DNA of 64,000 bases, taken from Macrostomum hystrix. Its lineage: Eukaryota > Animalia > Platyhelminthes. The stretch lies in assembly GCA_950097015.1 (NCBI GenBank), contig CATNEN010000027.1:744001-808000 (forward strand), in the 5' to 3' direction. A model generated the notes under the pieces. It saw only the letters and a list, made by a program, of their open reading frames with translations, was not told the DNA's origin and ran no database searches. Both the position numbers and the translations under genes were made by a program. Shown here piece after piece: positions 1 to 64,000 of the stretch. How positions within the stretch are numbered: position 1 is the stretch's first letter; each line of letters opens with the position of its first letter.

Positions 1-308
1 ATGAGTGCTCGAACGGTGGAGGGTTTTAGTCCACTGGCGATGTGATAAAAGCGAGGGTTACAAATGGAAGTCGCTAGTTGACTCAATGACACTTTTTATT
101 CCGCAACAAATCCAATCGGAGTGCAACGGCAAACATTCAGCAGGGAATGCGACCTATTGAGTCAACATTGTCTTATCTGTGCTTGGCGATGGCTGCACTC
201 GTTCTGAGATTCGTCAAAGGTAAAACTGGGGGCACTACTGGTTGCTCAGCCTCAGACTAGCACGTCTGAATACTCACCCTGACTACCCTGCTTTGTCTTG
301 CTACCTAC

Positions 309-1377
309 CTACCTCCTACTGTCTACCTCCTACTGTCTACCTCCTACTGTCTACCTCCTACTGTCTACCTCCTACTGTCTACCTCCTACTGTCTACCTCC
401 TACTGTCTACCTCCTACTGTCTACCTCCTACTGTCTACCTCCTACTGTCTACATCCTACTGTCTACCTCCTACTGTCTACCCCCTACTGTCTACCTCCTA
501 CTGTCTACCTCCTACTGTCTACCTCCTACTGTCTACCTCCTACTGTCTAACTCCTACTGTCTAACTCCTACTGTCTACCTCCTACTGTCTACCTCCTACT
601 GTCTACCTCCTACTGTCTAACTCCTACTGTCTAACTCCTACTGTCTACCTCCTACTGTCTACCTCCTACTGTCTACCTCCTACTGTCTAACTCCTACTGT
701 CTACCTCCTACTGTCTACCTCCTACTGTCTACCCCCTACTGTCTACCCCCTACTGTCTACCTCCTACTGTCTACCTCCTACTGTCTACATCCTACTGTCT
801 ACATCCTACTGTCTACATCCTACTGTCTACCTCCTACTGTCTACCTCCTACTGTCTACCTCCTACTGTCTACCTCCTACTGTCTACCTCCTACTGTCTAC
901 CTCCTACTGTCTACCTCCTACTGTCTACCTCCTACTGTCTACCTCCTACTGTCTACCCCCTACTGTCTACCTCCTACTGTCTACCCCTACTGTCTACCCC
1001 CTACTGTCTACCCCCTACTGTCTACCCCCTACTGTCTACCCCCTACTGTCTACCCCCTACTGTCTACCCCCTACTGTCTACATCCTACTGTCTACATCCT
1101 ACTGTCTACATCCTACTGTCTACCTCCTACTGTCTACATCCTACTGTCTACCTCCTACTGTCTACATCCTACTGTCTACCTCCTACTGTCTACCTCCTAC
1201 TGTCTACCTCCTACTGTCTACCTCCTACTGTCTACCTCCTACTGTCTACATCCTACTGTCTACATCCTTCTGTCTACCCCCTACTGTCTACATCCTACTG
1301 TCTACATCCTTCTGTCTACCCCCTACTGTCTACCCCCTACTGTCTACCTCCAACTGTCTACCCTACTGTCTACCTCC
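309..1377. repeat. 14-bp minisatellite (CTACCTCCTACTGT)n
   Basis: Direct reading; boundaries approximate. Confidence 0.95.
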
Positions 1378-2159
1378 GTCTGACTCATTCAAATTAGCTC
1401 GCCGAATTTAATTAGTTTTTGAAAAGATTCATTTCAAAGTGTTCAATGTACCACTGGAAAGCCTCTAAGAATTTAAAAGATAGAAACTTAAAAAAAGTAC
1501 GAGTATGCGATCCACATGTAAATTAACATCGATTCTATATTCTAGACTTGAGAATTGAGAGCACGGCAGCTCAAACCCAGCTCACACCGAACATGAAAGG
1601 ATTGGAAAATTTCACCCACTCGCTATTCAGAACCAGTTGGTCTCTCGCAGGCATTATCAGTCACTGTCGGCTCAATGATTTCCTAGAATTTTTATGAGCC
1701 CAAATGCGGCCAGTGGAGTGTAAAGTTATTGCCTACTTTTGCTCGATTATTTTTTTCTTTGATTGGCTTTGGCTAATTCAGTGGATTTTATCTAAGCTAC
1801 ATCGGTTTTTGGGAAATTGTATTTTTGACATCGTCTGCTTGAATTCCCATTTGGAAAGTAAAACTGTCTTTCTATGCCACTTTTGGCTTAAAATTATCGT
1901 ATACTACTGGTAGTATTGGTACAAAAAATTTTTTGCGAGTAACTTACGCCGTGCTAACCGTATTTGTAACAAGCTACTGTAAGTAGCTTTGAAGGAAAGA
2001 TAAAAGGACAAGGAAGGACAATATTCTAAATTAATCTAAGGGAATGACTGGAATTTTTTCCTGGAAATAGTGTGTTTTATATTTACAATTCATTGGTGTT
2101 TTCAAGCTCGTATAAAAATGCTAAGGCTCACCAACCTACCAGTCCAAATCTAAACATAC

Positions 2160-2800
2160 CGAGATCCCAATTCACCGAAATCCCAATTCCCCGAAATCCC
2201 AATTCACCGAAATCCCTATTCACCCCAATCCCGATTCACCGAGATCCCAATTCACCGAAATCCCAATTCCTCGAAATCCCAATTCACCCCAATCCCGATT
2301 CACTGAAATCCCGATTCACCGCAATCCCGATTCACCGAAATCCGGGCAATTCACTGAGATCCCAATTCACCCCAATCCCGATTCACCGAAATCCCGATTT
2401 ACCGAAATCCCAATTCACCGAAATCAATATTCACCGAAATCCCAATACACCGAAATCCCTATTCACCGAAATCCCGATTCACTGAAATCCTGATTCACCG
2501 AAATCCCAATTCCCCGAAATCCAAATTCCCTGAAATCCCAATTCACCGAAATCTTGATTTACCGATATCCCGATTCACCGATATCCCAGTTCACCAAAAT
2601 CCAAATTCACCGAAATCCCAGTTCACCGAAATCCAAATTCACCGAAATCCCAATTCACCGAAATCCCAATTCACCGAAATCCCAATTCACCGAAATCCCA
2701 AATCACCGATATCCCAATTCACCGAAATTCCAATTCCCCGATATCCCAGTTCTCCAATTCGCAGAAATCCAAATTCACAAAAAGGTCGAATTCGCAGAAA
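2160..2800. repeat. Degenerate 16-bp minisatellite (CCCAATTCACCGAAAT)n
   Basis: Direct reading. Confidence 0.9.
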
Positions 2801-2933
2801 TCCTACTTTCTAGCTGATGAGGGCAAGAGCTCTGATTGGCTGCTGGCTGAGTGAGAGGCCCAAGCAGATATCTATATGGTACTCAAGCCAGTGCAGCAGA
2901 TCCGATGCATTGTTTTGCAGTTTAAAATGCAGC

Positions 2934-3012
2934 ATGGCTTTGTCAGGTAGTTTAGCCAGATTGATTCAAGCTTTGCTGACCTGGCTGCTCATTCTGTGTT
3001 TGGTGCCTTTCG
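2934..3012 (+). CDS. nAChR alpha-type subunit, exon 1 (signal peptide)
   Basis: ATG at 2934 gives MALSGSLARLIQALLTWLLILCLVPF, a hydrophobic signal-like peptide, ending at a phase-1 donor G|GTGAGT that matches the phase-1 acceptor at 7454. Full model join(2934..3012,7454..7623,8592..8636,11668..11774,12184..12722,13160..13863) = 1644 nt, 547 aa. Confidence 0.7.
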
Positions 3013-3243
3013 GTGAGTCCATTTTAATCGCCTCTACTTTGCCTCTCAATCTCATCGATTTTATCTTTCGACCCAGTTATTATCCGAGCATCAGAGATTG
3101 TATCGACATCAATCTCAACGACTGTTTTAGTAGATTTAATAATTTTGCTTCTCCATCCCAAATATTTTATTGATTTGACAATTCGATTTAAGAGCGTAAA
3201 TTTGTCACTCATTCATTCATTCACATTCACAGGCATTTGAATT

Positions 3244-5600
3244 TACAGGAAATCCTAATTCACCGAAATTTGAATTCACAGAAATCTGAGTTCACATAAT
3301 TTTGAATTCACAAAATTTTGAATTCACAGAAAATACTAATTCACAGAAATCTGAATTCACAGAAATCTGAATTCGCTTAAAATCCGAATTCACAGAAATC
3401 TGAAGTCACAGAAATCTGAATTCACTTAAAATCCGAATTCACAGAAATCTGAATTCATAGAAATCTGAATTCACAGAAATCTGAAGTCAAAGAAATCTAA
3501 TTTCATAGAAATCAGAATTCACAGAAATCTGAAGTCAAAGAAATCTGAATTCATAGAAATCTGAATTCACAGAAATCCGAATTCACAGAAATCTGAATTC
3601 ACTTAAAAATCCGAATTCACAGAAATCTGAAGTCACAGAAATCTGAATTCATATAAATCTGAATTCACAGAAATCCGAATTCACAGAAATCTGAATTCAC
3701 AGAAATCTGAAGTCTAAGAAATCTGAATTCATAGAAATCTGAATTCATAGAAATCTGAAGTCAAAGAAATCAGAATTCATAGAAATCTGAATTCACAGAA
3801 ATCTGAATTCATAGAAATCTGAATTCACTTAAAATCCGAATTCACAGAAATCTGAATTCATAGAAATCTGAATTCACAGAAATCTGAATTCACTTAAAAT
3901 CCGAATTCACAGAAATCTGAAGTCACAGAAATCTGAAGTCATAGAAATCTGAATTCACAGAAATCTGAATTCACTTAAAATCCGAATTCACAGAAATCTG
4001 AAGTCACAGAAATCTGAATTCACAGAAATCTGAATTCACTTAAAATCCGAATTCACAGAAATCTGAATTCACTTAAAATCCTAATTCACAGAAATCCGAA
4101 TTCATAGAAATCTGAAGTCACAGAAATCTGAATTCACATAAATCTGAATTCACAGAAATCTGAATTCACAGAAATCTGAATTCAATTAAAATCCGAATTC
4201 ACAGAAATCTGAAGTCACAGAAATCTGAATTCACAGGAATTTGAATTCACAGAAAATCCTAATTCACATAAATCTAAATTCATAGAAATCTGAATTCACA
4301 GAAATCTGAAGTCACAGAAATCTGAATTCACAGAAATCTGAATTCACTTAAAATCCGAATTCACAGAAATCTGAATTCACTTAAAATCCGAATTCACAGA
4401 AATCCGAATTCATAGAAATCTGAAGTCACAGAAATCTGAATTCACATAAATCTGAATTCACAGAAATCTGAATTCAATTAAAATCCGAATTCACAGAAAT
4501 CTGAAGTCACAGAAATCTGAATTCACAGGAATTTGAATTCACAGAAAATCCTAATTCACATAAATCTAAATTCATAGAAATCTGAATTCACAGAAATCTG
4601 AAGTCACAGAAATCTGAATTCACCGAAATCTGAATTCACTTAAAATCCGAATTCACAGAAATCTGAAGTCAAAGAAATCTGAATTCACAGAAATCTGAAG
4701 TCAAAGAAATCTGAATTCACAGAAATGTGAATTCACCGAAATCTGAATTCAATTAAAATCCGAATTCACAGAAATCTGAAGTCAAAGAAATCTTAATTCA
4801 CAGAAATGTGAATTCACTTAAAATCTGAATTCACAGAAATCTGAAGTCACAGAAATCTGAATTAACAGGAATTTGAATTCACAGAAAATCCTAATTCACA
4901 TAAATCTAAATTCATAGAAATCTGAATTCACAGAAATCTGAATTCACTGAAATCTGAATTCACTTAAAATCCGAATTCACAGAAATCTGAAGTCAAAGAA
5001 ATCTGAATTCACTTAAAATCCGAATTCACAGAAATCTGAAGTCAAAGAAATCTGAATTCACTTAAAATCCGAATTCACAGAAATCTGAAGTCAAAGAAAT
5101 CTGAATTCACAGAAATGTGAATTCACCGAAATCTGAATTCAATTAAAATCCGAATTCACAGAAATCTGAAGTCAAAGAAATCTGAATTCACAGAAATCTG
5201 AATTCACCGAAATCTGAATTCAATTAAAATCCGAATTCACAGAAATCTGAAGTCAAAGAAATCTGAATTCACAGAAATGTGAATTCACTTAAAATCTGAA
5301 TTCACAGAAATCTGAATTCACAGAAATCTGAAGTCAAAGAAATCTGAATTCACAGAAATGTGAATTCACTTAAAATCTGAATTCACAGAAATCTGAGTTC
5401 ACAGAAATGTGAATTCACTTAAAATCTGAATTCACAGAAATCTGAATTCACAGAAATCTGAATTCACAGAAATCTGAATTCACAGAAATCTGAATTCACA
5501 GAAATGTGAATTCACTTAAAATCTGAATTCACAGAAATCTGAATTCACAGAAATCTGAGTTCACAGAAATGTAAATTTACAGGAAATCCTAATTCACAGA
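3244..5600. repeat. 16-bp minisatellite (CTGAATTCACAGAAAT)n in nAChR intron 1
   Basis: Direct reading; an EcoRI palindrome in most units. Confidence 0.95.
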
Positions 5601-6187
5601 AGTCTGTATTTCTGCAAAAAACTTTTCTAGTGTAATTCCCAGACAGTTATCTTGATGTCGATAAAAAATTAAGAAATTAAGCAATCTCGCATATTTTGCT
5701 TCTGGGAGTGTAATTTACAAGCTCGTAATTGTTTATATCCTGAGTGGTCAAATAGTTTTCCCGAATCCCGTATCCAGCGGACAGCATTATTCTATTAGAG
5801 CTGTTGTTTCACGATGCGAGAATTCAGTTATCTCTGCTGCCTTTGCATCGAATGCTTCAATTGCCCCCAGCGCAATCAGAGAATATGGATGACCTCGTTG
5901 TAAGATCCCACTTGTTGGGATTTTATTGGCATTGTTCAGTATCCAATGCCAGTTCCTCTGCAGGCTTATTTCTTATCTCTAAGGCGTTCGCTGAAAAAAA
6001 ATCTGCATCTGAATCGGCGGTGAATCTGACTGCACTGACAATCCCAGTCTGACGAATATGGAGGTCGGGCAGAGTGCAGAATCGAAACTAAACAAGTACT
6101 GCAAACTTCGTAACAACAAAATTATCAAGTGGGGTTCTGTGGCTGAGTTTAGACAACTAGAGAGACTTTAGTCTCTAGAAAATTAAC

Positions 6188-7075
6188 TTGGGGATCGAGG
6201 ATCTGGACATGTGGGATCTAGGGATTCTAAAGATCTGGGGATCTGGGATTTGGGGATTTGGGATGTTGTAATCTTGGATCTGAAGATCTGGGATCAGAAG
6301 ATCTGGGATCTGAAGATTTGGGATCTGAAGATCTGGGATCTGAAGATCTGGGATCTGAAGATCTGGGATCTGAAGATCTGGGATCTGAAGATCTGGGATC
6401 TGAAGATCTGGGATCTGAAGATCTGGAATCTGGGAATCTGGGATCTGGGGATCTAAAGATCTGGGGATCTGGGATTTGGGGATCTTGGATTTGGGGATCT
6501 TGGATTTGGGGATCTGTGATCTGGGATCCTAGGATCTGGGGATCTGGGATTTGGGGATCTTGGATTTGGGATCTTGGAATTTGGAATCTGGGATTTGGGG
6601 ATCTCGAATTTAGGGATCTGGGATTTGGGGATCTGGGGATTTGGGGATATGGGATTTGGGGATCTGGGATTTGGGGATCTGGGATTTGGGGATCTGGGAT
6701 TTGGGGATCTGGGATTTGGGGATCTGGGATTTGGGGATCTGGGATTTGGGGATATGGGATTTGGGGATCTGGGATTTGGGGATCTGGGATTTGGGGATCT
6801 GGGATTTGGGGATATGGGATTTGGGGATCTGGGATTTGGGGATCTGGGATTTGGGAATCTGGGATTTGGGGATCTGGGATTTGGGGATCTGGGATTTGGG
6901 GATCTGGGATTTGGGGATCTGGGATTTGGGGATCTGGGATTTGGGGATCTGGGATTTGGGGATCTGGGATTTGGGGATCTGGGATTTGGGGATCTGGGAT
7001 TTGGGAATCTGGGATTTGGGGATCTGGGATTTGGGGATCTGGGATTTGGGGATCTGGGATTTGGGAATCTGGGAT
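6188..7075. repeat. 15-bp G-rich minisatellite, (GGGATCTGAAGATCT)n grading into (GGGATTTGGGGATCT)n
   Basis: Direct reading. Confidence 0.95.
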
Positions 7076-7453
7076 CTCGTACTTGTTGACTCGACTTTTT
7101 CTGTACTCATCAGACGAATATTCTTCAGGAATTCTAGTATGGCAGCGGATGGGGACAATTTTTGTGGGATAGCCTTCTTCCGAACGGCAGCTGTAAGAGA
7201 CAAGGTGATAATTAACCGGGCCATCCACACGCTTGAGTAGCATAATTAGGCGCATAATTGCAGCCCGCAGCCCGCAGCCTGAGCAGCCACTCCCTATGCT
7301 GCAAACCCAATCGTCTCATGCTCGCATGCGTGAACCCGCCAACTCTTTTGTTTTCTCGGAGGAATTTCCCCCCCACGCTGTAAATTCGATTACTTTCTCG
7401 ATCGTCCCGCATCTGTCAATCAAGAGGCCGCGAAATGTCCCCCCCCCCGCCAG

Positions 7454-7623
7454 GTGACGCTTACACCTGGACAGCTGATATGCCGCATGGCAACGCGTCG
7501 GTGGAGTACCGGCTGAAGCAATTCCTCATGCGCGGATACGACATCACCAGCCGGCCCGTCAGGCAGGACGCCACGGCCATCGACTGCCGACTTGGCATGT
7601 CGCTGTTCCACATCCTTGACACT
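7454..7623 (+). CDS. nAChR alpha-type subunit, exon 2
   Basis: Acceptor CCGCCAG|. Encodes EYRLKQFLMRGYDITSRPVRQ...LFHILDT, matching the Cys-loop N-terminal L-x3-L-x3-Y-x4-RPV pattern. Weak donor GTGCGC. Confidence 0.85.
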
Positions 7624-7769
7624 GTGCGCGATATTTGGCTGGGCATTGGGCGGTGGGGTATTGTGCTGCAGCAATGGTGGGCTAATTATGGGGCGGTAGT
7701 TTTGAAGTGGATATTGTGGGATATTTCGGGCTGGGAATCTAGGATTTGTGCGGTGGTCATTGCCGGTGG

Positions 7770-8170
7770 GTAATATGGTTGGGTAATACGAGGTGGATAA
7801 TATGGGTGTGTAATATGGATGGGTAATCTGGGTGGGTTATATAGGTGGTTAATACGAGATAGGTAATATGTGTGGGTAAAATGGTTGGGTAATACGAGGT
7901 GGGTAATATGGGTGGGTAATATGGGTGGGTAATATGGGTGGGTAATATGGGTGGGTAATATGGGTGGGTAATACGGGTGGGTAATATGAATGGGTAATAT
8001 GAATGGGTAATACGGGGTGGGTTATATAGGTGGGTAAGGCGAGATGGGTAATATGTGTGGGTAATATGGGTGGGTAATATGGGTGGGTAATATGGGTGGG
8101 TAATACGGGTGGGTAATATGGGTGGGTAATATAGGTGGGTAATATGGATGGGTAGTATGGGTGGGAAATA
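7770..8170. repeat. 13-bp G-rich minisatellite (GGGTGGGTAATAT)n
   Basis: Direct reading. Confidence 0.9.
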
Positions 8171-8591
8171 TGGATGGATATTGTGGATTGTTTATTGTGT
8201 GGCGCAATTGAAAGTTGGGTATTTCGAAATTAATACTGCTAGTTAATTATTTTGTGTAGTCATTGGTAGTATAGAAAAATATGACACGACACCCATTTTT
8301 AACGGCGAAATACATAAGAAGTGCAGCATAGGAAAATCCTGTACATTCGACACTTGACACATCAATAGAGAAAATAGAAAAATAAGTGTCATATTTTTCT
8401 ATACTACAGTCATTGTGTACTCAGGCGTTTCTATGAAATAGTGCTCACAATTAGATTGTGATGTTTGAGTTTTTAGCTTTGTGAATAAGTTCGATAAATT
8501 GATTTATAATTGAAAGATTGACAGTCCACTCAAAGCTTATACTGAATTGTTTGCATAAGCCTTGCCTACTTGCTTGTTTGATTACCTGCAG

Positions 8592-8636
8592 AGCGAGAGG
8601 CATCAGACTGTATCCGCTTTGATGTCCCTGCGAGTG
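8592..8636 (+). CDS. nAChR alpha-type subunit, exon 3 (45 nt)
   Basis: CCTGCAG|SERHQTVSALMSLRV|GTAAGT. Same size and position as the 45-nt DEKNQVLTTNIWLQM exon of alpha7-type genes. Confidence 0.85.
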
Positions 8637-8667
8637 GTAAGTGCATTGCGATTCTAACTCTGAGGAA

Positions 8668-11360
8668 TCACACTGTCACCATCACAATCACACTGTGACC
8701 ATCACAATCACACTGTCACCATCACAAACACACTGTCACCATCACAAACACACTGTCACCATCAAAAACACACTGTCACCATCACAAACACACTGTCACC
8801 ATCACAAACACACTGTCACCATCACAAACACACTGTGACCATCACAAACACACTGTCACCATCACAAACACACAGTGACCATCACAAACACACTGTCACC
8901 ATCACAAACACACTGTGACCATCACAAACACACTGTGACTGTCACAAACACACTGTCACCATCACAAACACACAGTCACCATCACAAACACACTGTGACC
9001 ATCACAAACACACTGTGACCATCACAAACACACTGTCACCATCACAAACACACTGTGACTGTCACAAACACACTGTCACCATCACAAACACACTGTCACC
9101 ATCACAAACTCACTGTCACCATCACAAACACACTGTGACCATCACAAACACACTGTGACCATCACAAACTCACTGTCACCATCACAAACACACTGTCACC
9201 ATCACAAACTCACTGTCACCATCACAAACACACTGTGACCATCACAAACACACTGTCACCATCACAAACACACAGTGACCATCACAAACACACTGTCACC
9301 ATCACAAACACACTGTGACCATCACAAACACACTGTGACTGTCACAAACACACTGTGACCATCACAAACACACTGTGACTGTCACAAACACACTGTGACC
9401 ATCACAAACTCACTGTCACCATCACAAACACACTGTCACCATCACAAACTCACTGTCACCATCACAAACACACTGTGACCATCACAAACACACTGTGACC
9501 ATCACAAACACACTGTCACCATCACAAACACAATGTCACCATCACAAACACACTGTCACCATCACAAACACACTGTCACCATTACAAACACACTGTCACC
9601 ATCACAAACTCACTGTGACCATCACAAACTCACTGTCACCATCACAAACACACTGTGACTGTCACAAACACACTGTGACCATAACAAACTCACTGTCACC
9701 ATCACAAACACACTGTCACCATCACAAACTCACTGTCACCATCACAAACACACTGTGACTGTCACAAACACACTGTCACCATCACAAACACACTGTCACC
9801 ATCACAAACACACTCTGACCATCACAAACTCACTGTCACCATCACAAACACACTGTCACCATCACAAACACACTGTGACTGTCACAAACACACTGTCACC
9901 ATCACAAACACACTGTGACTGTCACAAACACACTGTCACCATCACAAACACACTGTCACCATCACAAACACACTCTGACCATCACAAACTCACTGTCACC
10001 ATCACAAACACACTGTCACCATCACAAACACACTGTGACCATCACAAACACACTGTGACCATCACAAACACACTGTGACCATCACAAACTCACTGTCACC
10101 ATCACAAACACACTGTCACCATCACAAACTCACTGTCACCATCACAAACACACTGTCACCATCACAAACACACTGTGACTGTCACAAACACACTGTCACC
10201 ATCACAAACACACTGTCACCATCACAAACACACTGTGACCATCACAAACACACTGTGACCATCACAAACACACTGTCACCATCACAAACACACTGTGACC
10301 ATCACAAACACACTGTGACCATCACAAACACACTGTGACCATCACAAACTCACTGTCACCATCACAAACACACTGTCACCATCACAAACACACTGTCACC
10401 ATCACAAACTCACTGTCACCATCACAAACACACTGTCACCATCACAAACACACAGTGACCATCACAAACTCACTGTCACCATCACAAACACACTGTCACC
10501 ATCACAAACACACAGTGACCATCACAAACTCACTGTCACCATCACAAACTCACTGTCACCATCACAAACACACTGTCACCATCACAAACACACTGTGACT
10601 GTCACAAACACACTGTGACTATCACAAACACACAGTGACTGTCACAAACACACAGTGACCATCACAAACACACAGTGACTGTCACAAACACACTGTCACC
10701 ATCACAAACTCACTGTCACCATCACAAACACACTGTGACCATCACAAACTCACTGTCACCATCACAAACACACTGTCACCATCACAAACACACAGTGACC
10801 ATCACAAACTCACTGTCACCATCACAAACACACTGTCACCATCACAAACTCACTGTCACCATCACAAACACACTGTCACCATCACAAACACACAGTGACC
10901 ATCACAAACTCACTGTCACCATCACAAACTCACTGTCACCATCACAAACACACTGTCACCATCACAAACACACTGTGACTGTCACAAACACACTGTGACT
11001 ATCACAAACACACAGTGACTGTCACAAACACACAGTGACCATCACAAACACACAGTGACTGTCACAAACACACTGTCACCATCACAAACTCACTGTCACC
11101 ATCACAAACACACAGTGACCATCACAAACACACTGTGACTGTCACAAACACACTGTGACTGTCACAAACACACTGTCACCATCACAAACTCACTGTCACC
11201 ATCACAAACACACAGTGACCATCACAAACACACTGTCACCATCACAAACACACTGTGACCATCACAAACACACTGTGACCATCACAAACACACAGTGACC
11301 ATCACAAACACACTGTGACCATCACAAACACACAGTGACTGTCACAAACTCACTGTGACT
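8668..11360. repeat. 20-bp minisatellite (CACTGTCACCATCACAAACA)n in nAChR intron 3
   Basis: Direct reading; strict 20-nt register for about 135 units. Confidence 0.97.
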
Positions 11361-11667
11361 GTTGAAATAGAGTATCAAATTATGGTCCATTTAACCCAAG
11401 TTTGAGTTTCCAGTTTTACTTCGCGAAAAATGAAACTAAAAATGATGAGGATTTGTTTGAAAATTGGACAGCAATCACGATTCTCACCAGCTCGTATTGC
11501 ACTTCGAAATTTTCCGTTTCTGGCGCAAAGCTAAATTTAAATTCTTTCTGACAAGCGTTTCCGTTGACCATTTGCAAAGTTGATTTCAGTTTATGCCATT
11601 TTTTTGTCGTGAAAAAACGGTAATTTTTTTAAGTAAAGACACTTACCGAATACTGGGATTCCTGCAG

Positions 11668-11774
11668 CACTGGCGAGACGAGTACATTAGATGGAATCGC
11701 AGCGACTATAATATTGAAAAGATCTGGATACCGGCTCGGAGTATCTGGCGCCCCGATCTCATCATTACCAACTA
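11668..11774 (+). CDS. nAChR alpha-type subunit, exon 4
   Basis: CCTGCAG|HWRDEYIRWNRSDYNIEKIWIPARSIWRPDLIITN|GTGAGT; contains the W-x-P-D motif. Confidence 0.92.
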
Positions 11775-11913
11775 GTGAGTGATTCATGCTGCCGGCTAAA
11801 TCTTACTTAACAACTCACAGAGCTACTAATAATGTCACAAAACATCATAGAGGAGAGACATAGAATCTGATATGGGAGAGATCAGAAACGGGAGAGATAA
11901 GACAGGGAAAAGA

Positions 11914-12063
11914 TGAGACACGGGAGAGATTAGACACGGGAGAGGTGTCTCACGGGAGAGGTGAGACACGGGAGAGGTGAGACACGGGAGAGGTGAGACA
12001 CGGGAGAGGTGAGACACGGGAGAGGTGAGACACGGGAGAGGTGAGACACGGGAGAGGTGAGAC
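11914..12063. repeat. 16-bp minisatellite (GAGAGGTGAGACACGG)n
   Basis: Direct reading. Confidence 0.9.
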
Positions 12064-12183
12064 AATGGAAAGATAATAGAGGGGAGAGAGGTCCTGTGAT
12101 AGTGAAGCAAGACACCAGAGCAATAAGTCAAAAATTATTCTACAGAACAATCGAACAACGTCCCTCCGCCCTGACATTACCAG

Positions 12184-12722
12184 CGCAAATGACGAGTACT
12201 CTGACTATATCAACACTAACGCCATTGTGGACTACACCGGCAAGGTCATGTGGACCTTTCCCATTGTGGTGAAGATGTACTGCACCCTGGACGTTCGCTA
12301 CTTTCCATTCGACACGCAGGACTGCAACGTGACCTTCATGTCGTGGACCTACGACGGCTTCAGGCTGCGCCTGAATCACACCGGTCGCGAGGATCAGAAG
12401 GTCTACTACGAGCCACGAAATCAGGAATGGATGGTGACGACAATTGTGCCTTACCAGGAGAACCGAATCTATCCCTGCTGCCCGGAGCCCTTCCCTGTGC
12501 TGCACTTCACCATCCACATGTACCGGCGCTGCCTGTTCTACGTCATCAACCTGATCTGCCCCTGCCTGCTGATCTACTGCGTCAGCTTTCTGGGATTCTT
12601 CTTGCCGATTGAGTCCGGTGAGAAGGTCAACCTGGAGATCACCGTCCTGCTAGCCCTGGTTGTGTTCCTGCTCATGGTCAGCGAGAACATGCCGCCAACG
12701 CCCGATGCTGTGCCAGTGGTTG
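12184..12722 (+). CDS. nAChR alpha-type subunit, exon 5 (Cys-loop, loops B/C, M1-M2)
   Basis: Cys-loop CTLDVRYFPFDTQDC, SWTYDG, vicinal cysteines YPCCPEPF (alpha-type), M1 LFYVINLICPC, M2 GEKVNLEITVLLALVVFLLMVSE; donor G|GTGAGT. Confidence 0.97.
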
Positions 12723-12833
12723 GTGAGTGGCGGCGTTGCTATGGAACCATTTGAGACTACTCATAGCCAAATAATTTTCATTAATTGGGGATGGGGCTAT
12801 CAAAATCAAATCCACGATTATAAGGTAGTTTAC

Positions 12834-13070
12834 TTGGACCTCTTCATCGTCAACTGACCAATTCAAGTGTCAACTGGACCTCTTCAAAAGTCAACTGGAC
12901 CTCTTCAAACGTCAACTGGACCTCTTCAAACGTCAACTGGACCTCTTCGAACGTCAACTGGACCTCTTCATCGTCAACTAGACTCTTTAAACAACAACTG
13001 GACCTCTTCAAACGTCAACTGGACCTCTTCAAACGTCAACTGGACCTCTTCAAACGACAACTGGACCTCT
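12834..13070. repeat. 21-bp minisatellite (CAACTGGACCTCTTCAAACGT)n
   Basis: Direct reading. Confidence 0.9.
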
Positions 13071-13159
13071 TAGCTAAAACTGTTTAAATTTGTCCCATTA
13101 GTTAAAAGCAAAAACTGCTGCTTTTAAAACTGTACCAATCTCCGTCCTGTCGCCCGCAG

Positions 13160-13364
13160 GCCTTCTATTCAGCGTGACAATGATCATGGTGGCCCTGGCG
13201 GTGGTCATGGCCGTGACCGTCACCTTCGTGTTTTTCTCCCAGCCCCACTCGCCGCCGCCGGCCTACGCTCTGCGACTCGCCCGCCTCTATCGTCGATGGC
13301 GACGCCGGCCAGCAGCCGCTGCGGCGGCCGCAGCAGCCAGGCGCCAAATTCGAGCCCAACAGCA

Positions 13365-13418
<54 letters not shown>

Positions 13419-13863
13419 CATTCTTGGCTCCGTAGGCGGCCGTCTCAGCGGCAGCGGCTGCACAGCCAGAGTTTTTGACTCTGACGAGGATGAACAAAGC
13501 GTCGCCGGGGTCGGCGTCGTGGTTGGCGGCAGCAGCTGCGGCGATCCAGCCGCCTACTTCAAGGAGACCCTCCGAGCTGCCGTGGCCGCCAATGCCGCCG
13601 TCGCCGACGCGGCCAACGGCAGCTGCAAGTCGCTGCCGCCGCGGCTGCAGAACTCGACAATGGACGGGCTGAAGGAGAAAACCGACCAACTGGCGGCCGA
13701 GGACGACTTCGCCGAGGAGTGGCGCGCCGCAGCATTCGCCCTGGACTGGATCTTCTTCTGGGCCTTCCTGCTGCTCACCTGCCTGATGTTCTCCATGGTG
13801 GCCTGGGTCGCCTGGCCGGCCTTCACAGTTGAGCACCCAACTGGCAACTCGAAAGGTCACTGA
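13160..13863 (+). CDS. nAChR alpha-type subunit, exon 6 (M3, cytoplasmic loop with polyQ, M4)
   Basis: CCCGCAG|GLLFSVTMIMVALAVVMAV (M3), then EEWRAAAFALDWIFFWAFLLL (M4); stop TGA ends at 13863. Confidence 0.93.
13369..13416 (+). repeat. (CAG)16 coding polyglutamine tract
   Basis: Counted in nAChR exon 6, in the Gln frame. Confidence 0.95.
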
Positions 13864-14135
13864 GCTGGGATAAAATCCTGGAAACTTGTTTCATGTCTCA
13901 ATCAACTAAATGACTACTGATACCAATTTGTCCTTCTTCAATTTGATAATTTATCAAATTGCAACAAACCTGAAGGAAATATACTCGGCAGTGATCTATC
14001 AAATAATGCGTGTCAAACAGTGTCAGATGTAGAAAATTTACAGCAGTGTGGAAAGGCTGTCTGCAAATGCTTCGTCTACTGGCAGAGGGTCTGCGGGATC
14101 TGCAGTTGAAGTTGCAAGCCTTTACTTGTACTTCA

Positions 14136-14380
14136 GGGGTGAGTGGCAGAGCGGTCTAACGCGTTTGTCTCTGGCACCAAGACCCATGAGCTCGATTCCG
14201 CGGCGAGGCCACATTCATTTTGGGGCGCAGCCGCTGAGAGAAGGCTTGGGGGCTTGTCGTGCAATTTACGCCATTGAGGGCCAACCTCCAAGGCACAGTG
14301 AGAGTGTACACTGCCTGACGATGAGAAATTCAGGGCAGATGTACACACCTGTGTGAGTGTATGCCTGCGTACAGTATCTG
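14136..14380 (+). mobile_element. tRNA-derived SINE-like element (copy 1)
   Basis: Head GGTGAGTGGCAGAGCGGTCTAACGCG is A-box/tRNA-like, with a degenerate B box GAGCTCGATTCC. The body matches 54184-54335 and the inverted 14720-14765. Confidence 0.6.
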
Positions 14381-14719
14381 TGTGAGTGTGTGCTCAGGAG
14401 TCAGCGAAATTGGCGGAATTGCCTCCTCGCTGGCTGCGGGTCTAGTGTCACCAAATGATGTGCCATTGCCCGCAGCCCTCCTGTAATTATTTTTATTATT
14501 ATATTAGTATAAGCCTTCAGTGATAGTAATTGTTGCATACTTTAATACAGACAGATTCAATACTATAATATATAGATAATGGTTTGACGCATTCTCCAAA
14601 AATAACTCTTTCGTATTGATCTTATTGATAGATCAATAAGGTGTTGATCTATCAATGTTCATCTGAACATCTATAAGGTGTTCATCCACCGTGAATTTCT
14701 CATTGTCAATCGGACTTTT

Positions 14720-14765
14720 ACGACAAGCCCCCAAATGAATGCGACCTCGCAGCGGATTCGAGCTC
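14720..14765 (-). mobile_element. SINE-like fragment, inverted and internally deleted (copy 2)
   Basis: Reverse complement GAGCTCGAATCCGCTGCGAGGTCGCATTCATTTGGGGGCTTGTCGT aligns to 14188-14260. Confidence 0.6.
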
Positions 14766-15744
14766 AGGAACCTTCGAATTCGGAGAATCTCGGCTTTGTT
14801 TTCAAACTGATTTAAAAAACATCATTTAGTACTGAGCGTTTCATAGGAAGTAGTAAGGAAAGGAAAAAATATAAGAATTCGATAATTTAATAACATCACC
14901 ACTTGTGTAAATTTATATTTCTGAAACTGCTTGCAATTTGGTTTTAATCAGTCTTATAAAAATTTGTTGTTGGTTCTGTGCTTTCTAACCGGTTGCTAAG
15001 GGTTAGCTACCTCTGACTGTTGCTAAGTAAATGACAACCACCTTCTAGTAGTTTATTTAACTAGCTTCTCGTTTCATTTTTCTGCAATGAAATAGTGCAC
15101 AAAATTAATAGGAGTGCAGGACACGGCGAGGCAGAGCACGCGGGCCGAAGCCAATCCAGTCTAAAAATACTATTAAAAAATCGTCCTACGCTCGTAGAAT
15201 TTCGCCTATCCGCTCTCGCATGCCTTCCCTCATCGTCCTTTCTTGCCCGATCTCTGCGAGGTATACGCTCAAGTTCCATTTGCACAAGGTCAGATAGCGT
15301 AAAAGCATAAAACACTGGCAATTCTCCCAAATGTTCCCTGCTCCCCTTGGGAAGACGAGCTGGGGATTTGGCAATTTTGGCAAGATGCTCAAATTGATAT
15401 GAAGAGGCCGATGAGAGCTTGTCGCAATTTTAAATAGTGAGTGAGCGGGGCACAGGAGCTTCGTCATACAGCCCTAGGCTTGCACTATACAATTGAGTTA
15501 CATTATATTTAGTGTTCAAACAATGCAAAGGCAAGGGTGATGCGAACAATTCGTGGAGGAAATGTTAAAAATAGGCTTCAATGAATGCATTTCTTTTTTG
15601 TACTTAAAAAAAAAATAACAGACAATTTTCATTGGAAAAAAACTATTTTACATACAACAGGTGAAGACTTAACAGAGTCTTTGAATCCTGTGAATTTCAT
15701 GCTTACACCTTGGGACATTGTTGAGGCTGGGGACTGAGACATCA

Positions 15745-18700
15745 ATGTGACTCACTTGGGACACCCTTGTTACTCACTTGAGACATCCTTGTGACTCACT
15801 TGGGACACCCTTGTGACTCACTTGGGACATCCTTGTGTCTCACTTGGGACACCCTTGTGACTCACTTGGGACATCCTTGTGACTCACTTGGGACACCCTT
15901 GTGACTCACTTGGGACATCCTTGTGACTCACTTGAGACATCCTTGTGTCTCACTTGGGACATCCTTGTGTCTCACTTGGGACACCCTTGTGTCTCACTTG
16001 GGACACCCTTGTGTCTCACTTGGGACACCCTTGTGTCTCACTTGAGACATCCTTGTGTCTCACTTGAGACATCCTTGTGTCTCACTTGGGACATCCTTGT
16101 TACTCACTTGAGACATCCTTGTGACTCACTTGGGACACCCTTGTGTCTCACTTGAGACATCCTTGTGTCTCACTTGGGACATCCTTGTTACTCACTTGAG
16201 ACATCCTTGTGTCTCACTTGAGACATCCTTGTGTCTCACTTGAGACATCCTTGTGTCCCACTTGAGACATCCTTGTGTCTCACTTGGGACACCCTTGTGT
16301 CTCACTTGAGACATCCTTGTGTCTCACTTGGGACATCCTTGTTACTCACTTGAGACATCCTTGTGTCTCACTTGGGACATCCTTGTTACTCACTTGAGAC
16401 ATCCTTGTGACTCACTTGGGACACCCTTGTGTCTCACTTGAGACATCCTTGTGTCTCACTTGGGACATCCTTGTTACTCACTTGAGACATCCTTGTGTCT
16501 CACTTGAGACATCCTTGTGTCTCACTTGAGACATCCTTGTGTCCCACTTGAGACATCCTTGTGTCTCACTTGGGACACCCTTGTGTCTCACTTGAGACAT
16601 CCTTGTGTCTCACTTGGGACATCCTTGTTACTCACTTGAGACATCCTTGTGTCTCACTTGGGACATCCTTGTTACTCACTTGAGACATCCTTGTGACTCA
16701 CTTGGGACACCCTTGTGTCTCACTTGAGACATCCTTGTGTCTCACTTGGGACATCCTTGTGTCTCACTTGGGACATCCTTGTGTCTCACTTGGGACATCC
16801 TTGTTACTCACTTGAGACATCCTTGTGTCTCACTTGGGACATCCTTGTGTCTCACTTGAGACATCCTTGTGTCTCACTTGAGACATCCTTGTGACTCACT
16901 TGGGACACCCTTGTGTCTCACTTGAGACACCCTTGTGTCTCACTTGAGACATCCTTGTGTCTCACTTGAGACATCCTTGTGTCTCACTTGAGACATCCTT
17001 GTGTCTCACTTGAGACATCCTTGTGTCTCACTTGAGACATCCTTGTGTCTCACTTGGGACACCCTTGTGTCTCACTTGAGACATCCTTGTGTCTCACTTG
17101 GGACATCCTTGTTACTCACTTGAGACATCCTTGTGTCTCACTTGAGACATCCTTGTGTCTCACTTGGGACATCCTTGTTACTCACTTGAGACATCCTTGT
17201 GACTCACTTGGGACACCCTTGTGTCTCACTTGAGACATCCTTGTGTCTCACTTGGGACATCCTTGTGTCTCACTTGGGACATCCTTGTTACTCACTTGAG
17301 ACATCCTTGTGTCTCACTTGAGACATCCTTGTGTCTCACTTGAGACATCCTTGTGTCTCACTTGAGACATCCTTGTGACTCACTTGGGACATCCTTGTGT
17401 CTCACTTGAGACACCCTTGTGTCTCACTTGAGACATCCTTGTGTCTCACTTGAGACATCCTTGTGTCTCACTTGGGACATCCTTGTGTCTCACTTGAGAC
17501 ATCCTTGTGTCTCACTTGAGACATCCTTGTGACTCACTTGGGACACCCTTGTGTCTCACTTGAGACACCCTTGTGTCTCACTTGAGACATCCTTGTGTCT
17601 CACTTGGGACATCCTTGTGTCTCACTTGAGACACCCTTGTGTCTCACTTGAGACATCCTTGTGTCTCACTTGAGACATCCTTGTGTCTCACTTGGGACAT
17701 CCTTGTGTCTCACTTGAGACATCCTTGTGTCTCACTTGGGACATCCTTGTGTCTCACTTGAGACATCCTTGTGTCTCACTTGGGACACCCTTGTGTCTCA
17801 CTTGGGACATCCTTGTGACTCACTTGGGACACCCTTGTGACTCAATTGGGACATCCTTGTGTCTCACTTGGGACACCCTTGTGTCTCACTTGGGACATCC
17901 TTGTGTCTCACTTGGGACACCCTTGTGTCTCACTTGGGACACCCTTGTGTCTCACTTGGGACACCCTTGTGTCTCACTTGGGACATCCTTGTGTCTCACT
18001 TGGGACACCCTTGTGTCTCACTTGGGACACCCTTGTGTCTCACTTGGGACACCCTTGTGTCTCACTTGGGACACCCTTGTGTCTCACTTGGGACACCCTT
18101 GTGTCTCACTTGGGACATCCTTGTGACTCACTTGGGACACCCTTGTGTCTCACTTGGGACACCCTTGTGTCTCACTTGGGACATCCTTGTGTCTCACTTG
18201 GGACACCCTTGTGTCTCACTTGGGACACCCTTGTGTCTCACTTGGGACACCCTTGTGTCTCACTTGGGACACCCTTGTGTCTCACTTGGGACACCCTTGT
18301 GTCTCACTTGGGACATCCTTGTGACTCACTTGGGACATCCTTGTGACTCACTTGGGACATCCTTGTGACTCACTTGGGACATCCTTGTGACTCACTTGGG
18401 ACATCCTTGTGACTCTATTGCGAAATTCTTGTTACTCACTTGAGACATCATTGTGACTCACTTGGGACACCCTTGTGTCTCACTTGGGACACCCTTGTGT
18501 CTCACTTGGGACACCCTTGTGTCTCAATTGGGACACCCTTGTGTCTCAATTGGGACATCCTTGTGACTCACTTGGGACACCCTTGTGTCTCACTTGGGAC
18601 ATCCTTGTGACTCACTTGGGACATCCTTGTGTCTCACTTGGGACACCCTTGTGACTCACTTGGGACACCCTTGTGTCTCACTTGGGACATCCTTGTGTCT

Positions 18701-18945
18701 CACTTGGGACATCCTTTGACTCACTTGAGACATCCTTGTGACTCACTTGGGACATCCTTGTGTCTCAATTGGGACACCCTTGTTACTCACTTGGGACATC
18801 CTTGTTACTCACTTGAGACACCCTTGTTACTCACTTGGGACACCCTTGTTACTCACTTGGGACATCCTTGTGTCTCTATTGGGAAATTCTTGTGACTCAC
18901 TTGGGACACCCTTGTGTCTCACTTGGGACATCCTTTGACTCATCC
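15745..18945. repeat. 22-bp minisatellite (TCACTTGGGACACCCTTGTGTC)n
   Basis: Direct reading; lies between the convergent nAChR and claudin-like 3-prime ends. Confidence 0.97.
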
Positions 18946-19181
18946 TTGGGATCCTTGGGACATCCTTCCAGTCTTGGACTAGTGACATAGTATAAAATGT
19001 GAACAATTAAACAGAGAATTCAAAATAGCAGGAAAAAAGGTTCGATTTGCTGAAAAGTGCGGGTGCTAGCTGAGAAATGGATCCAAATACCAGAATGCAG
19101 AGTGATGAGATTTCCATAATATTTTCCAGTCCTGGACATTCAGCATTTGTGATCGGTAGCAATCAGTGGTCCGTGCTCAGC

Positions 19182-19429
19182 TCACACAGTCTGACAGGAC
19201 TCAAGTTGAGCTGGCGGTCGCCTTGTTGCTGAGCGGGCGCAGCACAGCAGAGCGCAGGGTCGGCTGGTCTCTCGAACCAGATCGTCCAGCATCATACAGA
19301 GGGCCGAGGCCATCAGCAGTGCGGCGGCTGCCCAGCCCATCGCATAGCCGTAGCCGTATCGATGCGACTGCAGCAATAGTTTTTGCACAGCGTAAGGATA
19401 GACGCCAAGTGCTACTGTGGCTGACAATG
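19182..19429 (-). CDS. PMP22/claudin-superfamily protein, shared last exon (TM3 end, ECL2, TM4, tail)
   Basis: CCCCCAG|ALSATVALGVYPY...YGYGYAMGWAAAALLMASALCMML; (Y/F)G(Y/W)xYxxGW TM4 signature. Confidence 0.88.
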
Positions 19430-19745
19430 CTGGGGGTGGAATGAATTGCTGATGGAATGTGATCAGCGATTGACAAATTGTAACATGAGTCACATGTAAC
19501 CATGTCGGCTACTATGGTTGACTAAAAATATTCTATTGGACATATTTTTAATTTATACACTTTTAAACTGTAATGGGCAGTTAAAGTTCATTGTAAAGAG
19601 CGGAAAATTTGGATACGTTTGGTGGACTTTCATGAGAATCGGTCATTCGGTTTCGGAGCTATCGTGAAGTAGGCATTGGGGATTTGAAATACCCCCCAGG
19701 GAGAAAAATAGCTTGGCATTTCTTCTATTAAGCGATTATACTCAC

Positions 19746-19895
19746 CAGCCACAAAGAAGATTTCTCCAGCAGAGTGGAAATAGTACATCTTCTTTGGCAG
19801 GTAGTTGACGCACAGTCCAAATGAGGCCAGACCCGTGCCCAAAGCAGTAAACAGAATTGCAAAAATGAGCAGTCCGATAGAGGCCTTCTGCCAGT
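19746..19895 (-). CDS. PMP22/claudin-superfamily protein, shared exon (TM2-TM3)
   Basis: CTACCCAG|(D)WQKASIGLLIFAILFTALGTGLASFGLCVNYLPKKMYYFHSAGEIFFVA|GTGAGT; the WQ-TM2 pattern resembles TMEM47/VAB-9-type proteins. Confidence 0.88.
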
Positions 19896-20007
19896 CTGGG
19901 TAGGTTTAATAGGGCGCTGCAGGTGAGTTGATAGATATGACTTTGGGGTGCACAGCAGGTACAAATGTACTACTATTGATGACATCTCATTGACAGACCC
20001 GTTGAGA

Positions 20008-21900
20008 CTTATGATTGAGGATTTAGTTCGTGTTTTTAGTTCCCATTGTGTCTTATGAATGAGGATTTAGTTCGTGTTTTTAGTTCCCATTGTGTCTTAT
20101 GGCTGAGGATTTAGTTCGTGTTTTTCTCCCATTGTGTCTTATGGCTGAGGATTTAGTTCGTGTTTTTCTCCCATTGTGTCTTATGGCTGAGGATTTAGTT
20201 CGTGTTTTTCTCCCATTGTGTCTTATGGCTGAGGATTTAGTTCGTGTTTTTCTCCCATTGTGTCTTATGGCTGAGGATTTAGTTCGTGTTTTTCTCCCAT
20301 TGTGTCTTATGGTTGAGGATTTAGTTCGTGTTTTTAGTTCCCATTGTGTCTTATGGCTGAGGATTTAGTTCGTGTTTTTAGTTCCCATTGTGTCTTATGG
20401 CTGAGGATTTAGTTCGTGTTTTTAGTTCCCATTGTGTCTTATGAATGAGGATTTAGTTCGTGTTTTTAGTTCCCATTGTGTCTTATGGCTGAGGATTTAG
20501 TTCGTGTTTTTCTCCCATTGTGTCTTATGGCTGAGGATTTAGTTCGTGTTTTTCTCCCATTGTGTCTTATGGCTGAGGATTTAGTTCGTGTTTTTCTCCC
20601 ATTGTGTCTTATGAATGAGGATTTAGTTCGTGTTTTTCTCCCATTGTGTCTTATGGCTGAGGATTTAGTTCGTGTTTTTCTCCCATTGTGTCTTATGGCT
20701 GAGGATTTAGTTCGTGTTTTTCTCCCATTGTGTCTTATGGCTGAGGATTTAGTTCGTGTTTTTCTCCCATTGTGTCTTATGGCTGAGGATTTAGTTCGTG
20801 TTTTTCTCCCATTGTGTCTTATGGCTGAGGATTTAGTTCGTGTTTTTCTCCCATTGTGTCTTATGGCTGAGGATTTAGTTCGTGTTTTTCTCCCATTGTG
20901 TCTTATGGTTGAGGATTTAGTTCGTGTTTTTAGTTCCCATTGTGTCTTATGGCTGAGGATTTAGTTCGTGTTTTTAGTTCCCATTGTGTCTTATGGCTGA
21001 GGATTTAGTTCGTGTTTTTAGTTCCCATTGTGTCTTATGGCTGAGGATTTAGTTCGTGTTTTTAGTTCCCATTGTGTCTTATGAATGAGGATTTAGTTCG
21101 TGTTTTTAGTTCCCATTGTGTCTTATGAATGAGGATTTAGTTCGTGTTTTTAGTTCCCATTGTGTCTTATGGCTGAGGATTTAGTTCGTGTTTTTAGTTC
21201 CCAATGTGTCTTATGGCTGAGGATTTAGTTCGTGTTTTTAGTTCCCAATGTGTCTTATGGCTGAGGATTTAGTTCGTGTTTTTAGTTCCCATTGTGTCTT
21301 ATGGCTGAGGATTTAGTTCGTGTTTTTAGTTCCCATTGTGTCTTATGAATGAGGATTTAGTTCGTGTTTTTAGTTCCCATTGTGTCTTATGGCTGAGGAT
21401 TTAGTTCGTGTTTTTAGTTCCCATTGTGTCTTATGGCTGAGGATTTAGTTCGTGTTTTTAGTTCCCATTGTGTCTTATGAATGAGGATTTAATTCGTGTT
21501 TTTAGTTCCCAATGTGTCTTATGGCTGAGGATTTAGTTCGTGTTTTTAGTTCCCATTGTGTCTTATGAATGAGGATTTAGTTCGTGTTTTTAGTTCCCAT
21601 TGTGTCTTATGGCTGAGGATTTAGTTCGTGTTTTTAGTTCCCAATGTGTCTTATGGCTGAGGATTTAGTTCGTGTTTTTAGTTCCCATTGTGTCTTATGG
21701 CTGAGGATTTAGTTCGTGTTTTTAGTTCCCATTGTGTCTTATGGCTGAGGATTTAGTTCGTGTTTTTAGTTCCCATTGTGTCTTATGGCTGAGGATTTAG
21801 TTCGTGTTTTTAGTTCCCAATGTGTCTTATGGCTGAGGATTTAGTTCGTGTTTTTAGTTCCCATTGTGTGTTATGGGTGAGGATTTAGTTCGTGTTTTTA
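20008..21900. repeat. 42/44-bp minisatellite (TTATGGCTGAGGATTTAGTTCGTGTTTTT[C/AGT]TCCCATTGTGTC)n
   Basis: Direct reading; two length variants occur in blocks. Confidence 0.95.
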
Positions 21901-22246
21901 CATTTTCGAAGTACAAACGCAAGTTGAATAGACATCCTGTTAGTTACTCAACCTATGTACACATAGGCTGACAGCTCTAGCGGCGGAAGTTTAGCTAAGC
22001 CTTGGCCTACAGCTGATAGCTTGTCCAGCTAAATATGATTTATTGGTGCAATAAATGTCCACTGTGAGCTTGGAGACAGGAAGAATGATTAGACAACCCT
22101 TGCTGATCAGTGACGGGACACACGCGAGCTGAGTGATTTAATCAGCGTCAGCAACCTGCTCGAATGCAGGTAAAACTAGGTATTCTCGAGTCTGCTTCTC
22201 TTAGCAACTAAAAGTCTAGATTTTTTATGGAATGGTTCAATTAGAT

Positions 22247-22582
22247 ACGAGAGTAGATTAGATACGAGGGGAGATTAGATACGAGGGGAGATTAGATATG
22301 AGAGTATATTAGATATTAGAGTAGATTAGATACGAGAGTAGATTAGATACGAGAGTAGATTAGATACGAGGGGAGATTAGATATGAGAGTAGATTAGATA
22401 TGAGAGTATATTAGATATGAGAGTAGATTAGATATTAGAGTAGATTAGATACGAGAGTAGATTAGATACGAGGGGAGATTAGATATGAGAGTAGATTAGA
22501 TATGAGAGTATATTAGATATGAGAGTAGATTAGATATTAGAGTAGATTAGATATTAGAGTAGATTAGATATGAGAGTAGATT
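22247..22582. repeat. 17-bp minisatellite (ATTAGATACGAGAGTAG)n
   Basis: Direct reading. Confidence 0.9.
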
Positions 22583-22929
22583 GCAGTAGGGATAATAGGA
22601 ATCTAAACATCACAAGCCATAAACGCGCGCCAATCACAGAAGACACACGCACACACACTGGGATAGGAGACCGTCAGGAAAAGAAGCAGAGCGTATGCAA
22701 ATCGTCCAGATTGTTCAGGAATCAGAAAGGAAACTGAACTCTGCTTATTCAGCTGATTCACTTCCTCTATCACTGTGCGGGTTTCTCTGGTTCAATTGCT
22801 TTTACCTTGAATTTGCAAGGCTCCCGTGTCCACTGGCTCGCTGTCATACCCTCGTATTCTATACTCATTCTTGAGCACTTTTCGGCTCTCTATGACTCGG
22901 ATTCTGAGAACTCAAATATGCGGCCTTAT

Positions 22930-23276
22930 TCTCTCTCTATCCCTCTCGATCCCCTCTCTCTCTATCCCCTCTATCTCTATCCCCTCTCTCTATCCCCTCT
23001 CTCTATCCCCTCTCTCTCTATTCTCTCTCTCTATCCCCTCTCTCTCTATCCCCTCTCTCTCTATTCCCTCTCTCTCTATCCCCTCTCTCTCTATCCCCTC
23101 TATCTCTATCCCCTCTATCTCTATCCCCCCTCTCTCTATTCTCTCTCTCTATCCCCTCTATCTCTATCCCCTCTCTCTCTATCCCCTCTCTCTATCCCCT
23201 CTCTCACTATTTCCTCTCTCTCTATTCCCTCTCTCTCTATTCCCTCTCTCTCTATTCCCTCTCTCTCTATCCCCTC
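22930..23276. repeat. CT-rich repeat of about 15 bp (CTATCCCCTCTCTCT)n
   Basis: Direct reading; directly downstream of the module B donor. Confidence 0.85.
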
Positions 23277-23285
23277 TCCGTCTAC

Positions 23286-23643
23286 CTTGCAGGTGCTGCC
23301 CAAAAATGCCACCACCGCCGCCGCAGCCGCCGCTGTTGGCCTCGCTTAGATTCGTTCGCGACTGTCGCTGAATCGCTGAAGCGCCAGGTGGGCACGCGTC
23401 CCACAGGCTGGCCCAGGCGTCAACGCTGCCGCTGCCGCGCCAATGCCAGTGAGCGTCCGGCGCCAGCGCCGCCGTCAGCAGGCCGAGTGCGGCGCAGCCG
23501 AGCATGACGCCGAGGCAGCGCCAGGCAAGACGGCGACGCTCCTGGGCGCCGAAGGCTTCGCTGTGCGGCCGGCGCTGCTCGTAGATTCCGACGCTGTCGG
23601 GAACGCGGAAGCTGACGAAACTCTTCAGTGTCTTCAGCTGCAT
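23286..23643 (-). CDS. PMP22/claudin-superfamily protein, alternative variable module B (short N-terminus, TM1 and ECL1 in one exon)
   Basis: MQLKTLK...AWRCLGVMLGCAALGLLTAALAPDAHW...ASLWDAC...GGC...QHLQ ends at a phase-1 donor AAG|GTAGAC and joins the 19895 exon in frame. Isoform B = 251 aa. Confidence 0.72.
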
Positions 23644-23727
23644 GGCGTCACAGCCTGCGGTTTGCTCGTGACTCACGGCTGCTGCCTATAGAGCTGCCAC
23701 CCTGCCTATGCCACCCTGGCACTCTGG

Positions 23728-23950
23728 CAATCTATCAATCTGTCAATCTATCACTCTGTCAATCAATCACTCTGTCAATCTATCCTCTGTCAATCTATCA
23801 CTTTGTCAATCTATCCTCTGTCAATCTATCACTTACTTTGTCAATCTATCACTTTGTCAATCTATTACTTTGTCAATCTATCAATCTGTCAATCTATCAC
23901 TCTGTCAATCTATTTACCTGTCAATCTATCACTCTGTCAATCAATCTGTC
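23728..23950. repeat. Degenerate repeat of about 16 bp (TGTCAATCTATCACTC)n
   Basis: Direct reading. Confidence 0.8.
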
Positions 23951-24515
23951 ACTCAGCCACTCACCAGCCAGCTCTCCTAAGCACCTGATTCCTAGTATCT
24001 GTGAGTTCAGGCAGTCAGCTGAATGAATGTCGCTAAGCAGAGGTGCTTGAGAAGCAGCCAGAATTTCTAGCGAGTGTCGGCTGCGCGGTGAGAAAGAGAA
24101 ACGGGACAAGGCGGGGAGGGCCATCTCAGACAGCCAATTGAGGGCCTGGGAGATGTAGGGATTCCCTGTGCAGCGCCTCCATGCACCCTCCCTTCATTCA
24201 CTCCTGACCGTCTATTTCCTCTGCATCCTCAGTTTCCACGCTTCTCGCCATTCCCCAGTTCTGCTTTTTTAGGACCAAGCGAACAGGCAAGGCTTCAGAG
24301 CACCACACCGCGCCTTGTCTCTTTTCTGCCCCTATAGCCTTGCTAGCTTCCTTCATTTGCACTTCCCGTCTCTTGCGCCTTGTGCCTAGCCATGTGTTCT
24401 TTTTTAACTGCACTTTCCTGACGATTGCAGTTTCTGCAGCTTCACTCCAACATTGCCGCTAACAGGATCCAGGAATGCCTGAGCCGATACTGGGCCAGTT
24501 ATGACACTGTACTGA

Positions 24516-25702
24516 ACTGTTCTGTTCTGTTCTGTTCTGTTCTGTTCTGTTCTGTTCTGTTCTGTTCTGCTCTGTTCTGTTCTGTTCTGTTCTGTTCTGT
24601 TCTGCCCTGTTCTGTTCTGTTCTGTTCTGTTCTGCCCTGTTCTGTTCTGTTCTGCTCTGTTCTGTTCTGCTCTGCTCTGTTCTGTTCTGTTCTGTTCTGT
24701 TCTGTTCTGTTCTGTTCTGTTCTGTTCTGTTCTGTTCTGTTCTGTTCTGTTCTGTTCTGTTCTGTTCTGTTCTGTTCTGTTCTGTTCTGTTCTGTTCTGC
24801 TCTGTTCTGTTCTGCTCTGTTCTGTTCTGCTCTGTTCTGTTCTGCTCTGCTCTGTTCTGTTCTGTTCTGTTATGTTCTGTTCTGCTCTGCTCTGTTCTGT
24901 TCTGTTCTGTTCTGTTCTGTTCTGCTCTGTTCTGTTCTGCTCTGTTCTGTTCTGTTCTGTTCTGTTCTGTTCTGTTCTGTTCTGTTCTGTTCTGTTCTGT
25001 TCTGTTCTGTTCTGTTCTGTTCTGTTCTGTTCTGTTCTGCTCTGTTCTGTTCTGTTCTGTTCTGTTCTGCTCTGTTCTGTTCTGTTCTGTTCTGTTCTGT
25101 TCTGCTCTGTTCTGTTCTGTTCTGTTCTGTTCTGTTCTGTTCTGTTCTGTTCTGTTCTGTTCTGTTCTCTTCTGCTCTGTTCTGTTCTGTTCTGTTCTGT
25201 TCTGTTCTGTTCTGTTCTGCCCTGTTCTGTTCTGTTCTGTTCTGTTCTGTTCTGTTCTGTTCTGCCCTGTTCTGTTCTGCTCTGTTCTGCCCTGTTCTGT
25301 TCTGCCCTGTTCTGTTCTGTTCTGTTCTGCCCTGTTCTGTTCTGTTCTGTTCTGTTCTGTTCTGTTCTGCCCTGTTCTGTTCTGTTCTGTTCTGCTCTGT
25401 TCTGTTCTGTTCTGCTCTGTTCTGCCCTGTTCTGTTCTGTTCTGTTCTGTTCTGCCCTGTTCTGTTCTGTTCTGTTCTGTTCTGTTCTGTTCTGTTCTGC
25501 TCTGTTCTGCCCTGTTCTGTTCTGTTCTGTTCTGTTTTGTTCTGTTCTGCTCTGTTCTGTTCTGTTCTGTTCTGTTCTGTTCTGTTCTGTTCTGTTCTGT
25601 TCTGTTCTGTTCTGTTCTGTTCTGTTCTGCTCTGTTCTGCTCTGTTCTGCCCTGTTCTGTTCTGTTCTGTTCTGTTCTGTTCTGTTCTGCCCTGTTCTGC
25701 TC
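24516..25702. repeat. (TTCTG)n pentanucleotide array, copy 1
   Basis: Direct reading; variants CTCTG and CCCTG. Confidence 0.97.
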
Positions 25703-26111
25703 TGTGTGTTGAATCTACAATTCATAGAAAGTCTTCATTTATCTGTTAGATGATTTATAGATCAGCTCCGTGTAATGTTGCGCAGGAATTTTTCAAGAAT
25801 TGTTCAAAAATTTGCATTCAAATTTGAATTGCTAATTTTTGCTCACAATCGATTCCTTTGCAGACTAATCGTAGTAATTTAACCGTGCGCGTGCATTCGC
25901 ACAAGACTAGAACGCGTTTCATTATTCTAAACATTCGAGTTACATTTTTGAAACTACATTTATCGGATTTTAACTGCGCAATTTCATTACGCTACTTTTA
26001 GTAGAGAAGCATGTGGCATGCTTTGCAAGGAACGCTAGTACTCAGAAAAACACAATTAGACGATCGTAAGCTTTTTGTATTATCTTTATTTGGTTCATCA
26101 GTTATGAAGCA

Positions 26112-27350
26112 GACTGAGGACCATTTAGAGTGTCGTAGACTGAGGACCATTTAGAGTGTGGTAGAATGAGGACCATTTAGAGTATGGTAGACTGAGGACC
26201 ATTTAGAGTATGGTAGAATGAGGACCATTTAGAGTATGGTAGACTGAGGACCATTTAGAGTATGGTAGACTGAGGACCATTTAGAGTGTCGTAGAATGAG
26301 GACCATTTAGAGTGTCGTAGACTGAGGACCATTTAGAGTGTGGTAGAATGAGGACCATTTAGAGTGTGGTAGAATGAGGACCATTTAGAGTGTGGTAGAC
26401 TGAGGACCATTTAGAGTGTGGTAGACTGAGGACCATTTAGAGTATGGTAGAATGAGGACCATTTAGAGTGTGGTAGACTGAGGACCATTTAGAGTGTCGT
26501 AGACTGAGGACCATTTAGAGTGTGGTAGAATGAGGACCATTTAGAGTGTCGTAGACTGAGGACCATTTAGAGTATGGTAGACTGAGGACCATTTAGAGTG
26601 TGGTAAACTGAGGACCATTTAGAGTGTGGTAGAATGAGGACCATTTAGAGTGTGGTACGCTGAGGACCATAGAGTATGGTAGAATGAGGACCATTTAGAG
26701 TGTGGTAGAATGAGGACCATTTAGAGTGTGGTAGACTGAGGACCATTTAGAGTGTGGTACGCTGAGGACCATAGAGTATGGTAGACTGAGGACCATAGAG
26801 TATGGTAGACTGAGGACCATTTAGAGTGTGGTAAACTGAGGACCATTTAGAGTGTGGTAGACTGAGGACCATTTAGAGTGTGGTAGAATGAGGACCATTT
26901 AGAGTGTGGTACGCTGAGGACCATAGAGTATGGTAGACTGAGGACCATAGAGTATGGTAGACTGAGGACCATTAAGAGTGTCGTAGACTGAGGACCATTT
27001 AGAGTGTGGTAGAATGAGGACCATTTAGAGTGTGGTAGAATGAGGACCATTTAGAGTGTGGTAGAATGAGGACCATTTAGAGTGTGGTAGAATGAGGACC
27101 ATTTAGAGTGTGGTAGAATGAGGACCATTTAGAGTGTGGTAGACTGAGGACCATTTAGAGTGTGGTAGACTGAGGACCATTTAGAGTGTGGTAGAATGAG
27201 GACCATTCAGAGTGTGGTACGCTGAGGACCATAGAGTATGGTAGACTGAGGACCATAGAGTATGGTAGACTGAAGACCATAGATGAGGACCACAGAGTAT
27301 GGTAGACTGAGGAACATAGAGTGTGGCAGACTGAGGATCACAGAGTATAA
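26112..27350. repeat. 26-bp minisatellite (GAGGACCATTTAGAGTGTGGTAGACT)n with a 24-bp variant
   Basis: Direct reading. Confidence 0.95.
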
Positions 27351-27406
27351 TAAACTGCAGAGCTATTAGTTCAGCATCACAAGTATTGCAAGAACTGCAA
27401 GCTCAC

Positions 27407-27511
27407 CTTTTCCATCTTGATGCAAATTGGTGGAGCCAAAGTTGCCAACGCAGGTGCCGTTGACTATGTAGCAGGTCTGCCACAGGCCGGACCGAACCCA
27501 GGTGCCGTTGC
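27407..27511 (-). CDS. PMP22/claudin-superfamily protein, module A exon 2 (ECL1)
   Basis: AAGCAG|GNGTWVRSGLWQTCYIVNGTCVGNFGSTNLHQDGK|GTGAGC; claudin-family GLW-x2-C...C signature; phase 1 at both ends. Confidence 0.88.
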
Positions 27512-27699
27512 CTGCTTGAAATGAACGGTTTACCTAACTACACTACTTTTCATCATCGGGTAGTAAAGGACGTACACATTACTTACTTTTTTAAATACAT
27601 TTTGTTGAAGAATTTCAACTGAACATGTAAAAAATGTCATGATTTTCTGTCTCATTTATTACAGCAACTTATTATCGATTCCACATCAATTGGTACATA

Positions 27700-29155
27700 T
27701 TCTTATCGATTTCTCATCGATTGCGACATATTCTCATCGATTTCTCATCGATTGCGACATATTCTCATCGATTTCTCATCGATTGGTACATATTCTCATA
27801 GATTTCTCATCGATTGGTACATATTCTCATAGATTTCTCATCGATTGGTACATATTCTCATCGATTTCTCATCGATTGCGACATATTCTCATCGATTTCT
27901 CATCGATTGCGACATATTCTCATCGATTTCTCATCGATTAGTACATATTCTTATCGATTTCTCATCGATTGCGACATATTCTCATCGATTTCTCATCGAT
28001 TGGTACATATTCTCATCGATGGTACACATTCTCATCGATGGTACACATTCTCATCGATGGGTACACATTCTCATCGATGGTACACATTCTCATCGATGGG
28101 TACAGATTCTCATCGATGGGTACAGATTCTCATCGATTGTATACATTCTCATCGATGGGTACACATTCTCATCGATGGTACACATTCTCATCGATGGGTA
28201 CAGATTCTCATCGATGGTACACATTCTCATCGATGGGTACACATTCACATCGATTTTACACATTCTCATCGATGGGTACAGATTCTCATCGATGGTACAC
28301 ATTCTCATCGATGGGTACAGATTCTCATCGATGGTACACATTCTCATCGATGGGTACAGATTCTCATCGATGGTACACATTCTCATCGATGGGTACAGAT
28401 TCTCATCGATGGGTACAGATTCTCATCGATGGTACACATTCTCATCGATGGGTACAGATTCTCATCGATGGTACACATTCTCATCGATGGTACACATTCT
28501 CATCGATGGGTACACATTCTCATCGATGGTACACATTCTCATCGATAGTACACATTCTCATCGATGGGTACAGATTCTCATCGATGGTACACATTCTCAT
28601 CGATGGGTACAGATTCTCATCGATGGTACACATTCTCATCGATGGGTACAGATTCTCATCGATGGTACACATTCTCATCGATGGGTACAGATTCTCATCG
28701 ATGGGTACAGATTCTCATCGATGGTACACATTCTCATCGATGGGTACAGATTCTCATCGATGGTACACATTCTCATCGATGGTACACATTCTCATCGATG
28801 GGTACACATTCTCATCGATGGTACACATTCTCATCGATAGTACACATTCTCATCGATGGTACACATTCTCATCGATGGGTACAGATTCTCATCGATGGTA
28901 CACATTCTCATCGATAGTACACATTCTCATCGATGGGTACACATTCTCATCGATGGGTACAGATTCTCATCGATGGGTACAGATTCTCATCGATGGGTAC
29001 ACATTCTCATCGATAGTACACATTCTCATCGATGGGTACACATTCTCATCGATGGGTACAGATTCTCATCGATGGGTACAGATTCTCATCGATGGGTACA
29101 CATTCTCATCGATTTGTCATCGATGGGTACACATTCTCATCGATTTGTCATCGAT
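27700..29155. repeat. 19/20-bp minisatellite (GGTACACATTCTCATCGAT)n
   Basis: Direct reading; an ATCGAT palindrome in each unit. Confidence 0.95.
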
Positions 29156-29299
29156 CGCTTTATATTCGCAATGCTTCCTGTGTAAAAATATCTCAAAAAA
29201 GTTTCTTTACGAAACGAACAACAGTCAGTTTTTTTAAATTCCCCATTGCACTCGGATGCACTTTCATCAGTCTGCAGTCGTTACACTGAAATCCTTCAC

Positions 29300-29450
29300 T
29301 TGAAACCTTGTTCTTAAGTGCAATTAGTGACATAGACGCTGACCCAACAACCTCCCCCACCGCTTTGGGAAGGCCTCCCGCAGGGATTCGAACCGCCACT
29401 TCACCCTGCAGCCAGACCCACACCCTAGGCTGAAGCAGAGTTGCTGTCCT
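29300..29450 (-). mobile_element. Possible tRNA-derived (Pol III) repeat fragment
   Basis: Perfect B box GGTTCGAATCCC on the - strand at 29383-29394; no convincing A box or cloverleaf. Confidence 0.25.
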
Positions 29451-29834
29451 CATCGAGTTTCTATTCCTTGAGCTTCCACTTCTCTCCAGCTCCTCTAGAA
29501 AATTCTTTTTTTATAGAAAACTTTTTTTCTGCTGCTCAAAAGTTGCCAGACAGAAATTGAGACGAGAAACGGGATCCGTTTGGTAGGACCTGGCAAGGGA
29601 TTTTTTTAGCATGTAATAAAATAGTAGTGGATATTTCGTATTTTTTTATGAAGGGCCGAATTCTCCAAACACTTCAACTGAATTCGAATGAACATTGAAT
29701 TTTAAAGCAATTTTGCCCTTAGTCTCTGAATTATTCACCCCACTTCCAAAAATACCGCTGCGTTTTCTTATTATCAAATTTATTCAAAATATTACGCTAC
29801 GGCCTCAAATTATCACCCCACAGCTTCATTAAAA

Positions 29835-29995
29835 TACCCCAGAAAGTTTCCCAATTATCCCCTAAAGTTTCCCAATTATCCAATAAAGTTTCCCAATTAT
29901 CCCAAAGGGTTTCCCAATTATCCCATAAAGTTTCCCAATTATCCCATAAAGTTTCCCACTTATCCCATAAAGGGAGACTTAATTATCCCTACAGT
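29835..29995. repeat. 21-bp minisatellite (TCCCATAAAGTTTCCCAATTA)n
   Basis: Direct reading. Confidence 0.85.
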
Positions 29996-30122
29996 TTCGG
30001 GGCATTTAAAAAAATTGCAACCGTTAAAAATTATCGAAAATTATTTTAAAATCCCTTCAGCTGTGCTCATATTCCCCAGTTACAAAGTTATCCCATAAGT
30101 TGCTGAGCGATCTCCAACTCAC

Positions 30123-31044
30123 CAAACGAGTGATGCGACCAGGAAGCGGTGGACAGGCACACCAGCAGGCAGGGCACGGCAAGGCCGGACATCACGGCGG
30201 CCGCCGTGCGGCTTCGAACGAATGTCGGATGCTCCCAGTAGGCCCGAAGCCGGTTCCACTGGCTGCGGCTCAGCTCCTGAGCCAGGCTGCCAGCGAAGCT
30301 CACCTTCGACCTGCGACCGCCGACCACGCCGACGCCGCCGCTTAAGCCGACGCTTGGGGCGCCGGCGGCCCGGCTTCGTCGCTGCTGATGCTGCTGGCGC
30401 AGGTGCAGCCGCTGACGCTCCGGCGCTAGAAGGCCCGCGCATTCTTGGCGCGCCTTCAGGATCGGTGTCGACAAGCGCGCTTCCGCCTGCTCTGCGGCCT
30501 CCTCTTCTACGGCCACCGCCGCCTCCTCTTCGGCTGCGGCATCCGCCACCGCCGCCGCTGCTGCCGCCGCCGCAGCCGCCGCCGCGTCAGCTGTTGAAGA
30601 GCACGAATCGTCGCGGGATGAATCCGGCTTCAGCCGCACCTGCCGCACCCGACGCTGCTGCAGGGAGACTCGTCTGTCACGTGACCACCGCGACCAGGCT
30701 GACGAACTGCTTGCGGCGGCCGCTTCAGCTGGCGACCTCAGCTGCAGAGTCGACGGCCGGCCGCTGGGAGACAACGGCGGCTGCTGCAGCGGCTGGGCCT
30801 CCTCGACGGAGGCTCCGCGTATCGGCGAAGTTGACGGCGAGATTTCTAGGCTACTGCCCAGGCCTGTGTCGCCACTGCTCTGCTGCCACGGTTGAGCCGC
30901 AGTGGAAACAGCCGACGACGCATCCGCTGTGGTACCGTGGACACCGACGTCACCGTAGCCGCTGCGCGCTCTGAATCGGCACTGCCGGGTTCGGGCCACT
31001 GACGCCTGGGGCACGCCTAGCAGGCCGGCCGATTCTTCAGCCAT
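30123..31044 (-). CDS. PMP22/claudin-superfamily protein, variable module A exon 1 (long low-complexity N-terminus plus TM1)
   Basis: 307 codons ending in TM1 TAAAVMSGLAVPCLLVCLSTASW at a phase-1 donor G|GTGAGT. Isoform A join(31044..30123,27511..27407,19895..19746,19429..19182) = 474 aa. Confidence 0.8.
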
Positions 31045-31134
31045 CGGATCTTCATGGTGACGAAAAATTTTGAGACAAATTAGTTCATTGTGAGTAAACC
31101 CTCACACTGAGAGTTGGACTCAGAGACATTTGCA

Positions 31135-31400
31135 GTGAGGGAGTGACTGAGTGACTGAGTGACAGAGTGACAGATTGAGGGAGTGACTGAGCGAGTAAGA
31201 GAGAGACGGAGTGACAGAGAGACGGAGAGGCTGAGTGACAGTGAGGGAGTGACGGAGTGACAGAGAGAGAGTGACGGAGTGAGAGTGAGGGAGTGACGGA
31301 GTGACAGAGAGAGAGTGACGGAGTGAGAGTGAGGGAGTGACGGAGTGACAGAGAGAGAGTGACGGAGTGACAGTGAGGGAGTGACGCAGTGACAGAGTGA
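31135..31400. repeat. GA-rich degenerate repeat (GAGTGAC-based)
   Basis: Direct reading. Confidence 0.8.
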
Positions 31401-31724
31401 CGGAATTCTTTAGACTAGGGAATACTGCTTGGACCGCACAAGTGTGATTGGGGTCATCATGCAATGCATCTGCTGCCTGGTAGAATGGTCCACTAGCTAT
31501 TCTCATCTTCTTGTCACAAGCATATTCCTGGAGTGGAAATCTGTCTGGGTGTGTCACGGTGAATGCTCAACAGCGATCAATATTCTGTTAAAGAAATAAA
31601 GATAAAATTCTCGCTTTTTTTACAAAGCTCTCTAACGATTCAAGAGTTACAGGCCGATTTAACCAGGGATAAATGACACAATAGACGTGCTTTTCTTCTT
31701 TGCGATCGAAGCAGGAATATGGAG

Positions 31725-31760
31725 ATAGACAGATAGATATATAGATAGATAGATAGATAT

Positions 31761-31816
<56 letters not shown>

Positions 31817-31830
31817 ATAGATAAATAGAT
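31725..31830. repeat. (GATA)n microsatellite
   Basis: Direct reading. Confidence 0.92.
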
Positions 31831-32106
31831 CTGTAGTGGGACGTCAGGCCACAGGCTTCTCTTGATCACTCAGAGACAGGGAGATGAAGGAGTGGCTCGA
31901 GGCTCCAGATTAAAAAGTGACGGGAAAGAACGGCGGAACCCAGCAGCATAAATCATTTCAGCGGACAGCACAGATCCCAGCTTTTGCTTGGAAATCCTCA
32001 GCACTTATCTGGGATCTGAGATTCGTTTCTAGCCGAGCCACATTTTAGGAGAACCATTAGTTGCACGAATGAGTTCTCATCTCAGCGGTTGGAGATGCGA
32101 GAACTC

Positions 32107-33297
32107 CGTTCTGTTCTGTTCTGTTCTGTTCTGTTCTGTTCTGTTCTGTTCTGTTCTGTTCTGTTCTGTTCTGTTCTGTTCTGTTCTGTTCTGTTCTGTT
32201 CTGTTCTGTTCTGCTCTGTTCTGTTCTGCTCTGTTCTGCTCTGTTCTGTTCTGCTCTGCTCTTCTGTTCTGTTCTGTTCTGTTCTGTTCTGCTCTGTTCT
32301 GTTCTGCTCTGCTCTGTTCTGTTCTGTTCTGCTCTGTTCTGTTCTGTTCTGTTCTGTCCTGTTCTGTTCTGCTCTGTTCTGTTCTGTTCTGCTCTGTTCT
32401 GTTCTGTTCTGCTCTGTTCTGTTCTGTTCTGTCCTGTTCTGTTCTGCTCTGCTCTGTTCTGTTCTGTTCTGTTCTGTTCTGTTCTGTTCTGTTCTGTTCT
32501 GTTCTGTTCTGTTCTGTTCTGTTCTGTTCTGTTCTGTTCTGTTCTGTTCTGTTCTGTTCTGTTCTGTTCTGTTCTGTTCTGTTCTGTTCTGTTCTGCTCT
32601 GCTCTGTTCTGTTCTGTTCTGTTCTGTTCTGTTCTGTTCTGCTCTGTTCTGTTCTGCTCTGTTCTGCTCTGTTCTGTTCTGCTCTGCTCTTCTGTTCTGT
32701 TCTGTTCTGTTCTGTTCTGCTCTGTTCTGTTCTGCTCTGCTCTGTTCTGTTCTGTTCTGCTCTGTTCTGTTCTGTTCTGTTCTGTCCTGTTCTGTTCTGC
32801 TCTGTTCTGTTCTGTTCTGCTCTGTTCTGTTCTGTTCTGCTCTGTTCTGTTCTGTTCTGTCCTGTTCTGTTCTGCTCTGCTCTGTTCTGTTCTGTTCTGT
32901 TCTGTTCTGTTCTGTTCTGTTCTGCTCTGTTCTGTTCTGTTCTGTTCTGCTCTGTTCTGTTCTGTTCTGTTCTGTTCTGTTCTGTTCTGTCCTGTTCTGT
33001 TCTGCTCTGTTCTGTTCTGCTCTGCTCTGTTCTGCTCTGCTCTGTTCTGTTCTGTTCTGTTCTGCTCTGTTCTGTTCTGTTCTGTTCTGTTCTGTTCTGT
33101 CCTGTTCTGTTCTGCTCTGTTCTGCTCTGTTCTGTTCTGTTCTGTTCTGTTCTGTTCTGTTCTGTTCTGTTCTGTTCTGTCCTGTTCTGTTCTGCTCTGT
33201 TCTGTTCTGTTCTGTTCTGTTCTGTTCTGCTCTGTTCTGTTCTGTTCTGTTCTGTTCTGTTCTGTTCTGTTCTGTTCTGTTCTGTTCTGTTCTGTTC
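32107..33297. repeat. (TTCTG)n pentanucleotide array, copy 2
   Basis: Direct reading; same orientation as copy 1. Confidence 0.97.
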
Positions 33298-34047
33298 TTT
33301 TCTGTCACCTCGGTTTCATGAAAAATAATTACATTTACTAATTATCTGCCCTTGTCCATTTTGCAATGAATATTTTATGAAATCAATAGTTAAAAATATT
33401 AGTGAGAGATTCTTCAATTTTGAAATTTCGGTGCATTCCAAGCTCCAAAAGAGAGGCTATTTTTAGAAGCCCATATTGATGCAGCTCCTCCGTTTCCCCA
33501 GCCTCCAGCTGTCGTGTCTCATGCCATCATCCTTAGAGTGTGATGTGACACAGCCGCGCCGAGAAATGCAGATTGAAAACCTCCATGGTGCGTGGCAGCG
33601 TGACGTGAGGCAATTTTCTGTTTTTTCTGTTTATTTTCTTAAATGACGCCACTCCAGGCTCCCCTTCTCTCTTCCCTGTTCCTGACAGAACAGCTAGCAG
33701 CAGAACACTTTTGTCTCTTAAGAATGCTGCCTGAATTTTGAGAGCTCAGCCGCCTTCTGTGCCTAGAATTGCAACATTCCACCGTCATTCACCGTCTTAT
33801 CGACCTGTCCCATTCAGTTCACTGCCAGCCCGCCTTTGCGAAACAGCCCGCAAGTTTCCGATGACAGCCTCAACCAACTTGATGAATGGACGGGCGCTAC
33901 TGGCTTAAACTCCATATTGCTCTCACCATAGCAGAACAGCGCCACTTTCGCTGCTTGAACTCAAACTGTCTGCTCAACTTTATTCCACCTTCTCTGTACT
34001 GTGCGTGCGCTCTCTCAATATATTCAGCTGTTTCTCCTTTCATTTAT

Positions 34048-37000
34048 CAGTCTCCCTCAGTCTCCTCAGTCTCCCTCAGTCTCCCTCAGTCTCTCTCAGT
34101 CTCCCTCACTCTCAGTCTCTCTCAGTCTCTCTCATGCGTCCCTCAGTCTCCCTCAGTCTCCCTCAGTCTCTCAGTCTCCCTCAGTCTCCCTCAGTCTCTC
34201 TCAGTCTCTCTCAGTCTCCCTCAGTCTCTCTCAGTCTCCCTCAGTCTCCCTCAGTCTCTCTCAGTCTCTCTCAGTCTCCCTCAGTCTCCCTCAGTCTCCC
34301 TCAGTCTCTCTCAGTCTCCCTCACTCTCAGTCTCCCTCACTCTCAGTCTCCCTCACTCTCAGTCTCCCTCACTCTCAGTCTCTCTTAATCTCTCTCAGTT
34401 TCTCTCAGTCTCCCCCAGTCTCTCTCAGTCTCTCTCAGTTTCTCTCAGTCTCCCTCAGTCTCTCTTAATCTCTCTCAGTCTCTCTCAGTCTCTCTCAGTC
34501 TCCCTCAGTCTCCCTCAGTCTCTCTCAGTCTCCCCCAGTCTCTCTCAGTCTCCCTCAGTCTCTCTTAATCTCTCTCAGTCTCTCTCAGTTTCTCTCAGTC
34601 TCCCTTAATCTCTCTCAGTCTCTCTCAGTCTCTCTCAGTTTCTCTCAGTCTCCCCCAGTCTCTCTCAGTCTCTCTCAGTTTCTCTCAGTCTCCCTCAGTC
34701 TCTCTTAATCTCTCTCAGTCTCTCAGTCTCTCTCAGTCTCTCTCAGTCTCTCTCAGTCTCCCTCAGTCTCCCTCAGTCTCCCTCAGTCTCCCTCAGTCTC
34801 CCTCAGTCTCTCTTAATCTCTCTCAGTCTCTCTCAGTTTCTCTCAGTCTCTCTCAGTCTCTCTTAATCTCTCTCAGTTTCTCTCAGTCTCTCTCAGTCTC
34901 TCTCAGTCTCTCTCAGTCTCTCTCAGTCTCCCCCAGTCTCTCTCAGTCTCTCTCAGTCTCTCTTAATCTCTCTCAGTCTCTCTCAGTCTCTCCCAGTCTC
35001 CCTCAGTCTCCCTCAGTCTCTCTCAGTCTCTCTCAGTCTCTCTCAGTCTCTCTCAGTCTCTCTCAGTCTCCCCCAGTCTCTCTCAGTCTCCCTCAGTCTC
35101 TCTTAATCTCTCTCAGTCTCTCTCAGTTTCTCTCAGTCTCCCTTAATCTCTCTCAGTCTCTCTCAGTCTCTCTCAGTTTCTCTCAGTCTCCCCCAGTCTC
35201 CCTCAGTCTCTCTCAGTCTCTCTCAGTCTCTCTCAGTCTCTCAGTCTCTCTCAGTCTCTCTCAGTCTCTCTCAGTCTCCCTCAGTCTCCCTCAGTCTCTC
35301 TCAGTCTCTCTCAGTCTCTCTCAGTCTCTCTCAGTCTCCCTCAGTCTCTCTCAGTCTCTCTCAGTCTCTCCCTCAGTCTCTCTCAGTCTCCCCCAGTCTC
35401 TTAGTCTCTCTCAGTCTCTCTCAGTTTCTCTCAGTCTCCCTCAGTCTCTCTCAGTCTCCCTCAGTCTCCCTCAATCTCTCTCAGTCTCCCTCAAACTCTC
35501 TCAGTCTCTCTCAGTCTCTCTCAGTCTCCCTCAGTCTCTCTCAGTCTCCCTCAGTCTCTCTCAGTCTCTCTCAGTCTCCCCCAGTCTCTTAGTCTCTCTT
35601 GATCTCTCTCAGTCTCTCTCAGTCTCTCTCAGTCTCCCTCAGTCTCCCTCAGTCTCCCTCAGTCTCTCTCAGTCTCCCTCACTCTCAGTCTCCCTCACTC
35701 TCAGTCTCCCTCACTCTCAGTCTCCCTCACTCTCAGTCTCTCTTAATCTCTCTCAGTTTCTCTCAGTCTCCCCCAGTCTCTCTCAGTCTCTCTCAGTTTC
35801 TCTCAGTCTCCCTCAGTCTCTCTTAATCTCTCTCAGTCTCTCTCAGTCTCTCTCAGTCTCCCTCAGTCTCCCTCAGTCTCTCTCAGTCTCCCCCAGTCTC
35901 TCTCAGTCTCCCTCAGTCTCTCTTAATCTCTCTCAGTCTCTCTCAGTTTCTCTCAGTCTCCCTTAATCTCTCTCAGTCTCTCTCAGTCTCTCTCAGTTTC
36001 TCTCAGTCTCCCCCAGTCTCTCTCAGTCTCTCTCAGTTTCTCTCAGTCTCCCTCAGTCTCTCTTAATCTCTCTCAGTCTCTCAGTCTCTCTCAGTCTCTC
36101 TCAGTCTCTCTCAGTCTCCCTCAGTCTCCCTCAGTCTCCCTCAGTCTCCCTCAGTCTCCCTCAGTCTCTCTTAATCTCTCTCAGTCTCTCTCAGTTTCTC
36201 TCAGTCTCTCTCAGTCTCTCTTAATCTCTCTCAGTTTCTCTCAGTCTCTCTCAGTCTCTCTCAGTCTCTCTCAGTCTCTCTCAGTCTCCCCAAGTCTCTC
36301 TCAGTCTCTCTCAGTCTCTCTTAATCTCTCTCAGTCTCTCTCAGTCTCTCCCAGTCTCCCTCAGTCTCCCTCAGTCTCTCTCAATCTCTATCAGTCTCTC
36401 TCAGTCTCTCTCAGTCTCTCTCAGTCTCCCCCAGTCTCTCTCAGTCTCCCTCAGTCTCTCTTAATCTCTCTCAGTCTCTCTCAGTTTCTCTCAGTCTCCC
36501 TTAATCTCTCTCAGTCTCTCTCAGTCTCTCTCAGTTTCTCTCAGTCTCCCCCAGTCTCCCTCAGTCTCTCTCAGTCTCTCTCAGTCTCTCTCAGTCTCTC
36601 AGTCTCTCTCAGTCTCTCTCAGTCTCTCTCAGTCTCCCTCAGTCTCCCTCAGTCTCTCTCAGTCTCTCTCAGTCTCTCTCAGTCTCTCTCAGTCTCCCTC
36701 AGTCTCTCTCAGTCTCTCTCAGTCTCTCCCTCAGTCTCTCTCAGTCTCCCCCAGTCTCTTAGTCTCTCTCAGTCTCTCTCAGTTTCTCTCAGTCTCCCTC
36801 AGTCTCTCTCAGTCTCCCTCAGTCTCCCTCAATCTCTCTCAGTCTCCCTCAAACTCTCTCAGTCTCTCTCAGTCTCTCTCAGTCTCCCTCAGTCTCTCTC
36901 AGTCTCCCTCAGTCTCTCTCAGTCTCTCTCAGTCTCCCCCAGTCTCTTAGTCTCTCTTGATCTCTCTCAGTCTCCCTCAGTCTCCCTCAGTCTCTCTCAG

Positions 37001-37625
37001 TCTCCCTCAATCTCCCTCAGTCTCCCTCAGTCTCCCTCAGTCTCCCTCAGTCTCCCTCAATCTCTCTCAGTCTCCCTCAATCTCTCTCAGTCTCCCTCAG
37101 TCTCTCTCAGTCTCCCTCAGTCTCTCTCAGTCTCTCTCAGTCTCCCTCAGTCTCTCTCAGTCTCTCTCAGTCTCTCTCAGTCTCCCTCAGTCTCTCTCAG
37201 TCTCTCTCAGTCTCTCTCAGTCTCTCAGTCTCCCTCAGTCTCCCTCAGTCTCCCTCAGTCTCTCTCAGTCTCTCTCAGTCTCTCTCAGTCTCTCTCAGTC
37301 TCCCTCAGTCTCTCTCAGTCTCCCTCAGTCTCCCTCAGTCTCTCTCAGTCTCTCTCAGTCTCTCTCAGTCTCTCTCAGTCTCCCTCAGTCTCCCTCAGTC
37401 TCTCTCAGTCTCTCTCAGTCTCTCTCAGTCTCTCTCAGTCTCTCTCAGTCTCTCTCAGTCTCCCTCAGTCTCTCTCAGTCTCTCTCAGTCTCTCTCAGTC
37501 TCCCTCAGTCTCTCTCAGTCTCCCTCAGTCTCCCTCAGTCTCTCTCAGTCTCTCTCAGTCTCTCTCAGTCTCTCAGTCTCCCTCAGTCTCCCTCAGTCTC
37601 CCTTAGTCTCTCTCAGTCTCTCTCT
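34048..37625 (+). repeat. 10-bp minisatellite (TCAGTCTCYC)n containing a 1358-bp internal tandem duplication
   Basis: Direct reading; rare variants recur at a 1358-nt offset. Confidence 0.95.
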
Positions 37626-38261
37626 TTATCTCTCAATCTCTCGAAAACCCCGTGTGTCTCTCAGTTTTAACCTTGTTCTTCTACCCTGTCAGGAAGCTAT
37701 GAGTGAGATCCGGTGCGCTCACCATGATCATCCCAATGTGCTGCTCAGACAGTCAGAGCAATGCCAATTCACCCAGGCACATCAGTTGTCCCAGTGAGTG
37801 AGTGAGTGACATGCCCGTAGCTGCAGGCAGCGCTCATCGCCCAAACATTCTGGGCTCTCAGACAATTCCATATTTTTCGCTTCTTTTTTTAATCCTAAAA
37901 CGCGTAACCCAAAGCCTGCATGAGGCTTGAGACATCCAATTCTGGGCTGGGAGTGCAGAAGTCACACTCTTCATAGCCTCGGGAAACCCTCGCGGCATGC
38001 AAACACATTCAGATTCCTGCTCTGTTTCTGGATTGCTGCACTGCACAGAGTGTTGCACTGGATTTAGGCAAACTGATGAAACAGGCATGCTTGATCAATT
38101 TCAAAGAGGTCTGAGTCTCGAAACTGCATGCCATGCCCATTAAGAAGCTACATATATTTTTGAACCTCTTTTTTAAATGCAAGATTGTTTAAGGGAAACT
38201 TTGAAAGATTAGGAGAGATTTAGAGAGATTTAGAGATATTACAGAGATTTAGAGATATTAC

Positions 38262-39005
38262 AGAGATTTAGAGAGAGACTGAGGGAGACTGAGAGACTGG
38301 GGGAGACTGAGAGAGACTGAGAGAGACTGAGGGAGACTGAGAGAGACTGAGGGAGACTGAGGGAGACTGAGAGACTGAGAGAGACTGAGAGAGACTGAGA
38401 GAGACTGAGGGAGACTGAAAGAGACTGAGGGAGACTGAGAGAGACTGAGGGAGACTGAGAGACTGGGGGAGACTGAGAGAGACTGAGAGAGACTGAGAGA
38501 GACTGAGGGAGACTGAGAGAGACTGAGAGACTGGGGGAGACTGAGAGAGACTGAGAGAGACTGAGGGAGACTGAGAGAGACTGAGAGAGACTGAGAGAGA
38601 CTGAGGGAGACTGAGAGAGACTGAGAGAGACTGAGGGAGACTGAGGGAGATTGAGAGAGATTAAGAGAGACTGAGAGACTGGGGGAGACTGAGAGAGACT
38701 GAGAGAGACTGAGAGAGATTGAGAGAGACTGAGAGAGACTGAGGGAGACTGAGAGAGATTGAGGGAGACTGAGAGAGATTGAGGGAGACTGAGAGAGATT
38801 GAGGGAGACTGAGAGAGACTGAGGGAGACTGAGAGAGATTGAGAGAGACTGAGAGAGATTGAGAGAGACTGAGAGAGACTGAGGGAGGCTGAGAGAGACT
38901 GAGAGAGACTGAGAGAGACTGAGGGAGACTGAGAGAGACTGAGGGAGACTGAGAGAGACTGAGGGAGACTGAGGGAGACTGAGGGAGACTGAGAGAGACT
39001 GAGAG
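38262..39005 (-). repeat. Same 10-bp minisatellite in inverted orientation, (GAGRGAGACT)n on +
   Basis: Reverse complement of the TCAGTCTCYC unit. Confidence 0.95.
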
Positions 39006-39392
39006 AAACGAAATATGATAGCTATTGTTAGCTGGTCGAATATAGAAACGCTATGTGAGCAATAAAGTGCGCCGGTGTTGGGTATTGAAGTACACAAATG
39101 TCAGTACTCACACAGGGCTCTAGCTCCATCCATGCCTGACTGTGGCTAAGGCGCGCCAGGCCCGAGCTCAGCGCGACACACTCGCTGAGGAATCGCAGCT
39201 CTGCAAACAGAAGCGGGATAATGTTGAGCCTTTTTGGTCCTGCTGAGCAGAGAAGGGAATGCTGTGGGCCTGAGCAGTTAGGAGAATTTATTTCTCAGCC
39301 AGGAGCACTTGTAAGAGGGAATTCTTTGCTCTGCGCGCCCTGATTGGCTGGACTGCTGAGTAGTATGAACGCGTGAGTCGCTGCACGGAATT

Positions 39393-42300
39393 TCTAGCTA
39401 CTGGGAATATCTAGCTACTGGGAATATCTAGCTACTGGGAATATCTAGCTACTGGGAATATCTAGCTACTGGGAATATCTAGCTACTGGGAATATCTAGC
39501 TACTGGGAATATCTAGCTACTGGGAGTATCTAGCTACTGGGAATATCTAGCTACTGGGAATATCTAGCTACTGGGAATATGTAGCTACTGGGAATATCTA
39601 GCTACTGTGAATATCTAGCTACTGGGAATATGTAGCTACTGGGAATATCTAGCTACTGGGAATATCTAGCTACTGGGAATATCTAGCTACTGGGAATATC
39701 TAGCTACTGGGAATATCTAGCTACTGGGAATATCTAGCTACTGGGAATATCTAGCTACTGGGAATATCTAGCTACTGGGAATATGTAGCTACTGGGAATA
39801 TCTAGCTACTGGGAATATCTAGCTACTGGGAATATCTAGCTACTGGGAATATGTAGCTACTGGGAATATCTAGCTACTGGGAATATCTAGCTACTTGGAA
39901 TATCTAGCTACTGGGAATATCTAGCTACTGGGAATATCTAGCTACTGGGAATATCTAGCTACTGGGAATATCTAGCTACTGGGAATATCTAGCTACTGGG
40001 AATATCTAGCTACTTGGAATATCTAGCTACTGGGAATATCTAGCTACTGGGAATATCTAGCTACTGGGAATATCTAGCTACTGGGAATATCTAGCTACTT
40101 GGAATATCTAGCTACTGGGAATATCTAGCTACTGGGAATATCTAGCTACTTGGAATATCTAGCTACTGGGAATATCTAGCTACTGGGAATATCTAGCTAC
40201 TGGGAATATCTAGCTACTGGGAATATCTAGCTACTTGGAATATCTAGCTACTGGGAATATCTAGCTACTGGGAATATCTAGCTACTGGGAATATCTAGCT
40301 ACTGGGAATATCTAGCTACTGGGAATATCTAGCTACTGGGAATATGTAGCTACTGGGAATATCTAGCTACTGGGAATATCTAGCTACTGTGAATATCTAG
40401 CTACTGGGAATATCTAGCTACTTGGAATATCTAGCTACTGGGAATATCTAGCTACTGGGAATATCTAGCTACTGGGAATATCTAGCTACTGGGAATATCT
40501 AGCTACTGGGAATATGTAGCTACTGGGAATATCTAGCTACTGGGAATATCTAGCTACTGGGAATATCTAGCTACTGGGAATATCTAGCTACTGGGAATAT
40601 CTAGCTACTGGGAATATCTAGCTACTGGGAATATCTAGCTACTGGGAATATGTAGCTACTGGGAATATCTAGCTACTGGGAATATCTAGCTACTGGGAAT
40701 ATCTAGCTACTGGGAATATCTAGCTACTGGGAATATGTAGCTACTGGGAATATCTAGCTACTGGGAATATGTAGCTACTGGGAATATCTAGCTACTGGGA
40801 ATATCTAGCTACTGGGAATATCTAGCTACTGTGAATATCTAGCTAATGTGAATATCTAGCTACTGGGAATATCTAGCTACTGGGAATATCTAGCTACTGG
40901 GAATATCTAGCTACTGGGAATATGTAGCTACTGGGAATATGTAGCTACAGGGAATATCTAGCTACTGGGAATATCTAGCTACTGGGAATATCTAGCTACT
41001 GGGAATATCTAGCTACTGGGAATATCTAGCTACTGGGAATATGTAGCTACTGGGAATATCTAGCTACTGGGAATATGTAGCTACTGGGAATATCTAGCTA
41101 CAGGGAATATCTAGCTACTGGGAATATCTAGCTACTGGGAATATCTAGCTACTGGGAATATGTAGCTACTGGGAATATGTAGCTACTGGGAATATCTAGC
41201 TACTGGGAATATCTAGCTACTGGGAATATCTAGCTACTGGGAATATCTAGCTACTGGGAGTATCTAGCTACTGGGAATATCTAGCTACTGGGAATATCTA
41301 GCTACTGGGAAAATCTAGCTACTGGGAATATCTAGCTACTGGGAATATCTAGCTACAGGGAATATCTAGCTACTGGGAATATCTAGCTACTGGGAATATC
41401 TAGCTACTGGGAATATCTAGCTACTGGGAATATCTAGCTACTGGGAATATCTAGCTACTGGGAATATCTAGCTACTGGGAATATCTAGCTACTGGGAATA
41501 TCTAGCTACTGGGAATATCTAGCTACTGGGAATATCTAGCTACTGGGAATATCTAGCTACTGGGAATATCTAGCTACTGGGAATATCTAGCTACTGGGAA
41601 TATCTAGCTACTGGGAATATCTAGCTACTGGGAATATCTAGCTACTGGGAATATCTAGCTACTGGGAATATGTAGCTACTGGGAATATCTAGCTACTGGG
41701 AATATCTAGCTACTGGGAATATCTAGCTACTGGGAATATCTAGCTACTGGGAATATCTAGCTACTGGGAATATCTAGCTACTGGGAATATCTAGCTACTG
41801 GGAATATCTAGCTACTGGGAATATCTAGCTACTGGGAATATCTAGCTACTGGGAATATCTAGCTACTGGGAATATCTAGCTACTGTGAATATCTAGCTAC
41901 TGTGAATATCTAGCTACTGGGAATATGTAGCTACTGGGAATATGTAGCTACTGGGAATATCTAGCTACTGTGAATATCTAGCTACTGGGAATATGTAGCT
42001 ACTGGGAATATCTAGCTACTGGGAATATGTAGCTACTGGGAATATCTAGCTACTGGGAATATCTAGCTACAGGGAATATGTAGCTACTGGGAATATCTAG
42101 CTACTGGGAATATGTAGCTACTGGGAATATCTAGCTACTGGGAATATCTAGCTACTGGGAATATCTAGCTACTGGGAATATCTAGCTACTGGGAATATCT
42201 AGCTACTGGGAATATCTAGCTACTGGGAATATCTAGCTACTGTGAATATCTAGCTACTGGGAATATCTAGCTACTGTGAATATCTAGCTACTGGGAATAT

Positions 42301-44661
42301 GTAGCTACTGGGAATATCTAGCTACAGGGAATATGTAGCTACTGGGAATATCTAGCTACTGGGAGTATCTAGCTACTGGGAATATCTAGCTACTGTGAAT
42401 ATCTAGCTACTGGGAATATCTAGCTACTGGGAATATGTAGCTACTGGGAATATGTAGCTACTGGGAATATGTAGCTACTGGGAATATCTAGCTACTGGGA
42501 ATATCTAGCTACTGGGAATATCTAGCTACTGGGAATATCTAGCTACTGGGAATATCTAGCTACTGGGAATATGTAGCTACTGGGAATATCTAGCTACTGG
42601 GAATATCTAGCTACTGGGAATATGTAGCTACTGGGAATATCTAGCTACTGGGAATATCTAGCTACTGGGAATATCTAGCTACTGTGAATATCTAGCTACT
42701 GGGAATATCTAGCTACAGGGAATATCTAGCTACAGGGAATATCTAGCTACTGGGAATATCTAGCTACTGGGAATATGTAGCTACTGGGAATATCTAGCTA
42801 CTGGGAATATCTAGCTACTGGGAATATCTAGCTACTGGGAATATCTAGCTACTGGGAATATCTAGCTACTGGGAATATCTAGCTACTGGGAATATCTAGC
42901 TACTGTGAATATCTAGCTACTGGGAATATCTAGCTACTGTGAATATCTAGCTACTGGGAATATGTAGCTACTGGGAATATGTAGCTACTGGGAATATCTA
43001 GCTATTGTGAATATCTAGCTACTGTGAATATCTAGCTACTGGGAATATCTAGCTACAGGGAATATCTAGCTACTGGGAATATGTAGCTACAGGGAATATC
43101 TAGCTACTGGGAATATCTAGCTACTGGGAATATCTAGCTACTTGGAATATCTAGCTACTGGGAATATCTAGCTACTGGGAATATCTAGCTACTGGGAATA
43201 TGTAGCTACTGGGAATATCTAGCTACTGGGAATATGTAGCTACTGGGAATATCTAGCTACTGGGAATATCTAGCTACTGGGAATATCTAGCTACTTGGAA
43301 TATCTAGCTACTGGGAATATCTAGCTACAGGGAATATCTAGCTACTGGGAATATCTAGCTACTGGGAATATGTAGCTACTGGGAATATCTAGCTACTGGG
43401 AATATCTAGCTACTGGGAATATCTAGCTACTGGGAATATCTAGCTACTGGGAATATCTAGCTACTGGGAATATGTAGCTACAGGGAATATCTAGCTACTG
43501 GGAATATCTAGCTACTGGGAATATCTAGCTACTGGGAATATCTAGCTACTGGGAATATCTAGCTACTGGGAATATCTAGCTACTGGGAATATCTAGCTAC
43601 TGGGAATCTCTAGCTACTGGGAATATCTAGCTACTGGGAATATCTAGCTACAGGGAATATCTAGCTACTGGGAATATCTAGCTACTGGGAATATGTAGCT
43701 ACAGGGAATATCTAGCTACTGGGAATATGTAGCTACTGGGAATATCTAGCTACTGGGAATATCTAGCTACTGGGAATATCTAGCTACTGTGAATATCTAG
43801 CTACTGGGAATATCTAGCTACTGGGAATATCTAGCTACTGGGAATATCTAGCTACTGGGAATATCTAGCTACTGGGAATATGTAGCTACAGGGAATATCT
43901 AGCTACTGGGAATATCTAGCTACTGGGAATATCTAGCTACTTGGAATATCTAGCTACTGGGAATATCTAGCTACTGGGAATATCTAGCTACTGGGAATAT
44001 GTAGCTACTGGGAATATCTAGCTACTTGGAATATCTAGCTACTGGGAATATGTAGCTACTGGGAATATCTAGCTACTGGGAATATCTAGCTACTGGGAAT
44101 ATGTAGCTACAGGGAATATCTAGCTACTGGGAATATCTAGCTACTGGGAATATCTAGCTACTGGGAATATCTAGCTACTGGGAATATCTAGCTACTGGGA
44201 ATATCTAGCTACTGGGAATATGTAGCTACTGGGAATATCTAGCTACTTGGAATATCTAGCTACTGGGAATATCTAGCTACAGGGAATATCTAGCTACTGT
44301 GAATATCTAGCTACTGGGAATATGTAGCTACTGGGAATATCTAGCTACTTGGAATATCTAGCTACAGGGAATATGTAGCTACTGGGAATATCTAGCTACT
44401 GGGAATATGTAGCTACTGGGAATATCTAGCTACTGGGAATATCTAGCTACTGGGAATATCTAGCTACTGGGAATATCTAGCTACTGGGAATATCTAGCTA
44501 CTGGGAAAATCTAGCTACTGGGAATATCTAGCTACTGGGAATATCTAGCTACTGGGAATATCTAGCTACTGGGAATATCTAGCTATTGTGAATATCTAGC
44601 TACTGGGAATATCTAGCTACTGGGAATATCTAGCTACTGGGAATATCTAGCTACTGGGAAT
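39393..44661. repeat. 17-bp satellite (TAGCTACTGGGAATATC)n, about 5.3 kb
   Basis: Direct reading; about 310 units. Confidence 0.98.
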
Positions 44662-44719
44662 ACGTGGTTTAGGGCTCACTTGCAGACGAAATTATTAGCT
44701 GTCCGGCTGTAGAGGAGAA

Positions 44720-44760
44720 CATTGGCCCAGCCCAATGGACTCTTTAAAAGCGGGAATTGC
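44720..44760 (+). promoter_or_regulatory. Possible core promoter (CCAAT followed by TATA-like TTTAAAAG)
   Basis: GCCCAATGG then CTCTTTAAAAGC in unique sequence about 2.9 kb upstream of the DEG/ENaC ATG; motif match only. Confidence 0.2.
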
Positions 44761-45272
44761 CCCCTTAGTCGGCTGGCTGCCCCCTGCTTCTCTCTTCCTT
44801 TCCCTTCTTCATCTCTCTGATCTTGCACTTTATCCTCGACTTTCCCGTGCCAGCGTCTCTCAAGCAAGCGTGCCGATTTCAATTCGGGTTTGCTATTTTA
44901 GCCTATTTTGTTTTTATACACTCGTGTACTCGGAACTCAAGGCCGCCAAGAGGCATATCGCTAGCTAGAAATCTAATCTCATTAGCGCAAGTTTAACAGC
45001 AAATACCATCACTGGGTCCGCCAATCTAATCGAGTTGTTGTTGCTATCCGAAATTTAGGGTTTTTACCTTAGATTTCGAGTAGATTTAATGTCCTAGAAT
45101 TAGTTGTTCTAATGCGATCACTACTACTAATTCGGAACCGAGTAAGTAGTACTGAGAAAACTGTAAGTAAATTGTTTGCACTTGAGAGAAAATTCTGTGG
45201 TTTTTATACTGGCATCGATTTTCGCTCGGCTTGAATTGCTGTGAGTTTGGCTTGACGTCCTTCCCGTCCTTA

Positions 45273-46266
45273 AGTGAGTGAGTGAGTGAGTGAGTGAGTG
45301 AGTGAGTGAGTGAGTGATTGAGTGAGTAAGTGAGTGAGTAAGTGAGTGACTGAGTGAGTGAATAGTGGGTGAGTGAGTGAGTGAGTGGTGAGTGAGTGAG
45401 TGAGTAAGTGAGTAAGTGAGTGAGTGAGTGAGTAAGTGAGTGACTGAGTGAGTGAATAGTGGGTGAGTGAGTAAGTGAGTAAGTGAGTGAGTGAGTGAGT
45501 AAGTGAGTAAGTGAGTGAGTGAGTGAGTAAGTGAGTGACTGAGTGAGTGAATAGTGGGTGAGTGAGTGAGTGAGTGGTGAGTGAGTGAGTGAGTAAGTGA
45601 GTAAGTGAGTGAGTGAGTGATTAAGTGAGTGAATAGTGAGTGAATAATGGGTGAGTGAGTGAGTGAGTGAGTAAGTGAGTAAGTGAGTGAGTGAGTGAGT
45701 AAGTGAGTAAGTGAGTGAGTGAGTGAGTAAGTGAGTGACTGAGTGAGTGAATAGTGGGTGAGTGAGTGAGTGAGTGGTGAGTGAGTAAGTGAGTAAGTGA
45801 GTGAGTGAGTGAGTAAGTGAGTGAATAGTGAGTGAATAATGGGTGAGTGAGTGAGTGAGTGAGTAAGTGAGTAAGTGAGTAAGTGAGTGAGTGAGTGAGT
45901 AAGTGAGTGATGAGTGAGTGAATAGTGGGTGAGTGAGTGAGTGATTGAGTGAGTGAGTGAGTGAGTAAGTGAGTAAGTGAGTGAGTAAGTGAGTGAGTGA
46001 GTAAGTGAGTGAGTGAGTAAGTGAGTGAGTAAGTAAGTGAGTGAGTGAGTAAGTAAGTAAGTGAGTGAGTAAGTGAGTGAGTAAGTGAGTGAGTGAGTAA
46101 GTGAGTGACTGAGTGAGTGAATAGTGGGTGAGTGAGTGAGTGATTGAGTGAGTGAGTGAGTGAGTAAGTGAGTGAGTGAGTGAGTAAGTGAGTGAGTGAG
46201 TGAGTAAGTGAGTGACTGAGTGAGTGAATAGTGGGTGAGTGAGTGAGTGGTGAGTGAGTGAGTGAC
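45273..46266. repeat. (GTGA)n/(GTAA) compound microsatellite
   Basis: Direct reading. Confidence 0.95.
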
Positions 46267-46732
46267 TTAAGGAGGAACAGAAATAGGCAGAAAGCGGGAT
46301 AAAAGAATGGAAGAGTTAGCGGGAGAATAATGTCAAGCGTACACTGGTTTGGGAATGGGTGCATTAGATACGAGGCTGAGCTGAGTTGTGAAGGTCCAGT
46401 AATTAGTTTGACCCGCAACTTCGATGCCCACAGAGCTGCAGCCCGCACAGTTTGAATTTGAGGCATGAAGCAGGCAGTTAAAAAGTTGATAATCGATGCT
46501 TTTAATTGTCTGTGCTTGCCTAGCCATTTTATCACAGTTCCTATCCAAACAAATAGTACATTAGTCAATTGCGGTGCAAAATTTGTTTTAGTTTTGATCC
46601 CTGTAATAGGCCGTCTAAATGGCAATTTTCATAATCGAATAATAAGCGAATAGTCAGACATTTTTTGGTAACTGATGGTGATGGCCTAGGATTAACCTGT
46701 GCATCATAACGATGTGAGAGAGAACGTAAGAG

Positions 46733-47302
46733 ATGGAATGTAAGAGATGAAATGTGAGATATGGAATATGAGAGATGGAATGTGAGATATGGAATGTGAG
46801 AGATGGAATGTGAGAGATGGAATATGAGAGATGGAATGTGAGAGATGGAATGTGAGAGATGGAATGTGAGAGATGGAATATGAGAGATGGAATGTGAGAG
46901 ATGGAATGTGAGAGATGGAATGTGAGAGATGGGATGTGAAAGATGGAATGTAAGAGATGAAATGTGAGAGATCGAATGTGAGATATGGAATATGAGAGAT
47001 GGAATGTGAGAGATGAAATGTAAGAGATGAAATGTGAGAGATGGAATGTGAGAGATTGAATGTAAGAGATAAAATGTGAGAGATTGAATGTGAGAGATGA
47101 AATGTGAGATATGGAATGTGAGAGATGGAATGTGAGAGATGGAATGTGAGAGATGGAATGTGAGATATGGAATGTGAGAGATGGAATGTGAGATATGGAA
47201 TGAGGGAGATGGAATGTGAGATATGGAATGAGGGAGATGGAATGTGAGAGATGGAGTGTGAGAGATGGAATGTGAGATATTGAATGAGGGAGATGGAATG
47301 TG
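46733..47302. repeat. 14-bp minisatellite (ATGGAATGTGAGAG)n
   Basis: Direct reading. Confidence 0.9.
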
Positions 47303-47606
47303 GGCCTCTCTGAAATTGTAATGCTCCGAAAATGAAATAGCTGGTTGTTTTTACGGCAACTCTTAGCAGCGGATGTAGCCTATCAGCTCAGATCGGTCTA
47401 GTTGCTAGGCAGAACAGCTGCAGAAGAGCCGTTGATAGTATTGCTGTATGGGGTGCCGGACCATTTGGTTACTGCATTTCTACAAGCCCTTAAAAGCGTC
47501 AGACACTGGCGCCACCAAGTTTCAACTGTTCTCAAAAAAAATTGCTACAACACTATTTAAGCGGCTCGTTTTAACAAGTAGAAATTCAGCTTCAACGCTA
47601 AACGAC

Positions 47607-48317
47607 ATGACGATCCAAGACGACCTGGCGTTCTTCTGCAACTCCACGTCGTTGCGCGGTGTTGCCAAGGCAACAAAATCGCCAACCAGAGTGCTCAGGA
47701 CTCTGTGGACAGTGTACATCCTGGCAATGGCAGTCGCTTTGCTGACCTGCGTGTGCTTCATAGTGTTGGACTACACTCAGTACAAGACCATCATACAGTC
47801 CACCCTGATCATCAACGACATGTCCAGTCACAGCTACCCGGCACTGACCTTCTGCAACCACTACCCTTTCCAGGAATCGGCGCACACTCTGTGGGCCAGC
47901 GGCAAGGTGCTATCGCCGGCCAACTATTCCAGAATGCTCCGACGCGAGGCCTTCGCGGCGTTCAGCAAGGGCGACTTCCGCACCATGGAGAACCTGCTAG
48001 TGTATGACTCCAAGCGAGTGTACTACCAGACACTGCCACACGAGCACGCACTTAATGTTAGCTTCACAATACCTCAGGTGTTTCTCTTCTGCATCCGGGG
48101 CCACGGCCACCTCATGGACATCACGGAAGCTGGCAGCTGCGAGTTCATAATTAAGAGCATCAGCATGCCATCATTTTTCACCTGCTTTCAGGTGCAGATT
48201 AATCAGCCGCACGATTGGATTACTCTGATCTTGCACGTTGTGAAGGGGCCGCAGAGCAGATACGAAGAGGCCTTCGTCCAGGATACCTTTGAACAGGCTC
48301 ACGGAATTCGACTGCAG
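47607..48317 (+). CDS. DEG/ENaC (ASIC/FaNaC-like) channel subunit, exon 1
   Basis: MTIQDDLAFFCNSTSLRGVAK, then TM1 LWTVYILAMAVALLTCVCFIV, YPALTFCN (FPAVTxCN motif) and HGIRLQ; donor CAG|GTGCGA, phase 0. Joined with 53140..54087 gives 552 aa. Confidence 0.88.
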
Positions 48318-48462
48318 GTGCGAATGCTGTGCTACTTTCAAATTCAAGCCTCTGAGGTCTTGCTGCTCTCCTGTTCCAACAAGATAGCTGAGAATTAGAG
48401 GCATTCGCACTCATTCCGCACACATCTAAAGCAGTTAGGCAAGGCGCTCTTTGTTTGTCTCA

Positions 48463-51400
48463 AGGGACACATCACACAGGGATACATCACACAGGGATAC
48501 ATCACACAGGGACACATCACACAGGGACACATCACACAGGGACACATCACACAGGGACACATCACACAGGGACACATCACACAGGGACACATCACACAGG
48601 GACACATCACACAGGGGCACATCACACTCGGACACATCACACAGGGACACATCACACAGGGATACATCACACAGGGACACATCACACAGGGACACATCAC
48701 ACAGGGACACATCACACAGGGACACATCACACAGGGACACATCACACAGGGATACATCACACAGGGACACATCACACAGGGACACATCACACAGGGACAC
48801 ATCACACAGGGACACATCACACAGGGACACATCACACAGGGATACATCACACAGGGACACATCACACAGGGACACATCACACAGGGACACATCACACAGG
48901 GACACATCACACAGGGACACATCACACAGGGACACATCACACAGGGACACATCACACAGGGACACATCACACAGGGACACATCACACAGGGACACATCAC
49001 ACAGGGACACATCACACAGGGACACATCACACAGGGACACATCACACAGGGATACATCACACAGGGACACATCACACAGGGATACATCACACAGGGATAC
49101 ATCACACAGGGATACATCACACAGGGACACATCACACAGGGACACATCACACAGGGACACATCACACAGGGATACATCACACAGGGACACATCACACAGG
49201 GACACATCACACAGGGATACATCACACAGGGACACATCACACAGGGACACATCACACAGGGACACATCACACAGGGACACATCACACAGGGATACATCAC
49301 ACAGGGACACATCACACAGGGATACATCACACAGGGATACATCACACAGGGATACATCACACAGGGACACATCACACAGGGATACATCACACAGGGATAC
49401 ATCACACAGGGATACATCACACAGGGACACATCACACAGGGACACATCACACAGGGACACATCACACAGGGACACATCACACAGGGACACATCACACAGG
49501 GACACATCACACAGGGATACATCACACAGGGACACATCACACAGGGATACATCACACAGGGATACATCACACAGGGATACATCACACAGGGATACATCAC
49601 ACAGGGACACATCACACAGGGATACATCACACAGGGACACATCACACAGGGACACATCACACAGGGACACATCACACAGGGACACATCACACAGGGATAC
49701 ATCACACAGGGACACATCACACAGGGACACATCACACAGGGACACATCACACAGGGATACATCACACAGGGACACATTACACAGGGACACATCACACAGG
49801 GACACATTACACAGGGACACATCACACAGGGACACATTACACAGGGACACATCACACAGGGACACAACACACAGGGACACAACACACAGGGACACATCAC
49901 ACAGGGACACAACTCACTCGGACACATCACACAGGGACACAACTCACTCGGACACATCACACAGGGACACATCACACAGGGACACAACACACATGGACAC
50001 AACACACTCGGACACATCACACAGGGACACAACACACATGGACACAACACACTCGGACACATCACACATGGACACAACTCACTCGGACACATCACACAGG
50101 GACACATCACACAGGGACACAACACACATGGACACAACACACTCGGACACATCACACAGGGACACATCACACAGGGACACATCACACAGGGACACATCAC
50201 ACAGGGACACATCACACAGGGATACATCACACAGGGACACATCACACAGGGATACATCACACAGGGACACATCACACAGGGATACATCACACAGGGACAC
50301 ATCACACAGGGACACATCACACAGGGATACATCACACAGGGACACATCACACAGGGACACATCACACAGGGACACATCACACAGGGACACATCACACAGG
50401 GACACAACACACATGGACACAACACACTCGGACACATCACACAGGGACACATCACACAGGGACACAACTCACTCGGACACATCACACAGGGACACATCAC
50501 ACAGGGACACATCACACAGGGACACATCACACAGGGACACATCACACAGGGATACATCACACAGGGACACATCACACAGGGACACATCACACAGGGATAC
50601 ATCACACAGGGACACATCACACAGGGACACATCACACAGGGACACATCACACAGGGATACATCACACAGGGACACATCACACAGGGACACATCACACAGG
50701 GACACATCACACAGGGACACATCACACAGGGATACATCACACAGGGATACATCACACAGGGACACATCACACAGGGACACATCACACAGGGACACATCAC
50801 ACAGGGACACATCACACAGGGACACATCACACAGGGATACATCACACAGGGACACATCACACAGGGATACATCACACAGGGACACATCACACAGGGACAC
50901 ATCACACAGGGATACATCACACAGGGACACATCACACAGGGACACATCACACAGGGACACATCACACAGGGACACATCACACAGGGACACAACACACATG
51001 GACACAACACACTCGGACACATCACACAGGGACACATCACACAGGGACACAACTCACTCGGACACATCACACAGGGACACATCACACAGGGATACATCAC
51101 ACAGGGACACATCACACAGGGACACATCACACAGGGATACATCACACAGGGACACATCACACAGGGACACATCACACAGGGACACATCACACAGGGATAC
51201 ATCACACAGGGACACATCACACAGGGACACATCACACAGGGACACATCACACAGGGACACATCACACAGGGATACATCACACAGGGATACATCACACAGG
51301 GACACATCACACAGGGACACATCACACAGGGACACATCACACAGGGACACATCACATAGGGACACATCACACAGGGACACATCACACAGGGGCACATCAC

Positions 51401-53065
51401 ACAGGGACACATCACACAGGGACACATCACACTCGGACACATCACACAGGGACAAATCACACAGGGACACATCACACAGGGACACATCACACAGGGACAC
51501 ATCACACAGGGGCACATCACACAGGGACACATCACACAGGGACACATCACACTCGGACACATCACACAGGGACACATCACACAGGGACACATCACACAGG
51601 GACACATCACACAGGGACACATCATACTGGGACACATCACACAGGGACACATCACACAGAGACGTATCACACAGGGACACATCACACAGGGACACAACTC
51701 ACTCGGACACATCACACAGGGACACATCACACAGGGACACAACACACAGGGACACATTACACAGGGACACATCACACAGGGACACATCACACAGGGACAC
51801 ATTACACAGGGACACATCACACAGGGACACATCACACAGGGACACATTACACAGGGACACATCACACAGGGACACATCACACAGGGACACATTACACAGG
51901 GACAAATCACACAGGGACACATTACACATGGACACATCACACAGGGACACATCACACAGGGACACATCACACAGGGACACATCACACAGGGACACATCAC
52001 ACAGGGACACATCACACAGGGACACATCACACAGGGACACATCACACAGGGACAAATCACACAGGGACACATCACACAGGGACACATCACACAGGGACAC
52101 ATCACACAGGGGCACATCACACAGGGACACATCACACAGGGACACATCACACTCGGACACATCACACAGGGACACATCACACAGGGACACATCACACAGG
52201 GACACATCACACAGGGACACATCATACTGGGACACATCACACAGGGACACATCACACAGAGACGTATCACACAGGGACACATCACACAGGGACACAACAC
52301 ACAGGGACACAACACACAGGGACACATCATACTGGGACACATCACACTGGGACACATCACACAGAGACGTATCACACAGGGACACATCACACAGGGACAC
52401 ATCACACAGGGACACAACACACAGGGACACAACTCACTCGGACACATCACACAGGGACACATCACACAGGGACACAACACACAGGGACACATTACACAGG
52501 GACACATCACACTCGGACACATCACACAGGGACACATTACACAGGGACACATCACACAGGGACACAACACACAGGGACACAACACACTCAGACACATCAC
52601 ACAGGGACACAACTCACTCGGACACATCACACAGGGACACATCACACAGGGACACAACACACTCGGACACATCACACAGGGACACATCACACAGGGACAC
52701 ATCACACTCGGACACATCACACAGGGACACATCTATCAAGGACACATCACACAGGGACACATCACACAGGGACACAACACACTCGGACACATCACACAGG
52801 GACACAACACACAGGGACACATCACACAGGGACACATCACACAGGGACACATCACACAGGGACACATCACACAGGGACACATCACACAGGGACACATCAC
52901 ACAGGGGCACAACACACTCGGACACATCACACAGGGACACATCACACAGGGACACAACTCACAGGGACACAACACACTCGGACACATCACACAGGGACAC
53001 ATCACACAGGGACACAACACACTCGGACACATCACACAGGGACACATCTATCAAGGACACATCAC
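48463..53065. repeat. 15-bp minisatellite (GACACATCACACAGG)n filling the DEG/ENaC intron
   Basis: Direct reading; about 305 units in strict register. Confidence 0.98.
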
Positions 53066-53139
53066 AGCGGGGTACACTGGGGCAAGTTATCCAAAAGCGC
53101 TCATGGAATAACGGCCAGGAATTGGTCTATCTCGAGCAG

Positions 53140-54087
53140 GTCCACGAGAACAACACCTACCCGGATCCGACGGCCAAAGGCATTCACATTGAGCCCGGCA
53201 AGCTGGTGGAGATCAACTACCGGCACGTGCGCTGGCACGAGGCTGACACTCCGCGTGACGTCTGCCTGCATCCAGAGGCCGTTCGCTCGCGCCGGGTCAC
53301 CGACCTCGGCCAGGACTTCGCCTACTCGGCCGACGGCTGCGTCAAGGCGGCCATCGGGCGCCGGGTTCTTAGGCAGTGCGGCTGCCACTACGCCGAGAAT
53401 CTGCGCGAGACGCCGCCAAACGCGACCCATCCGTACTGCGGCGACATGCGGCTGCGCTTCAGCGCCATCCATCGCAACTTGCTCTGCCTGAGCCAAATCA
53501 ACTTCACGGCGCTGAAAATTGAGCTCAGCGAAAATGAGTGCGCCAGTCCGTGCAGCTACTCAAAGTTTGAGACCTTCACTTCGCAGACAGTGTGGAAGGC
53601 CACAGACTGGCAGCTCTACTGGCTGCTCAAGCAGTCACAGAGCCTCGCCCGCCTACGGGCTAGTCAGCGCCTATCAGAGGGTCCAGAGCGAGAGGAGCTG
53701 GTGCGCACGGCGAAGGACGACTTGAAGCGGCTGCTAAGCCTGCCGCGCCTGTCCAACCTGTCCGCCAGGGACGTCAGGCTGGACTTCAACTCGCACAGCA
53801 ATGAGTTCGCCTACGTTACGGTGCGCAGGCAGACCTGCAATACCATGCGCAAGTCCGAGGCTCAGTCGCTAAACCTGAGCGCCCTGATGAGCCAACTCGG
53901 CGGCCTGTGCAGCCTGTTCCTCGGTCTCACCTGCGCCGTCGCGGTGGAGCTGATCGAGGTAGTGCTAATGCGACGCTGGCGCCAACAGCAGGAGGCGGCA
54001 GCTGCAGTCACTGCTGGCGATGCTGCCGCTGCCATTGAGATGAAGAGGGAGTGCAGTAATGGGGACCACGCCACGGAGAGGCTGTAG
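53140..54087 (+). CDS. DEG/ENaC channel subunit, exon 2 (Cys-rich domain, TM2)
   Basis: GAGCAG|VHENNTYPDP...GIHIEPG, Cys-rich thumb (C..C.C...C..C...C..PC), TM2 LMSQLGGLCSLFLGLTCAVAVELIE; stop TAG ends at 54087. Confidence 0.92.
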   Translation, partial: VHENNTYPDPTAKGIHIEPGKLVEINYRHVRWHEADTPRDVCLHPEAVRSRRVTDLGQDFAYSADGCVKAAIGRRVLRQCGCHYAENLRETPPNATHPYCGDMRLRFSAIHRNLLCLSQINFTALKIELSENECASPCSYSKFETFTSQTVWKATDWQLYWLLKQSQSLARLRASQRLSEGPEREELVRTAKDDLKRLLSLPRLSNLSARDVRLDFNSHSNEFAYVTVRRQTCNTMRKSEAQSLNLSALMSQLGGLCSLFLGLTCAVAVELIEVVLMRRWRQQQEAAAAVTAGDAAAAIEMKRECSNGDHATERL

Positions 54088-54183
54088 GGAACTGCCGAAC
54101 AACACAACACAAGCAAATATAATCACAGTCACTAACATCTACATTTTAAAGATAACCTTTCAATGCTTTTGTGATCAGTCTCT

Positions 54184-54335
54184 GAGCTCGAGACCGCAGC
54201 GAGGCCGCATTCATTCACGGTGCAGTCATGGAGAGAAGGCTTGGGGGCTTGTTTGCGTTACAGTTACTGTGAGAGTGTACACTTCATGCCAATTCAAAAT
54301 GCAGAGCAGACGTACAAACCTGTGTGAGGTTTGTC
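54184..54335 (+). mobile_element. SINE-like element, 5-prime truncated (copy 3)
   Basis: Shares GAGCTCGA..CCGC.GCGAGGCC.CATTCATT, GAGAGAAGGCTTGGGGGCTTGT, GTGAGAGTGTACACT and GTACA.ACCTGTGTGAG with copy 1. Confidence 0.6.
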
Positions 54336-55076
54336 TATCTATGATTTGTACCTCTTATTGTACTGTTTGTGGCAGCAGAAATTAGTGTTCAGAAAAAAAA
54401 CGTTGAAAACAGGGATTTATTATTTAAGTCTGAATAGTTTCAAGTATACTCGCGAAAAGACCAATTACCTTTATGAGAAATCAGCGATATTATCAGGCGA
54501 TGCATATGGACAGAAAGCAGAAGAAAAACAAAAACACAGCGCTCTAATGACCAATGCGCCTTGACAGACATGCCAGCAAAATTGTTAGTTGCAGGAACTA
54601 AAAATCGTCACATGCCCGCACAAAGTCTGGATTAAATTTATACTCTACTGCCACGTCAACAAATATAAGAATTCGTTAGTGTATCTTGAATAAGCAACAA
54701 TAAAATAAGTTTTTTTTAAAACGGTTGTACTACTAACAGTACTATGTAAAGTAAATTTCTTGGTGAAATGTTTTCGATGCATAGTGTCATACAGAACCTT
54801 ACTTATATATGTACATTCACTCATTCGAACAAATAAATAGAGGCAATGACAGCCATCTTAAAAAATGAAGGTGCGCCAAGACAAGCAAAAAATATAAATC
54901 TGCTCAAACTTTACCCATAAATGAGCATGAGGATGTTATTCTATCGGTTCGGATAAAAAGGGCTTTGCTTGGCTTCGTTAAATTTAGCTGTTCAGTCTAA
55001 CAATGCAGGTCGCATTAAAATGAAGCTTTTAGTTTAGCTTTCCTCCTCACAATCTAGTCCTCGCGAGGTTCGACAT

Positions 55077-55479
55077 TCAGTTCGGAATGTACTGCTGCTC
55101 CAGCGTCTTGTCGATGTCCTCGAACTCGTTGCGCAGCGTGGCGAAGGTCGGCCTGTCGTCCGGGTTCTGGTTCCAGCAGGCCATCATGTACTGCTGGTGA
55201 ATCCGCACCGCTGTCTCCTCGTCTGCCCGGGACATGCCGGTTGTTCTGGGGTAGGGCAGCCGGTTCTTCGGGTTCTTCACAAACTGCATCACCTCGCGGT
55301 TGGACATGCCGACGTAGATGGAGCCGCCGAGGGTGATGATCTCGTACAGCAGGATGCCGTAGGACCAGACATCCGACTTGGTGGTGAAGCGGTTCTCGTG
55401 CATGGCCTCCGGTGCTGTCCACTTCACCGGGAACTTGCCCAGCGTCTCCGCCTGATATATTTCATCTTCTTGAACCACT
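55077..55479 (-). CDS. Src-family kinase, exon 4
   Basis: Activation loop EDEIYQ, FPVKWTAPE, SDVWSYGILL, CW...PDDRPTF, and C-terminal QQYIPN with the Csk-type regulatory Tyr. Confidence 0.95.
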
Positions 55480-55611
55480 CTGAATTGGCCAAGATGGTTC
55501 AGAATGGAGCGCTTCTGAGAAGCTTGTTACTCAAGTTTTGTACAGCTGCGCCTTCAAAATTAATCCTATAGAAGTGAAAGTTGCAGTTGAGATCGTTTAA
55601 AATCGTCTCAC

Positions 55612-56020
55612 CTGGCCAAGCCGAAATCAGCGACCTTTACAAAGTTGTCTTTGCCAACCAGAACATTGGCGGCCCGCAGATCTCTGTGGACAAACTTCTT
55701 TTCCTCCAGATAGGCCATTCCGTCCGCAATCTGGTAGGCGATGTCCAGTAGAATGGTCATCGTCAGCTTGTTGACGCCGGAGCTGGACTTTCTCAGGTAG
55801 TCCAGCAGGGCTCCGTTCTCCATGAACTCGGTGATGATGTAGATCTGGTCGGATGGCTCGCGAAGCTCAGTGCAAACGCCAAGAATGTTGACAATCTTCG
55901 GGTGCGACAGTTTATGCATGATCTTAGCCTCGTCCAGGAACTTGTCCTGCGACATGGCCGTATCTGGCTTCAGCGTCTTGATGGCCACATCCAGGATGCC
56001 GTTCCACTTGGCTAGCCAAA
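55612..56020 (-). CDS. Src-family kinase, exon 3
   Basis: TTTCAG|VWLAKWNGILDVAIKTLK...HRDLRAANVLV...KVADFGLAR; HRDLRAAN is the Src-family catalytic loop. Confidence 0.95.
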
Positions 56021-56102
56021 CTGAAATAAGCAGGTGTAGCTTCACTCAGGTTCAGGTTCAGGTCCAAGTAATGACTATTCACACAGCAGGAAACTCGTAT
56101 AC

Positions 56103-56235
56103 CCTCTCCGAAGCTTCCAGCGCCGAGTTTGCGCACCATGCTCAGCGTCGACCTGGGGACTTCGATTTCCTTGAACGGCACTGGACCAGGCGGGTCTGAC
56201 GGACAGGGGTCGGAAAGGGGCGAGCACAGACCGCC
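56103..56235 (-). CDS. Src-family kinase, 3-prime part of exon 2 (SH2 end, linker, Gly-rich loop)
   Basis: GGLCSPLSDPCP...EVPRSTLSMVRKLGAGSFGE; donor G|GTATAC. Begins with the duplicated target site. Confidence 0.9.
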
Positions 56236-56353
56236 TTGACTTACTTGACTTAGCGGCAGGGGGCCTCCATGACGGACGCAGCGAGGAGGCGGCTGTTGCC
56301 GCCCATATCGCTAACCCCTGGCAGCCAGACGGCCTCCAGCGAGGCGGTGCCGC

Positions 56354-59300
56354 TCAGGGTGGTCCGTCGGTCGGTTCCGCCGCGCGATCTTCCTCGCCAT
56401 AGGCTGGGAAGAAATCAGCTCGGCCGGTATCCCGGAGGAAGTGGGCGAGCTGAGGGATGTTCTCGGGCGAGCAGGCTTCGGCAAGAGTCGGTGCCGGCCC
56501 GAGGTGTTTTAGCCTAGCCCGGGTGAAGGCCGGGCAGTGGCAAATGAAATGCTCGGCGTTTTCACGGCCGGAGCAGCAGAAAGGACACGTTTCCTCAGGC
56601 ACGTGGCCTTGGAGGTAGCGGTGTCTGGTGAAGCAGCCATGTCCCGAAAGGGCCATGGTGACTGCTCTCAGGTCTCTGCGGTTTAGCCTGAGTAAGGCCT
56701 TACGCAGGTTACTAGAGGGGGTTGGCACCGCAGCCCTGGACTGGCGACAGTTCAGGGTGCTGGACCACCTCCTCCGGTGCTGGGTCTCCATCCAGTGGTT
56801 GATGCTGGAGTTGACAACGGAGGCGGGGATCGGGGATTCCGGGCCCGGGCCCATCAGGGAGCTGGCTGCTCCAGCCTTTGCAAGCTCGTCCGCCATCTCA
56901 TTCCCTGTGAGCCCGGCGTGCCCAGGGATCCACATCAGCTCCACCTTGTTAGACTGCGCCAAACCGTTTAACTGGGTGTTGCAGTCCAAGGTGGTTCTGG
57001 AGCGAGAGGTGCAGCGACTGAGGGCCTTAAGGGCTGCTTGACTGTCGGAGTGAAAAAAGATCCTCCGACCAGCCAGCTGCCTCTGGCGCAGCTCAGCCGC
57101 ACAGAAGCTGATGGCGAGCATTTCGTTTTGGAAAACGCTTGAGCTCTTGCCACAGTGTTGGGGAGTGGGTCCAGAGGACCTCGCCACCCGAGGCGACGCA
57201 CACCCCGAATCCCGATTTACCGTTCATCAGGGAGCCGTCAGTGTAACAGTGGACTGCGGGGTCATCCCAGCAGTCCTTTACCTCATTACGAGGGAAGATG
57301 CTGACTTTGTACCTGTGGCTCCGGAGTAAAGTGGCCGGGGCCCCGTCCGAAAGGATGGTGAGCCCTCCGCACTCGCCCAGAGTTTTCAGGCAGAGGTCAG
57401 AGTGGGGCAGAAGGGAGCGCTTCGAGAAGGCTCGCGAATTCTGGAAGGATACACCCGCATCAAGGAGACGACGGGTGGACTTTGCCGCTTCCCCCTTAAC
57501 AAAAATGTCAATGGGTGTAGCGTTGAGGAAAGCGTTCATGCCTTCAAAGGGAGTGGAGGGTGGGGCGCCCAGCGTCATGCGACAGGCTCTGCCCTGCACC
57601 CTATAAAGCGCCTCCAGGTTTTTCTGGATGCTCATGGCACTGGCCCAGATGAGGCCAGCGTAAGCGACTGACGGTCTAATGATCGCCGTGTAAATCCACC
57701 AAAGGTTTTTGGGGGTTAGCCCCCAAGTGGTGCCCACGGCTCGCCTGACTTGCGCCAGAATGGCCAGGGCCCTCTTGGCCTTTGTGGTAATGTGCGGGGT
57801 CCAGTTAAGCCTATGGTCTAGCAGGATACCAAGGCACCGGACCTGCTTTTCCATGGCAATATTCTTGCCATAGAGAGTCAGAGGCTCAATGGTCCAGCGC
57901 AGCCTGCTGGTAAACATAACCGCAACGGTCTTGGACTCAGAGAGTCGGAGCCCGCATTGGTCCGCCCAGCGCACCGCCCTGTTGATAAAGCCCTGAATGA
58001 GGTCCCTGGTGGTTTCCGCCGAGGGGCCCGCGCAGATGGCGGTCACATCGTCGGCATATCCCACCTTCAGGACTGGGTCAGGCCGAGTGCTTTTTAGCAG
58101 CTCATCCATGACGAGATTCCACAGCAGTGGGGTGAGGACGCCACCTTGGGGCCCTCCTTTTAGGACAGGTGCCGAGAGCACCCTGCCTTCGAGGTGGGCC
58201 ACCACGTGGCGATTCCGGATCATGTACATGACCCAACGGACGAGGTGGGGGTGAGTGGCCCTGGAAACCAGGGCCTTCTCAAAGGCTTCGAAAATAACGT
58301 TATCGAAGGCCCCCTCAATATCAAGGAAAACAGCCAGGGCAAAACCGCTGCCCAGCACTGCCTTCTCGAGAGTCTCCACAATGCAGTGGAGGGCGCTCTC
58401 CGTGGACCGGCCCGCCCGAAAGGCGTGCTGGTTTGGTGAGAGCGGGGCCCGCCCTAGCTCTACAGTAAGAAGGCGCCAGAGCACCAGTCTTTCCATGAGC
58501 TTGAGGCAGGTGGAAGTCAAGCTTATCGGGCGATAAGACTTGACCGAGCGATAGTCGCCTTTGGCGGGCTTCGGGATGAAGACGACCCGGGCTTCATGCC
58601 ACCGCGCTGGTACGTAGCCCAGCACGATGCAGGCCCGTAGAAGTCTGCAGAGGAGATGGAGGAAGCGGCCATTTTTAACCGCTTCATGCAGAAAGGCCGG
58701 ATATATACCATCTGGCCCAGGTGCTTTAAAAGGATTGAATGACTTAGCCGCGCGAACGATGCGGTCATTCGTAACGAGTGACTGAGCCAGGCCCTGACCT
58801 CCACGCGAGTGGTCGTCTGGGCCGAAGTGCGCCGGTACACTCGGGAAGAAATGCCCTAGCATAAGCTCGAGCGTTTCCTCCGGGCGCTCAGTGATCGAGC
58901 CGTCCGGCTTTTTAATCGATGAGAGCTTGGAGAAGCGGTCGTTGGTGAGCGCCTTTACCACGCGGGCCGTGGGCCGCGAGCCCTCAAGCCCTTCGCAGTA
59001 TTGTCGCCACTTGTTCGCTTTTGCCCTTCTGACCCGGCCCTTAAACTCATGGATGGCGCGAGTATAGGCCTCTTTGTCATCAGGGTCGTGCGAGGTTTTC
59101 AGCTTCCTCTGGAGAGCCTTAGCTCGGCGTCTTAGGATTCCGAGCTCGGGGTTCCACCAGGGGGCCGATTTTTTGCCTTTGTAGGCTTTGAGCGGGCAAG
59201 CCATTTCGTAGGCCTCTGTGATGGCGCCGCCCAGCAGGGCAGCCACTCCATCCAGGTCCTGCGTGGTTTCCATGGCCATGGAGGGGTCAGAATCCCGAAG

Positions 59301-60059
59301 GCCCTCATGCAGCTTTTGGCTGAACGCGGGCCAGTCGGTATTTCTGACATTACGCCTCCAAATAGGCTTTTGCTTCTTATCGGGGGTGCCGATGTTGAAA
59401 CGGATGAAACGGTGGTCCGAGAGCGAGCTTTCGGTCTCCCACACCTCCCACCCCAGCACCCTTGGGAGGATGCCGGGTGAGGCCAGGGTGACGTCAAGCA
59501 CCTCAGCCCACCGCCCATTGTCGAAAGTGGGCGTGTTGCCCACATTGCAAAAGTTTAGAGGCGTGCCGCTGACGAAGGCCAGGAGCTCTTCGCCGCGGTC
59601 ATTGATTTTTGAGCTACCCCAGTGGGTGTGATGCGAGTTTACATCTCCCGCGAGGAGCAGCTCGAAGTTTCGTGCCCTGGCGAATTCACAGAGGGCGACG
59701 AGGGTATCGCTAACCACGGGGGCGTCGCCTGCCAGGTAGGCGGATGCCACGAGGGTCAACTTGTTAGGCACAATGTGTGCAGATTGGATGACGCAGATGT
59801 CCCCGTTAGAGAGATCGGGTCTCATCCACGCATTTAAGGCTTTTGCGGCATAGATCAGTGATCTAGGGCGGACAGAGTCTGCCATGCAGAAGCAGTCATA
59901 GCCAGCAGGAATGTTGCTTGGCTTGTTCTTTGATAGCCAGGGCTCCTGCACAAGTACAAGGCCCGGCATCATGCGCTCTGTCGTGCGCATCAGATTGACT
60001 GATGCTGCCACGCAGTGCTGGGTGTTAACTTGCAGACATGATATTCCGGGGATCATCAT
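56354..60059 (-). CDS. Retrotransposon ORF2: AP endonuclease, reverse transcriptase, RNase H, CCHC-like finger; one +1 frameshift near 57160
   Basis: APE motifs [20 protein letters not shown]; RT motifs [11 protein letters not shown] and YADD; RNase H motifs [23 protein letters not shown]...GNEMAD; finger CPFC...HFICHC. Split between track ORFs 57093..60059 and 56354..57187. Confidence 0.95.
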
Positions 60060-60071
60060 GCAGGCAGAGGT

Positions 60072-61632
60072 CTACTTGGAGGGGGACCCAGCCAGAAGGC
60101 GGTCCTCCTCCTCCGGGTCGATGTCGGTAGCCATGGGCTCCTCCGTGCCCAGGCCCCGAGCCGGAGACGGGAACTCGACGGCGTCAGCCGCCCAGTCCCC
60201 GCCCCCGGCCCCGAGCCCAGGCCCAGAGTCGCCCTCAACTGGAGCCGACACCGCTCCCTGGGCCGTGGGAGGGGCGCTCGAAGGGCCCTGCTCGATGGAG
60301 CTGGGCACCTCTGAGGCCTCCCCCGTAGCCCTTGGTTGCGGCGCCTGCCCCGGTGGGCCACCGCGCATCTCAGCGCGCAGCTGGGCCATCTTGGCGGTTC
60401 GCACCACCTCGGAGGCCCGCTGGAGAAGGCCCCGGCGCTTTGTGACACGCGCGGGGCGACGCTCAGAGCCGCCAGCGATGGCACGCTCTGGCCTTTTTTG
60501 GCGGGACGACTGGGCCCTGCCCCCAGTCCCAGCCTTGGGGTCCGAGGACCCTTCATTGGCCGGTACGGTGGTGGGCCCGGTCTGACCTCGGGTTTTATCC
60601 GCCTCGAAGGCGAAGATTTTGGTCTTCCACAGACCAATGCAAATGTTGGCGCCATCTGGGTAGCGGCGTGTCCATTGCTCGGACAGGCCCAGAATGGCGG
60701 TGAAACCGGTGCCGTCGGGGCGCAGGATCGTGCGGTGCACGATCAGGCCCGCTGTCGGCAGCTCCCGGTTCATCGCGATGAGGCCCCTGCGGAGGTCCTC
60801 AGCGCTGGTGACGACACTTTTCGCCGGGACGAAGATACGGTGTCGCTTGGTCTTTGGTGGCTCGTTCTCCCGTAGGAACTCGAGGCCAGCCGCCCAGCTC
60901 TGCGTGGGCAGCAACTCGAGGAGCCCGCCGCCCCGATTCCGCATCGCCGGGCCAGACGACGAAGCACGATTCCCTGGTAGCGCTTGCGCCGACCGCCAGG
61001 GGCTCGCCCTTCAGTTGAAGTTGCCACAACATAGCATCTATGTTGCGGCAAATGTCGCTGAGCTGTTCGCTGCTCAGCCTTTTCCCGTCTCTGCCGGTGA
61101 TGATGACGGCAGGTTGCCTACGTGCGATGGCGGCGTAGGTAGCTTGTGGTCCCGGGCCCTGTCCGGTGGCGTCCCCACCCTCGGGATCTGCGTCGGCGGT
61201 GGGCACAGGGCCCTCCGCCTCCGCTTCTCCTTCGGGCCGGGCAGCCGTCCGGATGGGCGCCGGGCCCTCCTTGGCCCGCGACCCTGGCCTCGGGGCGTCG
61301 TGGGCTCCGCCCCGTGCAGGAGCCTGGGCAGGAGGCACAAGGCCCCCCGCCCCAGCCCCCGCCCTAGGCAGAGCCCCTTCGGCCCCTCTGGCCTGGGCCT
61401 GGTCCTTGGTCAATGGAGCCGACGTGCCGTGGGCCAGCATGCGCCTACGGCGTTTTGCCGCTCCAGAGGTGGTGGAGCGCTTAGCGCCCCGGTCATCGCG
61501 CGAGTTGGGCAGCGCGGCATTTGTGGCGGTCGCGGGGCCAGCTAGCCCGGGCGCCGCAGCGTGTATGGCCTCAGGCACCATGGTGTCCTCGGCCGGAGCA
61601 GTTGAAGGGCTAGAAGCCATTGAAAGCTGCAA
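60072..61632 (-). CDS. Retrotransposon ORF1 (gag-like, DUF4780-like core); one +1 frameshift near 60925-60934
   Basis: Lies directly upstream of ORF2. TYAAIAR...VIITG and KRHRIFVP...L...N..L patterns resemble ORF1 of LOA/R1-type elements (recalled similarity, not searched). Confidence 0.7.
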
Positions 61633-62287
61633 TGAAGAGAGGGGCTTCCTGTAGACACAGGCAGGAATAACCCGCTCAGCCGCGATCCCAAAACTGAGCG
61701 GGGGCAGCCAAAAAAGACAAGTTACAACCCGGGGTGGGATGCCAGGACCACCGGGAGGAACCGTAAGAGACCAGACTACTCCCTGGCCAAGCGTCCATCA
61801 GCACGGTCAACACTGGGACATTGGAGGGTGCCATTGAGCCGGCGCCGAGGCCTGCGGGCTGGCCGCAAACCCTGTTAAGGTCAAAGGGTGACACCTGTCC
61901 CTCAGGGCCGTAGCCAGAGGTACCTGATCACGCACAGGTGCACGAAAATTGCGGACAAGCCACATACCCTGTTAAGGTCAAAGGGTGACACCTTTCCCTC
62001 CAGCCGGGGCTAGAGGTACCCAGTTTGGCCGGAGGCCCTGGATGGGTCATCCAGCGCTGTTGCCCATTCTGTCCGGCTGCCCTAGGGTCAGCCTTGAACA
62101 CTCGCGGGACGTGTACCCATGGGTCAGCTGACGGGACAGCGTTGGAGGGATTCCTGCACCCGAAGGTACAGGTCTCCTTCCTGCCAGGCCTGCTCAAAAA
62201 ACGGCTGCAGGTGTGAGGCATCGCAGACCAAAGCCCGTGGGCCTGGACTGACTCATACCTCACAGGCACTGTGTCCCGCCGGTGCGA

Positions 62288-62305
62288 GCGAGCACAGACC
62301 GCCAC
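62288..62305 (-). CDS. Src-family kinase, 5-prime part of exon 2 (cut by the retrotransposon)
   Basis: Follows a 72-nt intron with acceptor CCCATCCAG|. Reads (S)GGLCS, then enters the element. Confidence 0.85.
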
Positions 62306-62377
62306 CTGGATGGGCGAAAGCAGTGAGCAGACTCGGGTTTCTGTTATGTCATTTCAATAACTCTTTCTCAAACTTAC

Positions 62378-62954
62378 TCTTGTACTCGTCAATCAACTTC
62401 TGCACAGTGGGATAGGTCTTCGATTTGTTGATGAAGAACACAGTCTCATCAGCTGAGTTCTTAATCTGGTAGTGCTTCACCAGGAAATTGTTCTCGCATC
62501 GGCGGTCGGGAGTTCGAACGCTGAGCGCCAATCGAGCCAGGCCAGCGCTTTGCTTGGCGCAAGGCCGGATGATGTAGGTCCCAGCTGGCAGACCGGCTCG
62601 CAGCAGCATCCGGTTGGCGTCCATCCGGTTGCAGTCCATCCAGCCGCTCAGCTGGCAGGGCATGCCGTTGTACTTGCTGATGTAGTTGTTCGGCACCAGA
62701 CCGCTGCGATTCGTCTCGAGATTCCGCGCCTTCCACCACTGGCTGGTCTGGCACTGCTCCGGCGTGAACTCCAGCTCGATCATGTCACCCTTGCGGATTG
62801 ACAGCTCGTCTTGCTGGGAGGCGACGAAATTGTGAAGGGCCATGTAGGCATTGCGATCATTTTTGCTGGCCGGAACTGAATCAGCGCCTGCCTGGCGATT
62901 TGAGCTGCCTCTCGATGAGGACTTCGGGTTGCACTTTGAGAAGGCTGAGCCCAT
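62378..62954 (-). CDS. Src-family tyrosine kinase, exon 1 (SH4 myristoylation motif, SH3, most of SH2)
   Basis: MGSAFSKC N-terminus; SH3 ALHNF...ELSIRKGD...WW...GLVPNNY; SH2 GTYIIRPC...VKHYQI; donor A|GTAAGT. Uninterrupted model = 507 aa. Confidence 0.93.
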
Positions 62955-63298
62955 TCTTGAAGCACTGCAGCTTCGCTGAATTCTTTAATTTTCCTTGCTT
63001 CGAAAAATTTAAAAAAGTACGCGAAGCCGTGTGTGTTTGTGAGGCTGCGAGTGTCGGCCTGTGCCACCGCGGACCCTGTCTTGTGCAGCTGCAGAGTGTT
63101 TATGCCCAGCCTGACCCTCCATGTAGCTCAACTTTGTCAATAATCTATCGGAAGAATCTCTCGAGCTAAACACTTGGCAGTGACGCAGGCCGGAACTGCA
63201 CCTTCATGAAGGCGCGAATGGCGCAGGCCAGGTAGAAGAATTATAATTTTTATCGAACGGATCTTGCAAATGCGCACACAGCTGTACTGTACAACACT

Positions 63299-64000
63299 AT
63301 CTAGCTACTGTGAATATCTAGCTACTGGGAAAATCTAGCTACTGGGAAAATCTAGCTACTGGGAATATGTAGCTACTGGGAATATGTAGCTACAGGGAAT
63401 ATCTAGCTACTGTGAATATCTAGCTACTGAGAAAATCCAGCTACTGGGAATATCTAGCTACTGGGAAAATCTAGCTACTGGGAATATCTAGCTACTGGGA
63501 ATATCTAGCTACTGGGAATATCTAGCTACTGGGAAAATCTAGCTACTGGGAATATCTAGCTACTGGGAATATGTAGCTACTGGGAATATGTAGCTACAGG
63601 GAATATCTAGCTACTGGGAATATCTAGCTACTGAGAAAATCCAGCTACTGGGAATATCTAGCTACTGGGAAAATCTAGCTACTGGGAATATCTAGCTACT
63701 GGGAATCTCTAGCTACTGGGAATATCTAGCTACTGGGAATATGTAGCTACTGGGAATATGTAGCTACTGGGAATATCTAGCTACTGGGAATATCTAGCTA
63801 CTGGGAATATGTAGCTACTGGGAATATGTAGCTACTGGGAATATCTAGCTACTGGGAATATCTAGCTACTGGGAATATCTAGCTACTGGGAATATCTAGC
63901 TACTGGGAATATCTAGCTACTGGGAATATCTAGCTACTGGGAATATGTAGCTACTGGGAATATCTAGCTACTGGGAATATCTAGCTACTGGGAATATCTA
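63299..64000. repeat. 17-bp satellite (TAGCTACTGGGAATATC)n, second array (runs off the window)
   Basis: Same unit and orientation as 39393-44661. Confidence 0.97.

Follow-up and report, generated by a model that had tools for sequence, protein, structure and literature searches.

Classic tight-junction claudins form strands in junctions and carry a PDZ-binding C-terminal -YV. In vertebrate claudin-10, an anion pore is switched for a cation pore by alternative first exons that exchange TM1 and ECL1, and the A1 and A2 isoforms of CLDN18 likewise depend on alternative first exons. In CLDN10, exons 1a and 1b each contribute their own start codon, TM1, and most of ECL1, whereas the rest is common to claudin-10a and claudin-10b (PMC6862131).

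Like CLDN10 and CLDN18, a gene of the flatworm Macrostomum hystrix has two 5′ modules, each with TM1 and ECL1, upstream of one common exon set, and the same is true of its C7 paralogue. The gene lies at positions 19182-31044 on the minus strand of the window, the 64-kb stretch of DNA analyzed here (∼763,182-775,044 on contig C27, after which the gene is called below). The original prediction was that two alternative N-terminus/TM1/ECL1 modules are combined with one TM2-TM4 half. This is confirmed by the exons themselves (A1 and A2 for the long front, B for the short front, C1 and C2 for the common half), whose boundaries were all read directly.

Exons of the gene and their predicted protein products

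The features of the locus are as follows (a slash marks the exon boundary).

Exon A1, 31044-30123, minus strand: 307 codons plus 1 nt; donor G/GTGAGT; ends in phase 1
Exon A2, 27511-27407, minus strand: 105 nt; acceptor CAG/, donor G/GTGAGC; phase 1 in and out
Exon B, 23643-23286, minus strand: ATG, 119 codons plus 1 nt; donor G/GTAGAC, phase 1
Exon C1, 19895-19746, minus strand: acceptor CAG/, donor G/GTGAGT; phase 1 in and out
Exon C2, 19429-19182, minus strand: acceptor CCCCCAG/; stop TGA at 19184-19182
Minisatellite, 20008-21900, no strand: 44 bp × 43.7 copies, in the B-C1 intron; one of seven intron-filling arrays
Other six minisatellite arrays, 22240-22582, 22930-23278, 23720-23946, 24517-25705, 26111-27280, and 27674-29155, no strand: fill introns
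Dispersed repeat, 19610-19690, no strand: within the C1-C2 intron, outside the gene product

Both modules end at phase-1 donors and join the exon at 19895 in frame, A2 to C1 and B to C1 alike yielding ...-D-WQKA as had been claimed. The C1-C2 join, predicted from the exon boundaries, aligns without gaps to homologues. By arithmetic from the exons, the predicted products are 474 aa long for the A form and 251 aa long for the B form. When all six frames of the whole 64 kb were searched for [GSA][LIVM]W-x2-C in an open frame, the motif occurred twice, in A2 and in B. No further copy of C1 or C2 is present within the 64-kb window, and the interval between A2 and B holds only minisatellites.

Exon A1 carries the start codon, a cytoplasmic low-complexity N-terminus of ∼275 aa, TM1 (hydrophobic stretch at residues 278-302), and the first W of ECL1. 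Its N-terminus contains the short conserved motifs SSGDTGLG, SAWSRWSRDRR, STPILKARQE, and QWNRLRAYWEHPTF. A1 has homologues in the A1-type exons of the three paralogues and in the A-type N-termini of molluscs (BLASTP E 2e-14). The remainder of the long-form ECL1 is encoded by A2 and includes N-G-T, SGLWQTC, and NGTC, of which N1, T3, SGLW, C13, N17, and C20 are invariant across the four paralogues. The complete loop comprises 43 aa with two N-glycosylation sequons. Exon B has an ATG of its own and encodes a cytoplasmic tail of 45 aa, TM1 (hydrophobic stretch at residues 39-64), and a glycine-rich ECL1 (W...SLWDAC...C) that is longer than that of the A module and has no sequon.

In the common half, C1 runs from the end of ECL1 (D-WQKA) through TM2 and a short loop on the cytoplasmic side (YLPKKMYYFHSAGE) into the beginning of TM3. 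It is 63-71% identical to its counterparts in the C7 and C38 paralogues and 47% identical to that in C5. C2 completes TM3 and encodes ECL2 (YPY...YGYGY) and TM4, followed by the LDDLVRE tail, a C-terminus rich in cysteine, and the stop. The protein ends in -CQTV; in homologues the last residue is V or I, preceded by H, Q, T, or R. The terminal -QTV is a possible PDZ ligand. Assignment to the classic tight-junction claudins by a C-terminal -YV is ruled out by this ending.

Membership in the claudin superfamily, which had also been proposed, is upheld by full-length homologues, a family profile, and a structure model. The ECL1 signature W...(G/S)LW-x2-C...C is present in both modules and does not vary among the four A2 exons or between the two B exons. 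An exon-by-exon scan found one hydrophobic stretch each in A1, B, C1 (TM2 and the start of TM3), and C2 (TM4). The proposed check with the PMP22_Claudin HMM (Pfam PF00822) gave a divided result. Taken singly, the C27 exons all remain below the gathering score, the best being B with 12 bits (E 0.2), but eight of 10 full-length homologues, collected with the C2 profile, exceed it (35-58 bits versus 26.7).

Single-exon profiles gave no match to solved members of the superfamily. With the family profile A5, the PDB matches include MP20 (4e-9), claudin-15 (3e-8), claudin-19 (1.5e-7), TARP gamma-3 (4e-5), and "Isoform A2 of Claudin-18". By profile, then, MP20/LIM2 and claudin-15/-19 appear to be the nearest solved relatives. 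The AF2 model of the Macrostomum lignano B-type form, an orthologue of the C7 paralogue (pLDDT 73.9, pTM 0.71), has four long helices and strands in ECL1. Foldseek, with probability 1.00, matches it best to claudin-3, -4, -15, and -19, TARPs, and MP20. For the TARP and MP20 fold matches, the TM-score by target is 0.66-0.77, at a sequence identity of only 15-21%.

Transcripts and the status of exon B

We consider it fairly probable that a single gene produces both a canonical A1-A2-C1-C2 mRNA and a self-starting B front on the same C1-C2. The canonical mRNA would encode the long disordered cytoplasmic N-terminus, TM1, ECL1, and TM2-TM4, with B skipped as seen in RNA. Conservation suggests that B, which lies within the A2-C1 intron, would act as a second 5′ coding exon and be spliced in phase 1 to the C1 acceptor that A2 also uses, yielding the short form. 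The two forms would have TM2-TM4, ECL2, and the -QTV tail in common, whereas the cytoplasmic N-terminus in its entirety, TM1, and ECL1 would be different, a pattern also seen between claudin-10a and claudin-10b. Most likely, the short form would arise from an internal transcription start upstream of B.

RNA evidence was drawn from contigs of two small public runs (X1 and X2, library type unrecorded), which were compared over window positions 19000-20050. A transcript-like X1 contig of 301 nt (record 5) spans all of C1 from 19746 and then continues for 149 nt, the first 30 of which have their unique match at the end of A2 (27409-27438). Since A2 and C1 are each single-copy in the genome, this contig represents spliced RNA rather than a retrocopy in the DNA. 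The anticipated junction 27407>19895 is thus present, and because 27407 is joined directly to 19895, the long form exists and skips B. The same contig speaks against the possibility that module A goes to other downstream exons. Contigs also cover the 3′ part of C2 and the 3′ UTR (X1, 19000-19347; X2, 19027-19295). Short, deep RNA contigs at 19620-19675 are attributable to the dispersed repeat at 19610-19690, which has >1000 first-look candidates genome-wide at an identity of 87-93%.

The other anticipated junction, 23286>19895, appears in none of the X1 or X2 contigs compared over 19000-20050, and the sole X1 contig crossing the C1 acceptor comes from A2. This pattern would fit if B were an unused relic in C27, with the gene making the A form only and the ORF intact by chance or because the loss is recent. 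The B donor, GTAGAC, deviates from the consensus GT[G/A]AG reported for M. lignano (PMC8629364), and B is absent from two of the four paralogues, so loss does occur in this family. Moreover, dN/dS between paralogues is 0.64 for B, looser than for C1 (0.14) and C2 (0.26). However, the 119-codon ORF retains its ATG, phase-1 donor, hydrophobic TM stretch, and all motif residues. Its GC3 is 0.78, whereas the surrounding AT-rich intron has a GC content of 0.40-0.44.

Comparison with the C7 paralogue also weighs against a relic. The C7 B exon sits between A2 and C1 and has an ATG, an intact ORF, and a phase-1 donor (G/GTAGCG), so that the unusual GTAG donor is common to both copies. The two B exons have 42% of residues in common, including W66, W77, LWDAC, and C107. 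Silent sites between the C27 and C7 paralogues are saturated (dS ∼1.4 in C1 and C2); neutral DNA would therefore have lost alignability, yet B still aligns. In addition, the gene model of M. lignano protein A0A1I8GV57 (P0001) uses a B-type exon followed by C1 and then C2, although its identity of 86-96% is to the C7 copy, and the model concerns that paralogue rather than the C27 gene. This conservation shows that exon B is under coding constraint; from it we infer that the short form is in use, and we regard a relic as unlikely.

How the short front would be started is a separate question, for which the region just upstream of B is relevant.

Region just 5′ of the B ATG, 23654-23688, minus strand: in-frame TAG at 23688-23686 and three AGs

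The AGs, with exon starts at 23681, 23678, and 23654, are candidate acceptors for cis-splicing or SL trans-splicing. An A pre-mRNA could accordingly be either cis-spliced from A2 to C1 or supplied with an SL at an AG upstream of B, with no second promoter involved. Trans-splicing acts on ∼20% of the genes in M. hystrix and on 30% of those in M. lignano, and multiple SL sites occur in 0.2-1% of M. hystrix genes (PMC10468722; PMC8629364); several AGs lie ≤45 nt upstream of the B ATG. Against this route, none of the AGs within 23654-23688 is in the YTNCAG context reported as typical for Macrostomum SL acceptors (PMC8629364), and their pyrimidine tracts are poor. The 5′ extension of the M. lignano model follows the genomic sequence upstream of B colinearly and does not match an SL, which may, however, only reflect model building. 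On balance, SL trans-splicing seems to us an improbable source of the short form, and an internal start upstream of B is preferred.

The original prediction also held that B cannot be a cassette, on the ground that joining A2 to the AG upstream of B reaches a stop within ∼13 codons. That argument fails: used as acceptor behind a phase-1 donor, each of the three AGs would keep the frame open from A2 through B, and so the conclusion does not follow from the reading frame. B is instead judged not to be a cassette because the odd extra TM, a fifth, would invert TM2-TM4, and because the RNA contig skips it. A related proposal is that B is an internal exon following part of A1, such that the tail is shared and TM1 and ECL1 are exchanged. 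The in-frame AGs would permit this, and a RefSeq model from Dreissena polymorpha, XP_052285350 (P0017), follows the A1-type tail as far as the FWEH motif, after which its sequence is of B type. In Macrostomum, however, a single unbroken exon encodes both the A tail and TM1, and the stretch separating them has no plausible GT[G/A]AG donor; the in-frame TAG is located 15 codons upstream of the B ATG. Short forms elsewhere likewise begin at their own ATG, with in-frame stops directly upstream in the P0007 and P0034 contigs. Placement of B behind any part of the A module is therefore highly improbable, and we retain B as a self-starting front.

Homologues and origin of the two fronts

All four M. 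hystrix paralogues (C27, C7, C38, and C5) have A1, A2, C1, and C2 in the same phases. B is also found in C7, with the same exon order, and in the M. lignano model, but C38 and C5 have the A module only. In exon trees, the four Macrostomum copies form one clade, with SH-aLRT of 98 for C1 and 95 for C2. The A-plus-B design would predate the four paralogues, with B kept in C27 and C7 and lost from C38 and C5.

Homologues of the constant half were found with the C2 profile (E 1e-37 to 1e-4), and their A- or B-type fronts are also homologous. They are uncharacterized spiralian proteins from M. lignano (A0A1I8GV57, A0A1I8F356), Tubulanus (LOC141908815), Dreissena (LOC127881489), Owenia (CAH1775399), Lingula (LOC106174080), Paralvinella (LSH36_798g01048), and Candidula (unnamed product). 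Common motifs are WQ(K/N)A, YY.HS.GE, YG.GYGLGW, and LDDLVRE. All 37 named matches of the large profile search are likewise uncharacterized spiralian proteins. The family appears so far to be confined to Spiralia, as an uncharacterized branch of the PMP22/EMP/MP20/claudin superfamily.

In its tail and TM1, B shows homology to short forms of molluscs (E 2e-6 and 1e-5), and its N-terminus is also homologous to a short form in an annelid. Both module types are conserved between flatworms and molluscs. At the loci of Paralvinella (an annelid) and Candidula (a snail), a search of the sequence within reach found only one module type. One could speculate that the pair of fronts is ancient and spiralian-wide, an A front with a long disordered tail and four conserved short motifs having existed beside a short, self-starting B front since before the flatworm-mollusc split. 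A single gene would then have produced a "signalling-tailed" and a "bare" tetraspan whose outer loops differ, and Macrostomum might switch between them by intronic SL trans-splicing. We consider this combined proposal unlikely.

Comparison with known systems

The analysis provides clean annotation for four M. hystrix genes and makes the family definable by PF00822 together with a long N-terminal tail bearing SAW.(K/R)WS..RR, TP..KAR.E, and FW.H..F. It also raises the question, in a transgenic model genus, of whether the two forms occupy different cells or junctions and whether the switch is a promoter or SL trans-splicing. For these spiralian proteins, which are unnamed in databases, no source reports a pair of front modules joined to a single back half.

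Like MP20/LIM2, PMP22/EMP, and TARP (CACNG) proteins, the flatworm family has four TM helices and an ECL1 beta-sheet, and MP20 is its best solved profile match. None of these three groups is known to have a long N-terminal cytoplasmic domain or such an alternative pair of N-terminal modules. With claudins, the family shares the fold and the W...GLW-x2-C...C loop.

The description of this locus as an undescribed system was overstated, since its design is that of CLDN10 exons 1a and 1b (PMC6862131). Rather than a novel type of system, the locus shows a CLDN10-type gene design in a flatworm, within a branch of the claudin superfamily that is named by no database. Unlike CLDN10 and CLDN18, the flatworm family is not orthologous to any vertebrate claudin and ends in -QTV rather than -YV. 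Its A module is split over two exons and carries a ∼275-aa disordered tail with conserved motifs, whereas the B module consists of one exon and its tail has 45 aa. Given these tails, the flatworm isoforms differ far more on the cytoplasmic side than do those of CLDN10 and CLDN18.

A long and a short front on one back half

The gene on the minus strand at 19182-31044 has two front modules. Exons A1 and A2 form the long one (module A), exon B forms the short one (module B), and exons C1 and C2 encode the shared TM2-TM4 half. Exon boundaries, taken directly from the DNA, and the repeats that lie between the exons are as follows (a slash marks the splice site).

31044-30123, minus strand: exon A1, 307 codons plus one base; donor G/GTGAGT
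27511-27407, minus strand: exon A2, 105 nt; acceptor CAG/, donor G/GTGAGC
23643-23286, minus strand: exon B, ATG and 119 codons plus one base; donor G/GTAGAC
19895-19746, minus strand: exon C1; acceptor CAG/, donor G/GTGAGT
19429-19182, minus strand: exon C2; acceptor CCCCCAG/, stop TGA
20008-21900, 22240-22582, 22930-23278, 23720-23946, 24517-25705, 26111-27280 and 27674-29155: minisatellite arrays in introns

Exons were translated singly, and the analyses used either single exons or natural full-length homologues. The ends of A2, B and C1 and the starts of C1 and C2 are all in phase 1, and therefore either A2 or B can be spliced to C1, with ...-D-WQKA read across the joint. Adding up the exons gives products of 474 and 251 aa, the same lengths as in the original prediction, whose two TM1/ECL1 modules on a single back half also agree with these boundaries and phases. 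Exons A1, B, C1 and C2 contain one hydrophobic stretch apiece. Across all six frames of the whole window, A2 and B hold the only open-frame occurrences of the motif [GSA][LIVM]W-x2-C.

No further copy of C1 or C2 is present in the window, and no TM2-TM4 exon set belonging to module A is found between A2 and B or elsewhere in the window. Since the A2-B interval also holds only minisatellites, module A lacks a separate back half. A search for additional front modules farther upstream found none at 31-64 kb of the window. An Rfam scan of 19000-31200 gave no match.

All introns consist mostly of minisatellite arrays (period 8-44 bp, up to 119 copies), and comparable arrays lie beside the gene at 15700-19000 and 32000-38900. 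These arrays yield long spurious ORFs on both strands.

RNA evidence for the long form

Two small public sequencing runs, X1 and X2 (∼50 Mb of Logan contigs each, library type unrecorded), provided RNA data, and contigs were placed on positions 19000-20050 of the window. A 301-nt contig from X1 (record 5) matches from 19746, the last base of C1, to 19897 with zero mismatches, and then continues for 149 nt more. The first 30 letters of this overhang match the window at one place only, the end of A2 (27409-27438); the letters CT at the joint are compatible with either side. This is the proposed junction 27407>19895, which uses canonical GT-AG sites and skips 7.5 kb, B included. Because A2 and C1 are each single-copy in the 220-Mb genome, a retrocopy is ruled out as the source of the contig, and record 5 represents spliced RNA. 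A long mRNA therefore exists, and it skips B. As this overhang exceeds the length of A2, the contig reaches ∼46 nt beyond the A2 acceptor.

Among the X1 and X2 contigs placed on 19000-20050, none carries the second proposed junction, 23286>19895 (B to C1), and none carries the C1-C2 joint. Contigs from both runs cover the end of C2 and the 3' UTR (19000-19347). C1 is covered by a single contig, record 5, which begins precisely at 19746, the C1 donor. This suggests a fork in the de Bruijn contig at that site, for example between spliced C2 and a retained intron or another 3' exon.

The C1-C2 intron also contains a dispersed repeat of ∼70-80 bp at 19610-19690, for which more than 1000 first-look candidates with 87-93% identity are found genome-wide. 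Very deep short contigs (depth 112-199) are present at 19620-19675 in both X1 and X2. A small RNA of this gene was considered as their source and rejected in favor of the dispersed repeat.

Conservation of the two module types

The M. hystrix genome carries four copies of the gene. Each of them contains an A1-type exon that encodes TM1 and the juxtamembrane motif QW.RL..(Y/F)W(E/Q)HP.F, as well as an A2-type exon, C1 and C2 with identical phases, which makes the long A form canonical for the family. On contig C7, the copy (within 10,724,800-10,733,480) has in addition a B-type exon in its A2-C1 intron, comprising an ATG, 115 codons and a phase 1 donor (G/GTAGCG), with an in-frame stop 11 codons upstream of the ATG. 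The unusual GTAG donor is common to this exon and to B of the window, and 42% of residues are identical between the two, including W66, W77, LWDAC and C107.

Between paralogues, dS is ∼1.4 in C1 and C2, such that silent sites are saturated, and dN/dS falls from 0.64 in B to 0.26 in both A2 and C2 and 0.14 in C1. B is thus under looser constraint, yet a neutral B could not still be alignable at this divergence. The GC content of B is 0.68 (GC3 0.78), and that of the surrounding introns is 0.40-0.44. The copies on contigs C38 and C5 have no B-type exon, and the A2-C1 intron of the C5 copy is just ∼75 nt long. The same intron of the C38 copy contains a long tandem array (L021:5650-6286) whose GVLRKG(L/M/V)LTD repeats form an ORF of 255 aa in the A2 frame; this array is probably another minisatellite and non-coding.

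Use of B as a first coding exon is supported by homologues. The Macrostomum lignano protein A0A1I8GV57 (P0001) runs from a B-type exon to C1 and then C2, shows 86-96% identity with the C7 copy, and has an N-terminal extension that is colinear with DNA upstream of B. The tail and TM1 of B have homologues in molluscs (E = 2e-6 for Dreissena, 1e-5 for the mollusc protein P0007), and A1 likewise has homologues among mollusc A-type tails (E = 2e-14). In the contigs encoding the short-form homologues P0007 (225 aa) and P0034 (221 aa), the ORF of the short form has an ATG of its own, which follows an in-frame stop by two and six codons, respectively, and no A-type coding sequence lies upstream of this ORF.

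Outside flatworms, the module evidence presents a mixed picture. In the Dreissena polymorpha RefSeq model XP_052285350 (P0017), an A1-type tail ends at FWEH and passes straight into a B-type segment, MKSFLKFK, at residues ∼380-400. This fusion reflects either a wrongly joined model or a genuine third combination of the modules. The Paralvinella locus shows only the B type, with ECL1 on a separate small exon, and no A-type exon was found within 10 kb upstream. In P. palmiformis JAODUP010000798.1 this small exon (L025:15024-15092) encodes the ECL1 part SGIWDLC...C ∼700 nt upstream of C1; it was missed by the 252-aa annotation P0039, which goes directly from TM1 to DWQNAV. The Candidula locus shows only the A type, with no B-type exon in its A2-C1 intron. 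A weak tblastn match considered as a Candidula B-type exon (L026:49678) is spurious.

In separate trees of C1 and C2, the four Macrostomum copies form one clade (SH-aLRT 98 and 95), and the B-bearing copies (the window copy and that on C7) are not sisters in either tree. Both module types predate this clade. The simplest explanation is therefore that its ancestor carried both A and B in front of a shared back half, and that B was lost in the C38 and C5 copies.

Family membership and the start of the short form

Pfam scans of individual exons were uninformative, neither A1 nor B retrieved any relative in word searches, and PDB profile searches with single-exon alignments returned only noise. 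With the constant region of the protein P0025 as query, a word search found only five proteins and no RefSeq isoform pairs. The large homologue search used a profile of the four C2 exons and gave 37 matches, comprising unnamed proteins of M. lignano, Tubulanus, Dreissena, Owenia, Lingula, Paralvinella and Candidula, together with Logan/JGI contigs; the M. lignano proteins rank as the best relatives in the databases. Eight of the ten full-length matches scanned pass the Pfam PMP22_Claudin gathering score. Against solved structures, a profile of eleven homologues matches, along the entire four-TM domain, MP20/LIM2 (4e-9) and claudin-15 (3e-8), followed by claudin-19 and TARPs. The B-type protein of M. 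lignano, modeled with AlphaFold (pLDDT 73.9, pTM 0.71), matches claudin-3, -4, -15 and -19, TARPs and MP20. Claudin superfamily membership is therefore secure via the homologues. Classic claudins have a -YV tail, whereas the product of this gene lacks -YV and ends in -QTV.

We propose that B starts a second mRNA, in which it would be joined to the same C1 acceptor that is used by A2. TM2-TM4, ECL2 and the C-terminal -QTV would be common to both proteins. The differences would lie in TM1, in the cytoplasmic tail (∼275 aa with conserved short motifs in A, 45 aa in B) and in ECL1, which carries two conserved N-x-T sequons in A and is glycine-rich with zero sequons in B. In claudin-10, charge selectivity is reversed when TM1 and ECL1 are exchanged through exons 1a and 1b (PMC6862131).

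A putative internal promoter is the default explanation for the short mRNA. SL trans-splicing is a candidate alternative: In Macrostomum this process is common (PMC8629364, PMC10468722), and the sequence directly 5' of the B ATG contains several AGs, but none of these AGs is in the reported YTNCAG context. Inclusion of B as a cassette was originally dismissed because of its reading frame. That argument fails because three in-frame AGs are present upstream, at 23683/82, 23680/79 and 23656/55, although the conclusion stands by topology and by the B-skipping contig. The earlier interpretation is supported in part: The variable/constant design that had been predicted is real. Its A2-C1 junction is observed, and the B-C1 junction is predicted on the basis of strong conservation. 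Because the same design is already known in CLDN10 and CLDN18, this is not a new kind of system; the M. hystrix gene is a further case, in an unnamed spiralian branch of the superfamily.

Follow-up and report, generated by a model that had tools for sequence, protein, structure and literature searches.

The analysed window, a 64,000-nt stretch of the Macrostomum hystrix genome, contains a minus-strand gene for an SH3-SH2-tyrosine kinase (copy A) with a LINE lodged in its second exon. Exon 1 (62378..62954, minus strand; ATG at 62954) encodes an N-terminus reading MGSAFSK, an SH3 domain and a complete SH2 domain, as recognised by Pfam (SH3_1, residues 39-88; SH2, residues 108-191). It is followed by a 72-nt phase 1 intron (62306..62377, minus strand; gtaagt...ccag), which was read directly and is also present in a second gene copy, copy B. 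Exon 2, bounded by an acceptor at 62306|62305 and a donor at 56103|56102, lies in two parts. The upstream part (62288..62305, minus strand) consists of GT and a 16-nt repeat, and the downstream part (56103..56219, minus strand; 117 nt) encodes the SH2-kinase linker and the glycine-rich loop GAGSFGE. Exon 3 (55612..56020, minus strand; 409 nt) covers the kinase N-lobe through DFG (Pfam PK_Tyr_Ser-Thr, E 4.9e-43). Exon 4 (55077..55479, minus strand; 403 nt including the stop) covers the kinase C-lobe and a C-terminal tail with a tyrosine (Pfam, E 2.2e-29).

When the element and one copy of the repeat are removed, exon 2 measures 18 + 117 = 135 nt. The four exons (577 + 135 + 409 + 403 nt) then add up to 1524 nt, or 507 codons and a stop. 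This arithmetic upholds the restored 135-nt exon and open 507-aa kinase proposed in an earlier, sequence-only reading of the locus. The kinase motifs GAGSFGE, VAIK, HRDLRAAN, DFG and TAPE are visible in copy A, and the activation-loop tyrosine (EDEIYQAE) and the C-terminal tyrosine (EQQYIPN-stop) are both encoded in exon 4. The MGSAFSK start, read directly, fits the Met-Gly-x-x-x-Ser/Thr signal, and the protein is accordingly a candidate for myristoylation.

The spliced model was searched exon by exon rather than as a joined protein, and the domain order SH3, SH2, tyrosine kinase comes from separate Pfam searches of exons 1, 3 and 4. In the exon-level search of PDB, exon 1 best matched Hck, Lck and Fyn (E about 1e-20), with Src also near and Abl at 6e-9. 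For exon 3, searched singly, Src was the top match among cytoplasmic kinases (full-length relatives). A word search of the protein collection with the exon 1 peptide gave no match, a blank that carries no information on expression, as the collection evidently does not include this species. Src-family kinases (Src, Fyn, Lck, Hck) share with the flatworm gene the MGxxxS start, the SH3-SH2-kinase order, the activation-loop tyrosine and the C-terminal tail tyrosine, whereas the flatworm gene has a short SH4/unique region and a tail reading YIPN instead of YQP. By domains and best matches the gene would be classed as Src-type, and it may belong to SrcA/SrcB or to a Frk-like group.

The inserted element and its target site

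Two exact occurrences of GGCGGTCTGTGCTCGC (16 nt, minus strand), at 56220-56235 and 62288-62303, are the only ones in the window; in 100 shuffles the chance expectation was 0. A repeat search from flank to flank across the element picked up this pair as its sole flanking direct repeat and detected neither LTRs nor terminal inverted repeats. In the orientation of the gene, 62288-62303 is the 5' copy of the target-site duplication and 56220..56235 (minus strand) the 3' copy, and the sequences flanking the element are the two halves of a single exon, exon 2 of the kinase gene. The exact 16-bp repeat around a 6052-bp element described previously therefore stands, with two identical copies and 6052 bp between them. 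The length of the duplication itself had been overstated. It is 13-16 bp, as two bases of the repeat (GC) may belong to the 5' end of the element and one (G) to its tail. At the other family copies that were read, the duplications measure 11-14 bp and differ in sequence at each site.

Comparison with these copies also resolves the 5' junction. The native element start, GC-TCGCACC, is common to all 20 of the other full-length copies, and its GC lies outside the duplication in nearly all of them. The TCGC formerly taken for a micro-duplication at this junction is hence the native terminus of the element. Likewise, the codons GGLCS had been placed at the end of SH2; they lie just past it, given that the Pfam match ends at residue 191, and open the SH2-kinase linker. 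A misassembly caused by a collapsed repeat is effectively excluded: the two flanks together make up a single exon, the duplication is near the usual length for the family and an empty site is present in the paralogue.

The element (56236..62287, minus strand) is a full-length non-LTR retrotransposon of 6052 bp with a GC content of 62%. It lies in the same (sense) orientation as the gene, and its ends recur unchanged in 20 other full-length copies. On the ORF map, its 5' UTR spans 667 nt (61621..62287, minus strand) and holds a consensus-like splice donor, GAG|GTATGAGT, at 62259|62258. ORF1 (60072..61620, minus strand) encodes 515 aa in sister copies, with no Pfam match; here a private +1 G at 60926 splits it near codon 232. 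ORF2 (56354..60059, minus strand) encodes 1234 aa in sister copies, comprising APE endonuclease, RT and RNase H. In this copy a private +1 C at 57163 splits it near codon 966, within the RNase H domain, and leaves an open part of 988 aa (57093-60059). This open part (window positions, minus strand) matches Exo_endo_phos_2 (E 1.4e-17) and RVT_1 (E 1.6e-28) in Pfam, as does an intact sister copy, and RNase_H occupies residues 935-1064 of the intact 1234-aa ORF2, downstream of RT. The 3' UTR and tail (56236..56353, minus strand) terminate in short repeats of GTCAA/GTAA and lack poly(A), and tail length varies among copies.

The private changes of the inserted copy amount to one substitution and two 1-bp insertions. 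Both frameshifts sit in short homopolymer runs (GG -> GGG, CCC -> CCCC) and could be assembly consensus errors. As assembled, the copy is full-length and, to judge from its reading frames, not coding-competent, with ORF1 and ORF2 each broken by a private +1 frameshift. Its relatives are in better condition. Divergence among the 25 family copies that were compared is about 0.12%, a mean of 6.8 differences per 5785 bp, and both ORFs are open in 22 of the 24 others. There are at least 21 full-length copies in the genome and four copies truncated at position 131 or 217; three copies on another contig have identical flanks and represent tandem segmental repeats that carry the LINE. Judged by these copies, the family is very young and currently active.

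The nearest named relatives are Macrostomum lignano gene models, with 56-73% identity over parts of the protein. In the protein word search the best ORF2 match is 62% identical, and all matches are proteins with no name or an automatic one. The element shares with the RNase H-bearing APE LINEs (I, LOA, R1, Tad, Ingi) a separate ORF1, the ORF2 order of APE endonuclease, RT and RNase H, duplications of variable length and a 3' end of short tandem repeats rather than poly(A). In contrast to those clades, its ORF1 has no Pfam family; its placement in the group follows domain order.

The tandem gene copy

Copy B lies on the same contig, 15.5 kb further along, and has a continuous exon 2 with a single 16-mer at the empty site. 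It is intact, encodes 506 aa and is 99.3-99.6% identical to copy A in unique sequence, with four substitutions in 1011 bp, or 8 mismatches and 4 gaps in 2220 bp. The copies agree fully in exon 3, have one, synonymous, difference in exon 4 and two, both non-synonymous, in exon 1. Private variants of copy A include C at 62848, C at 62837 and a version of the linker with 3 extra nucleotides (56184-56186); the linker differences form a cluster. For the most part, the two copies differ in the lengths of their satellite arrays.

The junction of the tandem duplication falls within the window (63298..64000, no strand assigned). The DNA upstream of copy A ends 344 bp before the ATG and enters a 17-bp satellite, which runs for 7.7 kb from the junction to the copy B unit. 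The upstream DNA of copy B continues into unrelated unique DNA, and no satellite follows copy B. The layout is thus L-X-X'-R, with a novel junction at 63298. The interrupted copy A is a paralogue with just 344 bp of upstream DNA, whereas copy B keeps its native upstream context.

These findings alter the view of a single gene with a disrupted allele, which is not borne out given the intact paralogue on the same contig. The search for an intact homeolog that had been suggested did yield an intact copy, in the form of a tandem duplicate. A null allele would be buffered here because of the presence of copy B, and the insertion is a clean, ordinary and probably harmless knockout. The absence of the element from copy B, together with very small counts, suggests that the duplication came first and the insertion second.

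Predicted products and alternative explanations

Translation from exon 2 into the element reads GGLCSLAPAGHSACEV and then meets the first in-frame stop (TGA; 62253..62255, minus strand). The stop position and the 209-aa product given by the sequence-only reading are thereby reproduced. The predicted protein has a myristoylation-type N-terminus, complete SH3 and SH2 domains, an 11-residue tail derived from the element and no kinase domain. The sense strand of the element contains no AATAAA and a single ATTAAA, in mid-element; as a result, canonical early polyadenylation inside the element is not predicted, and this route to a shortened transcript was rejected. On present sequence, copy A may be null, have its transcript removed by NMD or encode an SH3-SH2 adaptor.

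The locus is very probably the outcome of a recent target-primed insertion of an active APE-RT-RNase H LINE into exon 2 of one of two tandem Src-type genes. The claim of a very recent, full-length insertion in a coding exon of a Src-type kinase holds, and the other kinase exons are undecayed. In this reading, the endonuclease of the element made staggered cuts 13-16 bp apart in codons just past the SH2 domain, giving rise to the flanking duplication. Target-primed reverse transcription placed a full-length copy in sense orientation, its 5' end being joined at a GC microhomology. With introns as short as those at this locus (72-132 nt), splicing is likely to proceed by intron definition, which would keep the element within exon 2. 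The reading frame would then end 17 codons after the start of the exon, leaving copy A with an unstable transcript prone to NMD or with a 209-aa SH3-SH2 stub. Copy B would supply the kinase function, and the inserted LINE, as assembled, would be unable to make its own proteins.

There is a slight chance that copies A and B are instead two haplotypes of one heterozygous locus laid end to end by the assembler, with the LINE polymorphic in a single-copy Src gene. Their identity in unique sequence is within the range of allelic divergence, their main differences are in satellite array length, as is often the case for alleles, and the 7.7-kb satellite between them is a place where assemblers can err. 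The two private homopolymer indels of the element would also fit lower read support. Against this, the L-X-X'-R layout takes the DNA upstream of the Src gene straight into satellite at 63298 in one copy and into unrelated unique DNA in the other. A false join based on overlap needs shared sequence at both ends, which is absent, and other tandem segmental repeats with the LINE are present in the genome (the three copies noted above). Equally doubtful, in our view, is that copy A is functional in truncated form, the duplication and LINE having together yielded an expressed and selected myristoylated SH3-SH2 adaptor or inhibitor similar to SLAP or a dominant-negative Src fragment. The 209-aa product does retain the N-terminal motif and both complete domains, the intact paralogue leaves copy A free to change and the exon 1 differences are both non-synonymous. 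However, two substitutions cannot show selection, the insertion is too young for selection to have acted, with kinase exons still undecayed, and a stop upstream of two further introns is the classic configuration for NMD.

If true, this would be a case of gene birth by domain loss caught near its origin, with a LINE turning a Src duplicate into an expressed SH3-SH2-only adaptor or inhibitor of its intact twin, and would reveal a natural route to SLAP-like regulators; we consider such a birth improbable. SLAP genes are ancient and conserved, and their proteins carry a Cbl-binding tail at the C-terminus. SLAP, SLAP2 and experimental SH3-SH2 dominant-negative Src fragments do resemble the predicted product in being myristoylated SH3-SH2 proteins with no kinase domain, but the flatworm gene was truncated by accident within the span of a few mutations and its product, with a tail taken from the element, is a predicted one. 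It is very unlikely that splicing rescues copy A, whether by removal of the element in a 6.1-kb intron that begins at the exon 1 donor and ends at an AG created where the tail meets the duplication, or by skipping of the giant exon 2. An acceptor at ...TCAAG|GC is in frame at the cost of one Gly, one earlier AG in the tail is also in frame, and exon 2, at 135 nt and phase 1-1, is symmetric, such that skipping preserves the frame. Nevertheless, the insertion leaves the native acceptor intact at 72 nt from the donor, and with introns so short this site should be preferred; the tail combines four close AGs with a weak pyrimidine tract. Skipping would also remove the linker and the glycine-rich ATP-binding loop, and its product would therefore lack kinase activity. 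As a source of rescue, the internal donor of the element (62259|62258) was likewise dismissed, being out of frame with every acceptor in the tail.

Insertion into one of two tandem genes, the preferred reading, has parallels in de novo LINE-1 insertions in coding exons, such as the human factor VIII exon 14 cases. Both involve full-length or near full-length APE-type LINEs inserted by target-primed reverse transcription, duplications of about a dozen bases and an inactivated gene copy. The flatworm element differs from LINE-1 in belonging to another clade, with RNase H and a GTCAA/GTAA repeat end rather than poly(A). The host is a flatworm, and because the struck gene is paired with an undamaged tandem duplicate, its function is not expected to be lost. 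Exonic LINE insertion is textbook insertional mutagenesis; the present case adds no new principle and its value is practical. What is new relative to the earlier reading is copy B, the very young family with private frameshifts in the inserted copy and the identity of TCGC as the element 5' end. The locus documents an ORF-intact, currently active LINE family in a Macrostomum genome and a young tandem gene duplicate disabled almost at once, while the filled and empty sites in one contig fix the element termini and the duplication length. If polymorphic, the insertion would provide a handy marker of ongoing retrotransposition in laboratory lines.

Structure of the interrupted kinase gene and its empty site

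One of two tandem Src-type kinase paralogues carries a LINE insertion that is clean, very recent and in other respects ordinary. The interrupted gene (copy A) lies on the minus strand and has four exons, which were submitted separately to domain and homology searches. Exon 1 (62954-62378, 577 nt) starts with MGSAFSK and encodes an SH3 domain and a complete SH2 domain, the Pfam match to which ends at residue 191. Exon 2 follows an intron of 72 nt and begins at 62305 with GT and a 16-mer. It is then broken by the 6052-bp element (56236-62287) and a second 16-mer, and resumes at 56219-56103 with the SH2-kinase linker and the glycine-rich loop GAGSFGE. The remainder of the tyrosine-kinase domain comes from exon 3 (56020-55612) and exon 4 (55479-55077). 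The motifs VAIK, HRDLRAAN, DFG and TAPE and the activation-loop and tail tyrosines are all found, and the closest solved structures to the exons are those of Hck, Lck, Fyn and Src. When the element and one 16-mer are removed, the exons total 1524 nt (577 + 135 + 409 + 403), equal to 507 codons and a stop, in agreement with the 507-aa kinase restored in the sequence-only reading.

Whole-genome searches covered the full source assembly (220 Mb, 42 contigs). Each insertion flank has exactly one other near-identical match, on the same contig (C27), and the two matches adjoin with a single shared 16-mer. This empty site reads ...ccag followed by GTGGCGGTCTGTGCTCGCCCCTTTCC..., with exon 2 unbroken. 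It belongs to copy B (C27:820627-822433), which lies 15,479 bp from copy A, ATG to ATG. An intact second gene copy, which the sequence-only reading had proposed looking for, thus exists as a tandem duplicate: copy B has the splice sites of copy A, no disabling change and 506 aa. The two copies differ by four substitutions in 1011 bp of upstream region, exon 1 and intron 1, and by eight mismatches and four gaps in the following 2220 bp. Among the coding differences, exon 1 has two that are non-synonymous, the linker has a tight cluster and exon 4 has a single synonymous one; exon 3 is identical.

The linker cluster comprises 4 of the approximately 16 differences within 16 bp (56183-56198 versus L023:3736-3748, minus strand, in the locus holding copy B), 22-37 nt downstream of the insertion site. 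It is made up of three substitutions, two of them C/T, and a 3-nt indel, giving PSDPPGPVP in copy A versus PLDLPVVP in copy B. A single complex mutation, rapid evolution of the linker or repair close to the integration site may account for the cluster.

The LINE family and the insertion termini

The element encodes an ORF2 with APE endonuclease, reverse transcriptase and RNase H domains (Pfam) and an ORF1 with no Pfam match. The only named close relatives of ORF2 are Macrostomum lignano proteins (56-73% identity over parts), and all of its protein-database matches fall below 90% identity. A first genome search returned 920 candidates; 25 copies were compared. At least 21 full-length copies, as well as truncated ones, are present in the genome at about 100% identity; the 25 compared copies have an average of 6.8 differences across 5785 positions, and both ORFs (515 + 1234 aa) are open in 22 of the 24 others. 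As judged from these sequences, the family is almost certainly active at present. The copy that interrupts the Src gene is full-length and carries one private substitution (59550) and two private 1-bp insertions: GG to GGG at 60926 (about ORF1 codon 232) and CCC to CCCC at 57163 (about ORF2 codon 966, within RNase H). As assembled, this copy would be unable to encode its own proteins, though the two insertions may be either real mutations or consensus errors. In an intact sister copy, ORF1 (L002:2168-3715, plus strand, 515 aa) has long Ala/Pro/Gly/Arg-rich low-complexity ends flanking a folded-looking central region. The 5' UTR of the element contains two 51-nt direct repeats (61853-62000; 88% identical, 97 nt apart), which could form part of an internal promoter.

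The window contains exactly two occurrences of the 16-mer GGCGGTCTGTGCTCGC (minus strand), at 56220-56235 and 62288-62303, with none expected by chance. It is the sole repeat bordering the 6052-bp interval, and a repeat search of the element and its flanks found no LTRs or terminal inverted repeats. The 16-bp target-site duplication claimed earlier holds in that the match is exact on both sides; the true duplication, however, is 13-16 bp. The GC that closes the upstream 16-mer can be assigned to the element, given that GC directly precedes TCGCACC in 20/20 other full-length copies and lies outside the flanking duplication in nearly all of them. Likewise, the G that opens the downstream 16-mer is assignable to the tail, as sister tails contain a variable number of GTCAA/GTAA units and often finish with G or GT. 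Flanking duplications of other copies measure 11-14 bp. A TCGC micro-duplication, also proposed for the 5' junction, was rejected: TCGC is the normal start of the element, placed by coincidence beside a target ending in GCTCGC. At LINE 5' junctions, such microhomology is common.

Predicted transcripts and products

Reading exon 2 into the element yields GGLCSLAPAGHSACEV and a stop at 62255-62253, reproducing the 209-aa read-through product described previously. The element is in sense orientation to the gene, has a GC content of 62% and lacks AATAAA on its sense strand. The insertion leaves the native exon 2 acceptor intact, and introns of just 72-132 nt suggest splicing by intron definition. 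Given these features, the likeliest transcript would retain the element within exon 2. Translation would then end after 209 codons, upstream of two further introns, making copy A a probable source of an NMD substrate or of a little SH3-SH2 stub.

Exon 2 is 135 nt long with phase 1-1. Skipping it would preserve the frame and delete the linker and glycine-rich loop. Use of the AG created by tail and duplication as the acceptor for the exon 1 donor is predicted to be in frame with the loss of one Gly; this acceptor competes with the native one, just 72 nt from the donor. A donor-like site within the element (between 62259 and 62258) was rejected because it is in frame with none of the tail acceptors. 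Copy B can supply kinase function whatever the fate of the copy A transcript.

Tandem duplication and alternative explanations

A 104-kb self-comparison revealed a tandem duplication with layout L-X-X'-R. The unit, of about 18-24 kb (39377-63298 versus C27:807298-822777, loci L021 and L023), comprises a 17-bp satellite, unique DNA, a 15-bp array, a DEG/ENaC-like gene and the Src gene. Repeat numbers differ very strongly between the two units for the satellite (310 versus 455 copies), the 15-bp AGGGACACATCACAC array (307 versus 17) and an AGTG microsatellite (252 versus 86). At the junction (63298, 344 bp upstream of the copy A ATG), Src upstream DNA abuts satellite, whereas upstream of copy B it continues into unrelated unique DNA. 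Copy B therefore has the native promoter context and copy A is the truncated-upstream copy. The element is missing from copy B, and its single private substitution in 5785 bp compares with an A-B divergence of about 0.4%; on this evidence, the insertion appears to be later than the duplication.

Exon continuity, the typical duplication and the empty site together rule out a misjoin across a collapsed repeat. The main alternative, with A and B as two haplotypes joined end to end rather than two genes, is considered very improbable because the 63298 junction is novel and copy B is not followed by satellite. An adaptor function maintained by selection is conceivable but improbable for the SH3-SH2 stub, as so young an insertion could not yet show selection. 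A protein-database search with the exon 1 peptide gave no short relatives or products, a blank that counts neither for nor against such a function. A very recent, full-length LINE in a Src-type coding exon, as originally observed, is borne out by the 16-mer, the single exon on both sides and the empty site, while the interpretation first attached to the insertion is partly supported.

Three further copies of this LINE on contig C25 (G000:C25:8808362-8870137; L034, L035, L036) are all cut at position 131, have identical flanks and are spaced 25-31 kb apart. They represent a single insertion multiplied by a tandem segmental repeat, so tandem duplication of 20-30-kb blocks is a recurrent feature of this genome. 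Within the window, an open frame of 1878 codons (48451-54087, plus strand) is largely made up of the 15-bp array, translated as DTSHR repeats, and its C-terminal part has the look of a DEG/ENaC-type channel in translation. The array may belong to an exon or may precede the true start of this gene, which is convergent with the Src gene.
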